A stretch of DNA of 63,997 nucleotides, counting the filler. It is 11 parts of 11 records of this genome, joined end to end, with 100 filler letters (N's around TTAATTAATTAA, not from the genome) between each part and the next. Parts side by side here need not be neighbours in the genome. Positions count along the whole stretch, not along the records: positions 1 to 3,944 come from SRR9188676_912; 10 more parts are not named here. One strand, 5' to 3'. The position numbers and the translations under genes were made by a program. Positions 1-63,997 of this stretch are shown here, one piece after another. Under the pieces are notes generated by a model. The model made no database searches, was not told the DNA's origin, and worked only from the letters and a program-made list of their open reading frames with translations. Each line of letters begins with the position of its first letter. Positions within the stretch are counted from its first letter, which is position 1.

Positions 1-191
1 CGGTGGAGGTAGTAATCTACCTCTCAAGGAGAAAACATACTATACCGCGGTAGAGAAGGAAATATATGTGTGGAGTATATGTGTATATCATCATCATCCT
101 CATTATTTCCTTATTTTCCACAAAGGATAAGGCCAAACAAGAATGTACGGTTACGAAAGATGTGTGTAGATATGTAGGGACAAACACAAAC

Positions 192-1674
192 CTTAAGTAA
201 ATTCGCCAGAGTATCGTCCGTTACATCTTTAGTATGCATGCGTATCGCTCGAACAGCTTTACTGACGTGAGTGACAGCTATGGCGTGACTAGCGCGGGTG
301 TGACGTGAGCTAGCGCCTCGGCCGGAAGAAGGTGGCATAGAAGGTTGAATAGGTTGATTAGAAGGTTGGATGAAAGGTTGAATCGAAGAGGCAATTGTAG
401 TGGATGTGTGTGAGGATGAAAATGATGGAATGGGATTACTCTGAGGATGAAAAGGGGTAGATTGGTTTTGGATTTGGTTCTGGTCAGGAGTCAGTGAATG
501 CGTGGAGCATGCAACGGTTAGGAGTACACGTGTCATAGCGCACACATCACTTTCGGGAACAATATTTAACGCCTCTTCAAGCAGGTTCACAACTTCGCGC
601 TACATAATAGAAAAGGAAGAAAGAAAAAGAGAACGTGGTGAGGTTGGGAAAGAGGAGACATGAGTTGAAAAGACGAGGGTTATGAGTACACGTGTCATTG
701 TGCACACATCACTTTTGGGAACGATGCAAGTTCGAATGTTCTCTCCCTTTCTTCATTTTCATGCATTCACTCCTACCATTACCCCCCGTTCCAGGGAACC
801 TTTCCCTGGACCCCTTCCTTTCACTACGCAGAACATCTGAGTGTCAGAGGAATGGACAAGTCAAAATAGAAGTGTTCTTAACCGATTCTTGAATATCATG
901 TACTCATTCTCACCATTTTTCCTTCTCAAATTTCGAGCACGATACTCAGTAGAGGGTCGAGACTACAAATGATGTAGCTCAAATTCAGAGCTCTCTTGTC
1001 ATTGATGTCTTCTCAATGCGAGACAAATTAATTGATACAGAAAGAGATGTCTTGATGTTTAACTATTATTGGGAGAGATGAGTGATACGAACTGTGCGAT
1101 GGAAGAAATCAGGAACAACTGATGATTAGTATGGAGATTGAAAGACCATCAGTGTGGAAAGATGAAACTTAGAAGATCGGGTTCTTACCGCAACCGAGGA
1201 TGGGAATGACATCTCGACAAAGATAGCCATCGCAATCACAAAGAGTTCAATGTCGCTTTGGCTCAATCTTCGAAAAGTGGAAAGCATGGTCTGCATTAAC
1301 TCGACATCTCCATAAAGTGCAAACTGAAAGAGAAGGAAGAGAGATTCAGTGATACCCGTGTGTTAAAATGGGAGAATAAAGATAGAAAAGAGGATATGAT
1401 GGATCGTAGGATGGAGAAAATGTCATACTTTCGGCAGAAATCGCAGTAGTGTCTTGGGGTATGGACAAATCTCAAGTACTTGAACGAGGCAGATTGCGAT
1501 CTGAGACGATGGACGCGTTTCAAGAAGGGATGTGAGAAAATTGGCGAAATCTTGCTCAGTGTCGAAGTTTCTTTCAAGAACATTCTCCGCGATGAAGCTC
1601 GATGCATTCAGAACAGCGGCATTTGGCGTTTCTCGGATGAATACATTAGGGATCCGATGATTCGAGCTACCCAT
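192..1674 (-). CDS. Multi-exon eukaryotic alpha-helical protein, 3' incomplete, weakly FANCD2-like (exons about 1674-1429, 1323-1189, 599-192)
   Basis: Phase-0 GT-AG junctions join ...LEICPYPKTLLRFLPK|FALYGD...FPSSVA|REVVNLLEEALNIVPESDVCAMTRVLL. The hydrophobic pattern recalls the FANCD2 N-terminal solenoid from memory only. Start codon uncertain. Confidence 0.45.
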
Positions 1675-2161
1675 GTCGAAATGAGAGCAAAATTTCAGCA
1701 GAATCAGCGTCTTTTAAGACTCTTTTTCATCATCTTATCGCGCAGGACGAATGTATCGACGCAGGCATCACGATCAGAATGAAAGGAGCGAAATTTCAGC
1801 TCGGGGAATAAAACTACCACAATGGTTTCTAAACTAATGGACTTTCTCTTGACAATACCACAGGTCATGTGTTAGTCAACGTCAAAAAACGCCGATTCTG
1901 CCTTCGAAAAGGGCAGATGCTACCGCTCAGTCAAGCCGCAGGCTGGCAACATTCCATTCCAATTCAATTGTCCCTTTCTGAAACACAAAATCGGTTTCAA
2001 ACCCTGGTAAACCAATCCAACCACAGGACCAAAAACACACCACAACAATTTTCGCCATTCGTCATGACCTGTCCCTATTTTCTGCAACGTCTTCTGGTTC
2101 CAGAGCCAAACTTTCAACACGATTCTCTCGTTCGATTATCGACTACTTTCAGCAGAAAAAA

Positions 2162-3674
2162 ATGGTGAATGTTACTGAAAAGATCCAGGCTTTGAAGGCT
2201 GTCAAGTACCTCTCTGCCTTGAACGATAACACTGTGCGCCACGTCGCTGACGCTCTCCAGTTTGTCGCTTACAATGATGGTGACTTGATCGCTCAAGGTT
2301 TGTGAAACCGCTTCGAGTTTTTTGCTCGATATGATATGAGGTTGGTGTTCTAATGATTCCGCGTCATATAGGTTGCGACCAAGGTCTCTTCATCATCCAC
2401 TCTGGCATCGCTGTCGAGCAGAAGCCTGATAGCACTGTTGTCGAGTATCCCGCTGGCACTTACTTCGGCCTTGGCCAACTGGTAAGTTTCATTTCCCTTT
2501 CATAAAAGCAAATTCTGGAACTCTTTTTTTGAGGCCGCGATCGTTGAGCTCTGTTTTGTTTACTTGATCGCTGATCATTTTCTGTTTCGTTTCCGTCTCT
2601 CTCTCTTATTTTTTTTTCCCCTCGCAGTTCCATGATGTGCCCCACACTGGCGCCTTCCGCGCTCGTGGTGCCGTCCAGGCCTGGAAGCTCGATGCCTGCA
2701 TCTTCAAGAACATTCTTGAGAATGAGATTCCTGCTACCCCTGCTGGTGTGGTCATTGGTGTGATCGGTGCTGGTGCCGTCGGTGCTTCTGCTGCCAGCTC
2801 TCTGATCCAGAAGAACATTGCCGGAACTGTGAAGCTGTTCGATATCAACACCACACTCTGCGAGGGTGAGGTCTTGGATTTGCAAGATGAGGCCTTCATC
2901 ACCGGTACCACTGTTAAGCTGGCCCCCACTCTTGGCGACCTCCGTGACTGCGACATTGTCGTGATCACTGCCGGTGCCAAGCAGCAGCCTGGTGAGCCCC
3001 GTACTGCTCTTGTCAAGCGCAATGCCAAGATCCTCAAGGGCATCTTGGAGGGCATGTTCCCTCTGCGCCCTAGCACCATCCTCTTGCTCGTCACCAACCC
3101 TGTGGACATCCTCACCTCTCTTGCCCAAGTCTGGTGCGCTCCTTACATCCCCTCCACCCAAGTCATTGGCTCTGGTACCTACCTCGATACTCAGCGTCTG
3201 CGTGTGTCTCTTGCCACTACTCTCGGCATCTCTGTCAAGTCCATCCACGCCTACGTGCTCGGTGAGCATGGTGACTCTCAATTTGTCTCGCGATCTGCGT
3301 CCCGAATCGGCGGCTGCTCCCTGGACCAGCTCTCTCAGCTCAACGACGAAGACCTCAAGAAACTCGAGGAAGCCACCAAGCGCAAGGCCTACGAGATCAT
3401 CAACCGAAAGGGCGCGACCTCTCACGGTATCGGCGCCTGCGTGGCCGCGATCTGCGAAAGCATTGTGCTCGACAAGCGCGAGGTTCTCCCTGTGAGTGCC
3501 AAGAAGCAAGACGGTGGCTGCTGCATGGGCTGGCCCTCTATCCTCGGCAAGAAGGGTATCATTGCCACCATGCCCCTCCAGCTCACTCCTCATGAGACTG
3601 AGGCGCTCAACAAGACCACCGAGGTCATGACCGGCATCATCCGCGAGGTGCTGGCTGACCCCACTCTCGCTTAA
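2162..3674 (+). CDS. cNMP-binding-domain / L-lactate dehydrogenase fusion, join(2162..2297,2372..2481,2628..3674), 430 aa
   Basis: Two phase-compatible GT-AG introns (GTTTGT...CTAAT...TAG; GTAAGT...polypyrimidine CAG). N-terminal LKAVKYLSALND...YNDGDLIAQG...LFIIHSG...GTYFG...WKLD is a cNMP-fold pattern. The C-terminal part has GVIGAGAVG, TAGAKQQPGEPR (Gln102, LDH-type), NPVD, LDTQR and GEHGDS. Confidence 0.9.
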
Positions 3675-3944
3675 AATTATTCTCTCTATATCTATTTGGG
3701 ACTTTCTTCTTATCGACTATAATCATATATCGTGTAATTATTATCTACTGTGTATACTTTAATCTGTATTCTAGAATACTTCTCCGACGGAGCTAAATAA
3801 ACATCTATTTACCTCAATTTGCGGACTTAACTGTTTTTGCATTTACAAAAACTCTGCTCTCTGTTGGCTGAGTTTCGGTCAGCCCACCAGAGGTACCGTA
3901 TTGTCTCGCATATTGCGGCCTCCGCATACAGTTGCATCTCGAAT

Positions 3945-4044
3945 NNNNNNNNNNNNNNNNNNNNNNNNNNNNNNNNNNNNNNNNNNNNTTAATTAATTAA
4001 NNNNNNNNNNNNNNNNNNNNNNNNNNNNNNNNNNNNNNNNNNNN
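3945..4044. other. Artificial contig linker (N44-TTAATTAATTAA-N44). Identical linkers at 8593-8692, 22329-22428, 25730-25829, 29173-29272, 31334-31433, 35936-36035, 51449-51548, 54938-55037 and 61557-61656
   Basis: Exactly 100 nt each with a central all-frame-stop 12-mer; composition and gene style change abruptly across them. Confidence 0.99.
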
Positions 4045-5496
4045 GGGAACTATCCCCCTTTTTGACAGTGTCATCTCTTGATTCGTTTTGACCCGATCAG
4101 CACAGAGTTCGGATTGTTGCCGAGGCAGTACCTGGGGGGTTTTGGCGAACGTCACAAGCTCCGGAAACTCAGAGAAAGTTTTAGTGGTTTCGTGGGGATC
4201 CACAGGGATTCATTCGGTCACGAATCATAAGGACAGGCCTACTAACAACAAAGATATGAAGTGGGTCTCGTGAAATGGCGGTAAGTACTGATAACTGAGA
4301 CCGTGGAATTATCCGCGTGATACTGACGGTACTACTGACAGCTGAAGAGATAGGAGAATTCACGGGCTAATGCGAGTGATGCGAGTGAGAATAGGGGAGC
4401 AAGACAAAGTGATCATTTGATAGATGAAGATGAATGACGAGTGGAGAAATTCACAATGGTCGTGCTGTGGTTGACAGTTTATAAACCGTGGGGTGTGCTT
4501 GAGGCATGGTTTTCTTTCTTTCTCTACTCTCTCAGAGTACTAGACTGACAACGGTGATGAATGTTTGCTTGGACACAAGCTTACAGAAGAGTGGGCCTAT
4601 ACATCACAGGGAAAGGGGGGTCCGGCAGCCAAATTGGTGAGAAAAGCGAAACATTTTGGATGGAGCGGTGCCCCCTTTTCCCAGTGCATACTAGTTTATC
4701 CCTAGTGTGCTCCGAGAGGAGTGAGTATAGTGGGAATGGTGTCTTGCAGATATTCATTGATGACAGTAGGGGGTGAATGTGCGAATGAAGATTGGAGGAG
4801 CTGTATAAGAGAAATGATGAGTCAGAGTCGAGATAAGTGGCAAAGAGGTCTCTAGCATAACGGTCATTAGTGTAATTAGTGGACAGAGGGAGTGTGGGAT
4901 CTGTCAGAGTCTGAGGGGTACCGACGGTGAAGAATGAAGGGTAAATCGGTTTATATAGGCAATATAACCTTTGATGAGAGTGGTGATGGTGACAGAAAGA
5001 TCGTCAATATTTGGACCATGAATCTGTTTCGTGGTGAGTGATAGTGTGAGTGTGCGTGAGGGAGGATGTTGATGATTTTCGATAGGCTTTCATGCAGATG
5101 CTCATTCGCATAATCAATGATCGGAAGTTGTAAGGTAAGTCCGCATAGACCAAGCACTGGGTGATAATAGTGGCGATGCTGGTGGCAGAAAAGTCTCGAA
5201 AGTATGGGGAATGGGGGCGGTTGCTTGCTGATCAGCGAGAAGGAACTTGTTCATGGAGATATTGGCAGGGAAGTCAGTGGATTATTCCCCAAATTATAAG
5301 TGTGAGTGATAGTGGTGTTGGTGCAGGAAATGGTGATGGTGTTGCTGAAAAAGAAGTCTAGAATATGTGGCTCATGGGGTAGCTGTTGATGAGCCTGCAA
5401 GAAGTTTGTTCACAGTGGCAGATGATAATGGGGGTGATGGTTGCAATCATGTGGTGTGACATAACAGTCGACAGTGCAGGAGGCATATGTGCTCGT

Positions 5497-7515
5497 TTAA
5501 TGATCGGCAAGGAACTTGGTCACGTAGACCTTGGCAGGGAAATTCGTTGGCAAATCCCCAAAGATGTCCCGAGAGGATTCCATAGCCTCTTCAGCATCCT
5601 TTGCAGCTTGGCGCATCTTGGCCACAAAGTCCTCAGAGAACGAGGCATTGGCTCCCTCCAGCGCACGGATCGAGCATTCAGCATACTTCCATCTCGCAAT
5701 GGCCTGCTTCTGGTCCTTCTTGAGGATCAGAGGAATGGCAAGCTCGTAATCCCCAGAGGCCTCCTCATACTTCTTTTCCTGGATGTAATACCAGCCTCGG
5801 TTCATGTAGGCCTGTGCGCGGAATGCAGTCTGCATGGCCTTGAGTGGGTCAGTCTGGACTTGCTCAGACATCAGGCGGTTGGCACCACCAAAGAGGAATT
5901 TGTGGCGAGGATCAGAGGTGGTGACAGGGACTGCAGCTACTTCCTTAATGATGCTTTCATTCAGTTCTAGGATGTGAGGCAGAGCCCATTCGAAGGCCTC
6001 TCGGGACATGAGATAGCCACCGATGAGAATCTCGACTAGGAAAGCGCGCAGGCCAGAGAGGAATTCCTTGGAGAAAACCGCAGGGTCAGCATATTGGCTA
6101 GCGTCTGTGCGATTCTTGATGGCATCGGTCATGGCAGTGAGTAAGTTGCGCTCTTCATGCAGAGCTTCAAGCAGCATGAGACAGTGCTTCACTGGTGTGA
6201 GAGCATCGCCGAATTGTCCAATGGTCATGCAGAACCAGCTCATGAGCACAGGGCCACGGATATTCGCAGACATTGCATTCGCCACCTGGAGTGCATCCCC
6301 ACCCTTATCCAGGCGCTCCTTGTACGCAGAGAGGATCTCTCCAGGGCTTTCGGCCTGAGCAGCCTCAAATTGCTGAGAAGCTTTCATCATTAAGTTGCCA
6401 AACATCTCGAGCTTAGGCTCCACAGGCTGGTCCAAACGGCAAGCACGTGGATAGACAATGATAGCATTGGTCATGTTGATCAGTCCATCGAGGTTATCCT
6501 CAAGTCCTTGCTGAATGCCCTTATTCCACATTCTATCAGCATCATAGATGATGCGATCAGCAGTGCCATAGGCAGGGAAAACCTCATCCCCAGTGTGAGC
6601 CTTCGCAAGTTCGCGCACTCGGGTCACAGGGTAGGCCTCAATAGTCACAATGTTGATGTCAGGCTGGTTCATCTGAATTTCGAGCTGCAGATCCTCAAGC
6701 TGCTTCTGGAGAGAGGCATCACCAGGGCACTTCTCAAGACCAAGCAAGTAGGTGATGGCAGCATTGCTGGAGCGGGAGAGATCAACAAATACATAAAATA
6801 AGTTCATTGTGACCAGATTCATTGCTCGATAGCGAAACTATCCCAACAAGTAAAACAACAAATAAATAAAGTAGCGCATAATGACCAAAAATCATTGGAT
6901 ATAAATCAATCAATAAAGCCCATAAAGGATATCAGGATAGAATATACAACTGATCCGAAAGGGGTCATGATATAGATACGACCCGAGTGGATGAAGAAAT
7001 ACAGTGAAAATGAAGATGATCGCATGATAAAGATAGATAGAAGCATGGAAAGAATAAAGAGAGGTCTAGAAAAATGAGGATAGAGAGAAAAGAAATGTGG
7101 AGGAAAATGCAGGTCATGAAAACGAAAAATAAATAGATAATATATGGTATATCAAAAATATCAGAAATCGCCAAGAGCAAGGTATTGGGGAATAGAGGGA
7201 AGCTGGGCTCGAAATCGAAAATCAGAAGTCTGAAATGACAAACCTGTACTGCTTCATCATTTGGAAGGCTGCGGCCTTGCGAGCGTAACCACGAGCCCAC
7301 TCAGGCTTGAGATTGATGGTGATATCGGCATCCTGCACAGCCTTCATGAACTCGCCCTTCTTGCAGAAGGCAGCGGATCGGTTGCTGAAGTAAATGTGGT
7401 TATCGGGGTCGAGAGAGATGGCCTCGGAGAAGAGCTCAATGGCCTTGTCATAATCACCAGCAGAAAAGGCAGTGTTACCCTCACCCTTCAGTTCTTCAGC
7501 CCGAGCATTAGCCAT
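5497..7515 (-). CDS. TPR protein with STI1/Hop-like N-terminal TPR domain, join(7515..7244,6766..5497), about 513 aa
   Basis: ELKGEGN...YFSNRSAA...WARGYARKAAA carboxylate-clamp TPR. A phase-2 intron (GTTTG...CAG) continues into the third TPR (SNAAITYLLGLEKCPGDASL). A further TPR-like segment lies near the C-terminus. Confidence 0.85.
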
Positions 7516-7724
7516 CTCTTTTCTTTCTCAGCCTCTCCAGCAATCTCTCTTGACTGACAAAAACTGTATGACGCGAGAGGATGGATCTGCTAGGTGTAGA
7601 TCCGTATGGGGGGTAATCTACTGGTCAATGTTTAGATCTTGATTCATAAAATGAAAATGTGAACCTCCGGGCCAGGAGTATGTTGAACACATTCCATTGT
7701 GGCACTGACTCGCCCCGAAGTGGA

Positions 7725-8496
7725 ATGACCGAAGAATCCGCATTGAGCTCAACTTCGATTGTTTTAGGCCAAAAAAATCCCGCTAATGATGATGCGCTTG
7801 AAGCTGTGCGACTCGCACTGATTCATTTGAACGATTTCTCACGTAAGTGAGCGGTCATTCGTTTCGCAAATTCAGGGCTGACCAATTTTCCAGAAAGCGC
7901 GGAGGAAAAGCAACAAGAAATCGAAGAGGAAAAGCAGAGAAAAGCAAAATGTCTCGGGCGCCAACGAGGTGATGTGCTTGCATCGATCCTGAAAAGACCT
8001 CTGAAACATCACTTCGACCTTCACGATGATTCTACTCTTTCTGCCTCTGTATGCCCACTGGTATCATTGGGTCCGGTTCTGAACCTTTTTTTCTCATAGC
8101 GCTACTATAATTTTTAGGAAATACGATTTCTCTATGTGACACATGCGCTCTCAGTTGTGAGAAATCTTGGACCAGCGATCGATCAGTCCGAAAGCTACAC
8201 TAACTTGCCTTCAGAGGCCATGCTTGGGACCAAGGTCTGTCATGCCTTTTCTATGTTCAATTATTTCTATCAGCTGTATGATGCGTTTTCAACCTCTTCT
8301 CCTTGATTTTTCGAGAGTTGTACTTGATTGCTCATTGACTTCAATATGTCACATCATTCCACGTATGTCACTTCATTTTAGGACCAACAAGTGATCAGAC
8401 CCATGCTGGAGATGCTTGTCTGTCTGGGCTTGTACCCCTACTTCGATCCTGGTGTGGGAATTCCACTCTCTAAGAGATCGAAAAATCTCGCGAAAG
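7725..8496 (+). CDS. TANGO6/Rtp1-like protein, 5' exons only (contig ends in a poly-A run)
   Basis: Exon about 8382-8496 encodes DQQVIRPMLEMLVCLGLYPYFDPGVGIPLSKRS, matching the TANGO6 LGxxPYLxPGVGVPLxxR motif. Short upstream GT-AG exons start from ATG 7725. Confidence 0.7.
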
Positions 8497-8693
8497 GTCA
8501 GTCTTCGTGGATTCTGGGTGGATTTAAAGTGGATTTCATAAGGAATTCGGATCACGAATCGTTTAGTCAAAAAAAAAAAAAAAAAAAAAAAANNNNNNNN
8601 NNNNNNNNNNNNNNNNNNNNNNNNNNNNNNNNNNNNTTAATTAATTAANNNNNNNNNNNNNNNNNNNNNNNNNNNNNNNNNNNNNNNNNNNNC

Positions 8694-9770
8694 AAACCAC
8701 AAGGTGAAAGAAGAGAATTTAACTCAGAGCGTCGTGACTTTAAACCACAAGGTGATAAGCCAGCTTTTGAACGCAAAGAGTTTGTAGATAAAAGAAAGCC
8801 TGTTGGCAAGAGATTTGATAAAGGTGACTTTAACAAGCCTCGTCCAGATGCAGGAAGTTTTGAAAAAAAAAGTAGAAGCGAAAGACCCGAAAAAACTTTT
8901 GGTTCTGCCAAAGCAAATTTCGGAGGAGAGAATCTTTTTAAAGCACACAGACCAGTAGAACAGTCTGATAAATGGACTCCGAACTACAAACTTGATAAGT
9001 ACAAAGATACTGCACCAAGAAAAGTTCAGAAATTGATTGAAAAATCAGAGCATAAATCTAATTCAGATGTACGTTTGAACCGTTATATTGCTAATTCAGG
9101 CGTTTGTTCTCGTCGTGAAGCTGATGATTTAATCAAAGCGGGAGCTATTAAAGTAAATGGCGAAGTCGTTACTGAAATGGGTTATCAAGTAAAACCTGGC
9201 GACATCGTTAAGTACGGAACGAAGAAATTGAATCGTGAGAAAATGGTTTATGTTTTGGTAAACAAACCAAAAGATTTTATCACCACGACTGAAGACCCGA
9301 ACGACCGTAAAACAGTAATGGATTTAGTGAAAAATGCTTGCGAAGAACGTATCTACCCAGTAGGTCGTTTAGACAGAAACACGACTGGTCTTTTATTGTT
9401 GACGAACGATGGTGAATTAGCCGATAAATTAACTCACCCTTCTAACGAAATCGAAAAGTTATACCAAGTAGAATTAGACAAACCTTTGACAGAAGAACAT
9501 TTCGAAAAAATCAAAGCGGGCGTTACTTTAGAAGATGGTGAAATCAAAGCAGATGAACTAGGAATGGTTACGCCTGATGGAATGGTTGTTGGTATTAAAA
9601 TTCACTCAGGTCGTAATAGAATTGTTAGACGTATCTTTGAATCACTAGGTTACGAAGTATTAAAACTAGATAGAACTACTTTCGCAGGTTTAAGTAAAAA
9701 GGATTTACCAAGAGGAACTTGGCGTTTCTTATCTGAAAGAGAAGTGGTGAAATTGAAATTTTTTAAATAA
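8694..9770 (+). CDS. rluB: RluB/RsuA-family 23S rRNA pseudouridine synthase with S4 domain, 5' truncated, charged N-terminal extension
   Basis: RLNRYIANSGVCSRREAD S4 motif, GRLDRNTTGLLLLTNDG catalytic Asp motif, GRNRIVRR. Frame open from the contig start. Confidence 0.9.
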   Translation, partial: KPQGERREFNSERRDFKPQGDKPAFERKEFVDKRKPVGKRFDKGDFNKPRPDAGSFEKKSRSERPEKTFGSAKANFGGENLFKAHRPVEQSDKWTPNYKLDKYKDTAPRKVQKLIEKSEHKSNSDVRLNRYIANSGVCSRREADDLIKAGAIKVNGEVVTEMGYQVKPGDIVKYGTKKLNREKMVYVLVNKPKDFITTTEDPNDRKTVMDLVKNACEERIYPVGRLDRNTTGLLLLTNDGELADKLTHPSNEIEKLYQVELDKPLTEEHFEKIKAGVTLEDGEIKADELGMVTPDGMVVGIKIHSGRNRIVRRIFESLGYEVLKLDRTTFAGLSKKDLPRGTWRFLSEREVVKLKFFK

Positions 9771-9855
9771 GCTATCAGCATTGAGCAGTAAGCCATGAGA
9801 TTTTTTATATAATCTAAAGTCTTGAATCTTTTCTCTCAATCCATTTTATAAAAAG

Positions 9856-9887
9856 CTCCGCAGGATTTATTTCTGCGGAGTTTTTTT
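9856..9887 (+). terminator. Intrinsic terminator
   Basis: CTCCGCAG...CTGCGGAG stem followed by T7. Confidence 0.8.
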
Positions 9888-9941
9888 ATTTATTTTTAAT
9901 CGAATAAACATTCATTTAATTGTTAGAATGTGAAAAAAATC

Positions 9942-9970
9942 AAAAAAGCCACTGAAATTCAGCGGCTTTT
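9942..9970 (-). terminator. Intrinsic terminator for the AraC gene
   Basis: AAAAAAGCCACTGAAATTCAGCGGCTTTT hairpin with A/T flanks between convergent genes. Confidence 0.7.
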
Positions 9971-10035
9971 CTAATATCTAAACAACTTTATAAACATAAT
10001 CTCGAAGCTCATCGCTCAAAGCTAACAGCTGCTAA

Positions 10036-10962
10036 TTACAAATTCATCAACGATTCTCTTCGTCTCATTTTTCCTGCAGGAATACCAAACATCATTTTGA
10101 AACGACGGCAGAAGTACGCAGTATCTTTGTAGCCTACATCAGCGCCAATAGCACGAATAGATTTCTTAGAAGTTCTTAACAAGCCTACAGCCGCTTCCAT
10201 TCTTTGGTATTCGATATAATCTTGAGGATTAATACCTGTCAACATTTTGAAATACTGACCAACATAGTCTTCAGAAACGTTTGCAACGTTTGCTAATACT
10301 TTATTCGATAAATCTCCACCGATATTATCTTTGATATATGCAAAAATATCAATCAAGCGTGGATCTTTGAAATAAGTACTGTTGGTTGCTAATTGTTCAA
10401 CAAACAAACGATTTTTGATGATGTAACGAATAATTTCGATAACAATCTCTTCCGTTTTAATTTTGATGACACGTCCTTTACCAAGAATATCCGTCATATC
10501 TTCTTTCAAAATCTCTGCTAGCATGTGGGCTAGTTTATCGTCTCTTTTGATTAAGAATGGTGGAATATCTAAAGAAGTAAAGAAGTTTACCGAATCAAAA
10601 ACTTTTGCCTCAAAAGCAACCATACCAAATGAATTCTCCATTTGCCCGATTCTTGAAGGCTCAAGGTTATATTCAAAATAAGACTCTCTATGAGTCATAA
10701 ATTCCTCATTTGATATAGCTTTTGGTTTGTCAGCGTTACCATAGGTTATCGAAAGCATTTTTCCACCAGGGATAAAAAGCATGTCTCCAACCTCAGCATG
10801 GATTGCTTCCTCGCCAAAAGAAACCTCGCCGTTGTACAAAATCAAGAGTGTATTTTCTACATCATAAAAGTTTTTGATACGGATAGGTTGTAATATTCTA
10901 ATGTTACGTGACTTGATAAACTTCACGCCTAGCGATTCAATTATCTTATTATAATCTTCCAT
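10036..10962 (-). CDS. AraC-family transcriptional regulator
   Basis: C-terminal double HTH (LANVANVSEDYVGQYFK...IGADVGYKDTAYFCRRFKMMFGIPAGKMRR). Confidence 0.92.
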   Translation of the reverse strand: MEDYNKIIESLGVKFIKSRNIRILQPIRIKNFYDVENTLLILYNGEVSFGEEAIHAEVGDMLFIPGGKMLSITYGNADKPKAISNEEFMTHRESYFEYNLEPSRIGQMENSFGMVAFEAKVFDSVNFFTSLDIPPFLIKRDDKLAHMLAEILKEDMTDILGKGRVIKIKTEEIVIEIIRYIIKNRLFVEQLATNSTYFKDPRLIDIFAYIKDNIGGDLSNKVLANVANVSEDYVGQYFKMLTGINPQDYIEYQRMEAAVGLLRTSKKSIRAIGADVGYKDTAYFCRRFKMMFGIPAGKMRRRESLMNL

Positions 10963-11501
10963 TTTGCATCGTAATTTGGGTAATTGGAATTATAGAGCAT
11001 TTAATTTTGGACAAAACTAATAAATCCATGTAAAATTCCAAAATTAAATGTAAAAAAGTGTTATATAATTATTTAACGGTAAAATACTTCCGCCATTCAA
11101 ATTTATTGTAATATCCTAAGAATTGAAAATTTGGTAGATTTTTTTTTGAAAATTTAATATTTGGAGTTTTAGGGGATTTTCGTCAATTCAATTATTTTTT
11201 CACAAAAAAAGCCTCTTAAAACTCTATTACGATAGAAAGAATCTGCTGTTATTGACGGCTAGGAAGTCATACTCTTTCTTTTAATATTACAACTTTTCTG
11301 CTAAGATGCAAGGGAGATTTGAGTAATTATTTTTACAAAACACAAAAGATTCTCCTGAGTAATATTTCTTATCTCGAAAAATACATACTAAGTATAAAAC
11401 TGAGATAAGTAATGACTATAAATATGCTTCGGTTATATATTACTTCTTAAAATTAAAAATGCGCAATTCAAACTATAAATGTTGCAATTTGAAACAAACT
11501 T

Positions 11502-12278
11502 CTATCCATTCTTGGCTTTAAAGGCTTGTAAAGTTTCTTTAGTAAAATTACTTAGCACAAGCTTTCCACTAATTTCAGCTCTCTCAAGCAAGAGTGAATC
11601 CCAATGGTCAGTGTTTTTCCAGAGTATTCTTTTGAGTTCCTTCAATGCTTCTGGATTATATTTTGATAAACTTCTTGCCAAACCAAGAACGGCTTCGTCC
11701 ATTTCTGTAGCTGTTTCAAATACTTCCATGTACAAGCCTTTTTCTTTTGCCCAATCAGCAGCAAAAAATTCTGTTGCCTTTAAAGCAAGTATAGAAAATG
11801 AGGAAAGTCCAATTTTACGTTCCACTGCGGGTTCAATCACAGCAGGAATGATTCCGATACTTAGTTCGCTTAATTTGATAGCCGCAAATTGGGTAGCAAA
11901 ACAATAATCTGTAGCCGCCGCCAGGCCAACTCCGCCGCCAATGGCTTTTCCTTGAACTCTTCCTATTATTATTTTAGAAGATTTTCGACAAGAATTTATC
12001 ACTTTGGCAAAGCCCGAAAAAAATATTCTACCAGATATTGTGTCTTCAATTGCCATCAATTCTGTAAAATCTGCTCCAGAACAAAAAGTTCTATCACCTT
12101 CACTTTGCAGAATAATGATTTGTACTTCTTCTTGTTCCCCTAATTTTTCTATGGTCATTGCCAATTCTTCCAAAAGTACAATAGACATAGCGTTCGTTGG
12201 CGAATTTCCAAAGACTAGCTTTACAATACCTCCGTCTAGCTCTTCCAACCTGATAGTATGTCTTTGAGTATCTTGCAT
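11502..12278 (-). CDS. Enoyl-CoA hydratase/isomerase family protein (methylglutaconyl-CoA hydratase-like)
   Basis: FCSGADF, GKAIGGGVGLAAATD and LSELSIGIIP crotonase motifs. Confidence 0.92.
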   Translation of the reverse strand: MQDTQRHTIRLEELDGGIVKLVFGNSPTNAMSIVLLEELAMTIEKLGEQEEVQIIILQSEGDRTFCSGADFTELMAIEDTISGRIFFSGFAKVINSCRKSSKIIIGRVQGKAIGGGVGLAAATDYCFATQFAAIKLSELSIGIIPAVIEPAVERKIGLSSFSILALKATEFFAADWAKEKGLYMEVFETATEMDEAVLGLARSLSKYNPEALKELKRILWKNTDHWDSLLLERAEISGKLVLSNFTKETLQAFKAKNG

Positions 12279-12459
12279 AATAAAATTATTTTTAGATATT
12301 ACAGTATTATTTTGATTTTAATAACATTAAATTACAAATAAATAAAAGAATAATTTTATAAATAGCCTTCACTTAATGTATTGAAAACAATCAAAAGAAT
12401 GAAGAAAAACTATTAATAAAAGTAAATTAAACAATCTCAACAAACAATTCAACTTAAAA

Positions 12460-13608
12460 ATGTACAAATCAGAACAATTAACCTTAGTCCGACAAAGTGC
12501 TAAAGAGTTTGCCGAACGTAAAATTCGTCCTCATGTAATGGAATGGGACGAAGCCCAAATTTTCCCGATAGATTTAATGAAACAATTGGGCGAACAAGGC
12601 TTTCTAGGCGTACTCGTACCAGAAGAATATGGCGGGGCAGGCTTAGGCTATCATGAATACGTGGCAGTTATCGACGAAATTGCACAGGTTTGTGGTTCAA
12701 TCGGTTTATCGGTTGCGGCACATAATTCATTGTGTACCAATCATATTTTACAATTTGGTTCAGAAAATCAAAAACAACAATATTTGCCTCAACTTGCTTC
12801 GGGTAATTTTATTGGAGCATGGGCTTTAACAGAAGCCAATACAGGTTCTGATTCTGCCAGAATGCAGTGTGTAGCCCGCAGAGAAGGCGACAATTATATC
12901 ATCAATGGTTCAAAATGCTGGATTACCCACGGAAAATCAAGTGACGTTTTGGTTATTATGGCAAGAACGGGAGCATTAGGAACAAGAGATAATGCCACGG
13001 CTTTTATTGTAGAACGTTCAAATACTGGTTTGAAATTTGGCAAAAAAGAAAATAAATTAGGCATGCGTGCTTCTGAAACGGCAGAAGTAATTTTAGAAGA
13101 TTGCGTTGTGCCTGTTTCGGCTCGTTTAGGAAACGAAGGAGAAGGTTTTAAACAAGCCATGAAAATTTTGGATGGCGGACGAATTTCCATCGCAGCACTT
13201 TCTTTAGGCATTGCTAAAGGGGCAATGAAAGCCGCCGCTCGTTATGCGCAAGAACGCCAACAATTTGGACAGGCTATCGCTAATTTTCAAGGAATCAGTT
13301 TTAAATTGGCTGAAATGGCGACTAAAATTCATGGAGCTGAATTGATGACACTTCACGCTGCCGACCTTAAAATGGAAGGAACGCATCTTACTAAAGAAGC
13401 TGCTATGGCAAAATATTATGCTTCGGAAGTGGCTGTAGAAGTGGCAACGGATGCTGTTCAGATTTTTGGAGGATATGGCTATACCAAAGATTTCCCTGTT
13501 GAAAAATTTTATCGAGATGCAAAACTTTGTACCATCGGAGAAGGTACTTCTGAAATTCAGAAAATCGTAATTGCGAGAGAAGTACTAAAAGAATATCCAA
13601 TCGCTTAA
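12460..13608 (+). CDS. Acyl-CoA dehydrogenase
   Basis: ALTEANTGSD, NGSKCWIT, KLGMRASET, QIFGGYGY, IGEGTSEIQ. Confidence 0.97.
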   Translation: MYKSEQLTLVRQSAKEFAERKIRPHVMEWDEAQIFPIDLMKQLGEQGFLGVLVPEEYGGAGLGYHEYVAVIDEIAQVCGSIGLSVAAHNSLCTNHILQFGSENQKQQYLPQLASGNFIGAWALTEANTGSDSARMQCVARREGDNYIINGSKCWITHGKSSDVLVIMARTGALGTRDNATAFIVERSNTGLKFGKKENKLGMRASETAEVILEDCVVPVSARLGNEGEGFKQAMKILDGGRISIAALSLGIAKGAMKAAARYAQERQQFGQAIANFQGISFKLAEMATKIHGAELMTLHAADLKMEGTHLTKEAAMAKYYASEVAVEVATDAVQIFGGYGYTKDFPVEKFYRDAKLCTIGEGTSEIQKIVIAREVLKEYPIA

Positions 13609-13648
13609 AAATAATCCTCAGCATAAATATATGCTGAGGATTATTTTT
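13607..13648 (+). terminator. Intrinsic terminator
   Basis: Perfect inverted repeat AAAAATAATCCTCAGCATA / TATGCTGAGGATTATTTTT right after the stop codon. Confidence 0.85.
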
Positions 13649-13702
13649 TGAAGTATTCTTGCATTCATTTTCTTATTTCGACTGGCTTCTTATTAATTTC
13701 GT

Positions 13703-14593
13703 GTGAACCAATTGTATGCTAAACAAAAATTGGCTTTATCACAAATGCTAAAAATACTTCAACAACCTTATCCACATAACGATTCTACTCGTCGAAAACT
13801 TTTTCTTTCATTTGCTGCGGGTATTTTTATTAGCACATTTTTAATGTTTTTTCAGCCTTTTGGCATTGCTAATTGGCATGATGACTCAAAAGTTCTCATC
13901 TTAACAGGCTTTGGCATTATTACTTCTGTCACCATGCTTTTTATTTATTTCGGTGTTCAAAGCCTTTTCTCCAGTTACTTCCAAGAAGAACGGTGGACAG
14001 TTGGCAGAGAAATGGGAATGGTTGCGTTGAATGTGCTTTCAATCATGGCAATCAATGTACTTTATACTCAATATTATATCGCAAAAGGTTTCAATATGCT
14101 GAATCTGGTTTCTATGGTAATTTATACACTCGTGTTGGGCGTATTTCCAGCCACAGGCATTATTTTAATCAACTATATTTTTTACTTAAAACGATACAGT
14201 AAACCGCCTCAGCCAAGCCATCTTCCAGAAAAAAATATTGAAGAAGTATCAGCAACAAATGAAATAATATTAATTGCCGAAAACGGAAAAGACACCATTA
14301 CTTTATCGCCCAATTCATTTTTCTACATAGAATCAAGCGATAATTATTCGACCGTTGTATTTCTGAAAGAAGATATTTTTCAAAAAGAATTAATCAGAAG
14401 TAGTTTGACAAGGCTTGAAGGGCAGATTTCTCAAACACAAATTGTTCGTTGTCATCGTTCATTTATCGTGAATCTTGATAAAGTGGATAAAGTAACAGGC
14501 AATGCACAAGGTTATAAATTACACTTGAACGAAAGTGATTTCGTAATTCCTGTAGCCCGACGATATTCTGAAATTGTGTATGAATTGAAGTAA
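13703..14593 (+). CDS. Membrane-anchored LytTR-family transcriptional regulator (true start probably ATG 13745)
   Basis: Four hydrophobic segments, then YIESSDNYS...RCHRSFIVNL...IPVARRY LytTR domain. Confidence 0.9.
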   Translation: MNQLYAKQKLALSQMLKILQQPYPHNDSTRRKLFLSFAAGIFISTFLMFFQPFGIANWHDDSKVLILTGFGIITSVTMLFIYFGVQSLFSSYFQEERWTVGREMGMVALNVLSIMAINVLYTQYYIAKGFNMLNLVSMVIYTLVLGVFPATGIILINYIFYLKRYSKPPQPSHLPEKNIEEVSATNEIILIAENGKDTITLSPNSFFYIESSDNYSTVVFLKEDIFQKELIRSSLTRLEGQISQTQIVRCHRSFIVNLDKVDKVTGNAQGYKLHLNESDFVIPVARRYSEIVYELK

Positions 14594-15898
14594 TTAATTT
14601 TTCTCATGCACTTCAGTCAAAATCTTCGTTACTTCCTTTCTGATTTCTGACATTGGTTTCAAGAAACTATTATTCATGATGCTGAAGATTAACACTTTCC
14701 CTTTTTTAGTAAGCAAATAACCGCTAAGGTTATAATTATTGCTAAAAGAACCCGATTTGGCAAAAATAAAAGCTTCTTCGCTGGAAGGTAAACTCTTTAA
14801 AGTACCAGATTTTCCTGCTGCGGGAAGTAATTTAAATAGTCTTTCTTGCGGAACTGTTTGGTAAATATTTTGCAAAAGCTTCACGATACTTCTTGGCGTA
14901 AATAAATTATAGCGTGAAAGTCCAGAGCCATCCACCCATCTTGAAGCATCTGGTAAATCACTCATAAATTGTTTTTTTGCTGCTTCAATTCCTTTACTGA
15001 CATTCAATTCGCCCGTTAAAACATCGGCATTTAATAACATCAAATGTTCAGCAATCATATTATCACTAACATGCAACATTCTTTTGTATAAGCTATCGGC
15101 TGGCAAACTATAAAATACTCTGGCTGATTTATCCAGCGCTTTATTAATCATCGTCACTTCTTTTTTTAAAGTATCGCTTAATAAAGCAACGGTAATTTCT
15201 ACGCCAGTTTTGAAAGGAACATCTTGTACAAAATTTGCCTTCATTTTTTGAGTATTAGGATGGCTAAATAAATTGGCTCCTAAATCTCGCTGAATGGAAA
15301 AAGTATTCTCATTCGACCATTCATAAGCTTTATTCTCGAAAAGTCTAGGCGTGACCGACAAAGCTTTTTGGGTATTTGCTGTGAATCGAACTACATTTCC
15401 ATGAATTGGAAATCCTGAAATTTCTGCCGCATAATAATCATTGTAATCGTCCCAAGCCCAACCTTGTCCGAAGAAAGTACCTGTGAAATTATCATTCGAG
15501 AAATAGATTTTTTCAGAACGATTTTTTAAAAAATCATAGACTTTACTTTTCGCTAAATCTGGATTGAGAAAAGACGGGTCGCCAGTTCCCCACAAAATCA
15601 AGGAATCGCCCGCTACTTTATAATGAAAAGCAGGAATGGAATCTCCCAAAGTTTTCAAACTAGCATAAAAAGTAAACAATTTTGTATTGGAAGCAGGCAT
15701 AAAATAACGATTTGCTTCTTGTTCAAAAACTATTTTTTGTTCAGCAATATCATAAAAAACAATTCCAGTTTGGTTCTGAGCAAAGGTTGTTGATTGCTGA
15801 ATTAATTTAGCCGTAGATTTCATCAATACTTTATTGGTATTGCAAGACGAAAACCCAAGTACCATCAAAAACAAGAAAGGAGGAATAATACGCATCAT
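14594..15898 (-). CDS. dacB: D-alanyl-D-alanine carboxypeptidase/endopeptidase (peptidase S13), lipoprotein
   Basis: PASNTK (SxxK), SDN, DGSGLSRYN, AKSG; lipobox-like FSSC. Confidence 0.9.
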   Translation of the reverse strand: MMRIIPPFLFLMVLGFSSCNTNKVLMKSTAKLIQQSTTFAQNQTGIVFYDIAEQKIVFEQEANRYFMPASNTKLFTFYASLKTLGDSIPAFHYKVAGDSLILWGTGDPSFLNPDLAKSKVYDFLKNRSEKIYFSNDNFTGTFFGQGWAWDDYNDYYAAEISGFPIHGNVVRFTANTQKALSVTPRLFENKAYEWSNENTFSIQRDLGANLFSHPNTQKMKANFVQDVPFKTGVEITVALLSDTLKKEVTMINKALDKSARVFYSLPADSLYKRMLHVSDNMIAEHLMLLNADVLTGELNVSKGIEAAKKQFMSDLPDASRWVDGSGLSRYNLFTPRSIVKLLQNIYQTVPQERLFKLLPAAGKSGTLKSLPSSEEAFIFAKSGSFSNNYNLSGYLLTKKGKVLIFSIMNNSFLKPMSEIRKEVTKILTEVHEKN

Positions 15899-16045
15899 AA
15901 ATATCCAATAATTTTAAATGAAATAAGGATTCAATTCAGGAAATCATCGAAAAATACGCATTTTTTCTACACTAAAATCACAAAATAAGATATATAGTTT
16001 TGCGTGAATATCAAGTCGAAACGTGTCCAAAAGTATTTTCTTCAT

Positions 16046-16053
16046 TACCTTTG
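16046..16053 (+). promoter_or_regulatory. Bacteroidota -7 promoter element (TAnnTTTG)
   Basis: TACCTTTG about 95 nt upstream of ATG 16149. Same motif at 11012-11019(-), 18000-18007(-), 42091-42098(+), 47557-47564(-), 49712-49719(-), 49902-49909(+). Confidence 0.65.
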
Positions 16054-16148
16054 TGTCGCTATAACTAAGCTTTTGTAAAACTCAAAGGCTAAATTTTCGT
16101 TATCTAATTAGATTTATATCATTCCATAAAATATTTCGTAATCATAAA

Positions 16149-17210
16149 ATGTCTGTAAAATATTTTCATCTCACAGTAAAAGAAATCATCGACGAAACGC
16201 CCGATACTAAAACCTTTACTTTTTGGCATCCAGTACATCAATCTGTAAGTTATAAAGCTGGTCAATTTCTTACCTTAATTCCAGTAATCAACGGACAAAA
16301 AGTACGTAGAAGTTACTCAATGTCAAGCTCGCCTAACAAAGATGCTTCCATTGCTGTAACCGTAAAAAGAGTACCAAACGGATTAGTTTCTAATTATTTG
16401 TGTGATTCTGTAAAAGTAGGTGATGCCATCGAAGTAATGGAACCGATGGGACATTTTGTGCTTGAACCTAATCCAATGAAAGAACGTACCATCGTATTAT
16501 TTGGTGGAGGTTCAGGAGTTACACCTTTGATGTCAATCTTAAAATCTGTTTTACCAGTAGAACAAGGCTCCAAAGTGTATTTGATTTATGGTTCAAGAAG
16601 TGAAGAAGATATTATTTTCAAAAAACAATTAGTCGAGTTAGAATTAAAATACGAAGGTCGTTTCAAAGTATTACACATATTGACGAAACCTTCTTATACT
16701 TGGACGGGCTACAAAACTCGTATCAATCAAGCATCAGCCGTAATTTTCCTGAAACAAGATTTTGCAATTGATATTGCCAAAGCAGAGTATTATTTATGCG
16801 GACCAGAAGGAATGATGGAACAAGTAGAAAGTGCTTTGAAAATGTTTAATGTTTCGACGGATAATATTCATAAAGAACATTTTGGAGGAAATACTTCTCA
16901 TGAAATTCATGTTGAAGACGAAGATGATTCTATCAAACCACAAACTGTAACGATTCAATACGAAGGCAATGAGTACGAAGTATTGGTAAAACCGCATGAA
17001 ACTATTTTGGAAGCGGCTTTGCGTGAAGATATTGATTTACCTTATTCTTGTCAGGCTGGAATGTGTACTGCTTGTTTAGGAAAATGCGTGTCAGGAAAAG
17101 TACACATGGATGAGGAAGACGGACTTACCGACAAAGAATTACAACAAGGTTATATTCTTACTTGTGTGGCGCATCCTAAAACGGCTGGCGTTGTGATTGA
17201 GGTAGAGTAA
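16149..17210 (+). CDS. FAD/NAD-binding oxidoreductase with C-terminal 2Fe-2S ferredoxin (PaaE-like)
   Basis: RSYSMSS, GGGSGVTP, YLCGP, SCQAGMCTAC...LTC. Confidence 0.93.
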   Translation: MSVKYFHLTVKEIIDETPDTKTFTFWHPVHQSVSYKAGQFLTLIPVINGQKVRRSYSMSSSPNKDASIAVTVKRVPNGLVSNYLCDSVKVGDAIEVMEPMGHFVLEPNPMKERTIVLFGGGSGVTPLMSILKSVLPVEQGSKVYLIYGSRSEEDIIFKKQLVELELKYEGRFKVLHILTKPSYTWTGYKTRINQASAVIFLKQDFAIDIAKAEYYLCGPEGMMEQVESALKMFNVSTDNIHKEHFGGNTSHEIHVEDEDDSIKPQTVTIQYEGNEYEVLVKPHETILEAALREDIDLPYSCQAGMCTACLGKCVSGKVHMDEEDGLTDKELQQGYILTCVAHPKTAGVVIEVE

Positions 17211-17314
17211 GTTATTGAGATAAAATAATTTGGAATGGTGGTTTTGGAGATTTCCAATATCACCATTTTTGTTTTTACCCGCTGATTTACGCTGATTTTC
17301 TGAAAGCTTATAGC

Positions 17315-17995
17315 TTACAGCTTAACACTTACAGCTTTCTTAATAAAATATCCTAAACCCAACATTGACACTAAGATTAAGCCAAAAACAAAAAACTGAA
17401 TGCCACTACCTTGACTTGGGTGTTCTATCAGTTTACGAATTTCTTGTGCTTGTGTTCCTAACCAAATTGATAGAATAGTTCTTGGAAGCATTCCGATAAA
17501 ACCTGCGGTCAGAAAGTTTTTCAGTTTCGTTCCTGAGAAAGAAAACAGCACATTGGTAACGGCAAATGGCAAAACAGGCGAAAGACGAGCTAATAAAATA
17601 ATCTTGAATTCGTCTTGTTGAAGATTATCCAGTACTTGCCTTACTTTAGGTTTTTCTGAAAGTTTAGTCAAAAACCTTCCGCCATCTATCAATTTCGCTA
17701 CTTTAAAACCCAAGTATGAAGCACACCAATAACTAATGGCAATAGGAACGAAGGCATTCCAAGCCAAGAAATAGCCACTCAATAATGCAATAAAAGTAGT
17801 AGGAGTAAGGGCAAAAGCCATGCTAAAACATGAAGCAACATAAACCAAAACCCATTGAAATGTTGTAAAATGTTGAACTTCCTGCTCATGCATAATTAGC
17901 CAATAGCTTATACTAGAGCTAGCAAATATGGGCATCAAGCCCAAAAAGAAAGTATAAACTATTGAAAAAGTATTTTTCTGGAGGAAATCTAACAT
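17315..17995 (-). CDS. TVP38/TMEM64 (VTT/DedA) family membrane protein
   Basis: ARLSPVLPF...GMLPRT motif, multiple TM segments. Confidence 0.88.
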   Translation of the reverse strand: MLDFLQKNTFSIVYTFFLGLMPIFASSSISYWLIMHEQEVQHFTTFQWVLVYVASCFSMAFALTPTTFIALLSGYFLAWNAFVPIAISYWCASYLGFKVAKLIDGGRFLTKLSEKPKVRQVLDNLQQDEFKIILLARLSPVLPFAVTNVLFSFSGTKLKNFLTAGFIGMLPRTILSIWLGTQAQEIRKLIEHPSQGSGIQFFVFGLILVSMLGLGYFIKKAVSVKL

Positions 17996-18035
17996 TGTAC
18001 AAAGATAGATGCCTTAACAGCATTCTACAAAAAAC

Positions 18036-18512
18036 TTAGAAATCAGTGAATTTGATTGGAAGTAAATCTCCAATGGATTCTGTCACTAATATCTGATTGT
18101 TTACTCCTAACATGATAAAACGAATAGGTTCTTGCTGACGAACTTCATATTCCAACATCGCTTGTCGGCAAGCTCCACAAGGAGAAACGCCTCTGAATAC
18201 ATCGCCTTTTCCCGGACGAGCAATAACTGCTATGGATTTTATTTTTCGTTCTGGATAATTCGCTCCGACCCAAAAAATAGCAGATTGTTCTGCACAAGAA
18301 CCAGAAGGAAAAGCTGCATTTTCTTGGTTATTCGCCATCACAATGGTATCATCATCCAAAAGAATGGCAGCACCTACATGGAAATTTGAGTAAGGAGCAT
18401 ACGATTTGTAGGTAGCTTTACGAGCTTCGTTCAATAATTTATTTTCTAATACCGACAGCTCAGTGTCGTTATTGTACGTTTCGAGGGTGATTGTTAAATT
18501 AAGTTTCTGCAT
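18036..18512 (-). CDS. cdd: Cytidine deaminase
   Basis: YAPYSNFHVGAA, NQENAAFP, CAE, PCGACRQ. Confidence 0.96.
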   Translation of the reverse strand: MQKLNLTITLETYNNDTELSVLENKLLNEARKATYKSYAPYSNFHVGAAILLDDDTIVMANNQENAAFPSGSCAEQSAIFWVGANYPERKIKSIAVIARPGKGDVFRGVSPCGACRQAMLEYEVRQQEPIRFIMLGVNNQILVTESIGDLLPIKFTDF

Positions 18513-18647
18513 ATCAGTTTATTCGGTATATTTTCATTAGTTTTTTAGATGGGGAAAATTATAACGAAAAAACACTTTAGAATAGTTCATGATATTTTTG
18601 AAAAGATGATTAGGTGACTGAAAACTGGTATTAATACTTAGAAAAAA

Positions 18648-18676
18648 TAAACCCGTAGAAATATTCCACGGGTTTA
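18648..18676 (-). terminator. Intrinsic terminator after the SPFH gene
   Basis: TAAACCCGT...ACGGGTTTA hairpin next to an A-tract on the + strand. Confidence 0.7.
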
Positions 18677-18696
18677 TGAATCTTTCTCACTTTTAA

Positions 18697-20592
18697 TTAC
18701 TCTTTTTTATCTGTTTGCACATCAACAGAAGTTTTCTCTACTTTCTTGCCTACTTCTTCCATCAAACGTAAGCCAAGCAATCCACTCAAAGCTCCGTTTT
18801 GGTCGTTCGAGCCACCTGTAATTAAAATATCAGGCATTACTTTTATTTTCTCTTTACCAATGCTTTCGGTGATTTTCAATTGTGTAAAGTTGCCTTCGCC
18901 CATTGCTGAAACAGCTAATTTGTAGGCTTCTGCGTCAGCTTTACCAATCGCTAAAATTTTCTCAGCTTCGGCAGTACCCGTTTTACTGATTTTTTCAGCT
19001 TCGGCATTGGCAATTAACTTAATTCTTTCAGACTCTGCACTGGCTTGTACTCTTACTCTTTCGGCTTCTGCTCCTGCTTGTAATTTCAAACTTTGGGCTT
19101 CACCTTGTGCTTTTTTCACCGAAGCATCGGCTACTCTTTCTGCAATCACAACACCTTGGTCGGCTTTTACAATATCTTTCTGAATATCGGCAATCGCTGT
19201 TTCTTTTTCCAAAGCTTGGCGAGTTTCCTGTGCCATTTTCTGGGTTTCATAAGTAACTTTTTGTTCTTCGGCTAATTTTCTATCAGTCAAAGTTTTCATT
19301 AATGATTCTGGCGGAACAATATCGCCAATCAAAGTATCCACTGCGTTTACATTGTATTGCGAAAGTACTTCTCCAATGTAGCGTCTGGCTGTTTCCTGAC
19401 GCTCTTTTCTTGAACCTAAAAAGGAAATTACGTCTGAATCTTGAGCGGAGTTTCTAAAGTAATTACCAATCGTAGGCTCAAGTACTTGGCTGACAAGATT
19501 GTTCATATTACCAAAACGAGCAATTACTTTTGGAGCTTCGTAATTCGGAATGTGGATAATCTGCGAAACATCCAAATTGAAAGGGAAACCATCTTTTGAA
19601 CGAACCGTAATGGTTGACAGATTTTTATCCAATTGATGCGACTCCGACCTTGCGCTTGCCCAGTTCAATACTAAGTTGGTTGTAGGAACAACTTCAATTT
19701 TCTGAACATAAGTATTTACTGGATATTTCCCCGGTCCAAAAGCTTCTGCCCAAACGCCTTTGTAGCCTTTTGAAACAATATTTCCGTGTTTAAACTCCGT
19801 TCCGCTAATATCAACACCTTCTTCGCCGACATAAGAAATGACTACTCCTACATTACCAATCGGAATTTCAGTCATGTGAATTTCTTCTACTTTCACAAAC
19901 CACGGATTCAAGTTGTACGAACCTGCTAAAATTACTTGTTGTTGTAAGCCTTTGTTTCCTCCTCTATTCAAGAAAGTATCAGCATCTTGGAAATTATTAT
20001 GACCGTCAATTGACTTACCTGCAATTTGTCCTGCTTCAATAGAAGCACCGTCCATCGTGGTAATAATCCCAACCATGTTTTCATGGATTTCAGTAATGTC
20101 GGTAATGACTACTTCAAACAAAAAAGTATTGATTCTGTATGAACCCGCTGTAATTACTGCTGTTTGTCGTCCTTTTCTTCCGCCGTTTTTTAAAAAAGAT
20201 TCCGTATCTTGAAATCCATCACATTCAATTTTTCGAGCTAAAATAGAACCTGTTTCAAGTTCTTTGCCATCTTTTGCCAAGATTAAGCCAATTTTACCAG
20301 TTGGAATAATGGTAAGTGGCTGAAGCGTAATATCGTATTGCCAAATCCAATACCAAAAATAAATACCCGGAGCTAAAGGTTTAGCTTGATAACCCGCTTC
20401 GCCTTCGGTGGCGATGATACGTCCTTCTGGGAGAGATTTTTTATCACCAAAGAGTACGAACTTTTTGGTAACTAAGCCAATTTTGTCTTCTGGAATAATG
20501 ATAATGCCCAGTAAACGAAAAATAAATTTGTAGAAAACTAAACAAAGCACAGGAATTGCTATGCTGATAATGGTAGTAATAGGAATGTTCAT
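18697..20592 (-). CDS. SPFH/band-7 (flotillin-like) protein, long type with N-terminal repeats
   Basis: N-terminal TM, repeated GxYxxNxxL units, ITVRSKDGFPFNLDVS SPFH domain, AEA-rich coiled coil. Confidence 0.9.
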   Translation of the reverse strand: MNIPITTIISIAIPVLCLVFYKFIFRLLGIIIIPEDKIGLVTKKFVLFGDKKSLPEGRIIATEGEAGYQAKPLAPGIYFWYWIWQYDITLQPLTIIPTGKIGLILAKDGKELETGSILARKIECDGFQDTESFLKNGGRKGRQTAVITAGSYRINTFLFEVVITDITEIHENMVGIITTMDGASIEAGQIAGKSIDGHNNFQDADTFLNRGGNKGLQQQVILAGSYNLNPWFVKVEEIHMTEIPIGNVGVVISYVGEEGVDISGTEFKHGNIVSKGYKGVWAEAFGPGKYPVNTYVQKIEVVPTTNLVLNWASARSESHQLDKNLSTITVRSKDGFPFNLDVSQIIHIPNYEAPKVIARFGNMNNLVSQVLEPTIGNYFRNSAQDSDVISFLGSRKERQETARRYIGEVLSQYNVNAVDTLIGDIVPPESLMKTLTDRKLAEEQKVTYETQKMAQETRQALEKETAIADIQKDIVKADQGVVIAERVADASVKKAQGEAQSLKLQAGAEAERVRVQASAESERIKLIANAEAEKISKTGTAEAEKILAIGKADAEAYKLAVSAMGEGNFTQLKITESIGKEKIKVMPDILITGGSNDQNGALSGLLGLRLMEEVGKKVEKTSVDVQTDKKE

Positions 20593-20741
20593 TGTTGTGT
20601 ATGTTTTGGTTGATTTTTGAACTCAGATGCTTAAGTTCATGAATCAAATTTGTAGAAAACCAAATAAAAATATTCCGTTTTGTGAAGAATGGTTTGGGGC
20701 AGGCTTAAATGGATTTTGGGGACTTTATAACCCTGTTCACT

Positions 20742-20781
20742 TGGCTGGTCTCCCGACCATTGGTGTTCGGAAGACTAGCCA
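20742..20781. repeat. REP-like GC-rich palindrome
   Basis: TGGCTGGTCTCCCGA pairs with TCGGAAGACTAGCCA (13/15 Watson-Crick). A related inverted pair lies at about 22122-22230. Confidence 0.6.
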
Positions 20782-20794
20782 CGAAACAGTTGCA

Positions 20795-21250
20795 TCAAAC
20801 TTCTTTCACTTTAATGGCATATTTAGGGAGTTCTTGTTTTAATTCTTCATATATTTTTATCCATTCTTGATAGCCTTCCTCAATTTGAGAAGCTGAGAAA
20901 CTTGCCCAATTAGCATGTTTACGGGTAAATTCTAATTCTTCTTCCTTTCCTATTAATAGTCGCTCTTGCGAGGGAATAAATACTGTATGTAATCGATGAT
21001 TATTTTCTTGAAGCTTATTAGATAGATATATTATCTGTTCAATAGTTATACTTGAATATCTTAATAAAACATCTGTTTCTTTTGTGTTTAATTCTAAGGA
21101 GAATAAATCTAATATTTTTTTTGGTTTATCTTCCAATATATCTAAACCGTGTTTATCTAAAAATTCACCCACTATTATTATTTCAATGTTTGGAATACCT
21201 ACTAAGATTAACTCCATTGTATTCACTCCTTTTGCTAAATAAATGTTCAT
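20795..21250 (-). CDS. Hypothetical protein (AT-rich orphan)
   Basis: 151-aa ORF with ATG in very AT-rich DNA; no recognised motif. Confidence 0.7.
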   Translation of the reverse strand: MNIYLAKGVNTMELILVGIPNIEIIIVGEFLDKHGLDILEDKPKKILDLFSLELNTKETDVLLRYSSITIEQIIYLSNKLQENNHRLHTVFIPSQERLLIGKEEELEFTRKHANWASFSASQIEEGYQEWIKIYEELKQELPKYAIKVKEV

Positions 21251-21314
21251 AATTAAATTTTAATAGATTGTTACTGATGCAATGCCCTCGCTTGACATGA
21301 TTATCAATAGCCGA

Positions 21315-21586
21315 CTAAAGGTTTGCATTAGCTGTTTCAACTATATTCATTAAAAGATGACTTCTTCTAACGCTAATAAATAAGCACCAAACATTTTCGA
21401 TTTCTTTAATTTTAGTTGGTGGAAGTTCTTTTCTAATGACATTTTTTCTTTTATTCCTAAATTGGGAATATTAAAGTTTTCTAAATTTTGAACCCATTGA
21501 ATAACAGACTCTTCTAAATTCTGTGATACTATTTGTTGAATATAAGTTCCTTTTCGATATTCAACTATAAATGTATATTTTTTCAT
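21315..21586 (-). pseudogene. Small hypothetical protein, probably frameshifted near 21430
   Basis: MKKYTFIVEYRKGTYIQQ... from ATG 21586. The shifted frame continues ELPPTKIKEIENVWCLFISVRRSHLLMNIVETANANL to TAG 21315. Confidence 0.55.
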
Positions 21587-21630
21587 TATCTTGAATCCTC
21601 GCTCCCGAGTTCCCACGGAAACAATAATTA

Positions 21631-22104
21631 CTAATCTTTTTGCAACCAAGTTGGAATAAAGTCCAGATTCCAAATACCGTGAATATAGATAGATTCTGGA
21701 AAGCGGCTACCTCCAATCCCATAAACCATAATAAACTTCTTTGGTGTAGAAAAGCTCTTTACTATAAAAAAGCTATCAAAGGGATGATTTTTTGTAGTTA
21801 AATAATAACAATCGGAATTATTTTTTAATATCAATCCAAAATGGATTGATATAAGTTCTAACTCATCCAAAGAAATTTTTTTATTAAATGTATCCAACGC
21901 ATCAACAGAAGACTTATTGAATAACTCAATCCTTAAATCATCTATTTCAACAAATGAATTTTTATAGATATTATATTCATAAGTTGTAAGGTCGTTATCA
22001 TAAGTTTGTTGGACATCAAAATGATTTACCCCATCAAAAAAAATATAATTATCTATCCTTTTATTTATAAAACTCTTATCCATTGTCCATTTATTAAACT
22101 CCAT
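21631..22104 (-). CDS. Hypothetical protein (AT-rich orphan)
   Basis: 157-aa ORF with A-rich leader before ATG; no recognised motif. Confidence 0.7.
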   Translation of the reverse strand: MEFNKWTMDKSFINKRIDNYIFFDGVNHFDVQQTYDNDLTTYEYNIYKNSFVEIDDLRIELFNKSSVDALDTFNKKISLDELELISIHFGLILKNNSDCYYLTTKNHPFDSFFIVKSFSTPKKFIMVYGIGGSRFPESIYIHGIWNLDFIPTWLQKD

Positions 22105-22547
22105 TTTTCAATTATTTTATTTTGGGGGCTGTCACCCGACCAGTCCACATAGATTATTTTGAACGCTATTCTGAGCAGTATGTGCAAAAATAATATTGGC
22201 TTGATGGGCGGTTCTGGAGACCACCACAGTAATAAATCCACCAATACACCCAAATTGAGTTCTAATACAGATTTTCTGACTATTAACTCAGTTTGACAGA
22301 GCTTTAACTCAGATTTATTGAGTACTAANNNNNNNNNNNNNNNNNNNNNNNNNNNNNNNNNNNNNNNNNNNNTTAATTAATTAANNNNNNNNNNNNNNNN
22401 NNNNNNNNNNNNNNNNNNNNNNNNNNNNGATAAAAATCAAGTCTAAATCTAAAAACAGCACCTCTCATCATAAACAAATAAATAAGCCATTAATGGATAG
22501 AGTATACTGATAACTGTCATGATAGAGAAGATTGGAGCTGCTCTTAC

Positions 22548-25317
22548 CGGCCAGACACGGCATGCTTGAGAGGGCGGAAAGATGTGCGGTAGACAATGAC
22601 ATTTTCCTTGCCGAATTCCTTACACGCGTCTTCTTCAATGAGACCCACAGATCCGAGAGTGGGGGTGCTGAATACGGCGGTGGGAATCGCTCGGTAATCA
22701 ACCTATATCGAGAGAAAAACAAATAAATAAATAAGCCATCAATTACCGCAATTATTGTAAATATAAATACAGCAGCAACCCGAACCCGGGTAGAGCGAAT
22801 GCTGGAATGGAAACAGCCGCACTTGATAAGTCAGAAAAATGGGAGTAACGAATACTGCTGTGGGACTGGTCCGGTAATCAACAGGCATGATGAATTGGGA
22901 GCAGAAACACTCAAAATTCAGAAAAAGAAGAAAACGCAAGTATGAATACTGCTCTGGAAATGACTTTGTAACCAACCTCTATGATTTATGATCAAGGAGA
23001 AAAAGTAGAAAGAAGGAAACCCAGAGGGTGAAGAGTACAAATGCATTCGGGTTTCGAATTCGGCTACCTATGTGACCGAGTTCGATTCTGAAAGGTTCAA
23101 CACTCTATCCTGGCTGATTAGTGATAGACGCGGACGAGATGACTTGATTGGTCCTTTCGGATTAAAATGATGCTATGAAGGAAAAGTTCAGAAATGATCG
23201 TGATGTACGATTGTCCAAGGGAACGTTCCCTTGGATGGTCACAGATGTTCGAAATTGCACTACTTGGCGAACTGTATGAAAACCGAAGACCATCATCAAA
23301 GCGTGATGAGCAAGTGTTGTATATCTGAGATAATTTAATATCGATCTGTTTTCGGTATGCGATCCTGAAACAGCCGAGATCCGATGATGACACATCTGTA
23401 CAGGAAAAGGCTCCATCAAGATCCGTCCGTCCAAGGATACAATATTTTTTTCAATGTACACCGCTTTACGAAAGAAAGTGACAGGAAATGTCTCATATGG
23501 ATCTCAGAAGAGGAGGGGATCAAGAGATGCCCATCTTGACCGGATCACCAAAAGGAGCAATCAGGTGTGCTATATATTGCATATCTACAAATTTCTAACG
23601 ATTGTTGATAATTTCCACTGAAGCCCTCAGCTTGGGTAACCAATCCAAGATTCAACATGAACTCAATGGCAAACGCATCTTTTTTCGACATCAACACCTT
23701 CGGCCTGGACAAAAGCACCGAGTCTCTCATTACCCAGCGAGCTATGCACTATAATTTGATATGCAGAGGATTGTTTCTGGGTGGTCCGATCAACTGACAA
23801 AGATCCAATACTTCCACATCATCATCTCCAGAAAAAAAATGAATGAGAGAAATGAATCACAGAATGGAGAACAGTCGCGAATGTCGCATCTGTGGCGATT
23901 TCAATTCCAGGGTAAATTATACAGGAGAAAAAAAATAATGTCACATCTAAATAAAGGGTTCATTTTCCCGCCCCCTGTCTTTTTCAGATTTCACATCGAC
24001 CGAAGTCTTCATTTCTACGATGACGGAATCAACTCAAGCACAGCAGCCACCGAAATGCGTCGACTTTGTTGGCTATACTGTCCAGTGCTCAAATCTAACC
24101 GTTGGAAAGGAAGTTCTGTTTGGGAACGGGCGGTGCAAGGAAGAGGTCGAGTACGATTTCATCTGGCCTGAACCAAACAACGTAAAAATAGTGCAAGTTA
24201 CTATCGACTATTACAACGAATTAAAATGTGGAGCAGTCATATTTAATAATGGCACTTCTCAGTACACGTCGCCTGGAACGAAGCAGATTCACAAGCACGG
24301 GCCGACGCTGAACGTCAAATACATTCCAGTGAAAGGCAGCGAACTGAAAACCTTGAAAGTCATATGGAAACGAGATGGATTGCTCACTGCACTGCGAAAA
24401 TCAGAGGAGAAGGTGATTGTGAAATATGGGGCGAATGAGCTCGAAGTGAACACACACATCATTAACTCGCGCAGCGAAGCATTGAAAGGCATTATTCGTT
24501 CAAAAAAGAAGAAGCCGATTGTGATTGAAATCAAAGATCGTCTCAGTAGATCCATAAGAGCTTTCTTTTGGTACCTTGAAACGGACGCAATCTCACTGAA
24601 AGAACCAGAAAATGCGCTTGTGATTTTGGATTTGCTGCGATTGGCCGATGAATACCAGGTCTCGGACCTATGGCAGGCCGGAATGTCATACTTGCACAAC
24701 CAAGACTCACTACAAAACTACTCCAAAGCACTAGCATTGGCAAAGGAGACCGGTAATACGGAGATCGCCCTGCAACTCACCGTTTGGGCTGATCGTCGCT
24801 CCTATAACCCCCCACCTGAGCCAGAGGTCGAGCAAGTTGTACCAATTCCGATAGAGCTCCCTCACTCCCCTTAATCATATCACTTGAATGATGGACATAG
24901 ATCAGACGATTATGGACTTTAAACTAAACATGAAAAAACCTTACTTCCATCACGTACTGGCTGTAATAACAATTGAACATTGACGATTATTCATCATCCT
25001 CATCATCCTCCCAACGAGATTTTGCAACCGGAATATGTTTAGAAATGTTCACTCAACATATGTCAGCAATAACCGACCGATAATCTCTTATGACCACCTG
25101 TTTGAGCACAGTTTTCATGTCGAATGAAAAAACGAAAAATGAATTCAATAAAATAAAAGTCTCATACCTGGCGAGGCTTGTTTCCAAAAATAGTATCAGC
25201 GAAACAGTGCCCCTCACGAATGGCCACAGGAGTAAGTTGAACACGCCCCGTCACATCACCCACAGCAAAGATGTTGTCAACATTCGTGCGCTGATGATGG
25301 TCCACTCGGATGGCACC
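22548..25317 (-). CDS. Glutathione reductase, two internal exons (25317..25168, 22702..22548) separated by a 2465-nt intron
   Basis: [76 protein letters not shown]...[14 protein letters not shown]. Phase-0 GTATGA...TAG junction gives a seamless GR sequence. Confidence 0.9.
24020..24874 (+). CDS. Intronless BTB/POZ-domain protein nested in the GR intron
   Basis: 284-aa [17 protein letters not shown]...[15 protein letters not shown]...[13 protein letters not shown] is the BTB/BACK pattern. Confidence 0.75.
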   Translation: MTESTQAQQPPKCVDFVGYTVQCSNLTVGKEVLFGNGRCKEEVEYDFIWPEPNNVKIVQVTIDYYNELKCGAVIFNNGTSQYTSPGTKQIHKHGPTLNVKYIPVKGSELKTLKVIWKRDGLLTALRKSEEKVIVKYGANELEVNTHIINSRSEALKGIIRSKKKKPIVIEIKDRLSRSIRAFFWYLETDAISLKEPENALVILDLLRLADEYQVSDLWQAGMSYLHNQDSLQNYSKALALAKETGNTEIALQLTVWADRRSYNPPPEPEVEQVVPIPIELPHSP

Positions 25318-25829
25318 CTGTGTGCAATACGATAGAGACAAAAGAAAGAAAGAAAGAAAAATAACCATCAGCCCACAATGTGAAATAATGCGGGTGTGGT
25401 GAATCAGGCGACAGCAGAATGAAATGGCTGATAATGCCGAATAGAACCGACAGAGAATAAAGTGTCGAAGTCCAATAGTTGTTTGAAAACTCTCCTCTTA
25501 AAAACGCAGAAAAACGCGATCAATATTCGTAAGATGGTGCTGATACTCAAAAATGCAACTGAAATTGATCTTATCAACAGCATCCACATTCAAACAGCTA
25601 CAATCGGATCGCACCCTACTGCAATATCTAAGAACAAAGAGTGTATGTGTAGGCCAAGGAATGGTGGATGGCGACGTTGGATTTGGGGTACCTCTGGCTC
25701 CTAAGGAACATAAAACGCCCCTTAAGAGCNNNNNNNNNNNNNNNNNNNNNNNNNNNNNNNNNNNNNNNNNNNNTTAATTAATTAANNNNNNNNNNNNNNN
25801 NNNNNNNNNNNNNNNNNNNNNNNNNNNNN

Positions 25830-27164
25830 AGTTGACGTTTTTCCTGGTACCGAGAATGATGAAGATGGGGTTGTTGTTGTGTGTGTAACCGTTGGAGTGT
25901 ACCAAGTCGCGGGCTGCATACGGCTACCTGCGCCCTGTGAATGGCTAAGTCCGTTACTGCCAACAAGACCTTTGCTATTCGGTCCTTGAGTGTAGCTCGT
26001 ATTGGCCAGGTTTCGAGCAGTGGTAGATGAACTATAGTGGTTCTTTTGTCCTTGAAAACCTCCTCCGCCTATTCGACTCGAAACTGGTGTTGATGGTGCT
26101 CTATGAATGTGATAGGAGTCCTCAAAGAAGCTCATCGGGCTGGAGACGTGTGGGGAAGAAGAATGGACCGTAGGAGGTGACAAGCGACTAGAAATCTTCG
26201 TCGGAGTGTATAAGCTGTATCCTGGAGTGATCGAAGATGTGGCTGTGGTCGAGGGAGAGTGATTGGGGAAGAGGAAGGAGGGAGAGGGAGAGGGAGACAT
26301 TGCTGTGATGGAAGCACGAGGACGGGGTTGGGAATCAGCTCCAAAATAGTAGGGGCTAGAACTGCGATGCGGAGTGGTCATCGGGACGGATCGTTTCTGT
26401 GAGAAGGGAAAATCCAAGAATTGAAAATGTACAGCCCGATGAGTGTCCGAAGAGAAGATATCGAGGAGGTACGCTGTATTCAATCAAGTAATCACTAGCA
26501 GAGCAGTGAAGAATGTGATAGATAGAAAAAATATATCCTTTTGTCAATTCTTGACACAACAGGTCAGAGGACCATATCAAATCAAAGCAGACTTACAATA
26601 TGTTCAGATTGCGGCGTTCTTGGTATTTTTCTAGGTTGATGATCAGAAATAACCTGCGCCTGGTTGGAAGATCTCTGCTTGAAAGAATGAGAACGACGAA
26701 ATCGAGGAGAGAAAGATGAAGGGTTACTCACCCGATCAGAAGAGTTCTGATCGGCTTCGAAGCCAACAGAAAAAGATGTGGATGAACTAAAGCTTGGTCT
26801 TTGAGCAGATTGGATGGGGATTTGTCGCGACTAGCGATACCAAGCACAGAAAAAAGCAATTAGAAAAAACATCCACCATCACGAGCAGAGATTACCTTTT
26901 GAGATGGGTGAAGCTCAGAAGAGGATACCTCCCCTTGGAGAGACTCTGCAGCATATTGCGGTCTAAATGATACCATATAAGCGTGAAACTTTCAAAAATC
27001 TGACTTGCTGGGGCGTACTCTGCTGATCGAGAGATCACGGCGGGATATCCATCTTCATCTTCCCTCTTCCTTTTACTGCTGCCTTCAAGAACATCTTTGA
27101 CAACCTCAACGCCTGTCAAGACAGGATCTAGAACTGTATCTCTGAGGAATCGAAGCATTCCCAT
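25830..27164 (-). CDS. Multi-exon hypothetical protein with Ser/Pro/Thr-rich N-terminal region, 3' truncated
   Basis: ATG 27164 (MGMLRFLRDTVLDP...KRKRE) and a long open S/P/T-rich frame about 26400-25830. Exon boundaries only partly resolved. Confidence 0.5.
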
Positions 27165-27427
27165 GGAGAAGCTCGTCTTTCGTCTTTCGCACAAAAATCA
27201 AAAAAAATCTTAGATCGTCTTAGGGTGGGTATAAAGATTAACCATGTCGGATATGAAGAAGATTTACACAGATCGAATGTAAGGGGGGGTTACATGCTTG
27301 GATAATAACAACTTCGAGTTAACGTAACTTCGTGGCTCACCTCCTCATCTCTCGAGTCTGCGTCACGATGCATTGCAATGTATATTAGTCGTTGGATGCA
27401 TTCTCTTGTCGACCTCTTTAATCCATA

Positions 27428-29047
27428 ATGCCTTTTTTCGTTCTCCTCTGCCTCCTGCTCGTCTGCCATCATGGTGTTCTCGCCGATTCGACCCCATGGG
27501 CGATTGTTGGACACCGAAATAATACATCTAGAGATCAAGCTTCCTTTGACACTTCCGGTTTCTCAGTAGCCACTGATGCTCAAGGGAGCACTTACGTTGC
27601 TGGTTTCTTTGCTGGTCAAGATGTGGTTTTCGGAAATCAGAACAATGATATTTCTGTTTCCACTGAAAAGGACGATCCTGCAAATATTTTAGTTGCAAAG
27701 GTATCCCCTCGAGGGAAACTTGAATGGATACTTCATGGAGGTGGCAAAGATGCTGATGCACTCTACTCAATTGTGGTCGGTGAGACCATTGAGAGTAGAG
27801 TGGATTCGTTCTCTGGAAAGTATCGCGTGCAAATCTTTCAAAATATTACTTCAGTCTATGTTGCCGGGACCATTGGACCAGGCACTGCCACCTTCTTCAA
27901 CTCTGACGGCACATCTAAAGGCTTATCAGACCCATCCCCCCGGTATCAAAACGGGACCTGTTTTGCTGCGAGAATTGATTCCATTTCTGAAGTATCTCAC
28001 TACTTTAACCAAGCCAATGAGAAGGAGAAAATCGAATGGAAGAGCAGCGGACAATGGGTGTGGCTGCGATCCTTCCCTGAAAGTGCTCATGACGATGCCC
28101 TTCGTAGTATTTCCCTCATGCCACTCAATACTGAGCCAAAAACTAATCTTGTTCTGCTTGCTGGTACTTTTGATGGACATTGCGTCTTTTCTACACTCTT
28201 TGGGAATGATGGCAGCTTGGACACATTCCAAGTTTGTCGATTATCTGGTCCTTCGACCATTGTCTCCGCACTCTATGATGTTCAAGAAAAAGCTGTTTAC
28301 CTAGCAGGAAACTTCTATGGAAATGGCACCGTCCTGTCTCATAGCTACATTGGAAGGTAAACCTCCCCTCCCACATCCCATCAAACCCTGTCAACAAAGC
28401 AGTCCTATCATTTGTTTCGATGGAGCATGTCACATTCAGCATGTTCATCCCATCCCTTCCTAAGCCGGTACCTCTCAGCCTTTCCAGCCCTTAGCCGACA
28501 GGAAACATAATCAGATTTTTTGCGAGACCAATATATCTTTACTTTGTAACTCTCATAGAAGTCATCCATTCATACCGGTAGCAGATTTCAGGGGAGAACG
28601 GGGTGGGCTCGGGCCAAAGAAGACGATTACAAATAATAGCATTATTTGTGAATAGGGCAACGGATTTTTGGACTTACAATGGGGGAATGGGTCCAAAAAT
28701 CCCTTTCTTGTGCTTACGTCATTAATAAATGACCCCATTTGCACGCACAACTCAGTGATATGACTTGATAGAAGCCGTTCCCATATGACTTTTCCACTAA
28801 GAACGGAATGCGCTATTTTTTGAATTTTGTTTGCTTGTTCTCATTCTCTCTGCCCCTTCTGCTTCGATATATTTGCTTCTCATCTTTTAGGGGCAGTAAT
28901 CGACGCAAGGACGGGATACCAGTGCTATCGGCCGGTGAAAGTGATGTGTTCATTGCTAAATATAGTGATGCGTTGGAAATGGAGTGGGTGCAAACTGTCG
29001 GAGAGTGCTCCGATGACACTGTGGCAAGCATGGCCATAACACACGAT
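27428..29047 (+). CDS. Secreted beta-propeller (SBBP-like repeat) protein, join(27428..28356,28891..29047), 3' truncated
   Basis: Signal peptide; repeats SVATDAQGSTYVAG, ILVAKVSPRGKLEW...GG, SAGESDVFIAKYSDALEMEWVQTVG; phase-2 GT-AG intron. Confidence 0.75.
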
Positions 29048-30258
29048 GTAAGTACTGAATTTTGGTCAACTCCAGCCTCAAAAAAACAACAAAACTTGAG
29101 TTTTCAGGGTCACGTCCCGAAGCCTACTTTTTAAGAGCAGGTTGAAATAGTTATTTTCGCAAGGGAGATTTGNNNNNNNNNNNNNNNNNNNNNNNNNNNN
29201 NNNNNNNNNNNNNNNNTTAATTAATTAANNNNNNNNNNNNNNNNNNNNNNNNNNNNNNNNNNNNNNNNNNNNTCCCGCCAGGTAAGTGCCGAGTCAGCTT
29301 TTTCACCCCCATATAAATAAACTGAAAATTTCTGATTTATGGGTTTGCTCGATCACATCAGTCATCACACTTTTTGGTGTTTACTATTTATTGAGCTGTC
29401 TCGGGCTGTTCGATTGATTGAATGGATGGAGTTTGAAAGGGTATGAACATTTGAATAATATTTTCGAGTTATATGGAGCTAATTGGTCCGAAATCGTGGA
29501 ATGTGTGTGATTTACGACTGAGGGCGTAATGTAGGGGTTTTCTCTTAGGACTATTTTTGTCGGTACCCCCTGATGCCTGTTATACATCCAAGCGTTAGTC
29601 GGAAAATGGGATAATGTGTTTTGTGTGAGGTAAAAGCCTTCATTTTTACTCATTTCCAGATACTTTCTTGAGACATATTCTCGTTTATATTTGTTTAATG
29701 TTGATTCTCATCCTCAAATCCATTTTCTTGCTGATACATATTCTGCACGACTTCCTGATGATCTTGCCGTGTTTGTTATTCTTCTCGCCAAAATTTATTG
29801 ATAATTAACATAGTGATCTTCACTTAACGTTTTGGCTATCATTTGTGTATCATCTGATATCTGATTGACCCACCTCCATCACGACACCCACCAATCAACA
29901 TCGGCTTACATCATTCTTTCTTGTAAACTTTTTCTTTTTCTCCCAGAGACTCGAATGAAATGACGCTGCAAAGATGGTAACTGTGACAAACTTGCTTCTC
30001 ATTCTGTTGGGCCGACTTGGTCTTGCCAGTAAGTGCCTTCATTCACACGATCCTCTCATCTAGTCTGATCCCTCAAAATCTCATCTATCGGAAGCAGAGC
30101 AACTCCAAAAATAGTAAATATGGGATTAAATTGGAATTTTCTAGCAAGAGATCTCTTATTTACTCATCATGGCAATCTTATCCTTCCACCTCGCTCTCAA
30201 GCATGACATCTGATCAGTCTGTGTGTGTACGCGCTCTACATTTGGATGCTATATCTAG

Positions 30259-30858
30259 GCGGGCAGCAGTCACAGGACAGCGTGCTGAATGCACTATATC
30301 AGGCCACCAATGGGCCGTTTTGGTTGAACAACAATAAGTGGAACACTTCCGCGCCTGTGTGTGAGTGGTATGCCGTGGTGTGTAGTGGGGGGAACGTCAC
30401 TGCTCTGTACGTCCCATCCCCTGCCGTACCATACTCAGATACATGTCATACTACACCAGATCCATATCCTTACCATATCAATGTCGGACATCTCATACCA
30501 TACTAAACCAGCCAGTACCCAGATCCATTCCATACCCTGGTCTCCCTATCCAGACCAATATATCCACATCTTATCGTATCATATCCTTACCATATCGTAA
30601 GGCAAGGCCAGTCAGGCGATCAGATAAGTCAGTGCCCTGAACTAAAGCGAGAAATACATACAATCATCATTTGCGTGTCTGAACTGAATGCCCTGGGATT
30701 TTTCTCTCTCGGGATATTCTCTTTCTCTTCTGTCTTTGTCTCTCTGATTTTCGCTCTCTCTCTTATGTTTGTGTGTTTATGTGCAGCTCACTCTTTGCCA
30801 ACAATCTTACAGGGACCATCCCGCCCGATGTGGCCTGGCTCCCCTATCTCAAAGAATT
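30259..30858 (+). CDS. Plant-type LRR protein fragment: LRR N-cap exon 30259..30406 and a 72-nt single-LRR exon 30787..30858
   Basis: LNALYQATNGPFWLNNNKWNTSAPVCEWYAVVC cap; L|SLFANNLTGTIPPDVAWLPYLKEL; GT-AG boundaries. Confidence 0.8.
30427..30597. repeat. Degenerate CCATA/CATAT simple repeats in an intron; also (TTYGRA)n at about 30899-30937
   Basis: Recurrent ccatatc/ccatac units, including catatccttaccatatc twice. Confidence 0.6.
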
Positions 30859-31945
30859 GTACGCTTGTGCTCCCATTTGTATTGTGCAGTGGAATGTATT
30901 CGGATTCGGATTTGGATTCGGATTTGAATTTGGATTTCTATGTAATGCAACGCCGTTGGGGCAAAGACCTGATGGCTTCAGGGCAACCATAGAGAGAGAG
31001 CGAGTAAGAAAAATAACAGTGCAGTCTCGTTTGGAGTTGCAGGGAGCAATGTCTTCTTTCCGTTTTTTATTTTTCTCCTTTTGCAACGAGAGGGTTTCGG
31101 AGATAGAATTGCACATGCTAAGCACTTTACAGTGGGGCAGCCGTCTCGGGATCACCTTCGAATGTGTGTGCGGGGGAGTTGCTCCCTCACCCTCTCTCGC
31201 CCCCCTTGAATCTCCGTAGAAATCCCATGCTGTGCATTTTTCTCAGCCTGTGTTTTTAACTGCAATTCTCTGGTAAGCGTATCATTTTCATCTTCGATTT
31301 TCCACACAATGAGCAAGAATGCGGGTGTGGATCNNNNNNNNNNNNNNNNNNNNNNNNNNNNNNNNNNNNNNNNNNNNTTAATTAATTAANNNNNNNNNNN
31401 NNNNNNNNNNNNNNNNNNNNNNNNNNNNNNNNNTCTCCAGAATAGAACCACATCGAAAATCTCAGAGGCATTCTTCATACCTGAATTGTTCTGGAATATT
31501 TTTTTGCAGTTGTTTCGATGCGATATCGTGTGTATTTCTTTGCCTCTCTCGTAAGAAAAAATCAAACTGCACTTCTCTTCTATGACGTGACGAGATTGGA
31601 TATTTTGGAAAAGACATCGATCATTGATACATACGACGGGCGATCCATGATCAAATCGAAAGGACAAAAATGATCAACACTCCAAAGAGGGTGTATATGA
31701 ATTCCGTATCGCACGGAATTCACTTGAAGAACATAATGAGAATCGGTGCTTCGATTATGTGCAATTTCTGAGGATCGAAAGACGAGGACAGAAGAGAATG
31801 CTTGTGAGTTCAGAAGGCAATCAATATGAAAGTAACAATTCCTCCATTATTAAGTTCTCCTAGGTTTCTTTCATGATATCCCAGGAGCTTCGAAGCGAGA
31901 AGATACGATTTTCGGTGTGCAAGCGCATGTGCAAGCCATATGTAC

Positions 31946-34900
31946 CTGCTGTGTAGACTAGCTCTGTGACATAGTGCGAGGAGGTTGATGAGGCCTGTGT
32001 TGCCACGCAGACGCCCAGGCGCGTGCACGTCGTGTTGAGTGCGCCAGAGCCAGAGCCACCTGCCGCCGCGCTCACCCGCAGCACAGTCATCCTCGCATCT
32101 GCATGCACCCCCACCACACACAAACTAAGCGATGTCCCCCAAAACAATTCGTCGTCGCCGAACTTGATAACCCCAAAGAATCGAACTTCGGCGATGTGTG
32201 AATGTGTGGAAGGAAATAGAGCGAGGATGAATAAAGCTGATGGTAAGGTGTAGTTGGAGTAAAATTATCTTGAAATGAGACTTCTGTAACGAGATGCTGA
32301 CATGAGGTTCGATGTAAAAAGAAGCAGATATCACTACCCCATGGAAAGAAATCATGTAAAGTGTGTAAGTTTACAACATCCACAGAAACCGAGTGGCCTT
32401 CCAAATTCGCCTTGTCCTTCGAAGTTTCCGATCGAACAAAACCGTGGTTGTACCGATTTCAAAACATCGGTTTTTTTTTGGGGGGGGGGAATGCCAAAAA
32501 ATGGTGCCGCTCATCAGGATCTATTATTGCTGCCGGCTCGATAAATATGGCTTCAGGGAAAGGGATGTAAGTGTACTGTGGCATACCGACTCCGCCGGGA
32601 CAGCTTGCCGTGGACAGGCAGGCCATGCAGCCCGTTCGCACCTGCCCGTAGTACCCAGGCGCACACTCGCACATCGTGTAGTTGTAGTAGGCGCCGTCCA
32701 TCCCAATGTCCATGCGCTACACACCACATCACACGCACCGCATACACATGAAACGGAGCGCGGAACAGGAGTTGTCAATCGATGGGAGGAAAAAAATTGG
32801 TAATCAAAATTCAAGTATATGAATGGATTTAGAATAAGAAAATAGGGTCAGGGACGTACATGCAGGCCTTGAATTGTCGGACAGGAGAAGGCCCGTGAAG
32901 AGTGGAGCGTGTATGGCTGGGCCGCAAAGGCGAAATCGGGGAGCGAGGCGAGAGGGTCGCGCAGTTTCGTGTTGCCAGACAGGTCCAAGCGGTGCACCCG
33001 GCGGAAGGCAGGCGCGACGGTGCCGCTCAGCGAGTTGTTGCACAGCATGAGGGTGTGCAGGGCGGGCAGGAGCGCCAGCGCCGCGGGCACGGTGCCGGCC
33101 AGTCCGTTCGTGCACAGGTCGAGCAGGGCGAGCGCGGCGAAGGGCGCAGACCGCGCGCTATCGAACATCCCCGCGCGCAGGCTGCCGTTCAGCTGGTTGC
33201 CCGCCAGGGACACCGCGCTCAGCGACGGGAGCCATTGCAGCGGCTGCAGTGCCATCACCACGTCACCCGACATCTGGTTCTCGGAAACATCCAGCACCGA
33301 CAACCGTGACAGTTTCGCCATCCCACTAGGAAGACTACCCACGAAATTGTTGCCTTCAAGCCGCAGGGATTGGATATTAGTCAGCCCCGAAATGGATGCA
33401 GGAAGCGTGCCAGTAAGACTGTTGTTTCCAAGATGAAGAGACACTAGGGATGACATGGCCGTCAAGCATTCAGGAAATGTCGTGGAGAGGTGATTATCAG
33501 ACAAATCTAAAAACAGAAGATCCATCTCACAGAGTGAGAGCTCAGAAATGTAGTACAGATTGACAGCCGGGAGGTGGAGGGCGCGCAAGGCGGGGATCAG
33601 GTCCCAGTCAGACGGCAGACCGCCTGCGAAGTTGTTGTATCCAGCGTGCACGGCCGACAGCTGGGTGAAACACGACAGCGCAGAGCAACCCAACGACGAC
33701 ATGGATGGGATCGTGCCACTGAATTGATTACTCCCCACAAACACGCTTGAAATACTGTCCCGCGCTCCCTTGAAAAAGGTAGGAAACGGCCCGGACAAAC
33801 TATTATCTTGAAAGTCAACGATTTGAAGCTCCAGAAGGTTGGACAAGGAGCATTCGGGAAGGGTGCCTGAGAGTTGGTTCGATTGTAGAGTGAGGGTGGT
33901 GAGCATGGTGAGGGCGGAGAAGGAGGGCGGGAGGGTGGCGGTGAGGGCAGCCGAGTGCGCCAGCAGCACGCGGAGGGCGGTGAGGTCGCCGAGACACGAG
34001 GGCAGAGAGGCCCCGAAGGCGTTGTCGTAGATGGCGAGGTCCGTGAGCGCGGTCAGAGTGCAGAGCGCGGAGAGGGTGCCGGACAGCGCGTTGCCCGACA
34101 AGCCGAGTACCTGCAGGGCGGGCAGGCTCTGCAGCACCGCGGGCACAGTCCCCCCCAGCGCGTTCTGGTCAAGGAAGGCCGCGGTCAGAGCCGACAGCGA
34201 GCCAAGACACTCCGGCAGGGGCGACGCGACACCTGTGTGCACGAGCGAGAGGTGCTGCAGCGCAGTCGCAGAGCACACTGCACTTGGCACACTCTTTCCA
34301 AGTGGGTTGTAGTCCAGATTCAAGTCGCGCAGTGAGGATAACGCGGGCAGGAACGCAAGGTCACCGGTCAGCGTGTTCTGCGGGTCGACAGAGTCGGGCA
34401 TTAGATACGCGTACCATGCGGACGCCGGGCGCGGGGCCGTGCCGAGATTGAGCACCTCCAGGCTGCTCAGGCTGGACAAGTAGTATGGGATGTAGCCTGC
34501 CAGGTTGCTCTGGTACAGATACAGCTCGCGCAGGGAGGGCGGGAACGGGTTGCTGGTGGGGAAGGAGGTCAGCGAGTTCCCGCCGAGATCGAGCACGCGC
34601 AGACTGGTCAGGGCGGTCAGCGACGGCACAGTGCCGCACTGCAGGGAATGAAAGGCCAGGCGCACCTCGCGCACCGAGGTCACAGGCTGGTACCAGTCCG
34701 TGCACGTGGCAGGGGAGGAACAGCCGAAGTCGCACACCACGCCGTCGCGCGCGCACGGGTCACGCGAAGCGGGCCAGCCGCGCGCCGGCACCCACGCCGC
34801 ACCCTGGCACGACGAGTACAGCGCGTCCAGAGCCGCACTTTGCGCGCCTGTCAGTGTGCTGGCATAGAGCGTGGTGTTGGACAGTGCCACGAAACGAGAC

Positions 34901-35640
34901 GAGGCCAGCGAGTACCCCGCGGCACGCGTGGCCGTCAAGAAGGCGGACGAACTCGCGCTGTTCAGCACGGACACAGCCTGCGACCCGCTCGGCCCGCCGG
35001 ACTCTGCGAGGATACAGTCATTGGGAATTTGGGAAAGGTAAAATGAAGGTATGACAGTGTGGTAGATACAACACTCGACCGAATGGAAAGTGAAAGATTG
35101 AATATTGACCTGAACAGGATGTATATTCAGGCATTCTTTAGTCCTCCTCCATTGGCCGATGTGACCATGAAGGAAAGACTGACATAGTCTGAGGAAGGAA
35201 TGTTCGAGGGTATGGGTGGAAGAGAGACGATTGAGAAGAAAAAGCGGCAATTAATTTCCTGTGTTTCGGATGTGACATTCTCGGATTAACTGTTCAGCCG
35301 GGCTGGTGCCCTATTCGGATCATGAGGGACTCGAGAAGGGAATGAATTCATTGACTTTTCACGGCGAGAAAAAAATCATGCCTCTGACATTTCTCTGAAG
35401 AGATAAGACATCACAAGTGAGAAAACTGTTCAGGAGAGGGTCCCACACCAAGTAGCTGTCGCAATCAATGAGCTGACCTGACTGGAGCAGGACGAATGTG
35501 AACAAGCCCTGCGAGATGCCGCGTGAGTTAAGTAAGACAGCGGAGGCGGGCACGGACATCATGGAGGCCAGAGTGCTCTGCATGCCCGCGCTGGGCGAGG
35601 CAGACGACGGCACGCTGATGTCGAGGGACACGCTGATCAG
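31946..35640 (-). CDS. Large LRR receptor-like protein, internal exons (main LRR exon 35003..32860; Cys-rich exon from 32716; further exons about 35640-35478 and 32100-31946)
   Basis: ALDALYSSCQGAAW...DPC...GVVC cap followed by roughly 20 LxxLxLxxNxLxGxxP repeats. The next exon encodes CECAPGYYG...CMACLSTASCPGG. GT-AG boundaries. Confidence 0.85.
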
Positions 35641-36036
35641 AGACGCGCCAAGAAGTTTATCTGTTCGTTCATAACAAGTATTTCAAATCAAAGAGACATG
35701 AGGATGATGATTATGGTTGCGGGCGACACCCAGTTACTGAAGCCATTTGTATACTGATTCGAAGATCTGTTTTTCGAAGAATTTGAAAAGAGGATTGGAA
35801 TGAGAGTGGGGAAGCATATCCATCCAGTTTACTCCCTCGTGACGCTCAAATATGACGAAAGAGAAACAGTTGGATCAATAAAATCATTGAGATGAGACTG
35901 GAGAAAATTAAAATAAGCTCATAATTACCGAAATCNNNNNNNNNNNNNNNNNNNNNNNNNNNNNNNNNNNNNNNNNNNNTTAATTAATTAANNNNNNNNN
36001 NNNNNNNNNNNNNNNNNNNNNNNNNNNNNNNNNNNA

Positions 36037-36939
36037 TGGTTTCCTAAAAAAGAAAGAGCTTTAGCGACTGGTATTTTTAATTCTGGTGCTAATATTGGTG
36101 CAGTAGCGGCTCCCTTAATGGTTCCGTTTATTTTAGCTACTTTTGGTTGGCAGGTTGCTTTTATCATTACTGGTGGTGTCGGTTTTATTTGGTTAATTTT
36201 CTGGTGGATTGGCTATGAATTACCAGCTAGACAAAATAAATTATCTAAAGAAGAATTATTGTATATTCAGTCAGATAATGAACCAGATACTTCGCATGAA
36301 GAACCAGTAAAATGGGTAAATTTGTTAGGCATTCGTCAGACTTGGGCATTTATTTTTGGTAAAATGCTTACTGACCCAATTTGGTGGTTTTTCCTTTACT
36401 GGTTACCATCTTATTTTTCAGAAACTTTTCAATTGGATTTAAAGAAACCAAGTTTAGAATTAATCGTGGTTTATACTGCAACTACCATTGGAAGTATTGG
36501 CGGAGGTTATATTTCTGGTTATTTAATCAAAAAAGGTTGGCCTGTATTCAAAGCTCGTAAAACAGCGATGTTGAGTTTTGCTATTGCGGTTGTTCCAATC
36601 GTTTTTGCACAATATTGTACAAACATTTGGCAAGCTGTAGTGCTAATCAGTTTAGCGGCTGCGGCTCACCAAGCTTGGAGTGCAAATATTTTTACTACAG
36701 CCTCTGATATGTTTCCTAAAAAAGCCGTAAGTTCGGTAGTTGGTTTAGGTGGTATGGCAGGTTCAATAGGAGGGATTTTATTCCCATTAATCGTAGGTTA
36801 TTTATTAGATACCTACAAAGGGCAAGGAAATATTACTGCTGGTTATAATATTATTTTTATCTTGTGTGGTGGTGCATACCTTTTAGCATGGGGAATTATG
36901 CACTTGTTTAACCCAAGAAATAAACAGGTAGTCATTTAA
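36037..36939 (+). CDS. MFS transporter, ExuT/hexuronate-like (ACS family), 5' truncated
   Basis: WFPKKERALATGIFNSG, LTDPIWWFFLYWLP, AHQAWSANIFT. Confidence 0.9.
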   Translation, partial: WFPKKERALATGIFNSGANIGAVAAPLMVPFILATFGWQVAFIITGGVGFIWLIFWWIGYELPARQNKLSKEELLYIQSDNEPDTSHEEPVKWVNLLGIRQTWAFIFGKMLTDPIWWFFLYWLPSYFSETFQLDLKKPSLELIVVYTATTIGSIGGGYISGYLIKKGWPVFKARKTAMLSFAIAVVPIVFAQYCTNIWQAVVLISLAAAAHQAWSANIFTTASDMFPKKAVSSVVGLGGMAGSIGGILFPLIVGYLLDTYKGQGNITAGYNIIFILCGGAYLLAWGIMHLFNPRNKQVVI

Positions 36940-36969
36940 AATATTAAATTGGATAATAGTAGAGTGTTT

Positions 36970-37002
36970 ACAGGTATCGCAGCTAATGTGATACCTGTTT
37001 TG
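36970..37002 (+). terminator. Intrinsic terminator
   Basis: ACAGGTATC...GATACCTGT followed by a T-run. Confidence 0.7.
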
Positions 37003-37167
37003 TTTTATGGCATTTCCAATGTCATTTCTTCTTATTCATCTTCTGTTTATCTCCTTATAACTGCTAAGTTGGGCTATACATCTAATCTCATAAGATAGAA
37101 TAGTAAAAGTCGATGCAAAGAAGTATTTTGCGTTAAATTACATTTCAAACAAACTTCATAACAAAAT

Positions 37168-38817
37168 ATGAAAAAACTATTCCTTTTGTCGGGTTTATTG
37201 TCGATTTCATTATGGACATCCGCCCAAAATTCTTACCAAAACCACACACAGCTTTCTGCAAGAATCAAGGCATTGAGTTCAAAATTTGCTTCAACTGTTA
37301 CTCTTCAATCTATCGGAAAAAGTAAAGGAAACCGAGATATTTGGGCTTTAGCAATCAGTAAAGGTAATGCAAATAACAAACCTGCCATTGCCATTATTGC
37401 TGGTGTGGAAGGTACTCATTTAGCAGGAACAGAATTGGCGATACAAATGGCTGAAAAATTGGCTGGAGCAAGTACAGATTCTATTGCTAAATTATTAGAT
37501 TCCAAAACGTTTTACTTTATTCCAAGTGTGAATCCTGATGCTCAAGAACAGTTTTTTGCAAAGCTCAAATTTGAAAGAGGAGGGAACGATACAGAAACTG
37601 ATGATGACCGTGATGGTTATATCAATGAAGACTCTTTTGAAGATTTGAATGGTGATGGAATTATTACACAAATTCGTGTGGAAGATCCAACGGGGAATTT
37701 TATCATCAGTAAAGAAGACCCAAGAGTATTGATAAAAGCTGACCCAGCAAAAGGTGAAAAGGGCAAATATTTATTATTGACAGAAGGTATTGATAATGAT
37801 AAAGATGGTTCTTTTAATGAAGATGGAATCGGAGGCGTGAATATTGATAAAAACATGACTTACGATTATCCAATTTTTACACCAGGTTCTGGCGATTTTG
37901 CAGCTTCTGAACCTGAAACAAAAGCATTGTTAAGCTTTTTGTACAAAGCAAATAACATTTTTGCAGTACTTACTTTTGGACCTGCGAACAATTTGACAGA
38001 AGCAATAAAATTTGATAGAAGTAAAACAGCAAAGAGAATTATTACAGGTTTACTTGAAAAAGATGCAAGCGTTGGCGAGCAAGTTTCAAAATTATACAAT
38101 ACTCAAACGGGTTTGAAAGACGCTCCAGTTTTACCACAAACCAAAGGGAATTTCTCACAAACTGCTTATTTTCATGCAGGACGATTCAGTTTTACAAGTC
38201 CGGGTTGGTGGGTACCCAAAGTACAAGTAGCGAAAGATTCTACCAAAAAAGAATTAAACCCGTTGGCAAAAGCTTCTGATAATGAAGAAATTAAATATTT
38301 AAAATGGGCAGACTCACAAAAGCTAAGCAATGTTTTTGTGAATTGGCAATCAATAAAACATCCGGATTTTGTGGGTAAAAACGTAGAAGTAGGAGGAATC
38401 GATCCTTATGCAAAAATGAATCCGCCAGTAAGTTATTTAGCAGAATCTGCCAATAAACATTTGAAGTTTGTATCTGCTTTAGCATCTCAAATGCCTGAAT
38501 TACAAATTGTTGATGTTAATGCTGAAACTGTTTCGGCGGGACTTACTCGTGTTTCTATCAAAGTAATCAACACAGGTTTATTACCAACTTATGCTGAAAT
38601 TGGCGACAAAGTGCGTTGGGTTCAGAAAGTAAAAACTGAATTGAAATTAACAGGAAATCAAGCGATTGTTACTGGCAAGAAAATTAATTTAAGAAGTGCT
38701 TTAGCTGCTGGTGAAACACAAGAATACTCTTGGTTAATTAGTGGAAATGGTTCAATCAGCATTGAAGCGGGTTGTCCAACAACTGGGTTAAAAACGATAA
38801 ATGTTAGCTTGAAATAA
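37168..38817 (+). CDS. Secreted M14 metallocarboxypeptidase homologue, zinc/catalytic motifs degenerate
   Basis: Signal peptide, IGKSKGNRDIW, IPSVNPDA, SEPETKAL, three DxDxDG loops; VEGTH in place of HxxE. Confidence 0.85.
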   Translation: MKKLFLLSGLLSISLWTSAQNSYQNHTQLSARIKALSSKFASTVTLQSIGKSKGNRDIWALAISKGNANNKPAIAIIAGVEGTHLAGTELAIQMAEKLAGASTDSIAKLLDSKTFYFIPSVNPDAQEQFFAKLKFERGGNDTETDDDRDGYINEDSFEDLNGDGIITQIRVEDPTGNFIISKEDPRVLIKADPAKGEKGKYLLLTEGIDNDKDGSFNEDGIGGVNIDKNMTYDYPIFTPGSGDFAASEPETKALLSFLYKANNIFAVLTFGPANNLTEAIKFDRSKTAKRIITGLLEKDASVGEQVSKLYNTQTGLKDAPVLPQTKGNFSQTAYFHAGRFSFTSPGWWVPKVQVAKDSTKKELNPLAKASDNEEIKYLKWADSQKLSNVFVNWQSIKHPDFVGKNVEVGGIDPYAKMNPPVSYLAESANKHLKFVSALASQMPELQIVDVNAETVSAGLTRVSIKVINTGLLPTYAEIGDKVRWVQKVKTELKLTGNQAIVTGKKINLRSALAAGETQEYSWLISGNGSISIEAGCPTTGLKTINVSLK

Positions 38818-38860
38818 TTGTAAGCTAATTAAACGGTCAATTTAAATTCGAAATAAATCA

Positions 38861-40606
38861 ATGAAAAAATATATCATCTTAATTCTTTTAACCTGCTCGT
38901 TTTCAGTTTTTTCTCAAGAGAAAATTCAGAATGATGACCTTACTGGTTTAAGAGCGATTGGCTCACCGGCGAACCCAAAAGTAAAAATGGCTTGGAATCA
39001 TTATAACGATTATGCCATGATTACGAAATTCTGTCAAGATTTAGCCAAAGCGTATCCAGATTTAGTAAAAGTAGAATCGATGGGAAAATCTTATCAAGGC
39101 AAAGAAATGTGGGTATTGACTATCAGTGATAGCAAAACAGGTAATGTGGCTAGAAAACCGGGTTTTTATATTGATGGAAATATTCACTCAAACGAAATTC
39201 AAGGTACAGAAGTAGCCATGTACACAGCTTGGTATTTGGTTGAAAACTTTGCTTCAGTGCCATTTATCAAGCAATTATTACAAGATAAAGTATTTTATAT
39301 TACTCCAACAATTAACCCTGATGCTCGTGAAGATTTCTTGAAAAATCCTAACAATGCCAATTCTCCACGTTCGGGTATGATGGCGATGGATGATGATGGC
39401 GACGGACAAGCTGACGAAGATAAGTATGATGATTTGGATGGCGATGGTAACATTGTCATGATGAGAAGACGTTCGGCGACGGGTCGTTGGAAAGTAGATC
39501 CAGAAAATCCGCAAAGAATGATTCCCGTAAAAGCAGATGAAAAAGGGGATTACGAAATGCTAGGTTATGAAGGCATTGATAATGATGGCGATGGTTTAAT
39601 CAACGAAGATGTTTTGGGATATTATGACCCGAACCGTGATTGGGCTTGGAATTGGCAGCCAGATTACGTACAACGTGGAGCATTATTTTATCCGGGAACT
39701 TTGTCAGAAACACAAAATATCAAGAATTTTATCATGACGCATCCAAATATTGCAGGTGCGCAGAGTTATCATAACAATGGTGGTATGTTTTTGCGTGGAC
39801 CGGGTGCGGAAGAAGATGCTCCTTTCTATTCCACTCAAGATGCGTCGGTATATGATTACTTCGGGAAGATTGGTGAAAAAATGAATCCGGGTTATAAGTA
39901 CTTTGTGATTTACAAAGATTTATATACTGTTTATGGTGGTGAAATAGATTGGCTGGCTTTAGGAAGAGGAATTTTTACATTCTCTACAGAATTAATGACT
40001 TCTTATAAATTATTCAACAAAACTGCCGAAGAAGGTCGTTTCCAAAATAATGAATTTGATGAATTCAGTCGTTTGATGTTGTTTGGCGATGCTTATGTTA
40101 CTTGGAAGCCTTTCAAACATCCACAGTATGGTGATATTGAAATTGGAGGTTCAAAGAAAAATTATGTAAGAGCGCATCCGGGTTTTTTATTGGAAGAAGA
40201 TGCTCATAGGAATATGGCTTTTACAATTTTACACGCTTCACAAATGCCGAAATTAGATGTATTAGAAGTAAAGCAAAAAGCTTTGACGGGTGGTTTTACA
40301 GAAGTAACGGCTACGATTGTAAACGAAAAAGTAATTCCAACGCATTCGGCACACGATGTAAAATACAAAATTGAACGTCCCGATTTTATAAGCTTAAAAA
40401 ATGCAACGGTTGTAGCTGGAATGATTGTTGAAAATGAAGATACAAATCTTACAAAAGAACAAATCAATAATCCTCAAACAATTGCTGTTCCAAGTATTCC
40501 CGGAATGGGAGTTGTAAAAGTACGTTGGATTGTTAAAGGTAAAAGTGATAAATTTACTGTCGAAATCGATAGTAAAAAAGGTGGACTGGTGTCTAAGACC
40601 TTGTAA
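38861..40606 (+). CDS. Secreted M14 metallocarboxypeptidase
   Basis: GKSYQGK, GNIHSNE (HxxE), PTINPD, DPNRDW, SYH, FSTEL; three DxDxDG loops. Confidence 0.92.
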   Translation: MKKYIILILLTCSFSVFSQEKIQNDDLTGLRAIGSPANPKVKMAWNHYNDYAMITKFCQDLAKAYPDLVKVESMGKSYQGKEMWVLTISDSKTGNVARKPGFYIDGNIHSNEIQGTEVAMYTAWYLVENFASVPFIKQLLQDKVFYITPTINPDAREDFLKNPNNANSPRSGMMAMDDDGDGQADEDKYDDLDGDGNIVMMRRRSATGRWKVDPENPQRMIPVKADEKGDYEMLGYEGIDNDGDGLINEDVLGYYDPNRDWAWNWQPDYVQRGALFYPGTLSETQNIKNFIMTHPNIAGAQSYHNNGGMFLRGPGAEEDAPFYSTQDASVYDYFGKIGEKMNPGYKYFVIYKDLYTVYGGEIDWLALGRGIFTFSTELMTSYKLFNKTAEEGRFQNNEFDEFSRLMLFGDAYVTWKPFKHPQYGDIEIGGSKKNYVRAHPGFLLEEDAHRNMAFTILHASQMPKLDVLEVKQKALTGGFTEVTATIVNEKVIPTHSAHDVKYKIERPDFISLKNATVVAGMIVENEDTNLTKEQINNPQTIAVPSIPGMGVVKVRWIVKGKSDKFTVEIDSKKGGLVSKTL

Positions 40607-40620
40607 AATAATTACCTAAA

Positions 40621-41160
40621 ATGGAAAAAATTAGATCTACAACCGTTCTGGCGGTAGTGCATAATGGCGAAGTAGCGATTGGTGCAGACGGACAAGCGAC
40701 GATGGGAAATACCGTTGCGAAAAATCATGTGCGAAAAATCAGAAAAATGTTAGATGGGAAAATCGTAACTGGTTTTGCGGGTTCAACGGCTGATGCTTTT
40801 ACTTTGTTGGAGCGTTTTGAAGAAAAATTAAATGCTTATGGAGGAAATATGAAGCGTGCAAGTATCGAATTAGCCAAAGATTGGCGTACAGACCGCTATT
40901 TACGCAAATTGGAAGCTATGATGATTGTTGCCAACAAAGAAGAAACCTTAATTATTTCAGGAACTGGCGATGTGCTTGAACCAGAAAATGGTATTGCGGC
41001 CATTGGTTCAGGAAGTAATTATGCACTTTCGGCAGCGTTGGCAATGCGTAAACATGCGCCTCATTTAAGTGCTGAGGAAATTGTTCGTGAAGGATTGACC
41101 ATCGCAGCAGATATTTGTATTTATACGAATCATAATTTTATTATTGAAAAGCCAGTGTAG
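40621..41160 (+). CDS. hslV: ATP-dependent protease subunit HslV
   Basis: STTVL N-terminal Thr, [41 protein letters not shown]. Confidence 0.97.
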
Positions 41161-41283
41161 GTTTTCGGATTTCGGTCGTCGGCTTTCAGATTTCAGCTTT
41201 TTGATTATTTACTTTCATTATATAATTAAATCAGAAAGTAGAGTTGAAATCTGTAATCTGATGACCGATAGCTGAAAGCCGAC
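41161..41283. repeat. Inverted array of degenerate heptamers
   Basis: GTTTTCG GATTTCG GTCGTCG GCTTTCA GATTTCA mirrored by complementary heptamers at 41245-41283. Confidence 0.7.
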
Positions 41284-41385
41284 TCCTTAAAAAAATATCA
41301 ATTAGCCAGTATCTTGAAACCTTTTTTTTGCTAATCTTGTATTCCAATAGAGTAAGTATTTATAAACTTTAAATTGATTAAAACT

Positions 41386-42021
41386 ATGTCATTAAGATTA
41401 GGAGATATCGCACCCGACTTTACGGCGGAAACAACTCAAGGAACGATTAATTTTCATGAATGGATTGGCGATTCATGGGCTTTACTTTTCAGTCACCCAG
41501 CAGATTTTACGCCAGTTTGTACGACTGAATTAGGCAAAACAGCTTTATTAAAAGGTGAATTCGAGAAAAAAGGAGTAAAAGTAATTGCAGTTTCTGTAGA
41601 TGATTTAGACTCACACAATAAATGGGTTCCAGATATTGAAGAAGTAAATGGTGTTAAAGTGAATTTCCCAATCATTGCAGATGCAGACCGCAACGTGGCT
41701 ACTTTGTATGATATGATTCACCCAAATGCTTCTGAAAAAGCAACTGTTCGTTCGGTATTTATTATCGGACCAGATAAAAAAGTAAAATTAACACTTACTT
41801 ATCCAGCTTCAACAGGACGTAATTTCCAAGAATTATTAAGAGTAATTGATTCACTTCAATTGACGGCTAACTACCAAGTGGCTACTCCAGCAGACTGGAA
41901 AGATGGTGAAGATGTTATCATTACGCCAGCTGTAAAAACAGAAGATGCTGCGGCTAAATTCCCAAAAGGGTTTACAATCATCAAACCTTATTTGAGAACA
42001 ACGCCTCAACCTAACAAATAA
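41386..42021 (+). CDS. 1-Cys peroxiredoxin (Prx6)
   Basis: FSHPADFTPVCTTELG, YPASTGRNF, TPADW. Confidence 0.96.
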   Translation: MSLRLGDIAPDFTAETTQGTINFHEWIGDSWALLFSHPADFTPVCTTELGKTALLKGEFEKKGVKVIAVSVDDLDSHNKWVPDIEEVNGVKVNFPIIADADRNVATLYDMIHPNASEKATVRSVFIIGPDKKVKLTLTYPASTGRNFQELLRVIDSLQLTANYQVATPADWKDGEDVIITPAVKTEDAAAKFPKGFTIIKPYLRTTPQPNK

Positions 42022-42051
42022 TCGTTGAATGATTTTATAATTCATTGACTA

Positions 42052-42089
42052 GAAAAGGCAAGAAGATGGAACATTTTTCTTGCCTTTTT
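42052..42089 (+). terminator. Intrinsic terminator
   Basis: AAAAGGCAAGAA...TTCTTGCCTTTT. Confidence 0.75.
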
Positions 42090-42102
42090 GTATTTTTGTG
42101 GC

Positions 42103-42891
42103 ATGAATTATCTAAAACTACTAAAGAAGCGTTTCCGATTACTCCCTCGAACTGTCAGGATTATCCTTGTTTCTATACTTTTCCTTTTTCTGTCTTTTGT
42201 CGTTTATATTAGCTTACGCCCTAATCCTAATGGCTGGACGAAAGTATCCAAATTAGGAATTACTTTGCCTTTGCGCTATAAAATTCATGGCATTGATGTC
42301 TCACATCATAATGGCGTTATCAATTGGAAGAAAGTAAAAAAAATGAGGTTTTCGGAGGAAGATTTAAAACTAGGTTTTTGCTTTTTGAAAGCAACCGAAG
42401 GTATGAGCCATGCCGACCGCCAGTTTGAAAGAAATTGGGAACAAGTAAAAAAGAGCGGCCTAAAACGGGGTGCTTACCATTTTTATATCGCTTGGCGTGA
42501 GCCCGTTGGACAAGCTAAAAACTTTATTAATTCTGTAGATTTGGAAGAAGGAGATTTGGCACCAGTATTGGATATTGAACAAAATTCTTTGAAACCCGAC
42601 AAACAAATTATTGAAGAATTAGAAACTTGGTTGGAAATTGTTGAAAATCATTACCACAAAAAACCAATTATTTATACGAATCCCAATTTTTATAAGAAAT
42701 TTATTAAAGGGAATTTTGATGATTATCCGCTTTGGATTGCAGATTATTCAAGAGAAAGTTTGAAAGGTTATAATTCCAATCTCTGGTTTTGGCAACATAA
42801 CCAACGTGGCTGGTGCGAAGGTGTAAAAGGTACAGTAGATTTTAATGTTTTTTTAGGTACTCAAGAAGATTTAGAAGATTTGTGTCTCTAA
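42103..42891 (+). CDS. GH25 lysozyme/muramidase with N-terminal membrane anchor
   Basis: GIDVSHHNG, KATEG, GAYHF, LDIE, VDFNVF. Confidence 0.93.
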   Translation: MNYLKLLKKRFRLLPRTVRIILVSILFLFLSFVVYISLRPNPNGWTKVSKLGITLPLRYKIHGIDVSHHNGVINWKKVKKMRFSEEDLKLGFCFLKATEGMSHADRQFERNWEQVKKSGLKRGAYHFYIAWREPVGQAKNFINSVDLEEGDLAPVLDIEQNSLKPDKQIIEELETWLEIVENHYHKKPIIYTNPNFYKKFIKGNFDDYPLWIADYSRESLKGYNSNLWFWQHNQRGWCEGVKGTVDFNVFLGTQEDLEDLCL

Positions 42892-42976
42892 ACTTTTAGT
42901 AATATGATATTCGTTTTGAGCTTTTTTGATTATAAAAGGCTGAAAATCTCTACGCTCACCACTCATAACTTAAAGC

Positions 42977-44170
42977 TCAAAAACTATCAAGAATCACTTT
43001 TGCGTAATTTTTTGCTTGATTCAAATCAGCAAATTCTTTCATACTTTTTTGATTACCAATTTGTGAATTGCTATTTAGAAGAGCTTCTAATTTATGTTGA
43101 AAATCATCTTCAATGGCTTCGTCGATAAGTAAGCCTAACTGTTTTTCAGCTGTAATTTTCCCCATCAAGCCATAATTAAAAGTAATTAAAGGTTTTTGCG
43201 CACTGGCTGCTCTTACCATAATGGCACTCATGCCGATGTGTTTTTGGTACAAAGCCAAAATATAATCTGATACTTCAAAAAAAGACTGAATATCCTCGTC
43301 GGCTACAAAACGGTTGTGAGTAATAACTTGTACGCTGTTTTTTTGTTGGAGTACAGCAAGTTTTTGTTCGAAAAGTGATTTTTCTTGTTCATCCCAAGGA
43401 CCAACAATCAATAAACAAACATCTTTTGCTTTACCATCAGAAAGTTTTGCGAAAGTATCCATTACTGTTGAAATACCTTTTCTATCATCTAAATGCCCAA
43501 AAATTAAGAATACTTTCTTGCTTTCAGCAATTCCCAATTCTTCCTTTATTAAACGAATAGATTTTTTGTTAGGATAAACTTGTACGGGGTCTGGCAAGAA
43601 TTTAACTTTGTCGCTTCTCCAATTTTGTTGAATAAAATCAACGGCAAAAGGGTCGAGACAAAATAAAGTACTTAAAGCTTTTCGATGTAAAATGGCTTTA
43701 AGCAACAAATATTTACGCCAAAAACTAATTTTTTCCTTCACTGAATTAACAGGATAATTAACCAGTGTTGGTCTAAACAAAATACCTGAAACTGGACAAA
43801 TCGGTTTTTGTTCAGTTAAACAAGCCAGTTGAAGATGGTCGAAATACATCATTAAAATGTGAATGGCTTGTAGCTTTTTAGCATACTCAGCGCAAATTGT
43901 CCATTCTAATTTTGCTCGTTTGATTACATCACTTTTGCTATTTTTCCAGTCATTATAAGTTGTTTCTGAGGTACTTAACCATTCAATATTTTCTGCTGAA
44001 GTATTTTGAATAATAGTAGGATGCTTTTCAAAAAAATCTGGATTCACCAAAACAGCTAAACGAAAATCATATTTCTCATTTAAAAAATGAATTAGCAAAT
44101 GATACAGATAGCCGGGATGATGTCCGCTAGCATCAGGTTCAAAGATTAAAACTGTTTTTTGAAAAGACAT
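42977..44170 (-). CDS. Glycosyltransferase (GT-B fold, GT4-like)
   Basis: GHHPGY N-terminus, FGHLDDRKG, C-terminal Rossmann-like segment. Confidence 0.85.
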   Translation of the reverse strand: MSFQKTVLIFEPDASGHHPGYLYHLLIHFLNEKYDFRLAVLVNPDFFEKHPTIIQNTSAENIEWLSTSETTYNDWKNSKSDVIKRAKLEWTICAEYAKKLQAIHILMMYFDHLQLACLTEQKPICPVSGILFRPTLVNYPVNSVKEKISFWRKYLLLKAILHRKALSTLFCLDPFAVDFIQQNWRSDKVKFLPDPVQVYPNKKSIRLIKEELGIAESKKVFLIFGHLDDRKGISTVMDTFAKLSDGKAKDVCLLIVGPWDEQEKSLFEQKLAVLQQKNSVQVITHNRFVADEDIQSFFEVSDYILALYQKHIGMSAIMVRAASAQKPLITFNYGLMGKITAEKQLGLLIDEAIEDDFQHKLEALLNSNSQIGNQKSMKEFADLNQAKNYAKVILDSF

Positions 44171-44190
44171 GAGATGATAAGTGTTTGCTG

Positions 44191-45291
44191 CTACAGAATA
44201 CTTTTATAAACATTTAAGGTTTGGGTAGCTGTTTTTTCAGCAGAGAAGTATTCCTGACGAATCGTACCTTTTTGAACAAGACTTTTTCTTAAAGCTTCAT
44301 TCTGAATAATTTCTTTGATTTTATCAGCAATATCTTCTTGATTATTGGGGTCGAAATACAAAGCTGCATCTTGGGCTACTTCTGGAAAACAAGAAGTATT
44401 ACTCAAAACCACTGGACAAGCACAAGCAAAAGCTTCAAGGATTGGAATACCAAAACCTTCGTACAATGAAGGATAAACGAAAGCGATAGCATGTTGATAC
44501 AAGTAAAAAAGCGTATCGTCGCTCTGAAAACTAAATTGTTTTACTTGATTTTGTAAGCCCAAACTGACAATCAATTCATTTTCAGTTTTATTGAAATCGC
44601 CACCACCTGCACAAAGTAAAGAGACGTCTGAATGTTCTTTTAAAACAGAGGCTATTGATGTAACAAAACCAGTAAAGTTTTTATAGTCATTTCTAGCACC
44701 GACATATAGCAAGTATTTTTCAGGTGTTTTTACTTGAAAATCTTTTGGCAATTCATGATTTCTGAACGAAGTAGCATGATAAATTACTGCTATTTTTTCA
44801 GGCTTGATTTGATAAAACTCTAATAAATCAGCTTTGGTATTTTCAGAAATAGCAATGATTTTAGCGGCTCTGTTCAGCAAATCCTGTTTCTGTGCATGAC
44901 TTGCATTGTCGATGTGATTAAGGTTAAATCGCTCTTTGATGCAATCGTGATAGGTTAATACAAAAGGTTTTTTCCCTAAATAATTGAGGTAATAATTATG
45001 AAAAAAAGTAGGATGAAAAACATCAAATTTACCTCTTTGAAGCTGTACAATACTGTTTAAACGGTTGGTTCTTGAAACCAACATATTAGTAGGCATAAAG
45101 CCAAAAATATGCTTAAACTTATTTGGGCGACGGACAGAACTATTTTTTAAATATTCATTATTTGAAAAAGGTAAGGATAATTTTACACCAACGCCCATTT
45201 CAAGTAAAGATTCCATCAAATCATGAAAATAGCGAGCAACGCCTCCATATCTCTGTCCTGTAAATGCTTGATGGTCGTACAGTATTCTCAT
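44191..45291 (-). CDS. Glycosyltransferase family 4
   Basis: YGGVARYF, YVGAR..YKN, FVYPSLYEGFGIPILEA. Confidence 0.95.
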   Translation of the reverse strand: MRILYDHQAFTGQRYGGVARYFHDLMESLLEMGVGVKLSLPFSNNEYLKNSSVRRPNKFKHIFGFMPTNMLVSRTNRLNSIVQLQRGKFDVFHPTFFHNYYLNYLGKKPFVLTYHDCIKERFNLNHIDNASHAQKQDLLNRAAKIIAISENTKADLLEFYQIKPEKIAVIYHATSFRNHELPKDFQVKTPEKYLLYVGARNDYKNFTGFVTSIASVLKEHSDVSLLCAGGGDFNKTENELIVSLGLQNQVKQFSFQSDDTLFYLYQHAIAFVYPSLYEGFGIPILEAFACACPVVLSNTSCFPEVAQDAALYFDPNNQEDIADKIKEIIQNEALRKSLVQKGTIRQEYFSAEKTATQTLNVYKSIL

Positions 45292-45327
45292 ATTTATTTT
45301 TGATTGAGTGAGTTGTGAATGAGTGAA

Positions 45328-45366
45328 TTTTGATAATCTACGTTAATCAAACGTAGATTATCAAAA
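45328..45366 (-). terminator. Hairpin/terminator after pepP
   Basis: TTTTGATAATCTACGTT / AACGTAGATTATCAAAA perfect inverted repeat. Confidence 0.7.
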
Positions 45367-45406
45367 TATTTTTAAGACACTCCTCATCTCAATTAATGCA
45401 CAGTTC

Positions 45407-46699
45407 TTAAATCTTATTCATTAAAGCTTCAATTTCATCCGCTTCAATTGGAATATTTGCCATTAAATCAATGTTACCATCTTCTGTAATCAAAATGTTA
45501 TTTTCTAAACGAATGCCTAAACCTTCTTCACGAATATAAATTCCCGGTTCAATTGTAAAGACCATCCCTGCTTCAAAACGACGGTACTTGTTCCAAACAT
45601 CATGAACATCAAGTCCTAAATGATGAGAAACGCCGTGCATAAAGTATTTTTTGAATAAAGGAGATTCTGGATTTTGCTTTTCAACGTCTTCACGAGTAAA
45701 TAAGCCTAAGCCGATAAGTTCTTCTTCAATGAATTTTTCAACAGCTTGCTGATATTCATCCCATAAATTCCCAACAACTAAAATTGATTTAGCAAATTTA
45801 AAAGCACGCAAAACCGCATCATAAACCTGACGTTGGCGTGGCGAAAATTTACCGTTTACAGGAATTGTTCTGGTTAAGTCTGCATTATAGTTTCCATATT
45901 CAGCGGCAACGTCTAGCAAAATAACATCGCCATCTTTACAAGGACGGCTGTTTTCGATATAATGCAATACGCAAGCATTAGCGCCAGAAGCAATAATTGG
46001 CTGATAAGCAAATCCTTTTGAACGATTTCTTACGAATTCATGTAAAAGTTCTGCTTCAATTTCATACTCAGTAACATCTGGTTTTACAAAATTCAACAAT
46101 CTTCTGAAACCAAGCTCAGTAATACGCATTGCTTCGCTCAATTGCTCAATTTCAATTGGATTTTTGATGACTCTCAATTGGTGCATCAACGGAGCAACTC
46201 TTTCAAATTTATGCAAAGGAAAATGTTCTTTTGCCCATAAAATGAATTTAGCATCACGAGTTTGAACAACAGAATGATTACGAATATGCTCGTTTGAATT
46301 CAAGTAAATATGTTCTGCTTCAAAGACCAAAGTTGTTAAAACAGCCTCAAATTGGCTCATCCAATAAATACTTTGCACGCCTGAAACTTCACGAGCATGC
46401 TCTTTTGTGTATTTATAACCTTCCCAAATGGCAATTAATTCTGAGGTTTCTCTCAAAAATAATACTTCTCTGTGCGCAGGATTTGGACTATCAGGAAACA
46501 ATAAAAGAATAGATTCTTCTTGGTCGATTCCTGAAAGGTAAAATAAATCTGAGTTTTGTTGAAATCCCATCGTTCCGTCTGCATTAGTTGGCATTGGGTC
46601 GTTGGAATTAAAAATAGCAATAGATTTTGGTTTTAAAAGTTGTGCTAAACGCTGACGGTTTTCAATGAATAGCGAGTTGTTGATGGGTAAGTATTTCAT
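45407..46699 (-). CDS. pepP: Xaa-Pro aminopeptidase (M24B)
   Basis: LHY, DVAAEYGNYNADLTRT, HGVSHHLGLDVHD, TIEPGIY, GIRLE. Confidence 0.93.
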   Translation of the reverse strand: MKYLPINNSLFIENRQRLAQLLKPKSIAIFNSNDPMPTNADGTMGFQQNSDLFYLSGIDQEESILLLFPDSPNPAHREVLFLRETSELIAIWEGYKYTKEHAREVSGVQSIYWMSQFEAVLTTLVFEAEHIYLNSNEHIRNHSVVQTRDAKFILWAKEHFPLHKFERVAPLMHQLRVIKNPIEIEQLSEAMRITELGFRRLLNFVKPDVTEYEIEAELLHEFVRNRSKGFAYQPIIASGANACVLHYIENSRPCKDGDVILLDVAAEYGNYNADLTRTIPVNGKFSPRQRQVYDAVLRAFKFAKSILVVGNLWDEYQQAVEKFIEEELIGLGLFTREDVEKQNPESPLFKKYFMHGVSHHLGLDVHDVWNKYRRFEAGMVFTIEPGIYIREEGLGIRLENNILITEDGNIDLMANIPIEADEIEALMNKI

Positions 46700-46712
46700 A
46701 TTTTAAAAGATA

Positions 46713-47477
46713 TTATTTCTGGCACAAATAAATAATTTCGTCTTTAGGCAAAGCAAATCTTTTGACTTGGTCTGGTGGCATATTTACGCCAAACTTATCT
46801 TCTGTTACTTTCCAGCCACCTTGTTCTAAGCGTTTGTTATAATCTCTTCCGTAAATTCTAAAATGGTCATCTTGTTTGAAAAGACGCTCACGTTCTTTAG
46901 GGTCTGTAATGGTTTTGTCTTCAAAAGTAGTAGCCAAACTCCAATCTTGTGGCGACTGCATAATTGCCCAGCCTGTAGGTTTTAATACTCTTCTCATTTC
47001 TCGCATACATTGAATATCGTCTTCAACGTGCTCTAAAACGTGATTACAGAATACCACATCAAAAGTATTGTCTTCAAAAGGAATATGGTGCAAATCCATT
47101 TTTACTTTTGCCAAAGGCGATTCAATATCAGCAGTGATATAATCCAGATTTTTCATTTTCTCGAAACGGTCGATGAAACAATATTCTGGTGCTACGTGTA
47201 ACACTTTTAGTTTTGCTTGAAAGAAATTCGTTTTTTGTTGTAAATACATGTACATCAAACGGTGGCGTTCTAATGCCAAACAGTTTGGACATAAAGCATT
47301 GTCTCTTGGCTCTAAACGACCATAAGGAACAAATTTTGAAAACTTAGATTTACATACTGGACAGGATACTCTAGTGCCTCTTAAAAAGATGGCATAGATT
47401 TTCATAGCAAAGTGAGAAACTAATTGAAGATATTTACGTGGAATATTTCTGAGTGTCCAGCTAATAATTGATTTCAT
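46713..47477 (-). CDS. Class I SAM-dependent methyltransferase with N-terminal CxxC pairs
   Basis: CPVC...CPNC..LERHR, LHVAPE, FDVVFCNHVLEHV, RVLKP.G. Confidence 0.9.
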   Translation of the reverse strand: MKSIISWTLRNIPRKYLQLVSHFAMKIYAIFLRGTRVSCPVCKSKFSKFVPYGRLEPRDNALCPNCLALERHRLMYMYLQQKTNFFQAKLKVLHVAPEYCFIDRFEKMKNLDYITADIESPLAKVKMDLHHIPFEDNTFDVVFCNHVLEHVEDDIQCMREMRRVLKPTGWAIMQSPQDWSLATTFEDKTITDPKERERLFKQDDHFRIYGRDYNKRLEQGGWKVTEDKFGVNMPPDQVKRFALPKDEIIYLCQK

Positions 47478-47611
47478 AATTTAAACTTGAAACGTTTTGG
47501 ATTCCGTTTTGAATGATTTAAAATGTTACAAACTAAAAAAGGGAATGATTTTTACACAAAGGTAAAAAATCATTCCCAATATCTGATTATCAAAAATCAA
47601 GAAGCTGAATA

Positions 47612-48379
47612 CTATATTTCTCTAATCCAAATGTTGCGGTAACTTACCAAATTGCCGTGGTCTTGTAAAGAAATCGGTCCTTTTTCGTGAACAGGGTTCG
47701 TTGGTTGCCCAATATAGTTTGTTGCACCTTGAATTTTAGTATGGTTCTGTACAATAACTCCGTTGTGAATAACTGTTACATAAGCAGGAGTTTCAATACC
47801 TCCATTAGCCGTAAAACGTGGAGCAGTATAGATGATGTCATAAACATTCCAATCACCCATTTTAGACGTAGCATTTACCAATGGTGCCGTTTGCTTGTAA
47901 ATAGAACCTGCTTGTCCGTTTCTGTAAGTACGGTTTTGATACGAATTCAATACTTGTACTTCATAAATTCCAGCAAAGAAAATACCACTGTTCCCTTTTT
48001 GTTGTCCTTTCAAGGTTTCAGGTTCGATTGGGGAACGCCATTCGATGTGTAATTGACAATCGCCAAAGTGCTTTTTGGTCGAAATCGTACCTGCACCTTT
48101 TGCTACTGTCAGAATACCATCTTTTACATCCCATTTTGCAGCAGAACCGTCTTTCGCAGATTCCCAACTGTCTGCATTTTTTCCATCGAATAAAACGATT
48201 GCATCAGATGGAACAGCCCCAGGAGTCACTACTCTTACTTCTGGATCCCAGAATTCTGTCGCTTCTGGTTTATCAGGATTTTTTTGAGTAAAACGGAAAT
48301 CTTGTGCATGGGCAGAATTCATTGAAAAAGCCGCCAAACTAAGGCTTAAACCCAAAATAAATTTCTTGTTGATCGTCAT
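47612..48379 (-). CDS. DUF1080 / 3-keto-disaccharide hydrolase family secreted protein
   Basis: Signal peptide from ATG 48379; LFDGK, GNSGIF, YEVQVL, LQDHG..VSYRNIW. Confidence 0.9.
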   Translation of the reverse strand: MTINKKFILGLSLSLAAFSMNSAHAQDFRFTQKNPDKPEATEFWDPEVRVVTPGAVPSDAIVLFDGKNADSWESAKDGSAAKWDVKDGILTVAKGAGTISTKKHFGDCQLHIEWRSPIEPETLKGQQKGNSGIFFAGIYEVQVLNSYQNRTYRNGQAGSIYKQTAPLVNATSKMGDWNVYDIIYTAPRFTANGGIETPAYVTVIHNGVIVQNHTKIQGATNYIGQPTNPVHEKGPISLQDHGNLVSYRNIWIREI

Positions 48380-48510
48380 TGAATTATAGTTTATGTTTAT
48401 TTTAATTTTAATTTGCGTAAAATAAGCTATTCTTGTTTCTGGATAAATAATCTCATGCTTTATACTGAACGGCAATATTCAAGAATATCTTGCGAAATAA
48501 TAATTTATTT

Positions 48511-49035
48511 ATGAAAATTACTCAAAGAAATTGGATAAAATTAGCTTTTCTGTGTGGATTTATGCTTTTTGTTAATACTGTTAGTGGAGGGAAAGATGCG
48601 CAGGCTGTTTTAGATTTGAATGTGATATTACGAGACAAGAAAATACAATTGGTTAGAAGTCAATTGATTAAAGGTTGGTCGATGCGTGCAAACGGAAGTA
48701 ATTTTTATATAGAAAGGAATAATGATATTTTTTTGCCACAAACAGCTTTAAAAAGTATTGATAGCAGAGCAAGTGTAGTCACTAAAACGATTGGTAAAAA
48801 GAAAGTACTGATGATGAAAACCAAAGCTTTTTTTATGATGACTGTTGAAAAAAAGCTTCCTGCCGATAAAGTTGCAATTATAAGAAATATGGCAAAAGGT
48901 GTTTATCAAACCGATTATTATACCATAATTTTATGGCAAGAACATGGTTTTACGTATTCAAAACATACGATTCCCAATAATTTAAAAGATGAATTTCAGG
49001 CAATAGAAACCCTAATAGGAGCTAGCTGGCAATGA
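48511..49035 (+). CDS. Hypothetical protein, putative signal peptide
   Basis: Open frame with a hydrophobic N-terminus; no recognised motif. Confidence 0.7.
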   Translation: MKITQRNWIKLAFLCGFMLFVNTVSGGKDAQAVLDLNVILRDKKIQLVRSQLIKGWSMRANGSNFYIERNNDIFLPQTALKSIDSRASVVTKTIGKKKVLMMKTKAFFMMTVEKKLPADKVAIIRNMAKGVYQTDYYTIILWQEHGFTYSKHTIPNNLKDEFQAIETLIGASWQ

Positions 49036-49063
49036 TTTTCTAAAAATATAAACGATAACCAAT

Positions 49064-49471
49064 ATGAAACCTGATATTCCTAAAAAAGCTCCCGGTCAAA
49101 AATTAGTAAAAAGAATGCCTTTACGCACCAAATGGATTTTGTGTGCCGTAATGGGTTTATTACTTTTTGGTTTTGGTATTTCAGTCGTAGGAACTGCATC
49201 AACGATTAGGGCTGAACCTAATGTGCCATTTTTTAGATGGTTTATTTGGGGACTTTATGGTTTAATTATCTCAAGTTTAGGGTTATTCTCGTTTGGGCAA
49301 GCTATTCGTTTTAGAGTATTGATGGATATCAATAAGCGTTTTAGCAGACAGGAAAAAGAAATGATGAAACAGATTAAAAAGTTAAATCATTTAGGTGAAG
49401 TACTTCGTGGAAAAGAAGATAAAAAAGAGGAGAAAAAAGCTAAAACTGGTGATAAAGATAAAAAAGAGTAA
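49064..49471 (+). CDS. Hypothetical two-TM membrane protein with Lys-rich tail
   Basis: Two hydrophobic helices; terminator follows. Confidence 0.75.
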   Translation: MKPDIPKKAPGQKLVKRMPLRTKWILCAVMGLLLFGFGISVVGTASTIRAEPNVPFFRWFIWGLYGLIISSLGLFSFGQAIRFRVLMDINKRFSRQEKEMMKQIKKLNHLGEVLRGKEDKKEEKKAKTGDKDKKE

Positions 49472-49477
49472 AAAAGA

Positions 49478-49503
49478 AAACCTCGTCTATTTAGACGAGG
49501 TTT
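49478..49503. terminator. Bidirectional intrinsic terminator
   Basis: AAACCTCGTCTA-TT-TAGACGAGGTTT between convergent genes. Confidence 0.8.
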
Positions 49504-49529
49504 AGATCTCTTAGAAGAAATTGTACAAA

Positions 49530-49685
49530 TTACTTCGCAGCCTTCGCAGCAAACTCAGCTTTGATTGCCTCAATATCCACCAATTTAATTTCTGGAGTTT
49601 GAGTCAAATGCTTAATTGCATTGATTTTGTTAGTGGCTATAGCCTTGTTTCTTCTGTCTTTTCTTTTTAGTCTTGTAACAGCCAT
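49530..49685 (-). CDS. Small basic protein, 51 aa (MAVTRLKRKDRRNK...)
   Basis: ATG 49685, own TAATTTTG promoter element (49712-49719) and terminator. Confidence 0.8.
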   Translation of the reverse strand: MAVTRLKRKDRRNKAIATNKINAIKHLTQTPEIKLVDIEAIKAEFAAKAAK

Positions 49686-49971
49686 TGCGAACAGAGTTTT
49701 AAATTGAGGTGCAAAATTAGGAATAATATCTTTTTGAAACAAACATATAGGCAATTAATAATTAGACTTTAAGATTTGATACTTTAGGATTAGGAGTAAG
49801 GTTAAGTAAAAAAACTAGTATCAATCGTCCAGAAGTCTTTCAGTCACTTAGTCTAAGAAGAAATAAAACCCATGAAGTTTCCAAAAACTTCATGGGTTTT
49901 GTAATTTTGCAGCCATTGGACAATCCTGTCCGTTTTCACGTTCTCGGGTTTATTGCCCGATTTTATACTCC

Positions 49972-51327
49972 ATGAAACCAAGTTTAGTAAAAGGTACACG
50001 AGATTTTGGACCAGATAAAATGGTTCGTCGCAATTATATTTTTGATACAATCAAAGCTGTTTTTCAAAAATTTGGTTTTCAGCCAATCGAAACGCCAGCC
50101 ATGGAAAACCTTTCAACTTTGATGGGAAAATATGGTGAAGAGGGAGACCAATTATTATTTAAAATCTTGAATTCTGGTAATTTTTCTGAGAAAATTACAC
50201 AAAATGAATTAGATGAAGGAGCAAAGAAATTAACGTTAAAAATTTCTGAAAAAGGCTTAAAATATGATTTAACAGTTCCTTTTGCTCGCTTTGTAGTAAT
50301 GAATCGTAATGATTTGGCGATGCCTTTTAAACGTTATCAGATTCAACCCGTTTGGCGTGGCGACCGCCCACAAAGAGGACGTTATCGTGAATTTTATCAA
50401 TGTGATGCCGATGTAGTAGGTACTGATTCTCTGGTTTGTGAAGCTGAAATCGTATTGATGATTCATGAAGTATTCAAAAATCTTGGTATCAATTTCTCTT
50501 TAAAAATCAATAATCGTAAAATTCTTACTGGACTTTCGGAAGCGATTGGAGCGGCTGGACAAGAAGGAAATCTTGCCGTTGCCATTGATAAATTAGATAA
50601 AATTGGGAAAGAAAAAGTACTAGAAGAATTAGCCGAAAAAGGATTTTCAACGGAATCTTTGGCTAAACTAGATCCCGTTTTTGAAATTTCAGGAACGAAC
50701 CAAGAGAAATTTATCAAATTAGAGGAATTATTACAAGATTCAGAAACAGGTAAAAAAGGAATCGAAGAATTACGTGCCGTTTGGAATTTACTTCAATCTT
50801 TTGGTCAACCAGAAGAAAATATTGAATTAGACATTACTTTAGCTCGTGGACTTTCGTATTACACAGGTGCAATTTTTGAAGTAAAAGCCTTAGACGTTCA
50901 AATGGGTTCTATTTCAGGCGGAGGACGTTACGATAATTTAACAGGTACTTTTGGTGTAGCGGGTTTATCGGGCGTGGGAATTTCTTTTGGTGTTGATAGA
51001 ATTTATGATGTTTTAGAGGAATTGAATTTATTCCCTGAAAATAATTCTGTAACGACTAAATTATTACTTTGTCATTTCGGAGAAAAAGAGTTGAATTTTG
51101 CTTTGCCACTTTTGCAAAAAGCACGTTTGGCAGGAATCAATACCGAAGTTTATCCAGATGTCAGTAAAATCAAAAAACAATTAGATTATGCTGATAAAAA
51201 GAAAATTTCTTATGTCTGTATCATCGGTTCGGAAGAAATGGAAACCGGTAAATTGACTTTGAAAAATATGATTACGGGAGAACAAGAGAAATTGACTTTT
51301 GAAGAAGTAATCAGCAAATTACAATAA
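49972..51327 (+). CDS. hisS: Histidine--tRNA ligase
   Basis: KGTRDF, YDLTVPFAR, GRYREFYQCDAD, LARGLSYYTG, GGGRYDNL. Confidence 0.98.
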   Translation: MKPSLVKGTRDFGPDKMVRRNYIFDTIKAVFQKFGFQPIETPAMENLSTLMGKYGEEGDQLLFKILNSGNFSEKITQNELDEGAKKLTLKISEKGLKYDLTVPFARFVVMNRNDLAMPFKRYQIQPVWRGDRPQRGRYREFYQCDADVVGTDSLVCEAEIVLMIHEVFKNLGINFSLKINNRKILTGLSEAIGAAGQEGNLAVAIDKLDKIGKEKVLEELAEKGFSTESLAKLDPVFEISGTNQEKFIKLEELLQDSETGKKGIEELRAVWNLLQSFGQPEENIELDITLARGLSYYTGAIFEVKALDVQMGSISGGGRYDNLTGTFGVAGLSGVGISFGVDRIYDVLEELNLFPENNSVTTKLLLCHFGEKELNFALPLLQKARLAGINTEVYPDVSKIKKQLDYADKKKISYVCIIGSEEMETGKLTLKNMITGEQEKLTFEEVISKLQ

Positions 51328-51780
51328 AACGCTTTCGGCATTAATAAATTTAATATTTGTTAATGCCGTTTTTCTTTAGTGTTACTATTATTTTAATAGA
51401 TTATTTTTATTTTTGGGAATTGTTCAACCAAATCAATACAAACACCCTNNNNNNNNNNNNNNNNNNNNNNNNNNNNNNNNNNNNNNNNNNNNTTAATTAA
51501 TTAANNNNNNNNNNNNNNNNNNNNNNNNNNNNNNNNNNNNNNNNNNNNCACAGGCCCGAATCTCAAATAACGTCCCAATTATCGAAGCAAAAGAGAGGGG
51601 GAGTCCAAAATTCCCATTTTTTTTTTCGAACGTAATTTTTGGATGATCCCATTGTCATCGAAGCCAATCCGACAAAGAACAGACTAGAAAGCCAAGCCCG
51701 CACAGGAACACCCCCCTCCGATATTCTTGTCGAGATCTCACCAGATATAAGCAGAGAAGGTAATGGACTTTGATTCCTAC

Positions 51781-53715
51781 CTTTAGGCTGGAAGATGCTC
51801 TTCAACGGGATATAGAAGCCGATACTAGCAAAGAACAGACTTGAAAGCCACGTCCGCACAGGCACAACTTTCTCCTCCCAGATTCTCGCAGAGCCTTCGA
51901 CTGATGCGAAACCTAACCCGGCAACAAATGCCCCTAGAAGATGAGTGGATCCAGAGATATCCACTAAGAAAGTGCACAAGTATCCATAGAGCAACATCAT
52001 CGCGAGTATGAGGATTTCAAACTGGTCTTCACTGAGTTGCATTTTCTGCAGATACTGGATAATTTTGTATTCGTTGAGGGATGCAGGTGCGGGTGTGGAG
52101 GTTGGAGTTGGTGGAGGAAGTCCGTCGGGGTGGGAATGGACCAGGACAGAGCTGCGTAATAGGGCAATATACGTGGGGATTTTGGAGGTGAGGTAGAGGC
52201 CAAGACCAATGGCAATCACGCTGGAAACGAGAAAGAGAGAAAGAGAGAAAGAAAGACACATACACACATAGAGTGAGATATAGATGCGTATGTACACATC
52301 ATAGACCACCCACACAGGACACATGGATGCATACTCATACACACCCAACCCACACGTACCACACTCAGCTACTTTTCGGTGATCATTGGAGGAAAATGAA
52401 TGGGAATAGGTTAGTGGGTGTTAAAAATCAATCTCAGCCTTGTGTTACGGTAGGCTCTAGAATCTCTGCATATATAGCCCTTTCAATACCTCATTCTGCT
52501 ATGAATGACATTTTGGACCAGGGAAACTTCGATTTTTCTACATCTGCTTCAAAGGCTCCAATTAAGATATCCATATATAGATCATAAATAAATAGAACGT
52601 CACAGACACAGACTAGGTATGATAACCAATGATAACAGCGATGAATATACACAACAACATCGTATGGTTTAGGTACCTTGAGAGAATGGGGCGGATAACG
52701 ATCCAGGCCATATTTGAGTCACTCTCTCCCGCAACACTCGTCACAATGGAAAGCAGGATCAAACTGTTGGGGAAAGAGACAATGAAAGAGTTATCATGAG
52801 GAAAACGAATGGGACCCATTGTTGACCTATTATCCTCTTCAACCCATTGCAGTCCAGACCATTAAAGCGTGAAAATTGAGATGTTTCCAGTTCGAACAGG
52901 AAATGCCCAACGATTAATTTGCCGAGTTGAAGTGAAAGCAACTAAGTGCGACATAATACATGAAAAGAAGACCGCTCGAATCGACCAATTCAAACTGACC
53001 TGAGAATATCATCAATCATCGCAGCGGTGGTAATCAAACTCCCAATGTAGGTGTCGAAGATCTTTTCTTGCTGCATCAGAACTGTGGCAATGCCAATTGA
53101 AGTGGATGCCAAGCTCGCACCTCCAGACAAGCCGGCCAGGTCATCGAAACCCATGAGATGGAACGTCAGATAGCCGAAGCAAACTGAAGGAGTATTGAAA
53201 AAAACAAAGCGAAATGAAAAGAGAAACTGGCTGAAAATATTGAGATGGATATCAGGTTGGATGAAATATTTCCGAGAGAGACGCGTCGCTCAACAAAACG
53301 CTTTTTTGAGCAATAAGATATACTAAACATGATATCAAACATAATATTTAATCTATCGGAAACGATACCGGGAAAGATGGTTCCTGTGACTGCCACGGCC
53401 GATGCACGAGGACCAACTGACTTCAATCTAGAGAGGCTCACATTCAGACCACCTTCACGACACATTATTAGTCAAAAAAAATATTATTCATATCTCAAAG
53501 ATATTGATAAAACGACGACTACCTTCGAATACAAGGAGCATTAGCCCGATGTTTCCAAGTTGAACAAGAGATTCGGGATCCTCTAGCAGGTTGAATAAGC
53601 TCACAAATATCACACCAGCGATAATCTCCCCAATGAGCGATGCATATATGAATTGGAATAAGAACCCCAAACTCCAGAGAACGATAAAGAATAGGCAGAA
53701 AATAAAGAGTTCCAT
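51781..53715 (-). CDS. Eukaryotic CPA2-family cation/H+ antiporter, multi-exon, 3' truncated
   Basis: LIGEIIAG, LGNIGLMLLVFE|GGL, ASTSIGIA, AAMIDDIL, LGAFVAGL, LFFASIG across GT-AG exons. Confidence 0.88.
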
Positions 53716-55252
53716 CGTCGAGAGACGGTCAATATGGCACGAACGGAAAAACAACCTTTCTTTTAATCTCTCCGAAACTACCGAAACACGAAACACCGAA
53801 AAACGAAAATGAAATGTACTTCGTTATAGGGGCATTTATTAGCTTAGATTTTCTGCAATATCTTTTTAAATACACCCCCTATCAGGATTTACGTGGAGAG
53901 ATCTCTTCACGATAATCACTCCGATTACCGACTAACTACCGACACGATTTTCAGACCGATTATGTTCTCTTCGAGACCGAGAAAGTCGCTAGGATTCATT
54001 ACTTGATTCTGCGGTTCTAACTCTGCCGCTTGTTGTAGTGGATTTCAGAGATCCAGATTTGAAGCACACGATGATGATCGTCATCCGCATGAGATCTTCT
54101 CGGAAATCAGCATGAACCAACCGAAAACACATGCGGCTATCAAACCATATTTCTACACCATATTCTGATCGTACTTGAGCTATGCGTAAGATCTTATTCG
54201 TCAAAATTCGTCGCGATCGACATTCATGCTTCTTCCTCCGTTCTTCCACTAGGTCATAGTCATACGGACAGTCTGGAACGAGGAATTCAGGAATGTGATA
54301 AACATGATACTAAAAACCTTCAGATGTATATCCATCATTCCTCCTTTATCATCCGTGAGTCAAGAAATCAGTCGACGAATCATCCACGCAATAAGAAGAC
54401 AGAAGGAAGGAGTGAGAAGGAGGAGTACTTAGTAGCTATTTAGTATTTCTTAGCATATTCGCGATACCATCCCATAAAATGAGATTTGACAAAGTAAGAT
54501 TCAAAATTACGACCTGGTGTACAAAGGAATGCCTGAATGCAATGGGGGAGCGAAGATAAAATATCAATCAAGTCAAGCAGCAGAAAAATGTTGAACTGTT
54601 CGTTGTTACCACTGTTACCTAGATAGATATCCTCGTGTAGCGTATAATAGTCTGTATGGATGACACTGGAATGATGTGAATAATGCTAGGAACCTAGACT
54701 AGGAGTTTGTCTGGACATAGTTATAGCATTTCGTGCAGGATCTCTGTGTGCCTGTGCCGGCCTGGAATACCGCGGGGTAGGACACTCGGCAGGAAGAGCA
54801 GTCATCGCACAGGACCCGGCCGCACAGTCTGACAGGGGAAAGGAAAAAAGAAGGAAAATTGGTTGAAACCAAACAAACACTGAAATTTGGGTAATTTGGC
54901 GGGAAATTGTACCGTTGAAGAAGTATCCGACAGAGACNNNNNNNNNNNNNNNNNNNNNNNNNNNNNNNNNNNNNNNNNNNNTTAATTAATTAANNNNNNN
55001 NNNNNNNNNNNNNNNNNNNNNNNNNNNNNNNNNNNNNTTAACGTGGATTAGAAATACAATAAAAGCAAGATGGGGAGACGGAATGACAAGAATATGTCCA
55101 ACAATGACATTCGAAGTGCAACGTGTTACCAAAATCATTCGATATCTAAAGCTCACATATGGATAGAACATGAGAAATGATAATCGATGCCCTTAGATCT
55201 GCGAGTTACCTACAAATGACATTATTCTAGCCTATGTCCACCGAGTGGGTAC

Positions 55253-58200
55253 CTGACGAGGACATCGAGCTCGGCGAGGCGGTCACTCACGTCCTCAATC
55301 AGCGGCACATATGAGGCAACAACGTCAATGGCCTTGTCGACCAGCCCCTGTCCATACGTCCATAGAGAAATAAATAAGCTCAGAAATTATCCAAATCATT
55401 AGAAATACATCAACAACTTTTTGGATGAGGCAACAATAAAAACAGTTACAAAGAGGGGACGAAGAGTCAGTTTCTCGGTCAGTTCGTGTCCAAATCCTAC
55501 TAGATATAACCAAAACGTCACAAATATCGGTCAGAGAAGAGGAATGGATCCCATAAACTCATCCAATCCCCCCACACACATCCAAAGACAGGAGTGGAAC
55601 GCATGATCTCACGGATGAATCTGGATTCAGCAAGAGTATGGGTCTCATCAGGAGCTCCTCTACCAGACAAGTTTCCCTTCACATCCTTACATGCGCAGTG
55701 TATGGTGTTACACTGCATCAAAATTCCAAATAGTAATTGCGCAAGATTTGACTCTCAGATGGGCGAAGTAGATGGAGAAACCGTGTAAAGGAAAGTTGAT
55801 GATGAAGAGACCTTTTGGTGTTTCTGATACTCGGCTTGCAGGGATGTGAGGTCGTTCGAGATGCTCCGGAGCGCACTGTTGGTGAATTTCACACCGTCTG
55901 GGAGATGAGGAGAGAGATAAATAAATAAATAAGCTCAAAATGAATAAAACATACGGACCTAAGAGTCATGAAACATAACTACGTACATACATTCTTACAT
56001 TCACACACACAAAGGCAGTAATATTGCGTCATTAGAGCGGACTGGAATGGCCCAAGTTCGAGTGTAGGGGACGCAGAGGTGTGCTCGACGTGGACGTGTG
56101 AAAATTATGACCGGTGTTCGTCGTGTTTCACTGGGAATGAGTCGGAATGGATAAATAAATTGTAAGGATTTGTCCGATCTTTTAGCGACCACAGACCGCG
56201 CAAGAATTCAGATGCAAGAATTCAGATGGGGATAATGAGAGTTGGAAAGAAAGGGTGTTGGAGTGAATTCATTCCTATCTGCGCTTTCATTTTTAGTGCT
56301 AGTCCATAGTGTGACGGTGGAAGTGTGCCTGTATGCTAGGCTGTAGCCAGTCCACAGTGTGTGGTTGTAATAGGATGTACCTTTTCGTGTGTCCAGCTGG
56401 GTGTACTTGTTCTTACTCCTGAGCACCTTCTCGTCCTTGCGTGTGATGCGGAAGAAGTACCCGAACTGCGTGTTGTTCTCCACCTTGACCGTCTCGATCC
56501 CCAGGTCCTGCTGGCAATCAGAAAGCGCATCATCAAGCTTCGACCTGCGCATAAAATTCAAACAGATGAGAAGAAATGTAGACAATACATAACGAAGCAT
56601 TTTAGGATTCGGATATTCACTTCACAACGTTTATGCTGTCGGATCTCATCTTTTGTTCGTTTCCTTTCTCCTGTATGTTTTCGGGATTGATTCGGGGTTA
56701 ACACAACAATTTTGTTTGCAAGCATCGGGGAAAACGGAGGCGTTCTCAATCCATACCGTAGCTCGTCGAGCTTCTCCCTGAGATCTCTGAGTGTCTCATC
56801 GAACTCAGCCTTGATGCAGTACTCGTGCCTGTCTGCTGCGTCGAGGTCGATGGTGTGCTCCACCATGTTCTGCAGGGTCTCGAAGTCGCGCGCGTCGTCC
56901 TCGAGCGGCTTCACGAACTTGCTCTCGATGAGCGCGGAGTGGTCGCCCTCGTGACGCTTCAGCGCAGAGATGATCGCCATCAGCCGCAGCGTGAACTTGT
57001 ACAGCACAATGCAGTCCTGCCGCAGCACAGAAGAACCAGGTTAATAAACGCAACTACTAGAAATAAGTGATCCCAAAGCAACACAATACAATGCCGTGTT
57101 ATTTTTGGTTGACACTTTTCCAGGAGTTAATAAAGTGTCATCATATCATATATTTGAATGGCCATATATCTTCCTAGCAGAGACCATTTTTCAGGTTCAG
57201 GATTCCATTTTTGGGTTTGCCCAGCTCACGTCTCGTCTGATAATAAAAAAAAAAACCTTGGAAATCATACTGTTCTCAACCTCTCATGAGACGTGCGTGC
57301 CCAATGCATGACAAGCACGAGCATGTGTGTCGGGCGAGTGCGAGCCAGACGTCGAGGGAAAGGGGTTTACCTGCAACGAAGCCTTTCTGCGAGCAAACTT
57401 CTTGGCGAGGCGGGACAGGTCGGGTGTGCGCTTGAGATGGTCCTCCTGCATGCTCTGGCGCAGCTCCGCGTCATTCCACAGAGCGTCAACCAGATCCTGA
57501 CGAGACTCGATCGCGGTCTGAAGATGCGGAGGAAGATAAGACGAGGAGAAATGTCAACAGCTATGACTTTCTCAGCTGTTAATTCTGACCATTGAGTTCA
57601 GACGGCGGAACAAGCAGCAGTGATATCCCCATGAACGTGCTTTCCCCCTCAAAAGTGTTCCAATTCCAAAATCTAATAACACCCTTCGGTCTGTTCAAGA
57701 GAAAGATTGTGCGGGTGTACCTTGTCAAGCAGAGGCTGCTTCAGCCAGGTGATGAGCAGGCGAGATCCCATGGCTGTGCGGCAATGATTTAGCACTCCAT
57801 ACAAACTCATCTACAGCAAGGAAAGAAAAGAGGCGTGTCAATAAGTCGGATGGCTGTTGATCGGCTGTATCAACATATAAGAATAGTATTCCACGTGGAA
57901 TAGTCGTGTTCGAAGAGAAATTGCCGAAGAACCCAAGGTCTATAAATAAATTTCACCTAAAGGTAAGAGAAACATTTTATGAGAGAAATATCGAGTGGTC
58001 GAAATCAAAGCAATCGGAACATGTGGTCCACATGGAGAGGGTTCACCTACGGTTTTGGCACTGTCCTGTGGCAGCGGGAGTAAGTTCAGAGCGCGCACGG
58101 CGGCGGCATCCAGGCGCATGAACAGCCGGAGGTTCACAACATGGAATGTGTACCCCCCCACTGCGGTCGGGTCTGACAACAAGTCAAGGTACTGTGCACG

Positions 58201-59867
58201 GAGAGTGATGACATATGATGGTAGAAGATGGTGTTTGTGAGAATAAGACAAGGCTGTGAGTCACGAAAATGAAAGATCGAGAGCTGGAGGAAGAGAAGGG
58301 AGAGGCAGAGTGGAAAAAGATCAAAAGAGATCCTAGAAAAGGAATCACCAAAGGGAAAACAAGGATCATTTCAAACAACGAAAACCACACAGAAGTCGAC
58401 AGGATCCAAATACATACCTTAATGAGAGCGGCCAAGCAGGGGATGGCACTCTTCATGTCCGACTCGGGGAAGGAAACGGGACTCGACACAAGCTTCGCAA
58501 GATCCTACAGATGAAGAAAAAATGAATATTATCATAAAAGTCGATCGGTTATTGAATCTGAACAGTGTTGGTGCACGAAGAAACGAAACAAAAAAAATGT
58601 GTTCTGAGCACGGACCTGTAGCACATCTGCAGACCTGAAGTCAGCTCTGGGCCTCACGGTGCGCACGACACCACACTTTGTCAGGACTTCGGCCAACTTG
58701 GCGCCTTCATAGTCCGTGCCTGTCGCGCTCCCGCTGCCGCCCCCACTCCCCATCACGATGCACTCCTTGGCTCCAAGCTGGATGATCGCAGCCTGTGATG
58801 GGCCACACAACCACAAATTGAATCAGTGCAGAATCAAATATGAGCGGATTTGAGGCGGAAATTGAAGTAATACGCTTGAGTTCAATCAGTTGAACAATAA
58901 CAAGCACAATAACAATAACAATAACGAGTACAATAACAAGTACCATACCTCGACATTCGTCAGGGCGTCATTATCAATGAAGCAGGTCACACCAAGCTTG
59001 CGGAGGGTGGCATCGGCATATCCCACGCCAACCTAGAGAGGAGGTGGAAAGGGACCAGATAGTTTCTTTAGCATCTGGACAAGATTTCTCCAAATGTGAA
59101 AATTTTCAAAACATCCGAAGCAGAGTGTCTGGATGGAAAGCTGAGAACAATGATATCGTCTCTGACCTGGAGTGTGCCTTTCTCGCCGTGTGTGATGGCC
59201 AATGCCAACACAACAGCCTTATCCATCATCCCATCCGCTCCGTCACCATCTCCGAAAAGCACATCTTCGAACGGTCCAAGATGTCCAGGAGAGGCCTGGT
59301 ATCATCAAAGAGAGAGTGAGCACAATGGACAGGAGAGAATTTCGGGGAAGCGACGAACCCATTTCTCGAGTTTATAATCGTTTGGTTTTCCGGGCAGAGC
59401 TTCCCACAGTTCCACCTTTTTGTTCTTTTGTAACAGCAATTCTTTCACAATGGCTTCAAACATGTGCTCGCTGACTGTCACGCTGCTGAGCTTCTTATCT
59501 CCCGATCCAAAATACTGAATTCAGAGTTAGTTCAAACACGAAAGTTAGACGCAAAAAAATAATACAGCGAACCTGGACAACAGAAGATGACTTGTAATAT
59601 TCCTGAGCCACGACCATGGCATTGTCACCATGCACAGAGAAAAAGCCCCCTGCGGCTCCCTTTCTGCGGAAGAACCGGAACAGATCGACATCCTAATCAT
59701 AGCGGAATTTCAAATGAGATTCATAAAATATGATTAAATGAAAAATAGAGAATCACCTGCTCGAGTTTTTTGAAGAAGGCACAAAAGCTTTGCTCGGTGG
59801 CACCATCGAGTTTCAGCTGAGGGGCGATCTTGGTTTGTTCTTGAGGTTCATTGGCATCATCTTCCAT
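55253..59867 (-). CDS. MSH2: DNA mismatch repair protein MSH2, multi-exon, 3' truncated before the ATPase domain
   Basis: LKLD...[95 protein letters not shown] in the correct order. Confidence 0.95.
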
Positions 59868-60371
59868 CTTTAAATTTTTGCCCACGAATCAGTTGAAAAA
59901 CTAGCAGGAAGAAAAAAAGCATTGTGTCAGAAGCGCTACGCGAACTTGATGCGAGATAATGAATGGTACTTGGAGTTGGCTGTTCAGGGATGAGCGAGGA
60001 TTTATACAACAGGTCAAATGAGCGTATAAAGAAGATATGGGTCAGAGTTGGAGAGGAATGATAATGTGACGAGGCGCGGACGAGATGAGGGGTACGAGGT
60101 AAAGTTGAATCGAGAAGCGAGTGAAAGAAAAGAGAGATCGAGCCCAATATTTACAGATTATAAGTACGAGTGTGATGTATAGATACATTTCGATGTTATT
60201 TTTTGATAGACTAAAGGACCGAACGGTGCATACCTCAGAGCGAAAGATTGTGCGATCGGTGAAAAAACGCGGGAAAAGTCAAGGGAAAGTTTAGAAATGT
60301 GTTTGCTTGTTTTGCCGGCCAGGATCTGATCTTCGCATCTTTCGAGGAGCTTCTAGAGCTTTGGATCGAAA

Positions 60372-60883
60372 ATGGCCGCGGTTTCAGATGCACTCCAGGC
60401 TTTTGTTCAGACATACAAGCAGACAACGCCGAAGAGAGTGAAGGCCATTGATGCTTTCCTCCTCTTCATCCTCTTAACGGCATTAGTTCAATTTGTATAC
60501 TGCGTTCTCGTCGGAACTTTCCCTTTCAATGCTTTCCTTGCGGGATTCCTGTCCTGTGTGGGCATGTTCATTTTGACTGGTAACATACAATATCAAATAT
60601 ACACTGCGTAAGTGGTTTACTAATTCTATTCTAAAATCCAGTGTCCCTTCGAGCCCAAGTGACGAAGCCCCAAGATTTCCATGGCATTTCCGCCGAACGT
60701 GCTTTCATTGATTATATTTGTATGTCTCTTCTTCCAATCTTTATTTCGGTTTAATTACCAATGATTCTTTTCAATGTGCTGATTGTCTCCTTTCTATTCT
60801 GATTGTCTCTTGTGATTTATTCCTCTGTGCTAATAGTCTGCAACATGGTTTTGCACCTCGTTGTCATCAACTTCATTGGTTAA
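60372..60883 (+). CDS. DAD1: Oligosaccharyltransferase subunit DAD1/OST2, join(60372..60579,60642..60719,60837..60883), 110 aa
   Basis: QFVYCVLVGTFPFNAFLAGF, ISAERAFIDY, LHLVVINFIG; two phase-1 GT-AG introns. Confidence 0.96.
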
Positions 60884-61344
60884 GCTCTCCAATGTGCCCG
60901 TGGGACTGCATTCATTAAACTTTGAAAATCAATCCGAATCGTTCATCGCTCCTCATCGCTTGCTCTCATGGTCCGTCGCTTTCTGGTTCACACTCGTGAT
61001 ATTTATCCCAGCTCATCCTAGCTTTCCCGCAAGCAGCTGTAGATCTTCTGCATCGTTTTTTCAGTTTTCAATATTGAGGGATGTCCGATTGGGTATTTTG
61101 GCTCTTTGCTGGGTGCTTGCTGGTCATTGCTGGGCACCAGGGCAATCAAGTTCAATCAGTTCATTTTGGCTGCAATTGAGAGTCAGGTGCCAGTAGAATT
61201 CTTAAGTTTGAATAGTGTCGTGATGTTGACTGTGATCAGAACGTATCAGACTGATCAGACCTGATCGATTGTCTTCATCTTTCATGCTATGCTGAGGGAC
61301 TGAGTGCTATTGAGGGAGAAAAAAAAAGGATTTTTTAATTTGTA

Positions 61345-61506
<162 letters not shown>

Positions 61507-62478
61507 TCATTGATAGGATAGGGTCAGGCTACATCACTCCTAAAAAGCTGTACGGANNNNNNNNNNNNNNNNNNNNNNNNNNNNNNNNNNNNNNNNNNNN
61601 TTAATTAATTAANNNNNNNNNNNNNNNNNNNNNNNNNNNNNNNNNNNNNNNNNNNNTTTTTGATTACGTAATAGGTGAATGACCCCTGTCGTGTTATCCG
61701 GCCGAATCCTGTTTCCTCTCATCGCTCTTGGTGTAGAGATGACTGATGATGATAAATCAAGACAGCTATTGTAATATCACAGTCCTAGAATCCTTATCCG
61801 GGAATCGCTGCATGAAGATATACTGTCCTGCTAAGTGAGCGTAAATCAAACGTCAATATTCGGATGAATGCGAAAATATTGGGGGGAAAATGCAGAGAAC
61901 GGAGAATATGTGATGGTTGGAGAAGATCGGGGCCAGCACCAGAGGAGTTCATGAGTTTTTGCAGAAATACCCACCCAAGCAGTTGCGACTATAACCGGGA
62001 TTTGTTTTGCTGGAGTGAGGACAAATAAAGGAAAGGAGGAAAGAGGAATTTAGTGGTTAGAAAGCTGATGAGAACATCGAGGGAAGGAGATGGTGGATCC
62101 ATACGAGGAGTGGCATCCATCTGCAATAGGAGGCTCTTTGGACTTTTTGATACCAATCCCAAAGTCATGCCATTCATTCCAAGAAATCAAAATTTCCCCA
62201 TCTGTGTTAAAGTTGAACTGACTGCGGGCCGGTGGGAAGTTCTCTCTCCGGTATTGCGTTGGCATTGGCTGTTGAGGTGAAGGTCCTTTATGAGTGCTTC
62301 GTAAAGGTGAAGAAGACATGCTGGTTTCAAGCAGAAACAAAAAAACAAGAAAGACGCTTGTCAAGCAGAAACAAAAAAAAAATCCAAAATTCCTGTCAGA
62401 TCACATGACAAGAGGGAATAGTTAAGGGGAGGGAAAATAGAAGGGGCAACAAAATATCGGGGAAGCTCAAGGGTCGAA

Positions 62479-62902
62479 ATGAAACTGAGATCGGGAGATG
62501 TGCGACGAAGTCCGATCATTATGATGATCGGAGGAAGTCTAGTATCGTTGCTATTCTTATATTATGTAGTTGGCTCTGTTGTATTGCAAATTCTTCCCTG
62601 GATCGAATGGGTCATGAATGAATTCTCGACGGAATGGTGCATCACGATCATTTTGCTTGGACATAGCATTTTCCCGATATTCATGATGTCATCTGCTGCA
62701 TTTGTATGGATGTCTGGCTCATTATTCGGTTACGCCGGGGGAATGGTTCTGGGTAATTTGACTCTCATTGAGATGATCCTCGATGTCATTTTTGACTCAA
62801 TTTTCTCCGATGTATAGCAATCATCGGGACAGGTCTTGGGATGACAACACCATTCATTATGGCGAGGACATTTCTCCAGGATCGTGCTCGACGAATTCTT
62901 CA
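62479..62902 (+). CDS. Eukaryotic TVP38/TMEM64 (SNARE-associated) membrane protein, first two exons; downstream exons not resolved
   Basis: FPIFMMSSAAFVWMSGSLFGYAGG...|AIIGTGLGMTTPFIMARTFLQ. Confidence 0.65.
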
Positions 62903-63997
62903 GGTCTGTGTTTTCCTTTCGTCAGTATGATTGGAATTAAGTCTATTAGCTGCTACTCTATTATTTCACTAACTTGTAGACATACATCGCAAATGCAAGT
63001 ACCATTCCCCGCACAATTTCAGACGGAAGGAGTATTTTTCGTTGGCCAATCTTTTTTTTTTTTATTATCGAGAATTACTGTATTGCAGGTCATCAATACA
63101 TGAACCATCGAATCTCGAAACCTGTCCAGTTTCTTCTTCAACTTTCTCCTCAAAAATCGATGAAAGCTGAAACTTTTCTCAGTTGACCTTCTGGAATGGC
63201 GTCACATGATGGCTTATAACGCCCACGAGCGTTTGTTCTGCCCACGAAGAATGTATCTTTGAGGGGCTTGAATGAATTTCTAATACATATCGTGAAAGAA
63301 CACAATATTCCACAATCGGAAGTGACGAACTGCAGTCGATACCACGACAGACACTTCACTGCAGTGCCGTCATGGATTGGGCACTATTTTCTTGTCCTTA
63401 ATCAGTTCTGTTGTTCAAAAAAGTTAGTCTGCGGCAGTCCTGGGTTCAACTCACGCAGTTTTTCATGTGATGCGGGTTTCATCCGCTCAATGCATTATGC
63501 GATTAATCCTATTTGCCAATGATTTTTTCCTGACCCTTCTGATGTACCCTCCTCGGTCCTCAGTTTATTCATTCTAGTGATTGTGGTAAGTTGTATTTTA
63601 GTTCATAGCACTGTTGGAGCTGGGCCACCTGAGCTTATCTGGTTATCTATCCATTGAGAAGTCGGTAGATTCTACCCAGTACGAGCTTGTTTATTTAGGT
63701 ATCTTGTGTTTTTTGAGTAGTGTTTTTCTTTTTATTTCTTCATCTTTTTTAATATTCCATTTGCATGTATAACAATGGGACACGTGGGATAACGTGTATC
63801 AGTGTCTGTAGTGGCATGGTGCCCACACTTCGGCAGAATTGTACACATTGGGGCACCCCTTCGGATAGGTTCCTCGTACATGATTTTAGCTATGTTCTAT
63901 AAAGATGTCCTCATCTTCACATATTCCTGTCGATCATTCCCAATAACACAATTCGATCCATTTGTGGAATTGTTGGGAGAGTTTAGCAATAGATTAT

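Follow-up and report, generated by a model that had tools for sequence, protein, structure and literature searches.

L-lactate dehydrogenases (LDHs) are regulated via FBP, pH, substrate or an N-terminal arm. Cyclic-nucleotide-binding (CNB) domains carry a phosphate-binding cassette in which a Glu contacts the ribose 2'-OH and an Arg contacts the cyclic phosphate, and not all of them sense cyclic nucleotides: the third CNB domain of Plasmodium PKG and the CNB-homology domains of KCNH keep the fold, have lost the canonical cassette residues and make intramolecular contacts in place of cNMP sensing. For a fused CNB domain that gates a non-kinase enzyme, the best model is offered by the mycobacterial acetyltransferases MtPat (Rv0998) and MsPat: these type III GNATs are described as an N-terminal CNB domain fused to a C-terminal enzyme, with high cAMP affinity (about 100 nM is quoted) and an allosteric action that relieves autoinhibition; N-terminal ligand-binding domains, CNB domains among them, are said there to activate the fused mycobacterial GNAT allosterically (PMC8556138). 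A different departure is found in the trypanosomatid PKA regulatory subunits, in which a remodelled cassette is reported to bind inosine, guanosine and adenosine but not cAMP, the Gly-Glu ribose contacts are kept and lid helices supply capping tyrosines (PMC10959531). Finally, Trypanosoma brucei PGKL, a phosphoglycerate-kinase-like protein, is listed among cNMP-binding proteins (PMC7729029).

The protein described here, a CNB-fold domain fused to a complete LDH, shares features with each of these systems and matches none. As in MtPat and MsPat, the CNB domain precedes the catalytic domain and is joined directly to it; unlike them, the enzyme is a dehydrogenase and not a GNAT, the cassette Glu and Arg are gone and the linker has just 7 residues. 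A CNB fold with a remodelled cassette is also what the trypanosomatid subunits display, but there the Glu is not replaced by Leu, lid helices are present and the protein regulates a kinase in trans. PGKL likewise joins a glycolytic-type enzyme domain to a cyclic-nucleotide-binding domain in a protist; it differs in being PGK-like, in lacking the substrate residues in some forms and in having another architecture, and LDH comes up only in unrelated contexts in the part of that paper at hand (PMC7729029). The degenerate domains of Plasmodium PKG and KCNH belong to kinases or channels, whereas the one described here belongs to a metabolic dehydrogenase.

Results

The gene lies at positions 2162-3674 of the window, the whole stretch of DNA that was analysed (63,997 nt, filler included; positions 1 to 3,944 come from SRR9188676_912). 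A scripted splice of its three exons (Table 1; exon 3 runs from 2628 to 3674) yields 1293 nt with a single terminal stop, and the translation is letter for letter (100% identity) that of P0004, a 430-aa protein in the protein collection. Given that P0004 derives from a Trinity transcriptome assembly, this identity is independent support for the three-exon model. Upstream of the ATG at 2162 the frame is closed by a TGA at 1979-1981, and no other ATG in this frame lies between them. Both introns have spliceosomal-type borders, CAAG/GTTTGT at 2297/2298 and ATAG/G at 2371/2372 for intron 1, CTG/GTAAGT at 2481/2482 and, behind the T-rich tract, CGCAG/TTC at 2627/2628 for intron 2, and they stand out from the exons in GC content (0.39-0.41 against 0.54-0.58). 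Intron 2 falls within the phosphate-binding cassette, after Leu82; because exon 3 thus begins inside the cassette, at Phe83, the last 33 CNB residues, the IPATPAG linker and the entire LDH are encoded by one exon. In the frame of that exon the first ATG is Met225, past the NAD-binding motif. The two protein parts also resemble each other in codon usage (r = 0.82 over 57 codons), A being rare at third codon positions in both (0.03 and 0.05).

The gene structure and the fusion are far beyond chance: 2162-3674 is a real eukaryotic gene, spliced and transcribed, that encodes a chimera of 430 aa made of a CNB-fold domain, a Pro/Ala linker and a complete L-LDH. The sequence-only reading of this DNA had predicted the three exons, the 430-aa product, a short PATPA linker and the presence of the end of the CNB domain in the same exon as LDH, and the transcript-derived protein bears it out on every one of these points. 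Taken alone, exons 1 and 2 are too short to give a Pfam match.

Table 1. Features of the CNB-LDH gene, in positions of the window
Feature	Position	Strand	Description
Exon 1	2162-2297	+	Start codon, residues 1-45 and first base of codon 46; CNB N-terminal helices and first strands
Intron 1	2298-2371	+	74 nt, GT..AG, GC 0.405; must be removed to give P0004
Exon 2	2372-2481	+	Residues 46-82; beta-barrel core and first half of the phosphate-binding cassette
Phe77-Gly78-Leu79	2464-2472	+	Exon 2; Leu79 (2470-2472) in place of consensus Glu
Intron 2	2482-2627	+	146 nt, GTAAGT..CAG, T-rich tract, GC 0.39
Exon 3, start	2628-2726	+	Residues 83-115; second half of the cassette, last two strands, single C-terminal CNB helix
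His88	2643-2645	+	Exon 3; in place of consensus Arg
Linker IPATPAG	2727-2747	+	Residues 116-122; joins the CNB helix to the first Rossmann strand
Ldh_1_N, NAD-binding domain	2754-3128	+	Residues 125-249, Pfam
Ldh_1_C, catalytic/C-terminal domain	3177-3653	+	Residues 266-424, Pfam
Stop codon TAA	3672-3674	+	
AATAAA hexamer	3796-3801	+	122 nt past the stop; candidate poly(A) signal, read from sequence

The LDH part is predicted to be an intact NAD-dependent L-LDH with all its catalytic residues. It contains the Pfam pair Ldh_1_N (PF00056; 107.0 bits against a gathering score of 27, E 1.1e-30) and Ldh_1_C (PF02866; 89.0 bits against 22.6, E 4.8e-25), and residues 125-426 match solved L-LDHs at 3.5e-58 and 4.1e-58 in a PDB sequence search. 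TIGR01771 (L-LDH-NAD) is the top NCBIfam model, aligned over profile positions 1-297 of 299; its 291.9 bits fall just below the equivalog cut-off of 303.55, and the malate dehydrogenase models all reach at most 226.6 bits. The nucleotide-binding motif G129-x-G131-x-x-G134 (GxGxxG) is present, G129 and G134 being invariant and G131 at least 90% conserved among 50 sequences. Over the same 50 sequences H296 (3267-3269), R272 and T346 are invariant, while Q201 (2982-2984), R207 (3000-3002) and D269 are at least 90% conserved; the catalytic residues and Gln201 align with the same residues of the solved LDHs 6h9s and 1a5z. In conventional LDH numbering we take H296, D269, R272 and T346 to be the catalytic His195-Asp168 pair, the substrate-binding Arg171 and Thr246, and Gln201 and Arg207 to be Gln102 and the loop residue Arg109. 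At position 102, Gln marks pyruvate specificity and Arg marks malate dehydrogenases. R274 (at least 90% conserved) and H289, presumably Arg173 and His188 of the anion/FBP site, are aligned to the same residues of the Thermotoga LDH 1a5z; these residues are also retained in non-allosteric LDHs, so that their presence is no proof of FBP activation. In a full-length AF2 model the LDH part has a pLDDT of 90-98 (92-98 for the NAD-binding domain).

The N-terminal part is more divergent. PF00027 (cNMP_binding) aligns with residues 36-114 over profile positions 3-88 of 89, with 25.9 bits (E 9.6e-6), below the gathering score of 27.5. The domain nevertheless finds 480 matches at E <= 1e-3 among 1.84 billion representatives; its nearest CNB relatives are only 22-37% identical to it, and the ten nearest by single-domain score have two PF00027 domains each, at 109-143 bits per domain. 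A PDB search with the domain returned 54 matches at E <= 10, every listed one a CNB-domain protein, with Plasmodium PKG as the best (5.1e-15), PKA RI-alpha at 1.2e-8 and the trypanosomatid PKA-R structures 6ftf, 6flo and 6h4g among them. An AF2 model of the domain reached a pLDDT of 89.3 and a pTM of 0.80 with alignment A2, whose rows are canonical CNB domains and pull the model towards the CNB fold; in the full-length model, made without CNB rows and so with no alignment cover for the N-terminal part, the domain has a pLDDT of just 40-74. Foldseek matched the CNB model to CNB domains only at the top of its list (probability 1.00, TM 0.73-0.87), and the ESM Atlas search gave no usable match. 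The fold consists of N-terminal helices, a beta-barrel of eight strands that includes a short cassette helix, and a hinge helix at the C-terminal end, and all its core secondary-structure elements are kept. The models place a helix at 105-115, low pLDDT at 114-116 and the LDH strand from 124; with this one helix only between barrel and LDH strand, they show no separate lid helix, and a lid for the pocket could come from the LDH domain. Sequence and modelling together thus indicate that a true CNB-fold domain makes up residues 1-115 despite the sub-threshold Pfam score. The alignments covered either the CNB part (A2) or the LDH part (A3 and A4), P0180 and P0242, which have long inserts, being left out of the 22 CNB segments; a mixed alignment of LDHs and CNB segments (A1) was dropped because MAFFT placed the CNB segments on LDH columns. 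Both halves of the earlier domain assignment, a CNB fold ahead of an intact L-LDH with the equivalents of Gln102, Arg109, Asp168, Arg171 and His195, are upheld by these data; of the three Pfam families named for it, the two LDH families score above gathering and cNMP_binding does not.

Where the domain departs from its relatives is in the cassette, FGLGQLFHDVPHTGAF. In the 304 CNB domains compared, which come from 147 relatives, position 79 is Glu in 278 and Leu in one, and position 88 is Arg in 263 and His in one; P0004 has Leu79 and His88. The complete Glu and Arg pair is found in 252 of the 304 domains, and only 5 have neither. The PDB alignments likewise show both residues off consensus, as are positions 80, 81, 90 and 91, and two glycines are new. 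The cassette has not changed in length; it still opens with Phe-Gly and retains Leu82, Pro87 and, after His88, a Thr (Thr89). Within the barrel, model confidence is lowest in the cassette, with a pLDDT of 83 for block 81-90 in the CNB model and values below 50 for residues 79-90 in the full-length model. With Leu79 and His88 replacing the Glu and Arg, canonical cAMP/cGMP gating is unlikely. A search for other domains with a Leu/His pocket led to a single one, residues 137-240 of P0214, which is 25% identical and sits among the three other CNB domains of a four-CNB protein; we rejected it as evidence of a Leu/His subfamily.

The architecture is real and, in the sequences searched, apparently unique. 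PF00027 is absent from all 119 other LDH relatives listed (the best 120 of 5630 LDH matches, P0004 included), and no second CNB-LDH fusion was seen among 149 CNB relatives (from the best 150 of 480 matches), among 43 matches to the junction or at 80 metagenome loci, the latter screened as ORFs of at least 40 aa, which short exons could escape. A word-based search with residues 1-122 retrieved P0004 itself only, out of 116 candidates. No description of a CNB-LDH fusion was found in the literature searched either, in keeping with the statement of the sequence-only reading that no characterised LDH is known to have a cNMP sensor. The LDH part falls in a clade with SH-aLRT 100 support. The L-LDHs of this clade (P0005-P0050, including two 'Colp12' transcriptome proteins and one from Ectocarpus) are 46-58% identical to P0004 in the LDH domain and have the same catalytic residues and PF00056/PF02866 pair, but, among the relatives listed, no PF00027. 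In 21 of 24 clade relatives at least 15 residues (15-58) lie ahead of the Rossmann strand, and in 19 of 24 this extension contains 5-12 Lys/Arg and no Asp/Glu; such basic extensions are presequence-like and might serve in targeting. It is the place of this extension that the 115-residue CNB domain occupies in P0004.

Discussion

The reading that we favour, with a confidence somewhat short of even, is that the CNB domain of P0004 is a degenerate module that serves LDH as a cyclic-nucleotide-independent N-terminal appendage. The canonical cAMP/cGMP contacts would have been lost from this module through the change of Glu to Leu and of Arg to His and the gain of two cassette glycines. The presumed tetramer would carry four copies of it, each held on a tether of about 8 residues ahead of the first Rossmann strand and adjoining the GxGxxG loop, from where the modules might influence assembly, NADH binding or localisation by protein contacts at putative sites, not by second-messenger sensing. 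Such a role may be likened to the structural or relay roles of other degenerate CNB domains. Several observations nevertheless weigh against it: the cassette has kept its length, Phe-Gly, Leu82, Pro87 and Thr, and these features together with a His able to bind phosphate mean that the pocket may still accept a ligand, while the two new glycines could widen the pocket instead of destroying it. In addition, P0004 stands alone, and selection on the domain can thus not be read from orthologues; the confident CNB model was built on canonical CNB rows, the pLDDT being 40-74 without them; and the TIGR01771 score is under the equivalog cut-off.

Alternatively, the domain could sense some small molecule that is neither cAMP nor cGMP (a nucleoside, a nucleotide, a glycolytic intermediate or another metabolite) and gate LDH allosterically: binding would shift the hinge helix at 105-115, and the linker of 7 residues would couple this helix to the NAD-binding domain. 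We consider this doubtful, though it is to be taken seriously: the CNB fold has been re-used for nucleosides in trypanosomatid PKA-R (PMC10959531) and fused N-terminal domains activate a mycobacterial GNAT (PMC8556138), as both papers report. In P0004 itself the cassette length, FG start, Pro87 and Thr89 are kept in a domain predicted to fold, and codon bias indicates that the CNB part is translated like the LDH part. The difficulty is that the Glu which trypanosomatid cassettes retain for ribose is Leu79 in P0004, so that a ribose-containing ligand too would lose its usual contact; moreover, the models show no lid helix behind the barrel, no orthologues show a conserved pocket and, with the sole other Leu/His domain only 25% identical and in the four-CNB protein P0214, no subfamily with such a pocket is evident. 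The sequence-only reading had proposed a ligand-gated enzyme that ties lactate production to second-messenger or nucleotide status; taken as gating of LDH by cAMP or cGMP, we now regard this as very improbable. The fold and the nearest relatives, PKA/PKG-type receptors, would fit it, as would the domain order of the cAMP-activated mycobacterial acetyltransferase (PMC8556138), and His88 and Thr89 could in principle touch a phosphate. However, Glu79 and Arg88 have changed together, a double loss seen in only 5 of 304 related domains, four more cassette positions are off consensus and the cNMP_binding score is below the gathering threshold. Some true cAMP receptors, namely Epac, lack the cassette Glu, which speaks for a cyclic nucleotide; in PKA, on the other side, swapping the cassette Arg cuts cAMP affinity by orders of magnitude. 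What stands of the proposed ligand-gated second-messenger enzyme is thus the fold and the fusion, and a ligand-gated enzyme as such is possible on the sequence, whereas cAMP or cGMP is an unlikely ligand given the degenerate cassette. It is also conceivable, if quite improbable, that the domain is a passenger, either neutral or in decay, with no regulatory role, put before LDH by a lineage-specific rearrangement of part of a PKA-R/PKG-like gene and tolerated, perhaps just giving a start codon and replacing a targeting peptide. A singleton architecture in every search, a degenerate cassette and a domain far more divergent than its nearest relatives (22-37% identity, 25.9 Pfam bits) would all be expected of a passenger. 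Decay is harder to reconcile with a frame intact over two introns and 122 codons, with a host-like codon bias common to both parts (third-position A 0.03; r = 0.82) and with core secondary-structure elements that are all kept in a confident model. Furthermore, because no in-frame ATG precedes Met225, an LDH-only product from an internal ATG is impossible; given that LDH cannot be made without the CNB domain, misfolding of this domain would be costly.

A dedicated sensor-type domain on an LDH is apparently absent from the literature and sequence collections searched. That P0004 is the first LDH to be controlled directly by a fused sensor of the CNB fold, with a remodelled pocket that binds something other than a cyclic nucleotide, seems to us unlikely; if true, the CNB fold would gain a new class of ligand, and control by FBP or by an N-terminal arm would have been swapped for a plug-in allosteric switch at the last fermentation step. 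More broadly, should the CNB domain regulate LDH by whatever means, an anaerobically capable protist would have another way to gate the NAD-regenerating step of glycolysis, and a metabolic dehydrogenase would join the short list of non-kinase, non-channel CNB outputs. The weight of these points is limited, being that of a single gene in a single organism, a singleton known from sequence and models. The Leu/His cassette is in any case a test case for CNB pocket function when both canonical contacts are missing, and a warning that a 'cNMP domain' in a protein does not establish cNMP signalling.

The surroundings of the gene offer little by way of context: the upstream ORFs at 111-1782 match no Pfam family over its cut-off, the best being a deaminase family at chance level (15.4 bits against 29.6), and a scan of 1700-3944 for bacterial-type promoters and terminators, with models not applicable to a eukaryote, gave no excess over shuffles. 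Bacterial contamination of the contig was considered and is ruled out by the spliceosomal-type introns and by the lack of a DNA match in G001, whose own LDH is only 32% identical.

Gene model of the CNB-LDH fusion

The gene under study occupies positions 2162-3674 on the plus strand. Spliced as the sequence-only reading had proposed, its three exons join to 1293 nt with a single terminal stop, and the scripted translation is exactly P0004, a 430-aa protein from a Trinity transcriptome assembly that was the top match to exon 3 (100% identity) in a collection of 5.8 billion clusters; because this protein is independently derived from transcripts, it confirms the splice model. Exon 3 opens with Phe83 and carries the final third of the N-terminal domain, followed by the linker IPATPAG and the entire lactate dehydrogenase (LDH), so that the end of the one domain and the other do share an exon, as had been claimed. 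A TGA at 1979-1981 closes the frame upstream of the start codon, with no additional in-frame ATG, and the first in-frame Met of the exon-3 frame is Met225, past the NAD-binding motif; therefore no ATG-initiated LDH-only product is available and, for ATG-initiated products, the fusion is obligate. GC content is 0.54-0.58 in the exons versus 0.39-0.41 in the introns. Both protein parts avoid A at the third codon position (0.03 and 0.05) and are correlated in synonymous codon usage (r = 0.82 over 57 codons). Intron 2 falls within the phosphate-binding cassette rather than where the two domains meet, and the introns as they now stand are therefore no guide to the fusion junction.

Coordinates of gene features and contig linkers in the window
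Feature	Position	Strand	Source
Start codon ATG	2162	+	window sequence read 1500-4300
Intron 1 borders	GT donor directly after 2297; AG acceptor directly before 2372		window sequence
Intron 2 borders	GTAAGT donor after 2481; T-rich tract ending CAG before 2628		window sequence
Stop codon TAA	3672-3674		window sequence
Linker sites	3945-4044, 8593-8692, 22329-22428, 25730-25829, 29173-29272		
Linker sites	31334-31433, 35936-36035, 51449-51548, 54938-55037, 61557-61656		

An intact L-LDH with an unusual N-terminus

The C-terminal part belongs to the L-LDH family. Both LDH profiles of Pfam were found in it, PF00056 (Ldh_1_N, residues 125-249, 1.1e-30) and PF02866 (Ldh_1_C, 266-424, 4.8e-25), and at E <= 0.001 it matches 184 distinct PDB sequences, the strongest being the L-LDHs 6h9s (3.5e-58) and Thermotoga 1a5z (4.1e-58) over residues 125-426. 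Of the NCBIfam models, the L-LDH equivalog TIGR01771 scores best (291.9 bits with full profile coverage, narrowly missing the strict cut-off of 303.55), well above every malate dehydrogenase model. In a 50-sequence alignment G129, G134, R272, H296 and T346 are invariant, and G131, Q201, R207, D269 and R274 are conserved in at least 90%. We take G129/G131/G134 to be the GxGxxG motif and, in conventional numbering, R272, H296 and T346 to be Arg171, His195 and Thr246, and Q201, R207, D269, R274 and the also present His289 to be Gln102, Arg109, Asp168, Arg173 and His188. The intact L-LDH recognised earlier by Gln102, Arg109, Asp168, Arg171 and His195 thus holds up, with pLDDT 90-98 in the full-length AF2 model, and from these residues we take it to be a predicted active enzyme. 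In allosteric bacterial LDHs the FBP/anion site is built from Arg173 and His188; non-allosteric LDHs retain both, and therefore R274 and His289 do not show FBP control.

A quick IQ-TREE of the LDH part (42 rows) places the query within a 25-row clade (SH-aLRT 100), no smaller supported group containing it, together with two 'Colp12' transcriptome proteins, one Ectocarpus protein and metagenome proteins. At least 15 residues precede the Rossmann strand in 21 of the 24 clade relatives, and in 19 of the 24 the extension (15-58 residues; P0005-P0050 set of LDH relatives) has 5-12 Lys/Arg and no Asp/Glu. By composition, these 19 look like organelle-targeting presequences, which would suggest organellar L-LDHs across a largely metagenomic eukaryotic clade. 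At the site of this basic extension the query has a net-acidic domain of cyclic-nucleotide-binding (CNB) type; most simply, a PKA-R/PKG-type CNB domain would have been gained in this lineage alone, at the 5' end of its LDH gene, and have taken the place of the extension.

A CNB fold with a degenerate cassette

The N-terminal part is homologous to CNB-fold domains yet lacks their usual ligand contacts and scores too low for Pfam: cNMP_binding aligns with residues 36-114 (positions 3-88 of the 89 in the profile, E 9.6e-6) at 25.9 bits, below the gathering score of 27.5. Direct comparison is stronger evidence for homology. A phmmer search of PDB with residues 1-122 returned 54 sequences at E <= 10, all CNB-domain proteins among the matches listed, including Plasmodium PKG (5e-15 over three domains, 1.3e-4 for the best single domain) and PKA RI-alpha CNB-B (1.2e-8). 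Among 1.84 billion representatives 480 match at E <= 1e-3; the best 149 of these, query aside, are 22-37% identical, each matching in at least two stretches, except for P0216 with a short local match (55% over about 30 residues). The ten nearest by single-domain score, among the matches listed, are all proteins of 320-490 aa with two CNB domains and 109-143 Pfam bits. An AF2 model built on A2, an alignment with 20 related CNB domains, shows helices, a barrel and a single C-terminal helix, as expected (pLDDT 89.3, pTM 0.80). This input biases the model; pLDDT is only 40-74 without A2, though with the same secondary-structure pattern. The best Foldseek matches of the A2-based model listed in PDB all come from CNB-domain structures (PKA, PKG, HCN, MlotiK1, SthK; probability 1.00, TM 0.73-0.87). 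The earlier assignment of residues 1-110 to the cNMP fold therefore stands on PDB homology and predicted structure, and falls short on the PF00027 score.

The cassette itself is degenerate: FGLGQLFHDVPHTGAF aligns without gaps opposite the consensus FGELALLxxxPRAATV, both in PDB alignments and in A2. We aligned to the query 304 CNB domains from 147 of the 149 listed relatives; Glu and Arg occur together in 252 of them and neither in only 5. The sole other Leu/His domain surveyed (residues 137-240 of P0214, an 890-aa protein with four CNB domains, this being the second) is only 25% identical to the query, and no Leu/His subfamily was seen among the 304.

Cassette positions of the query against 304 CNB domains
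Position	Query residue	Commonest	Domains with query residue
79	Leu	Glu, 278/304	1
80	Gly	Leu, 171/304	2
81	Gln	Ala, 249/304	1
88	His	Arg, 263/304	1
90	Gly	Ala, 268/304	2
91	Ala	Thr 171 + Ser 65 of 304	1

In PKA, PKG and CAP structures the cassette Glu binds the ribose 2'-OH, the Arg the cyclic phosphate; both being lost, canonical cAMP/cGMP binding appears unlikely from the sequence. The cassette is also the least confident barrel region in the domain-only and full-length AF2 models, where a single helix (105-115) lies between the barrel and the first Rossmann strand at 124, and hence a separate lid helix is missing.

Distribution of the fusion

PF00027 was found in P0004 alone among the best 120 of 5630 LDH relatives, and an LDH part at E <= 10 in none of the best 149 of 480 CNB relatives. 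A word-based search with residues 1-122 returned nothing besides P0004, and in a junction-scored search (residues 30-200; 43 matches at E <= 1e-3) the other 42 had only LDH-superfamily Pfam domains, none PF00027. Scanning metagenomes with exon 3 left 80 loci; with L001 added, none of the 81 held a fusion. In these, tblastn with the domain gave only one 24-residue match (E 3.2), and among ORFs of at least 40 aa the CNB profile matched one, a separate 233-aa Crp-like frame. This Crp/Fnr-like frame (L077:2123-2821, E 1.1e-8 to the A2 profile) lies on a bacterial metagenome contig, where an LDH on the same strand (3209-4105) begins about 390 nt further downstream: a neighbour, not a fusion. The sequence-only reading knew of no characterised LDH with a cNMP sensor, and our literature searches, in mostly titles and abstract openings, likewise found no paper on such a fusion. 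CNB-LDH would be a new domain architecture, with a single instance so far.

What the N-terminal domain may do

We tentatively favour, at just under an even chance, a cyclic-nucleotide-independent appendage of the LDH. A link of about 8 residues would join each copy to the strand leading into the GxGxxG loop, with four copies per presumed tetramer, and the domain may alter assembly, cofactor binding or localisation through protein contacts. Degenerate CNB domains that work by protein contacts are found in Plasmodium PKG (the third domain) and in KCNH channels. The cAMP/cGMP gate first proposed for this LDH is improbable: the CNB fold and the intact enzyme on which a ligand-gated, second-messenger-linked LDH was built are there, but Leu79 and His88 replace the Glu and Arg of the cassette. 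A sensor for some other small molecule, by analogy possible though doubtful, would fit with trypanosomatid PKA-R, which binds nucleosides (PMC10959531), and with the ligand-activated N-terminal domains of mycobacterial acetyltransferases (PMC8556138). That the domain is a neutral passenger is improbable.

The logic of CNB-LDH most resembles that of the CNB-GNAT enzymes Rv0998 and MsPat. Among protists the closest parallel in theme is PGKL of T. brucei, which resembles PGK and is listed with the cNMP-binding proteins (PMC7729029).

Contig context

The window chains 11 separate contigs (2.1-15.4 kb, GC 0.35-0.54) by 100-nt linkers of N44 + TTAATTAATTAA + N44, so adjacency across the linker sites is meaningless; the gene's own contig is 1-3944 only, and genes past 3944 therefore carry no information on it. 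The low-GC contig 8693-22328 (GC 0.35) matches parts of G001, a bacterial genome of 6.2 Mb, at 92-97% identity; the eukaryotic assembly thus contains some bacterial DNA, from food, a symbiont or a contaminant. The pieces of this contig map to separate places in G001, and gene order thus differs between the two. A second low-GC contig, 36036-51448, is probably also bacterial. The LDH contig has no DNA match in G001, whose own LDH is only 32% identical to the query LDH. The first 63 bases of the bacterial contig 8693-22328 (8693-8755) match 16 staggered places at G001:C7:210249-211076, mostly about 51 nt apart and at 85-89% identity, an array of tandem repeats at the end of the contig.

No Rfam family reached its gathering score anywhere in the 64-kb window, and no Pfam family its cut-off in the ORFs upstream of the LDH gene on contig 1-3944. 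Open frames on the minus strand at 1126-1713, for example 1423-1713 with a Met near 1677, point away from the LDH gene and suggest a divergently transcribed neighbour.
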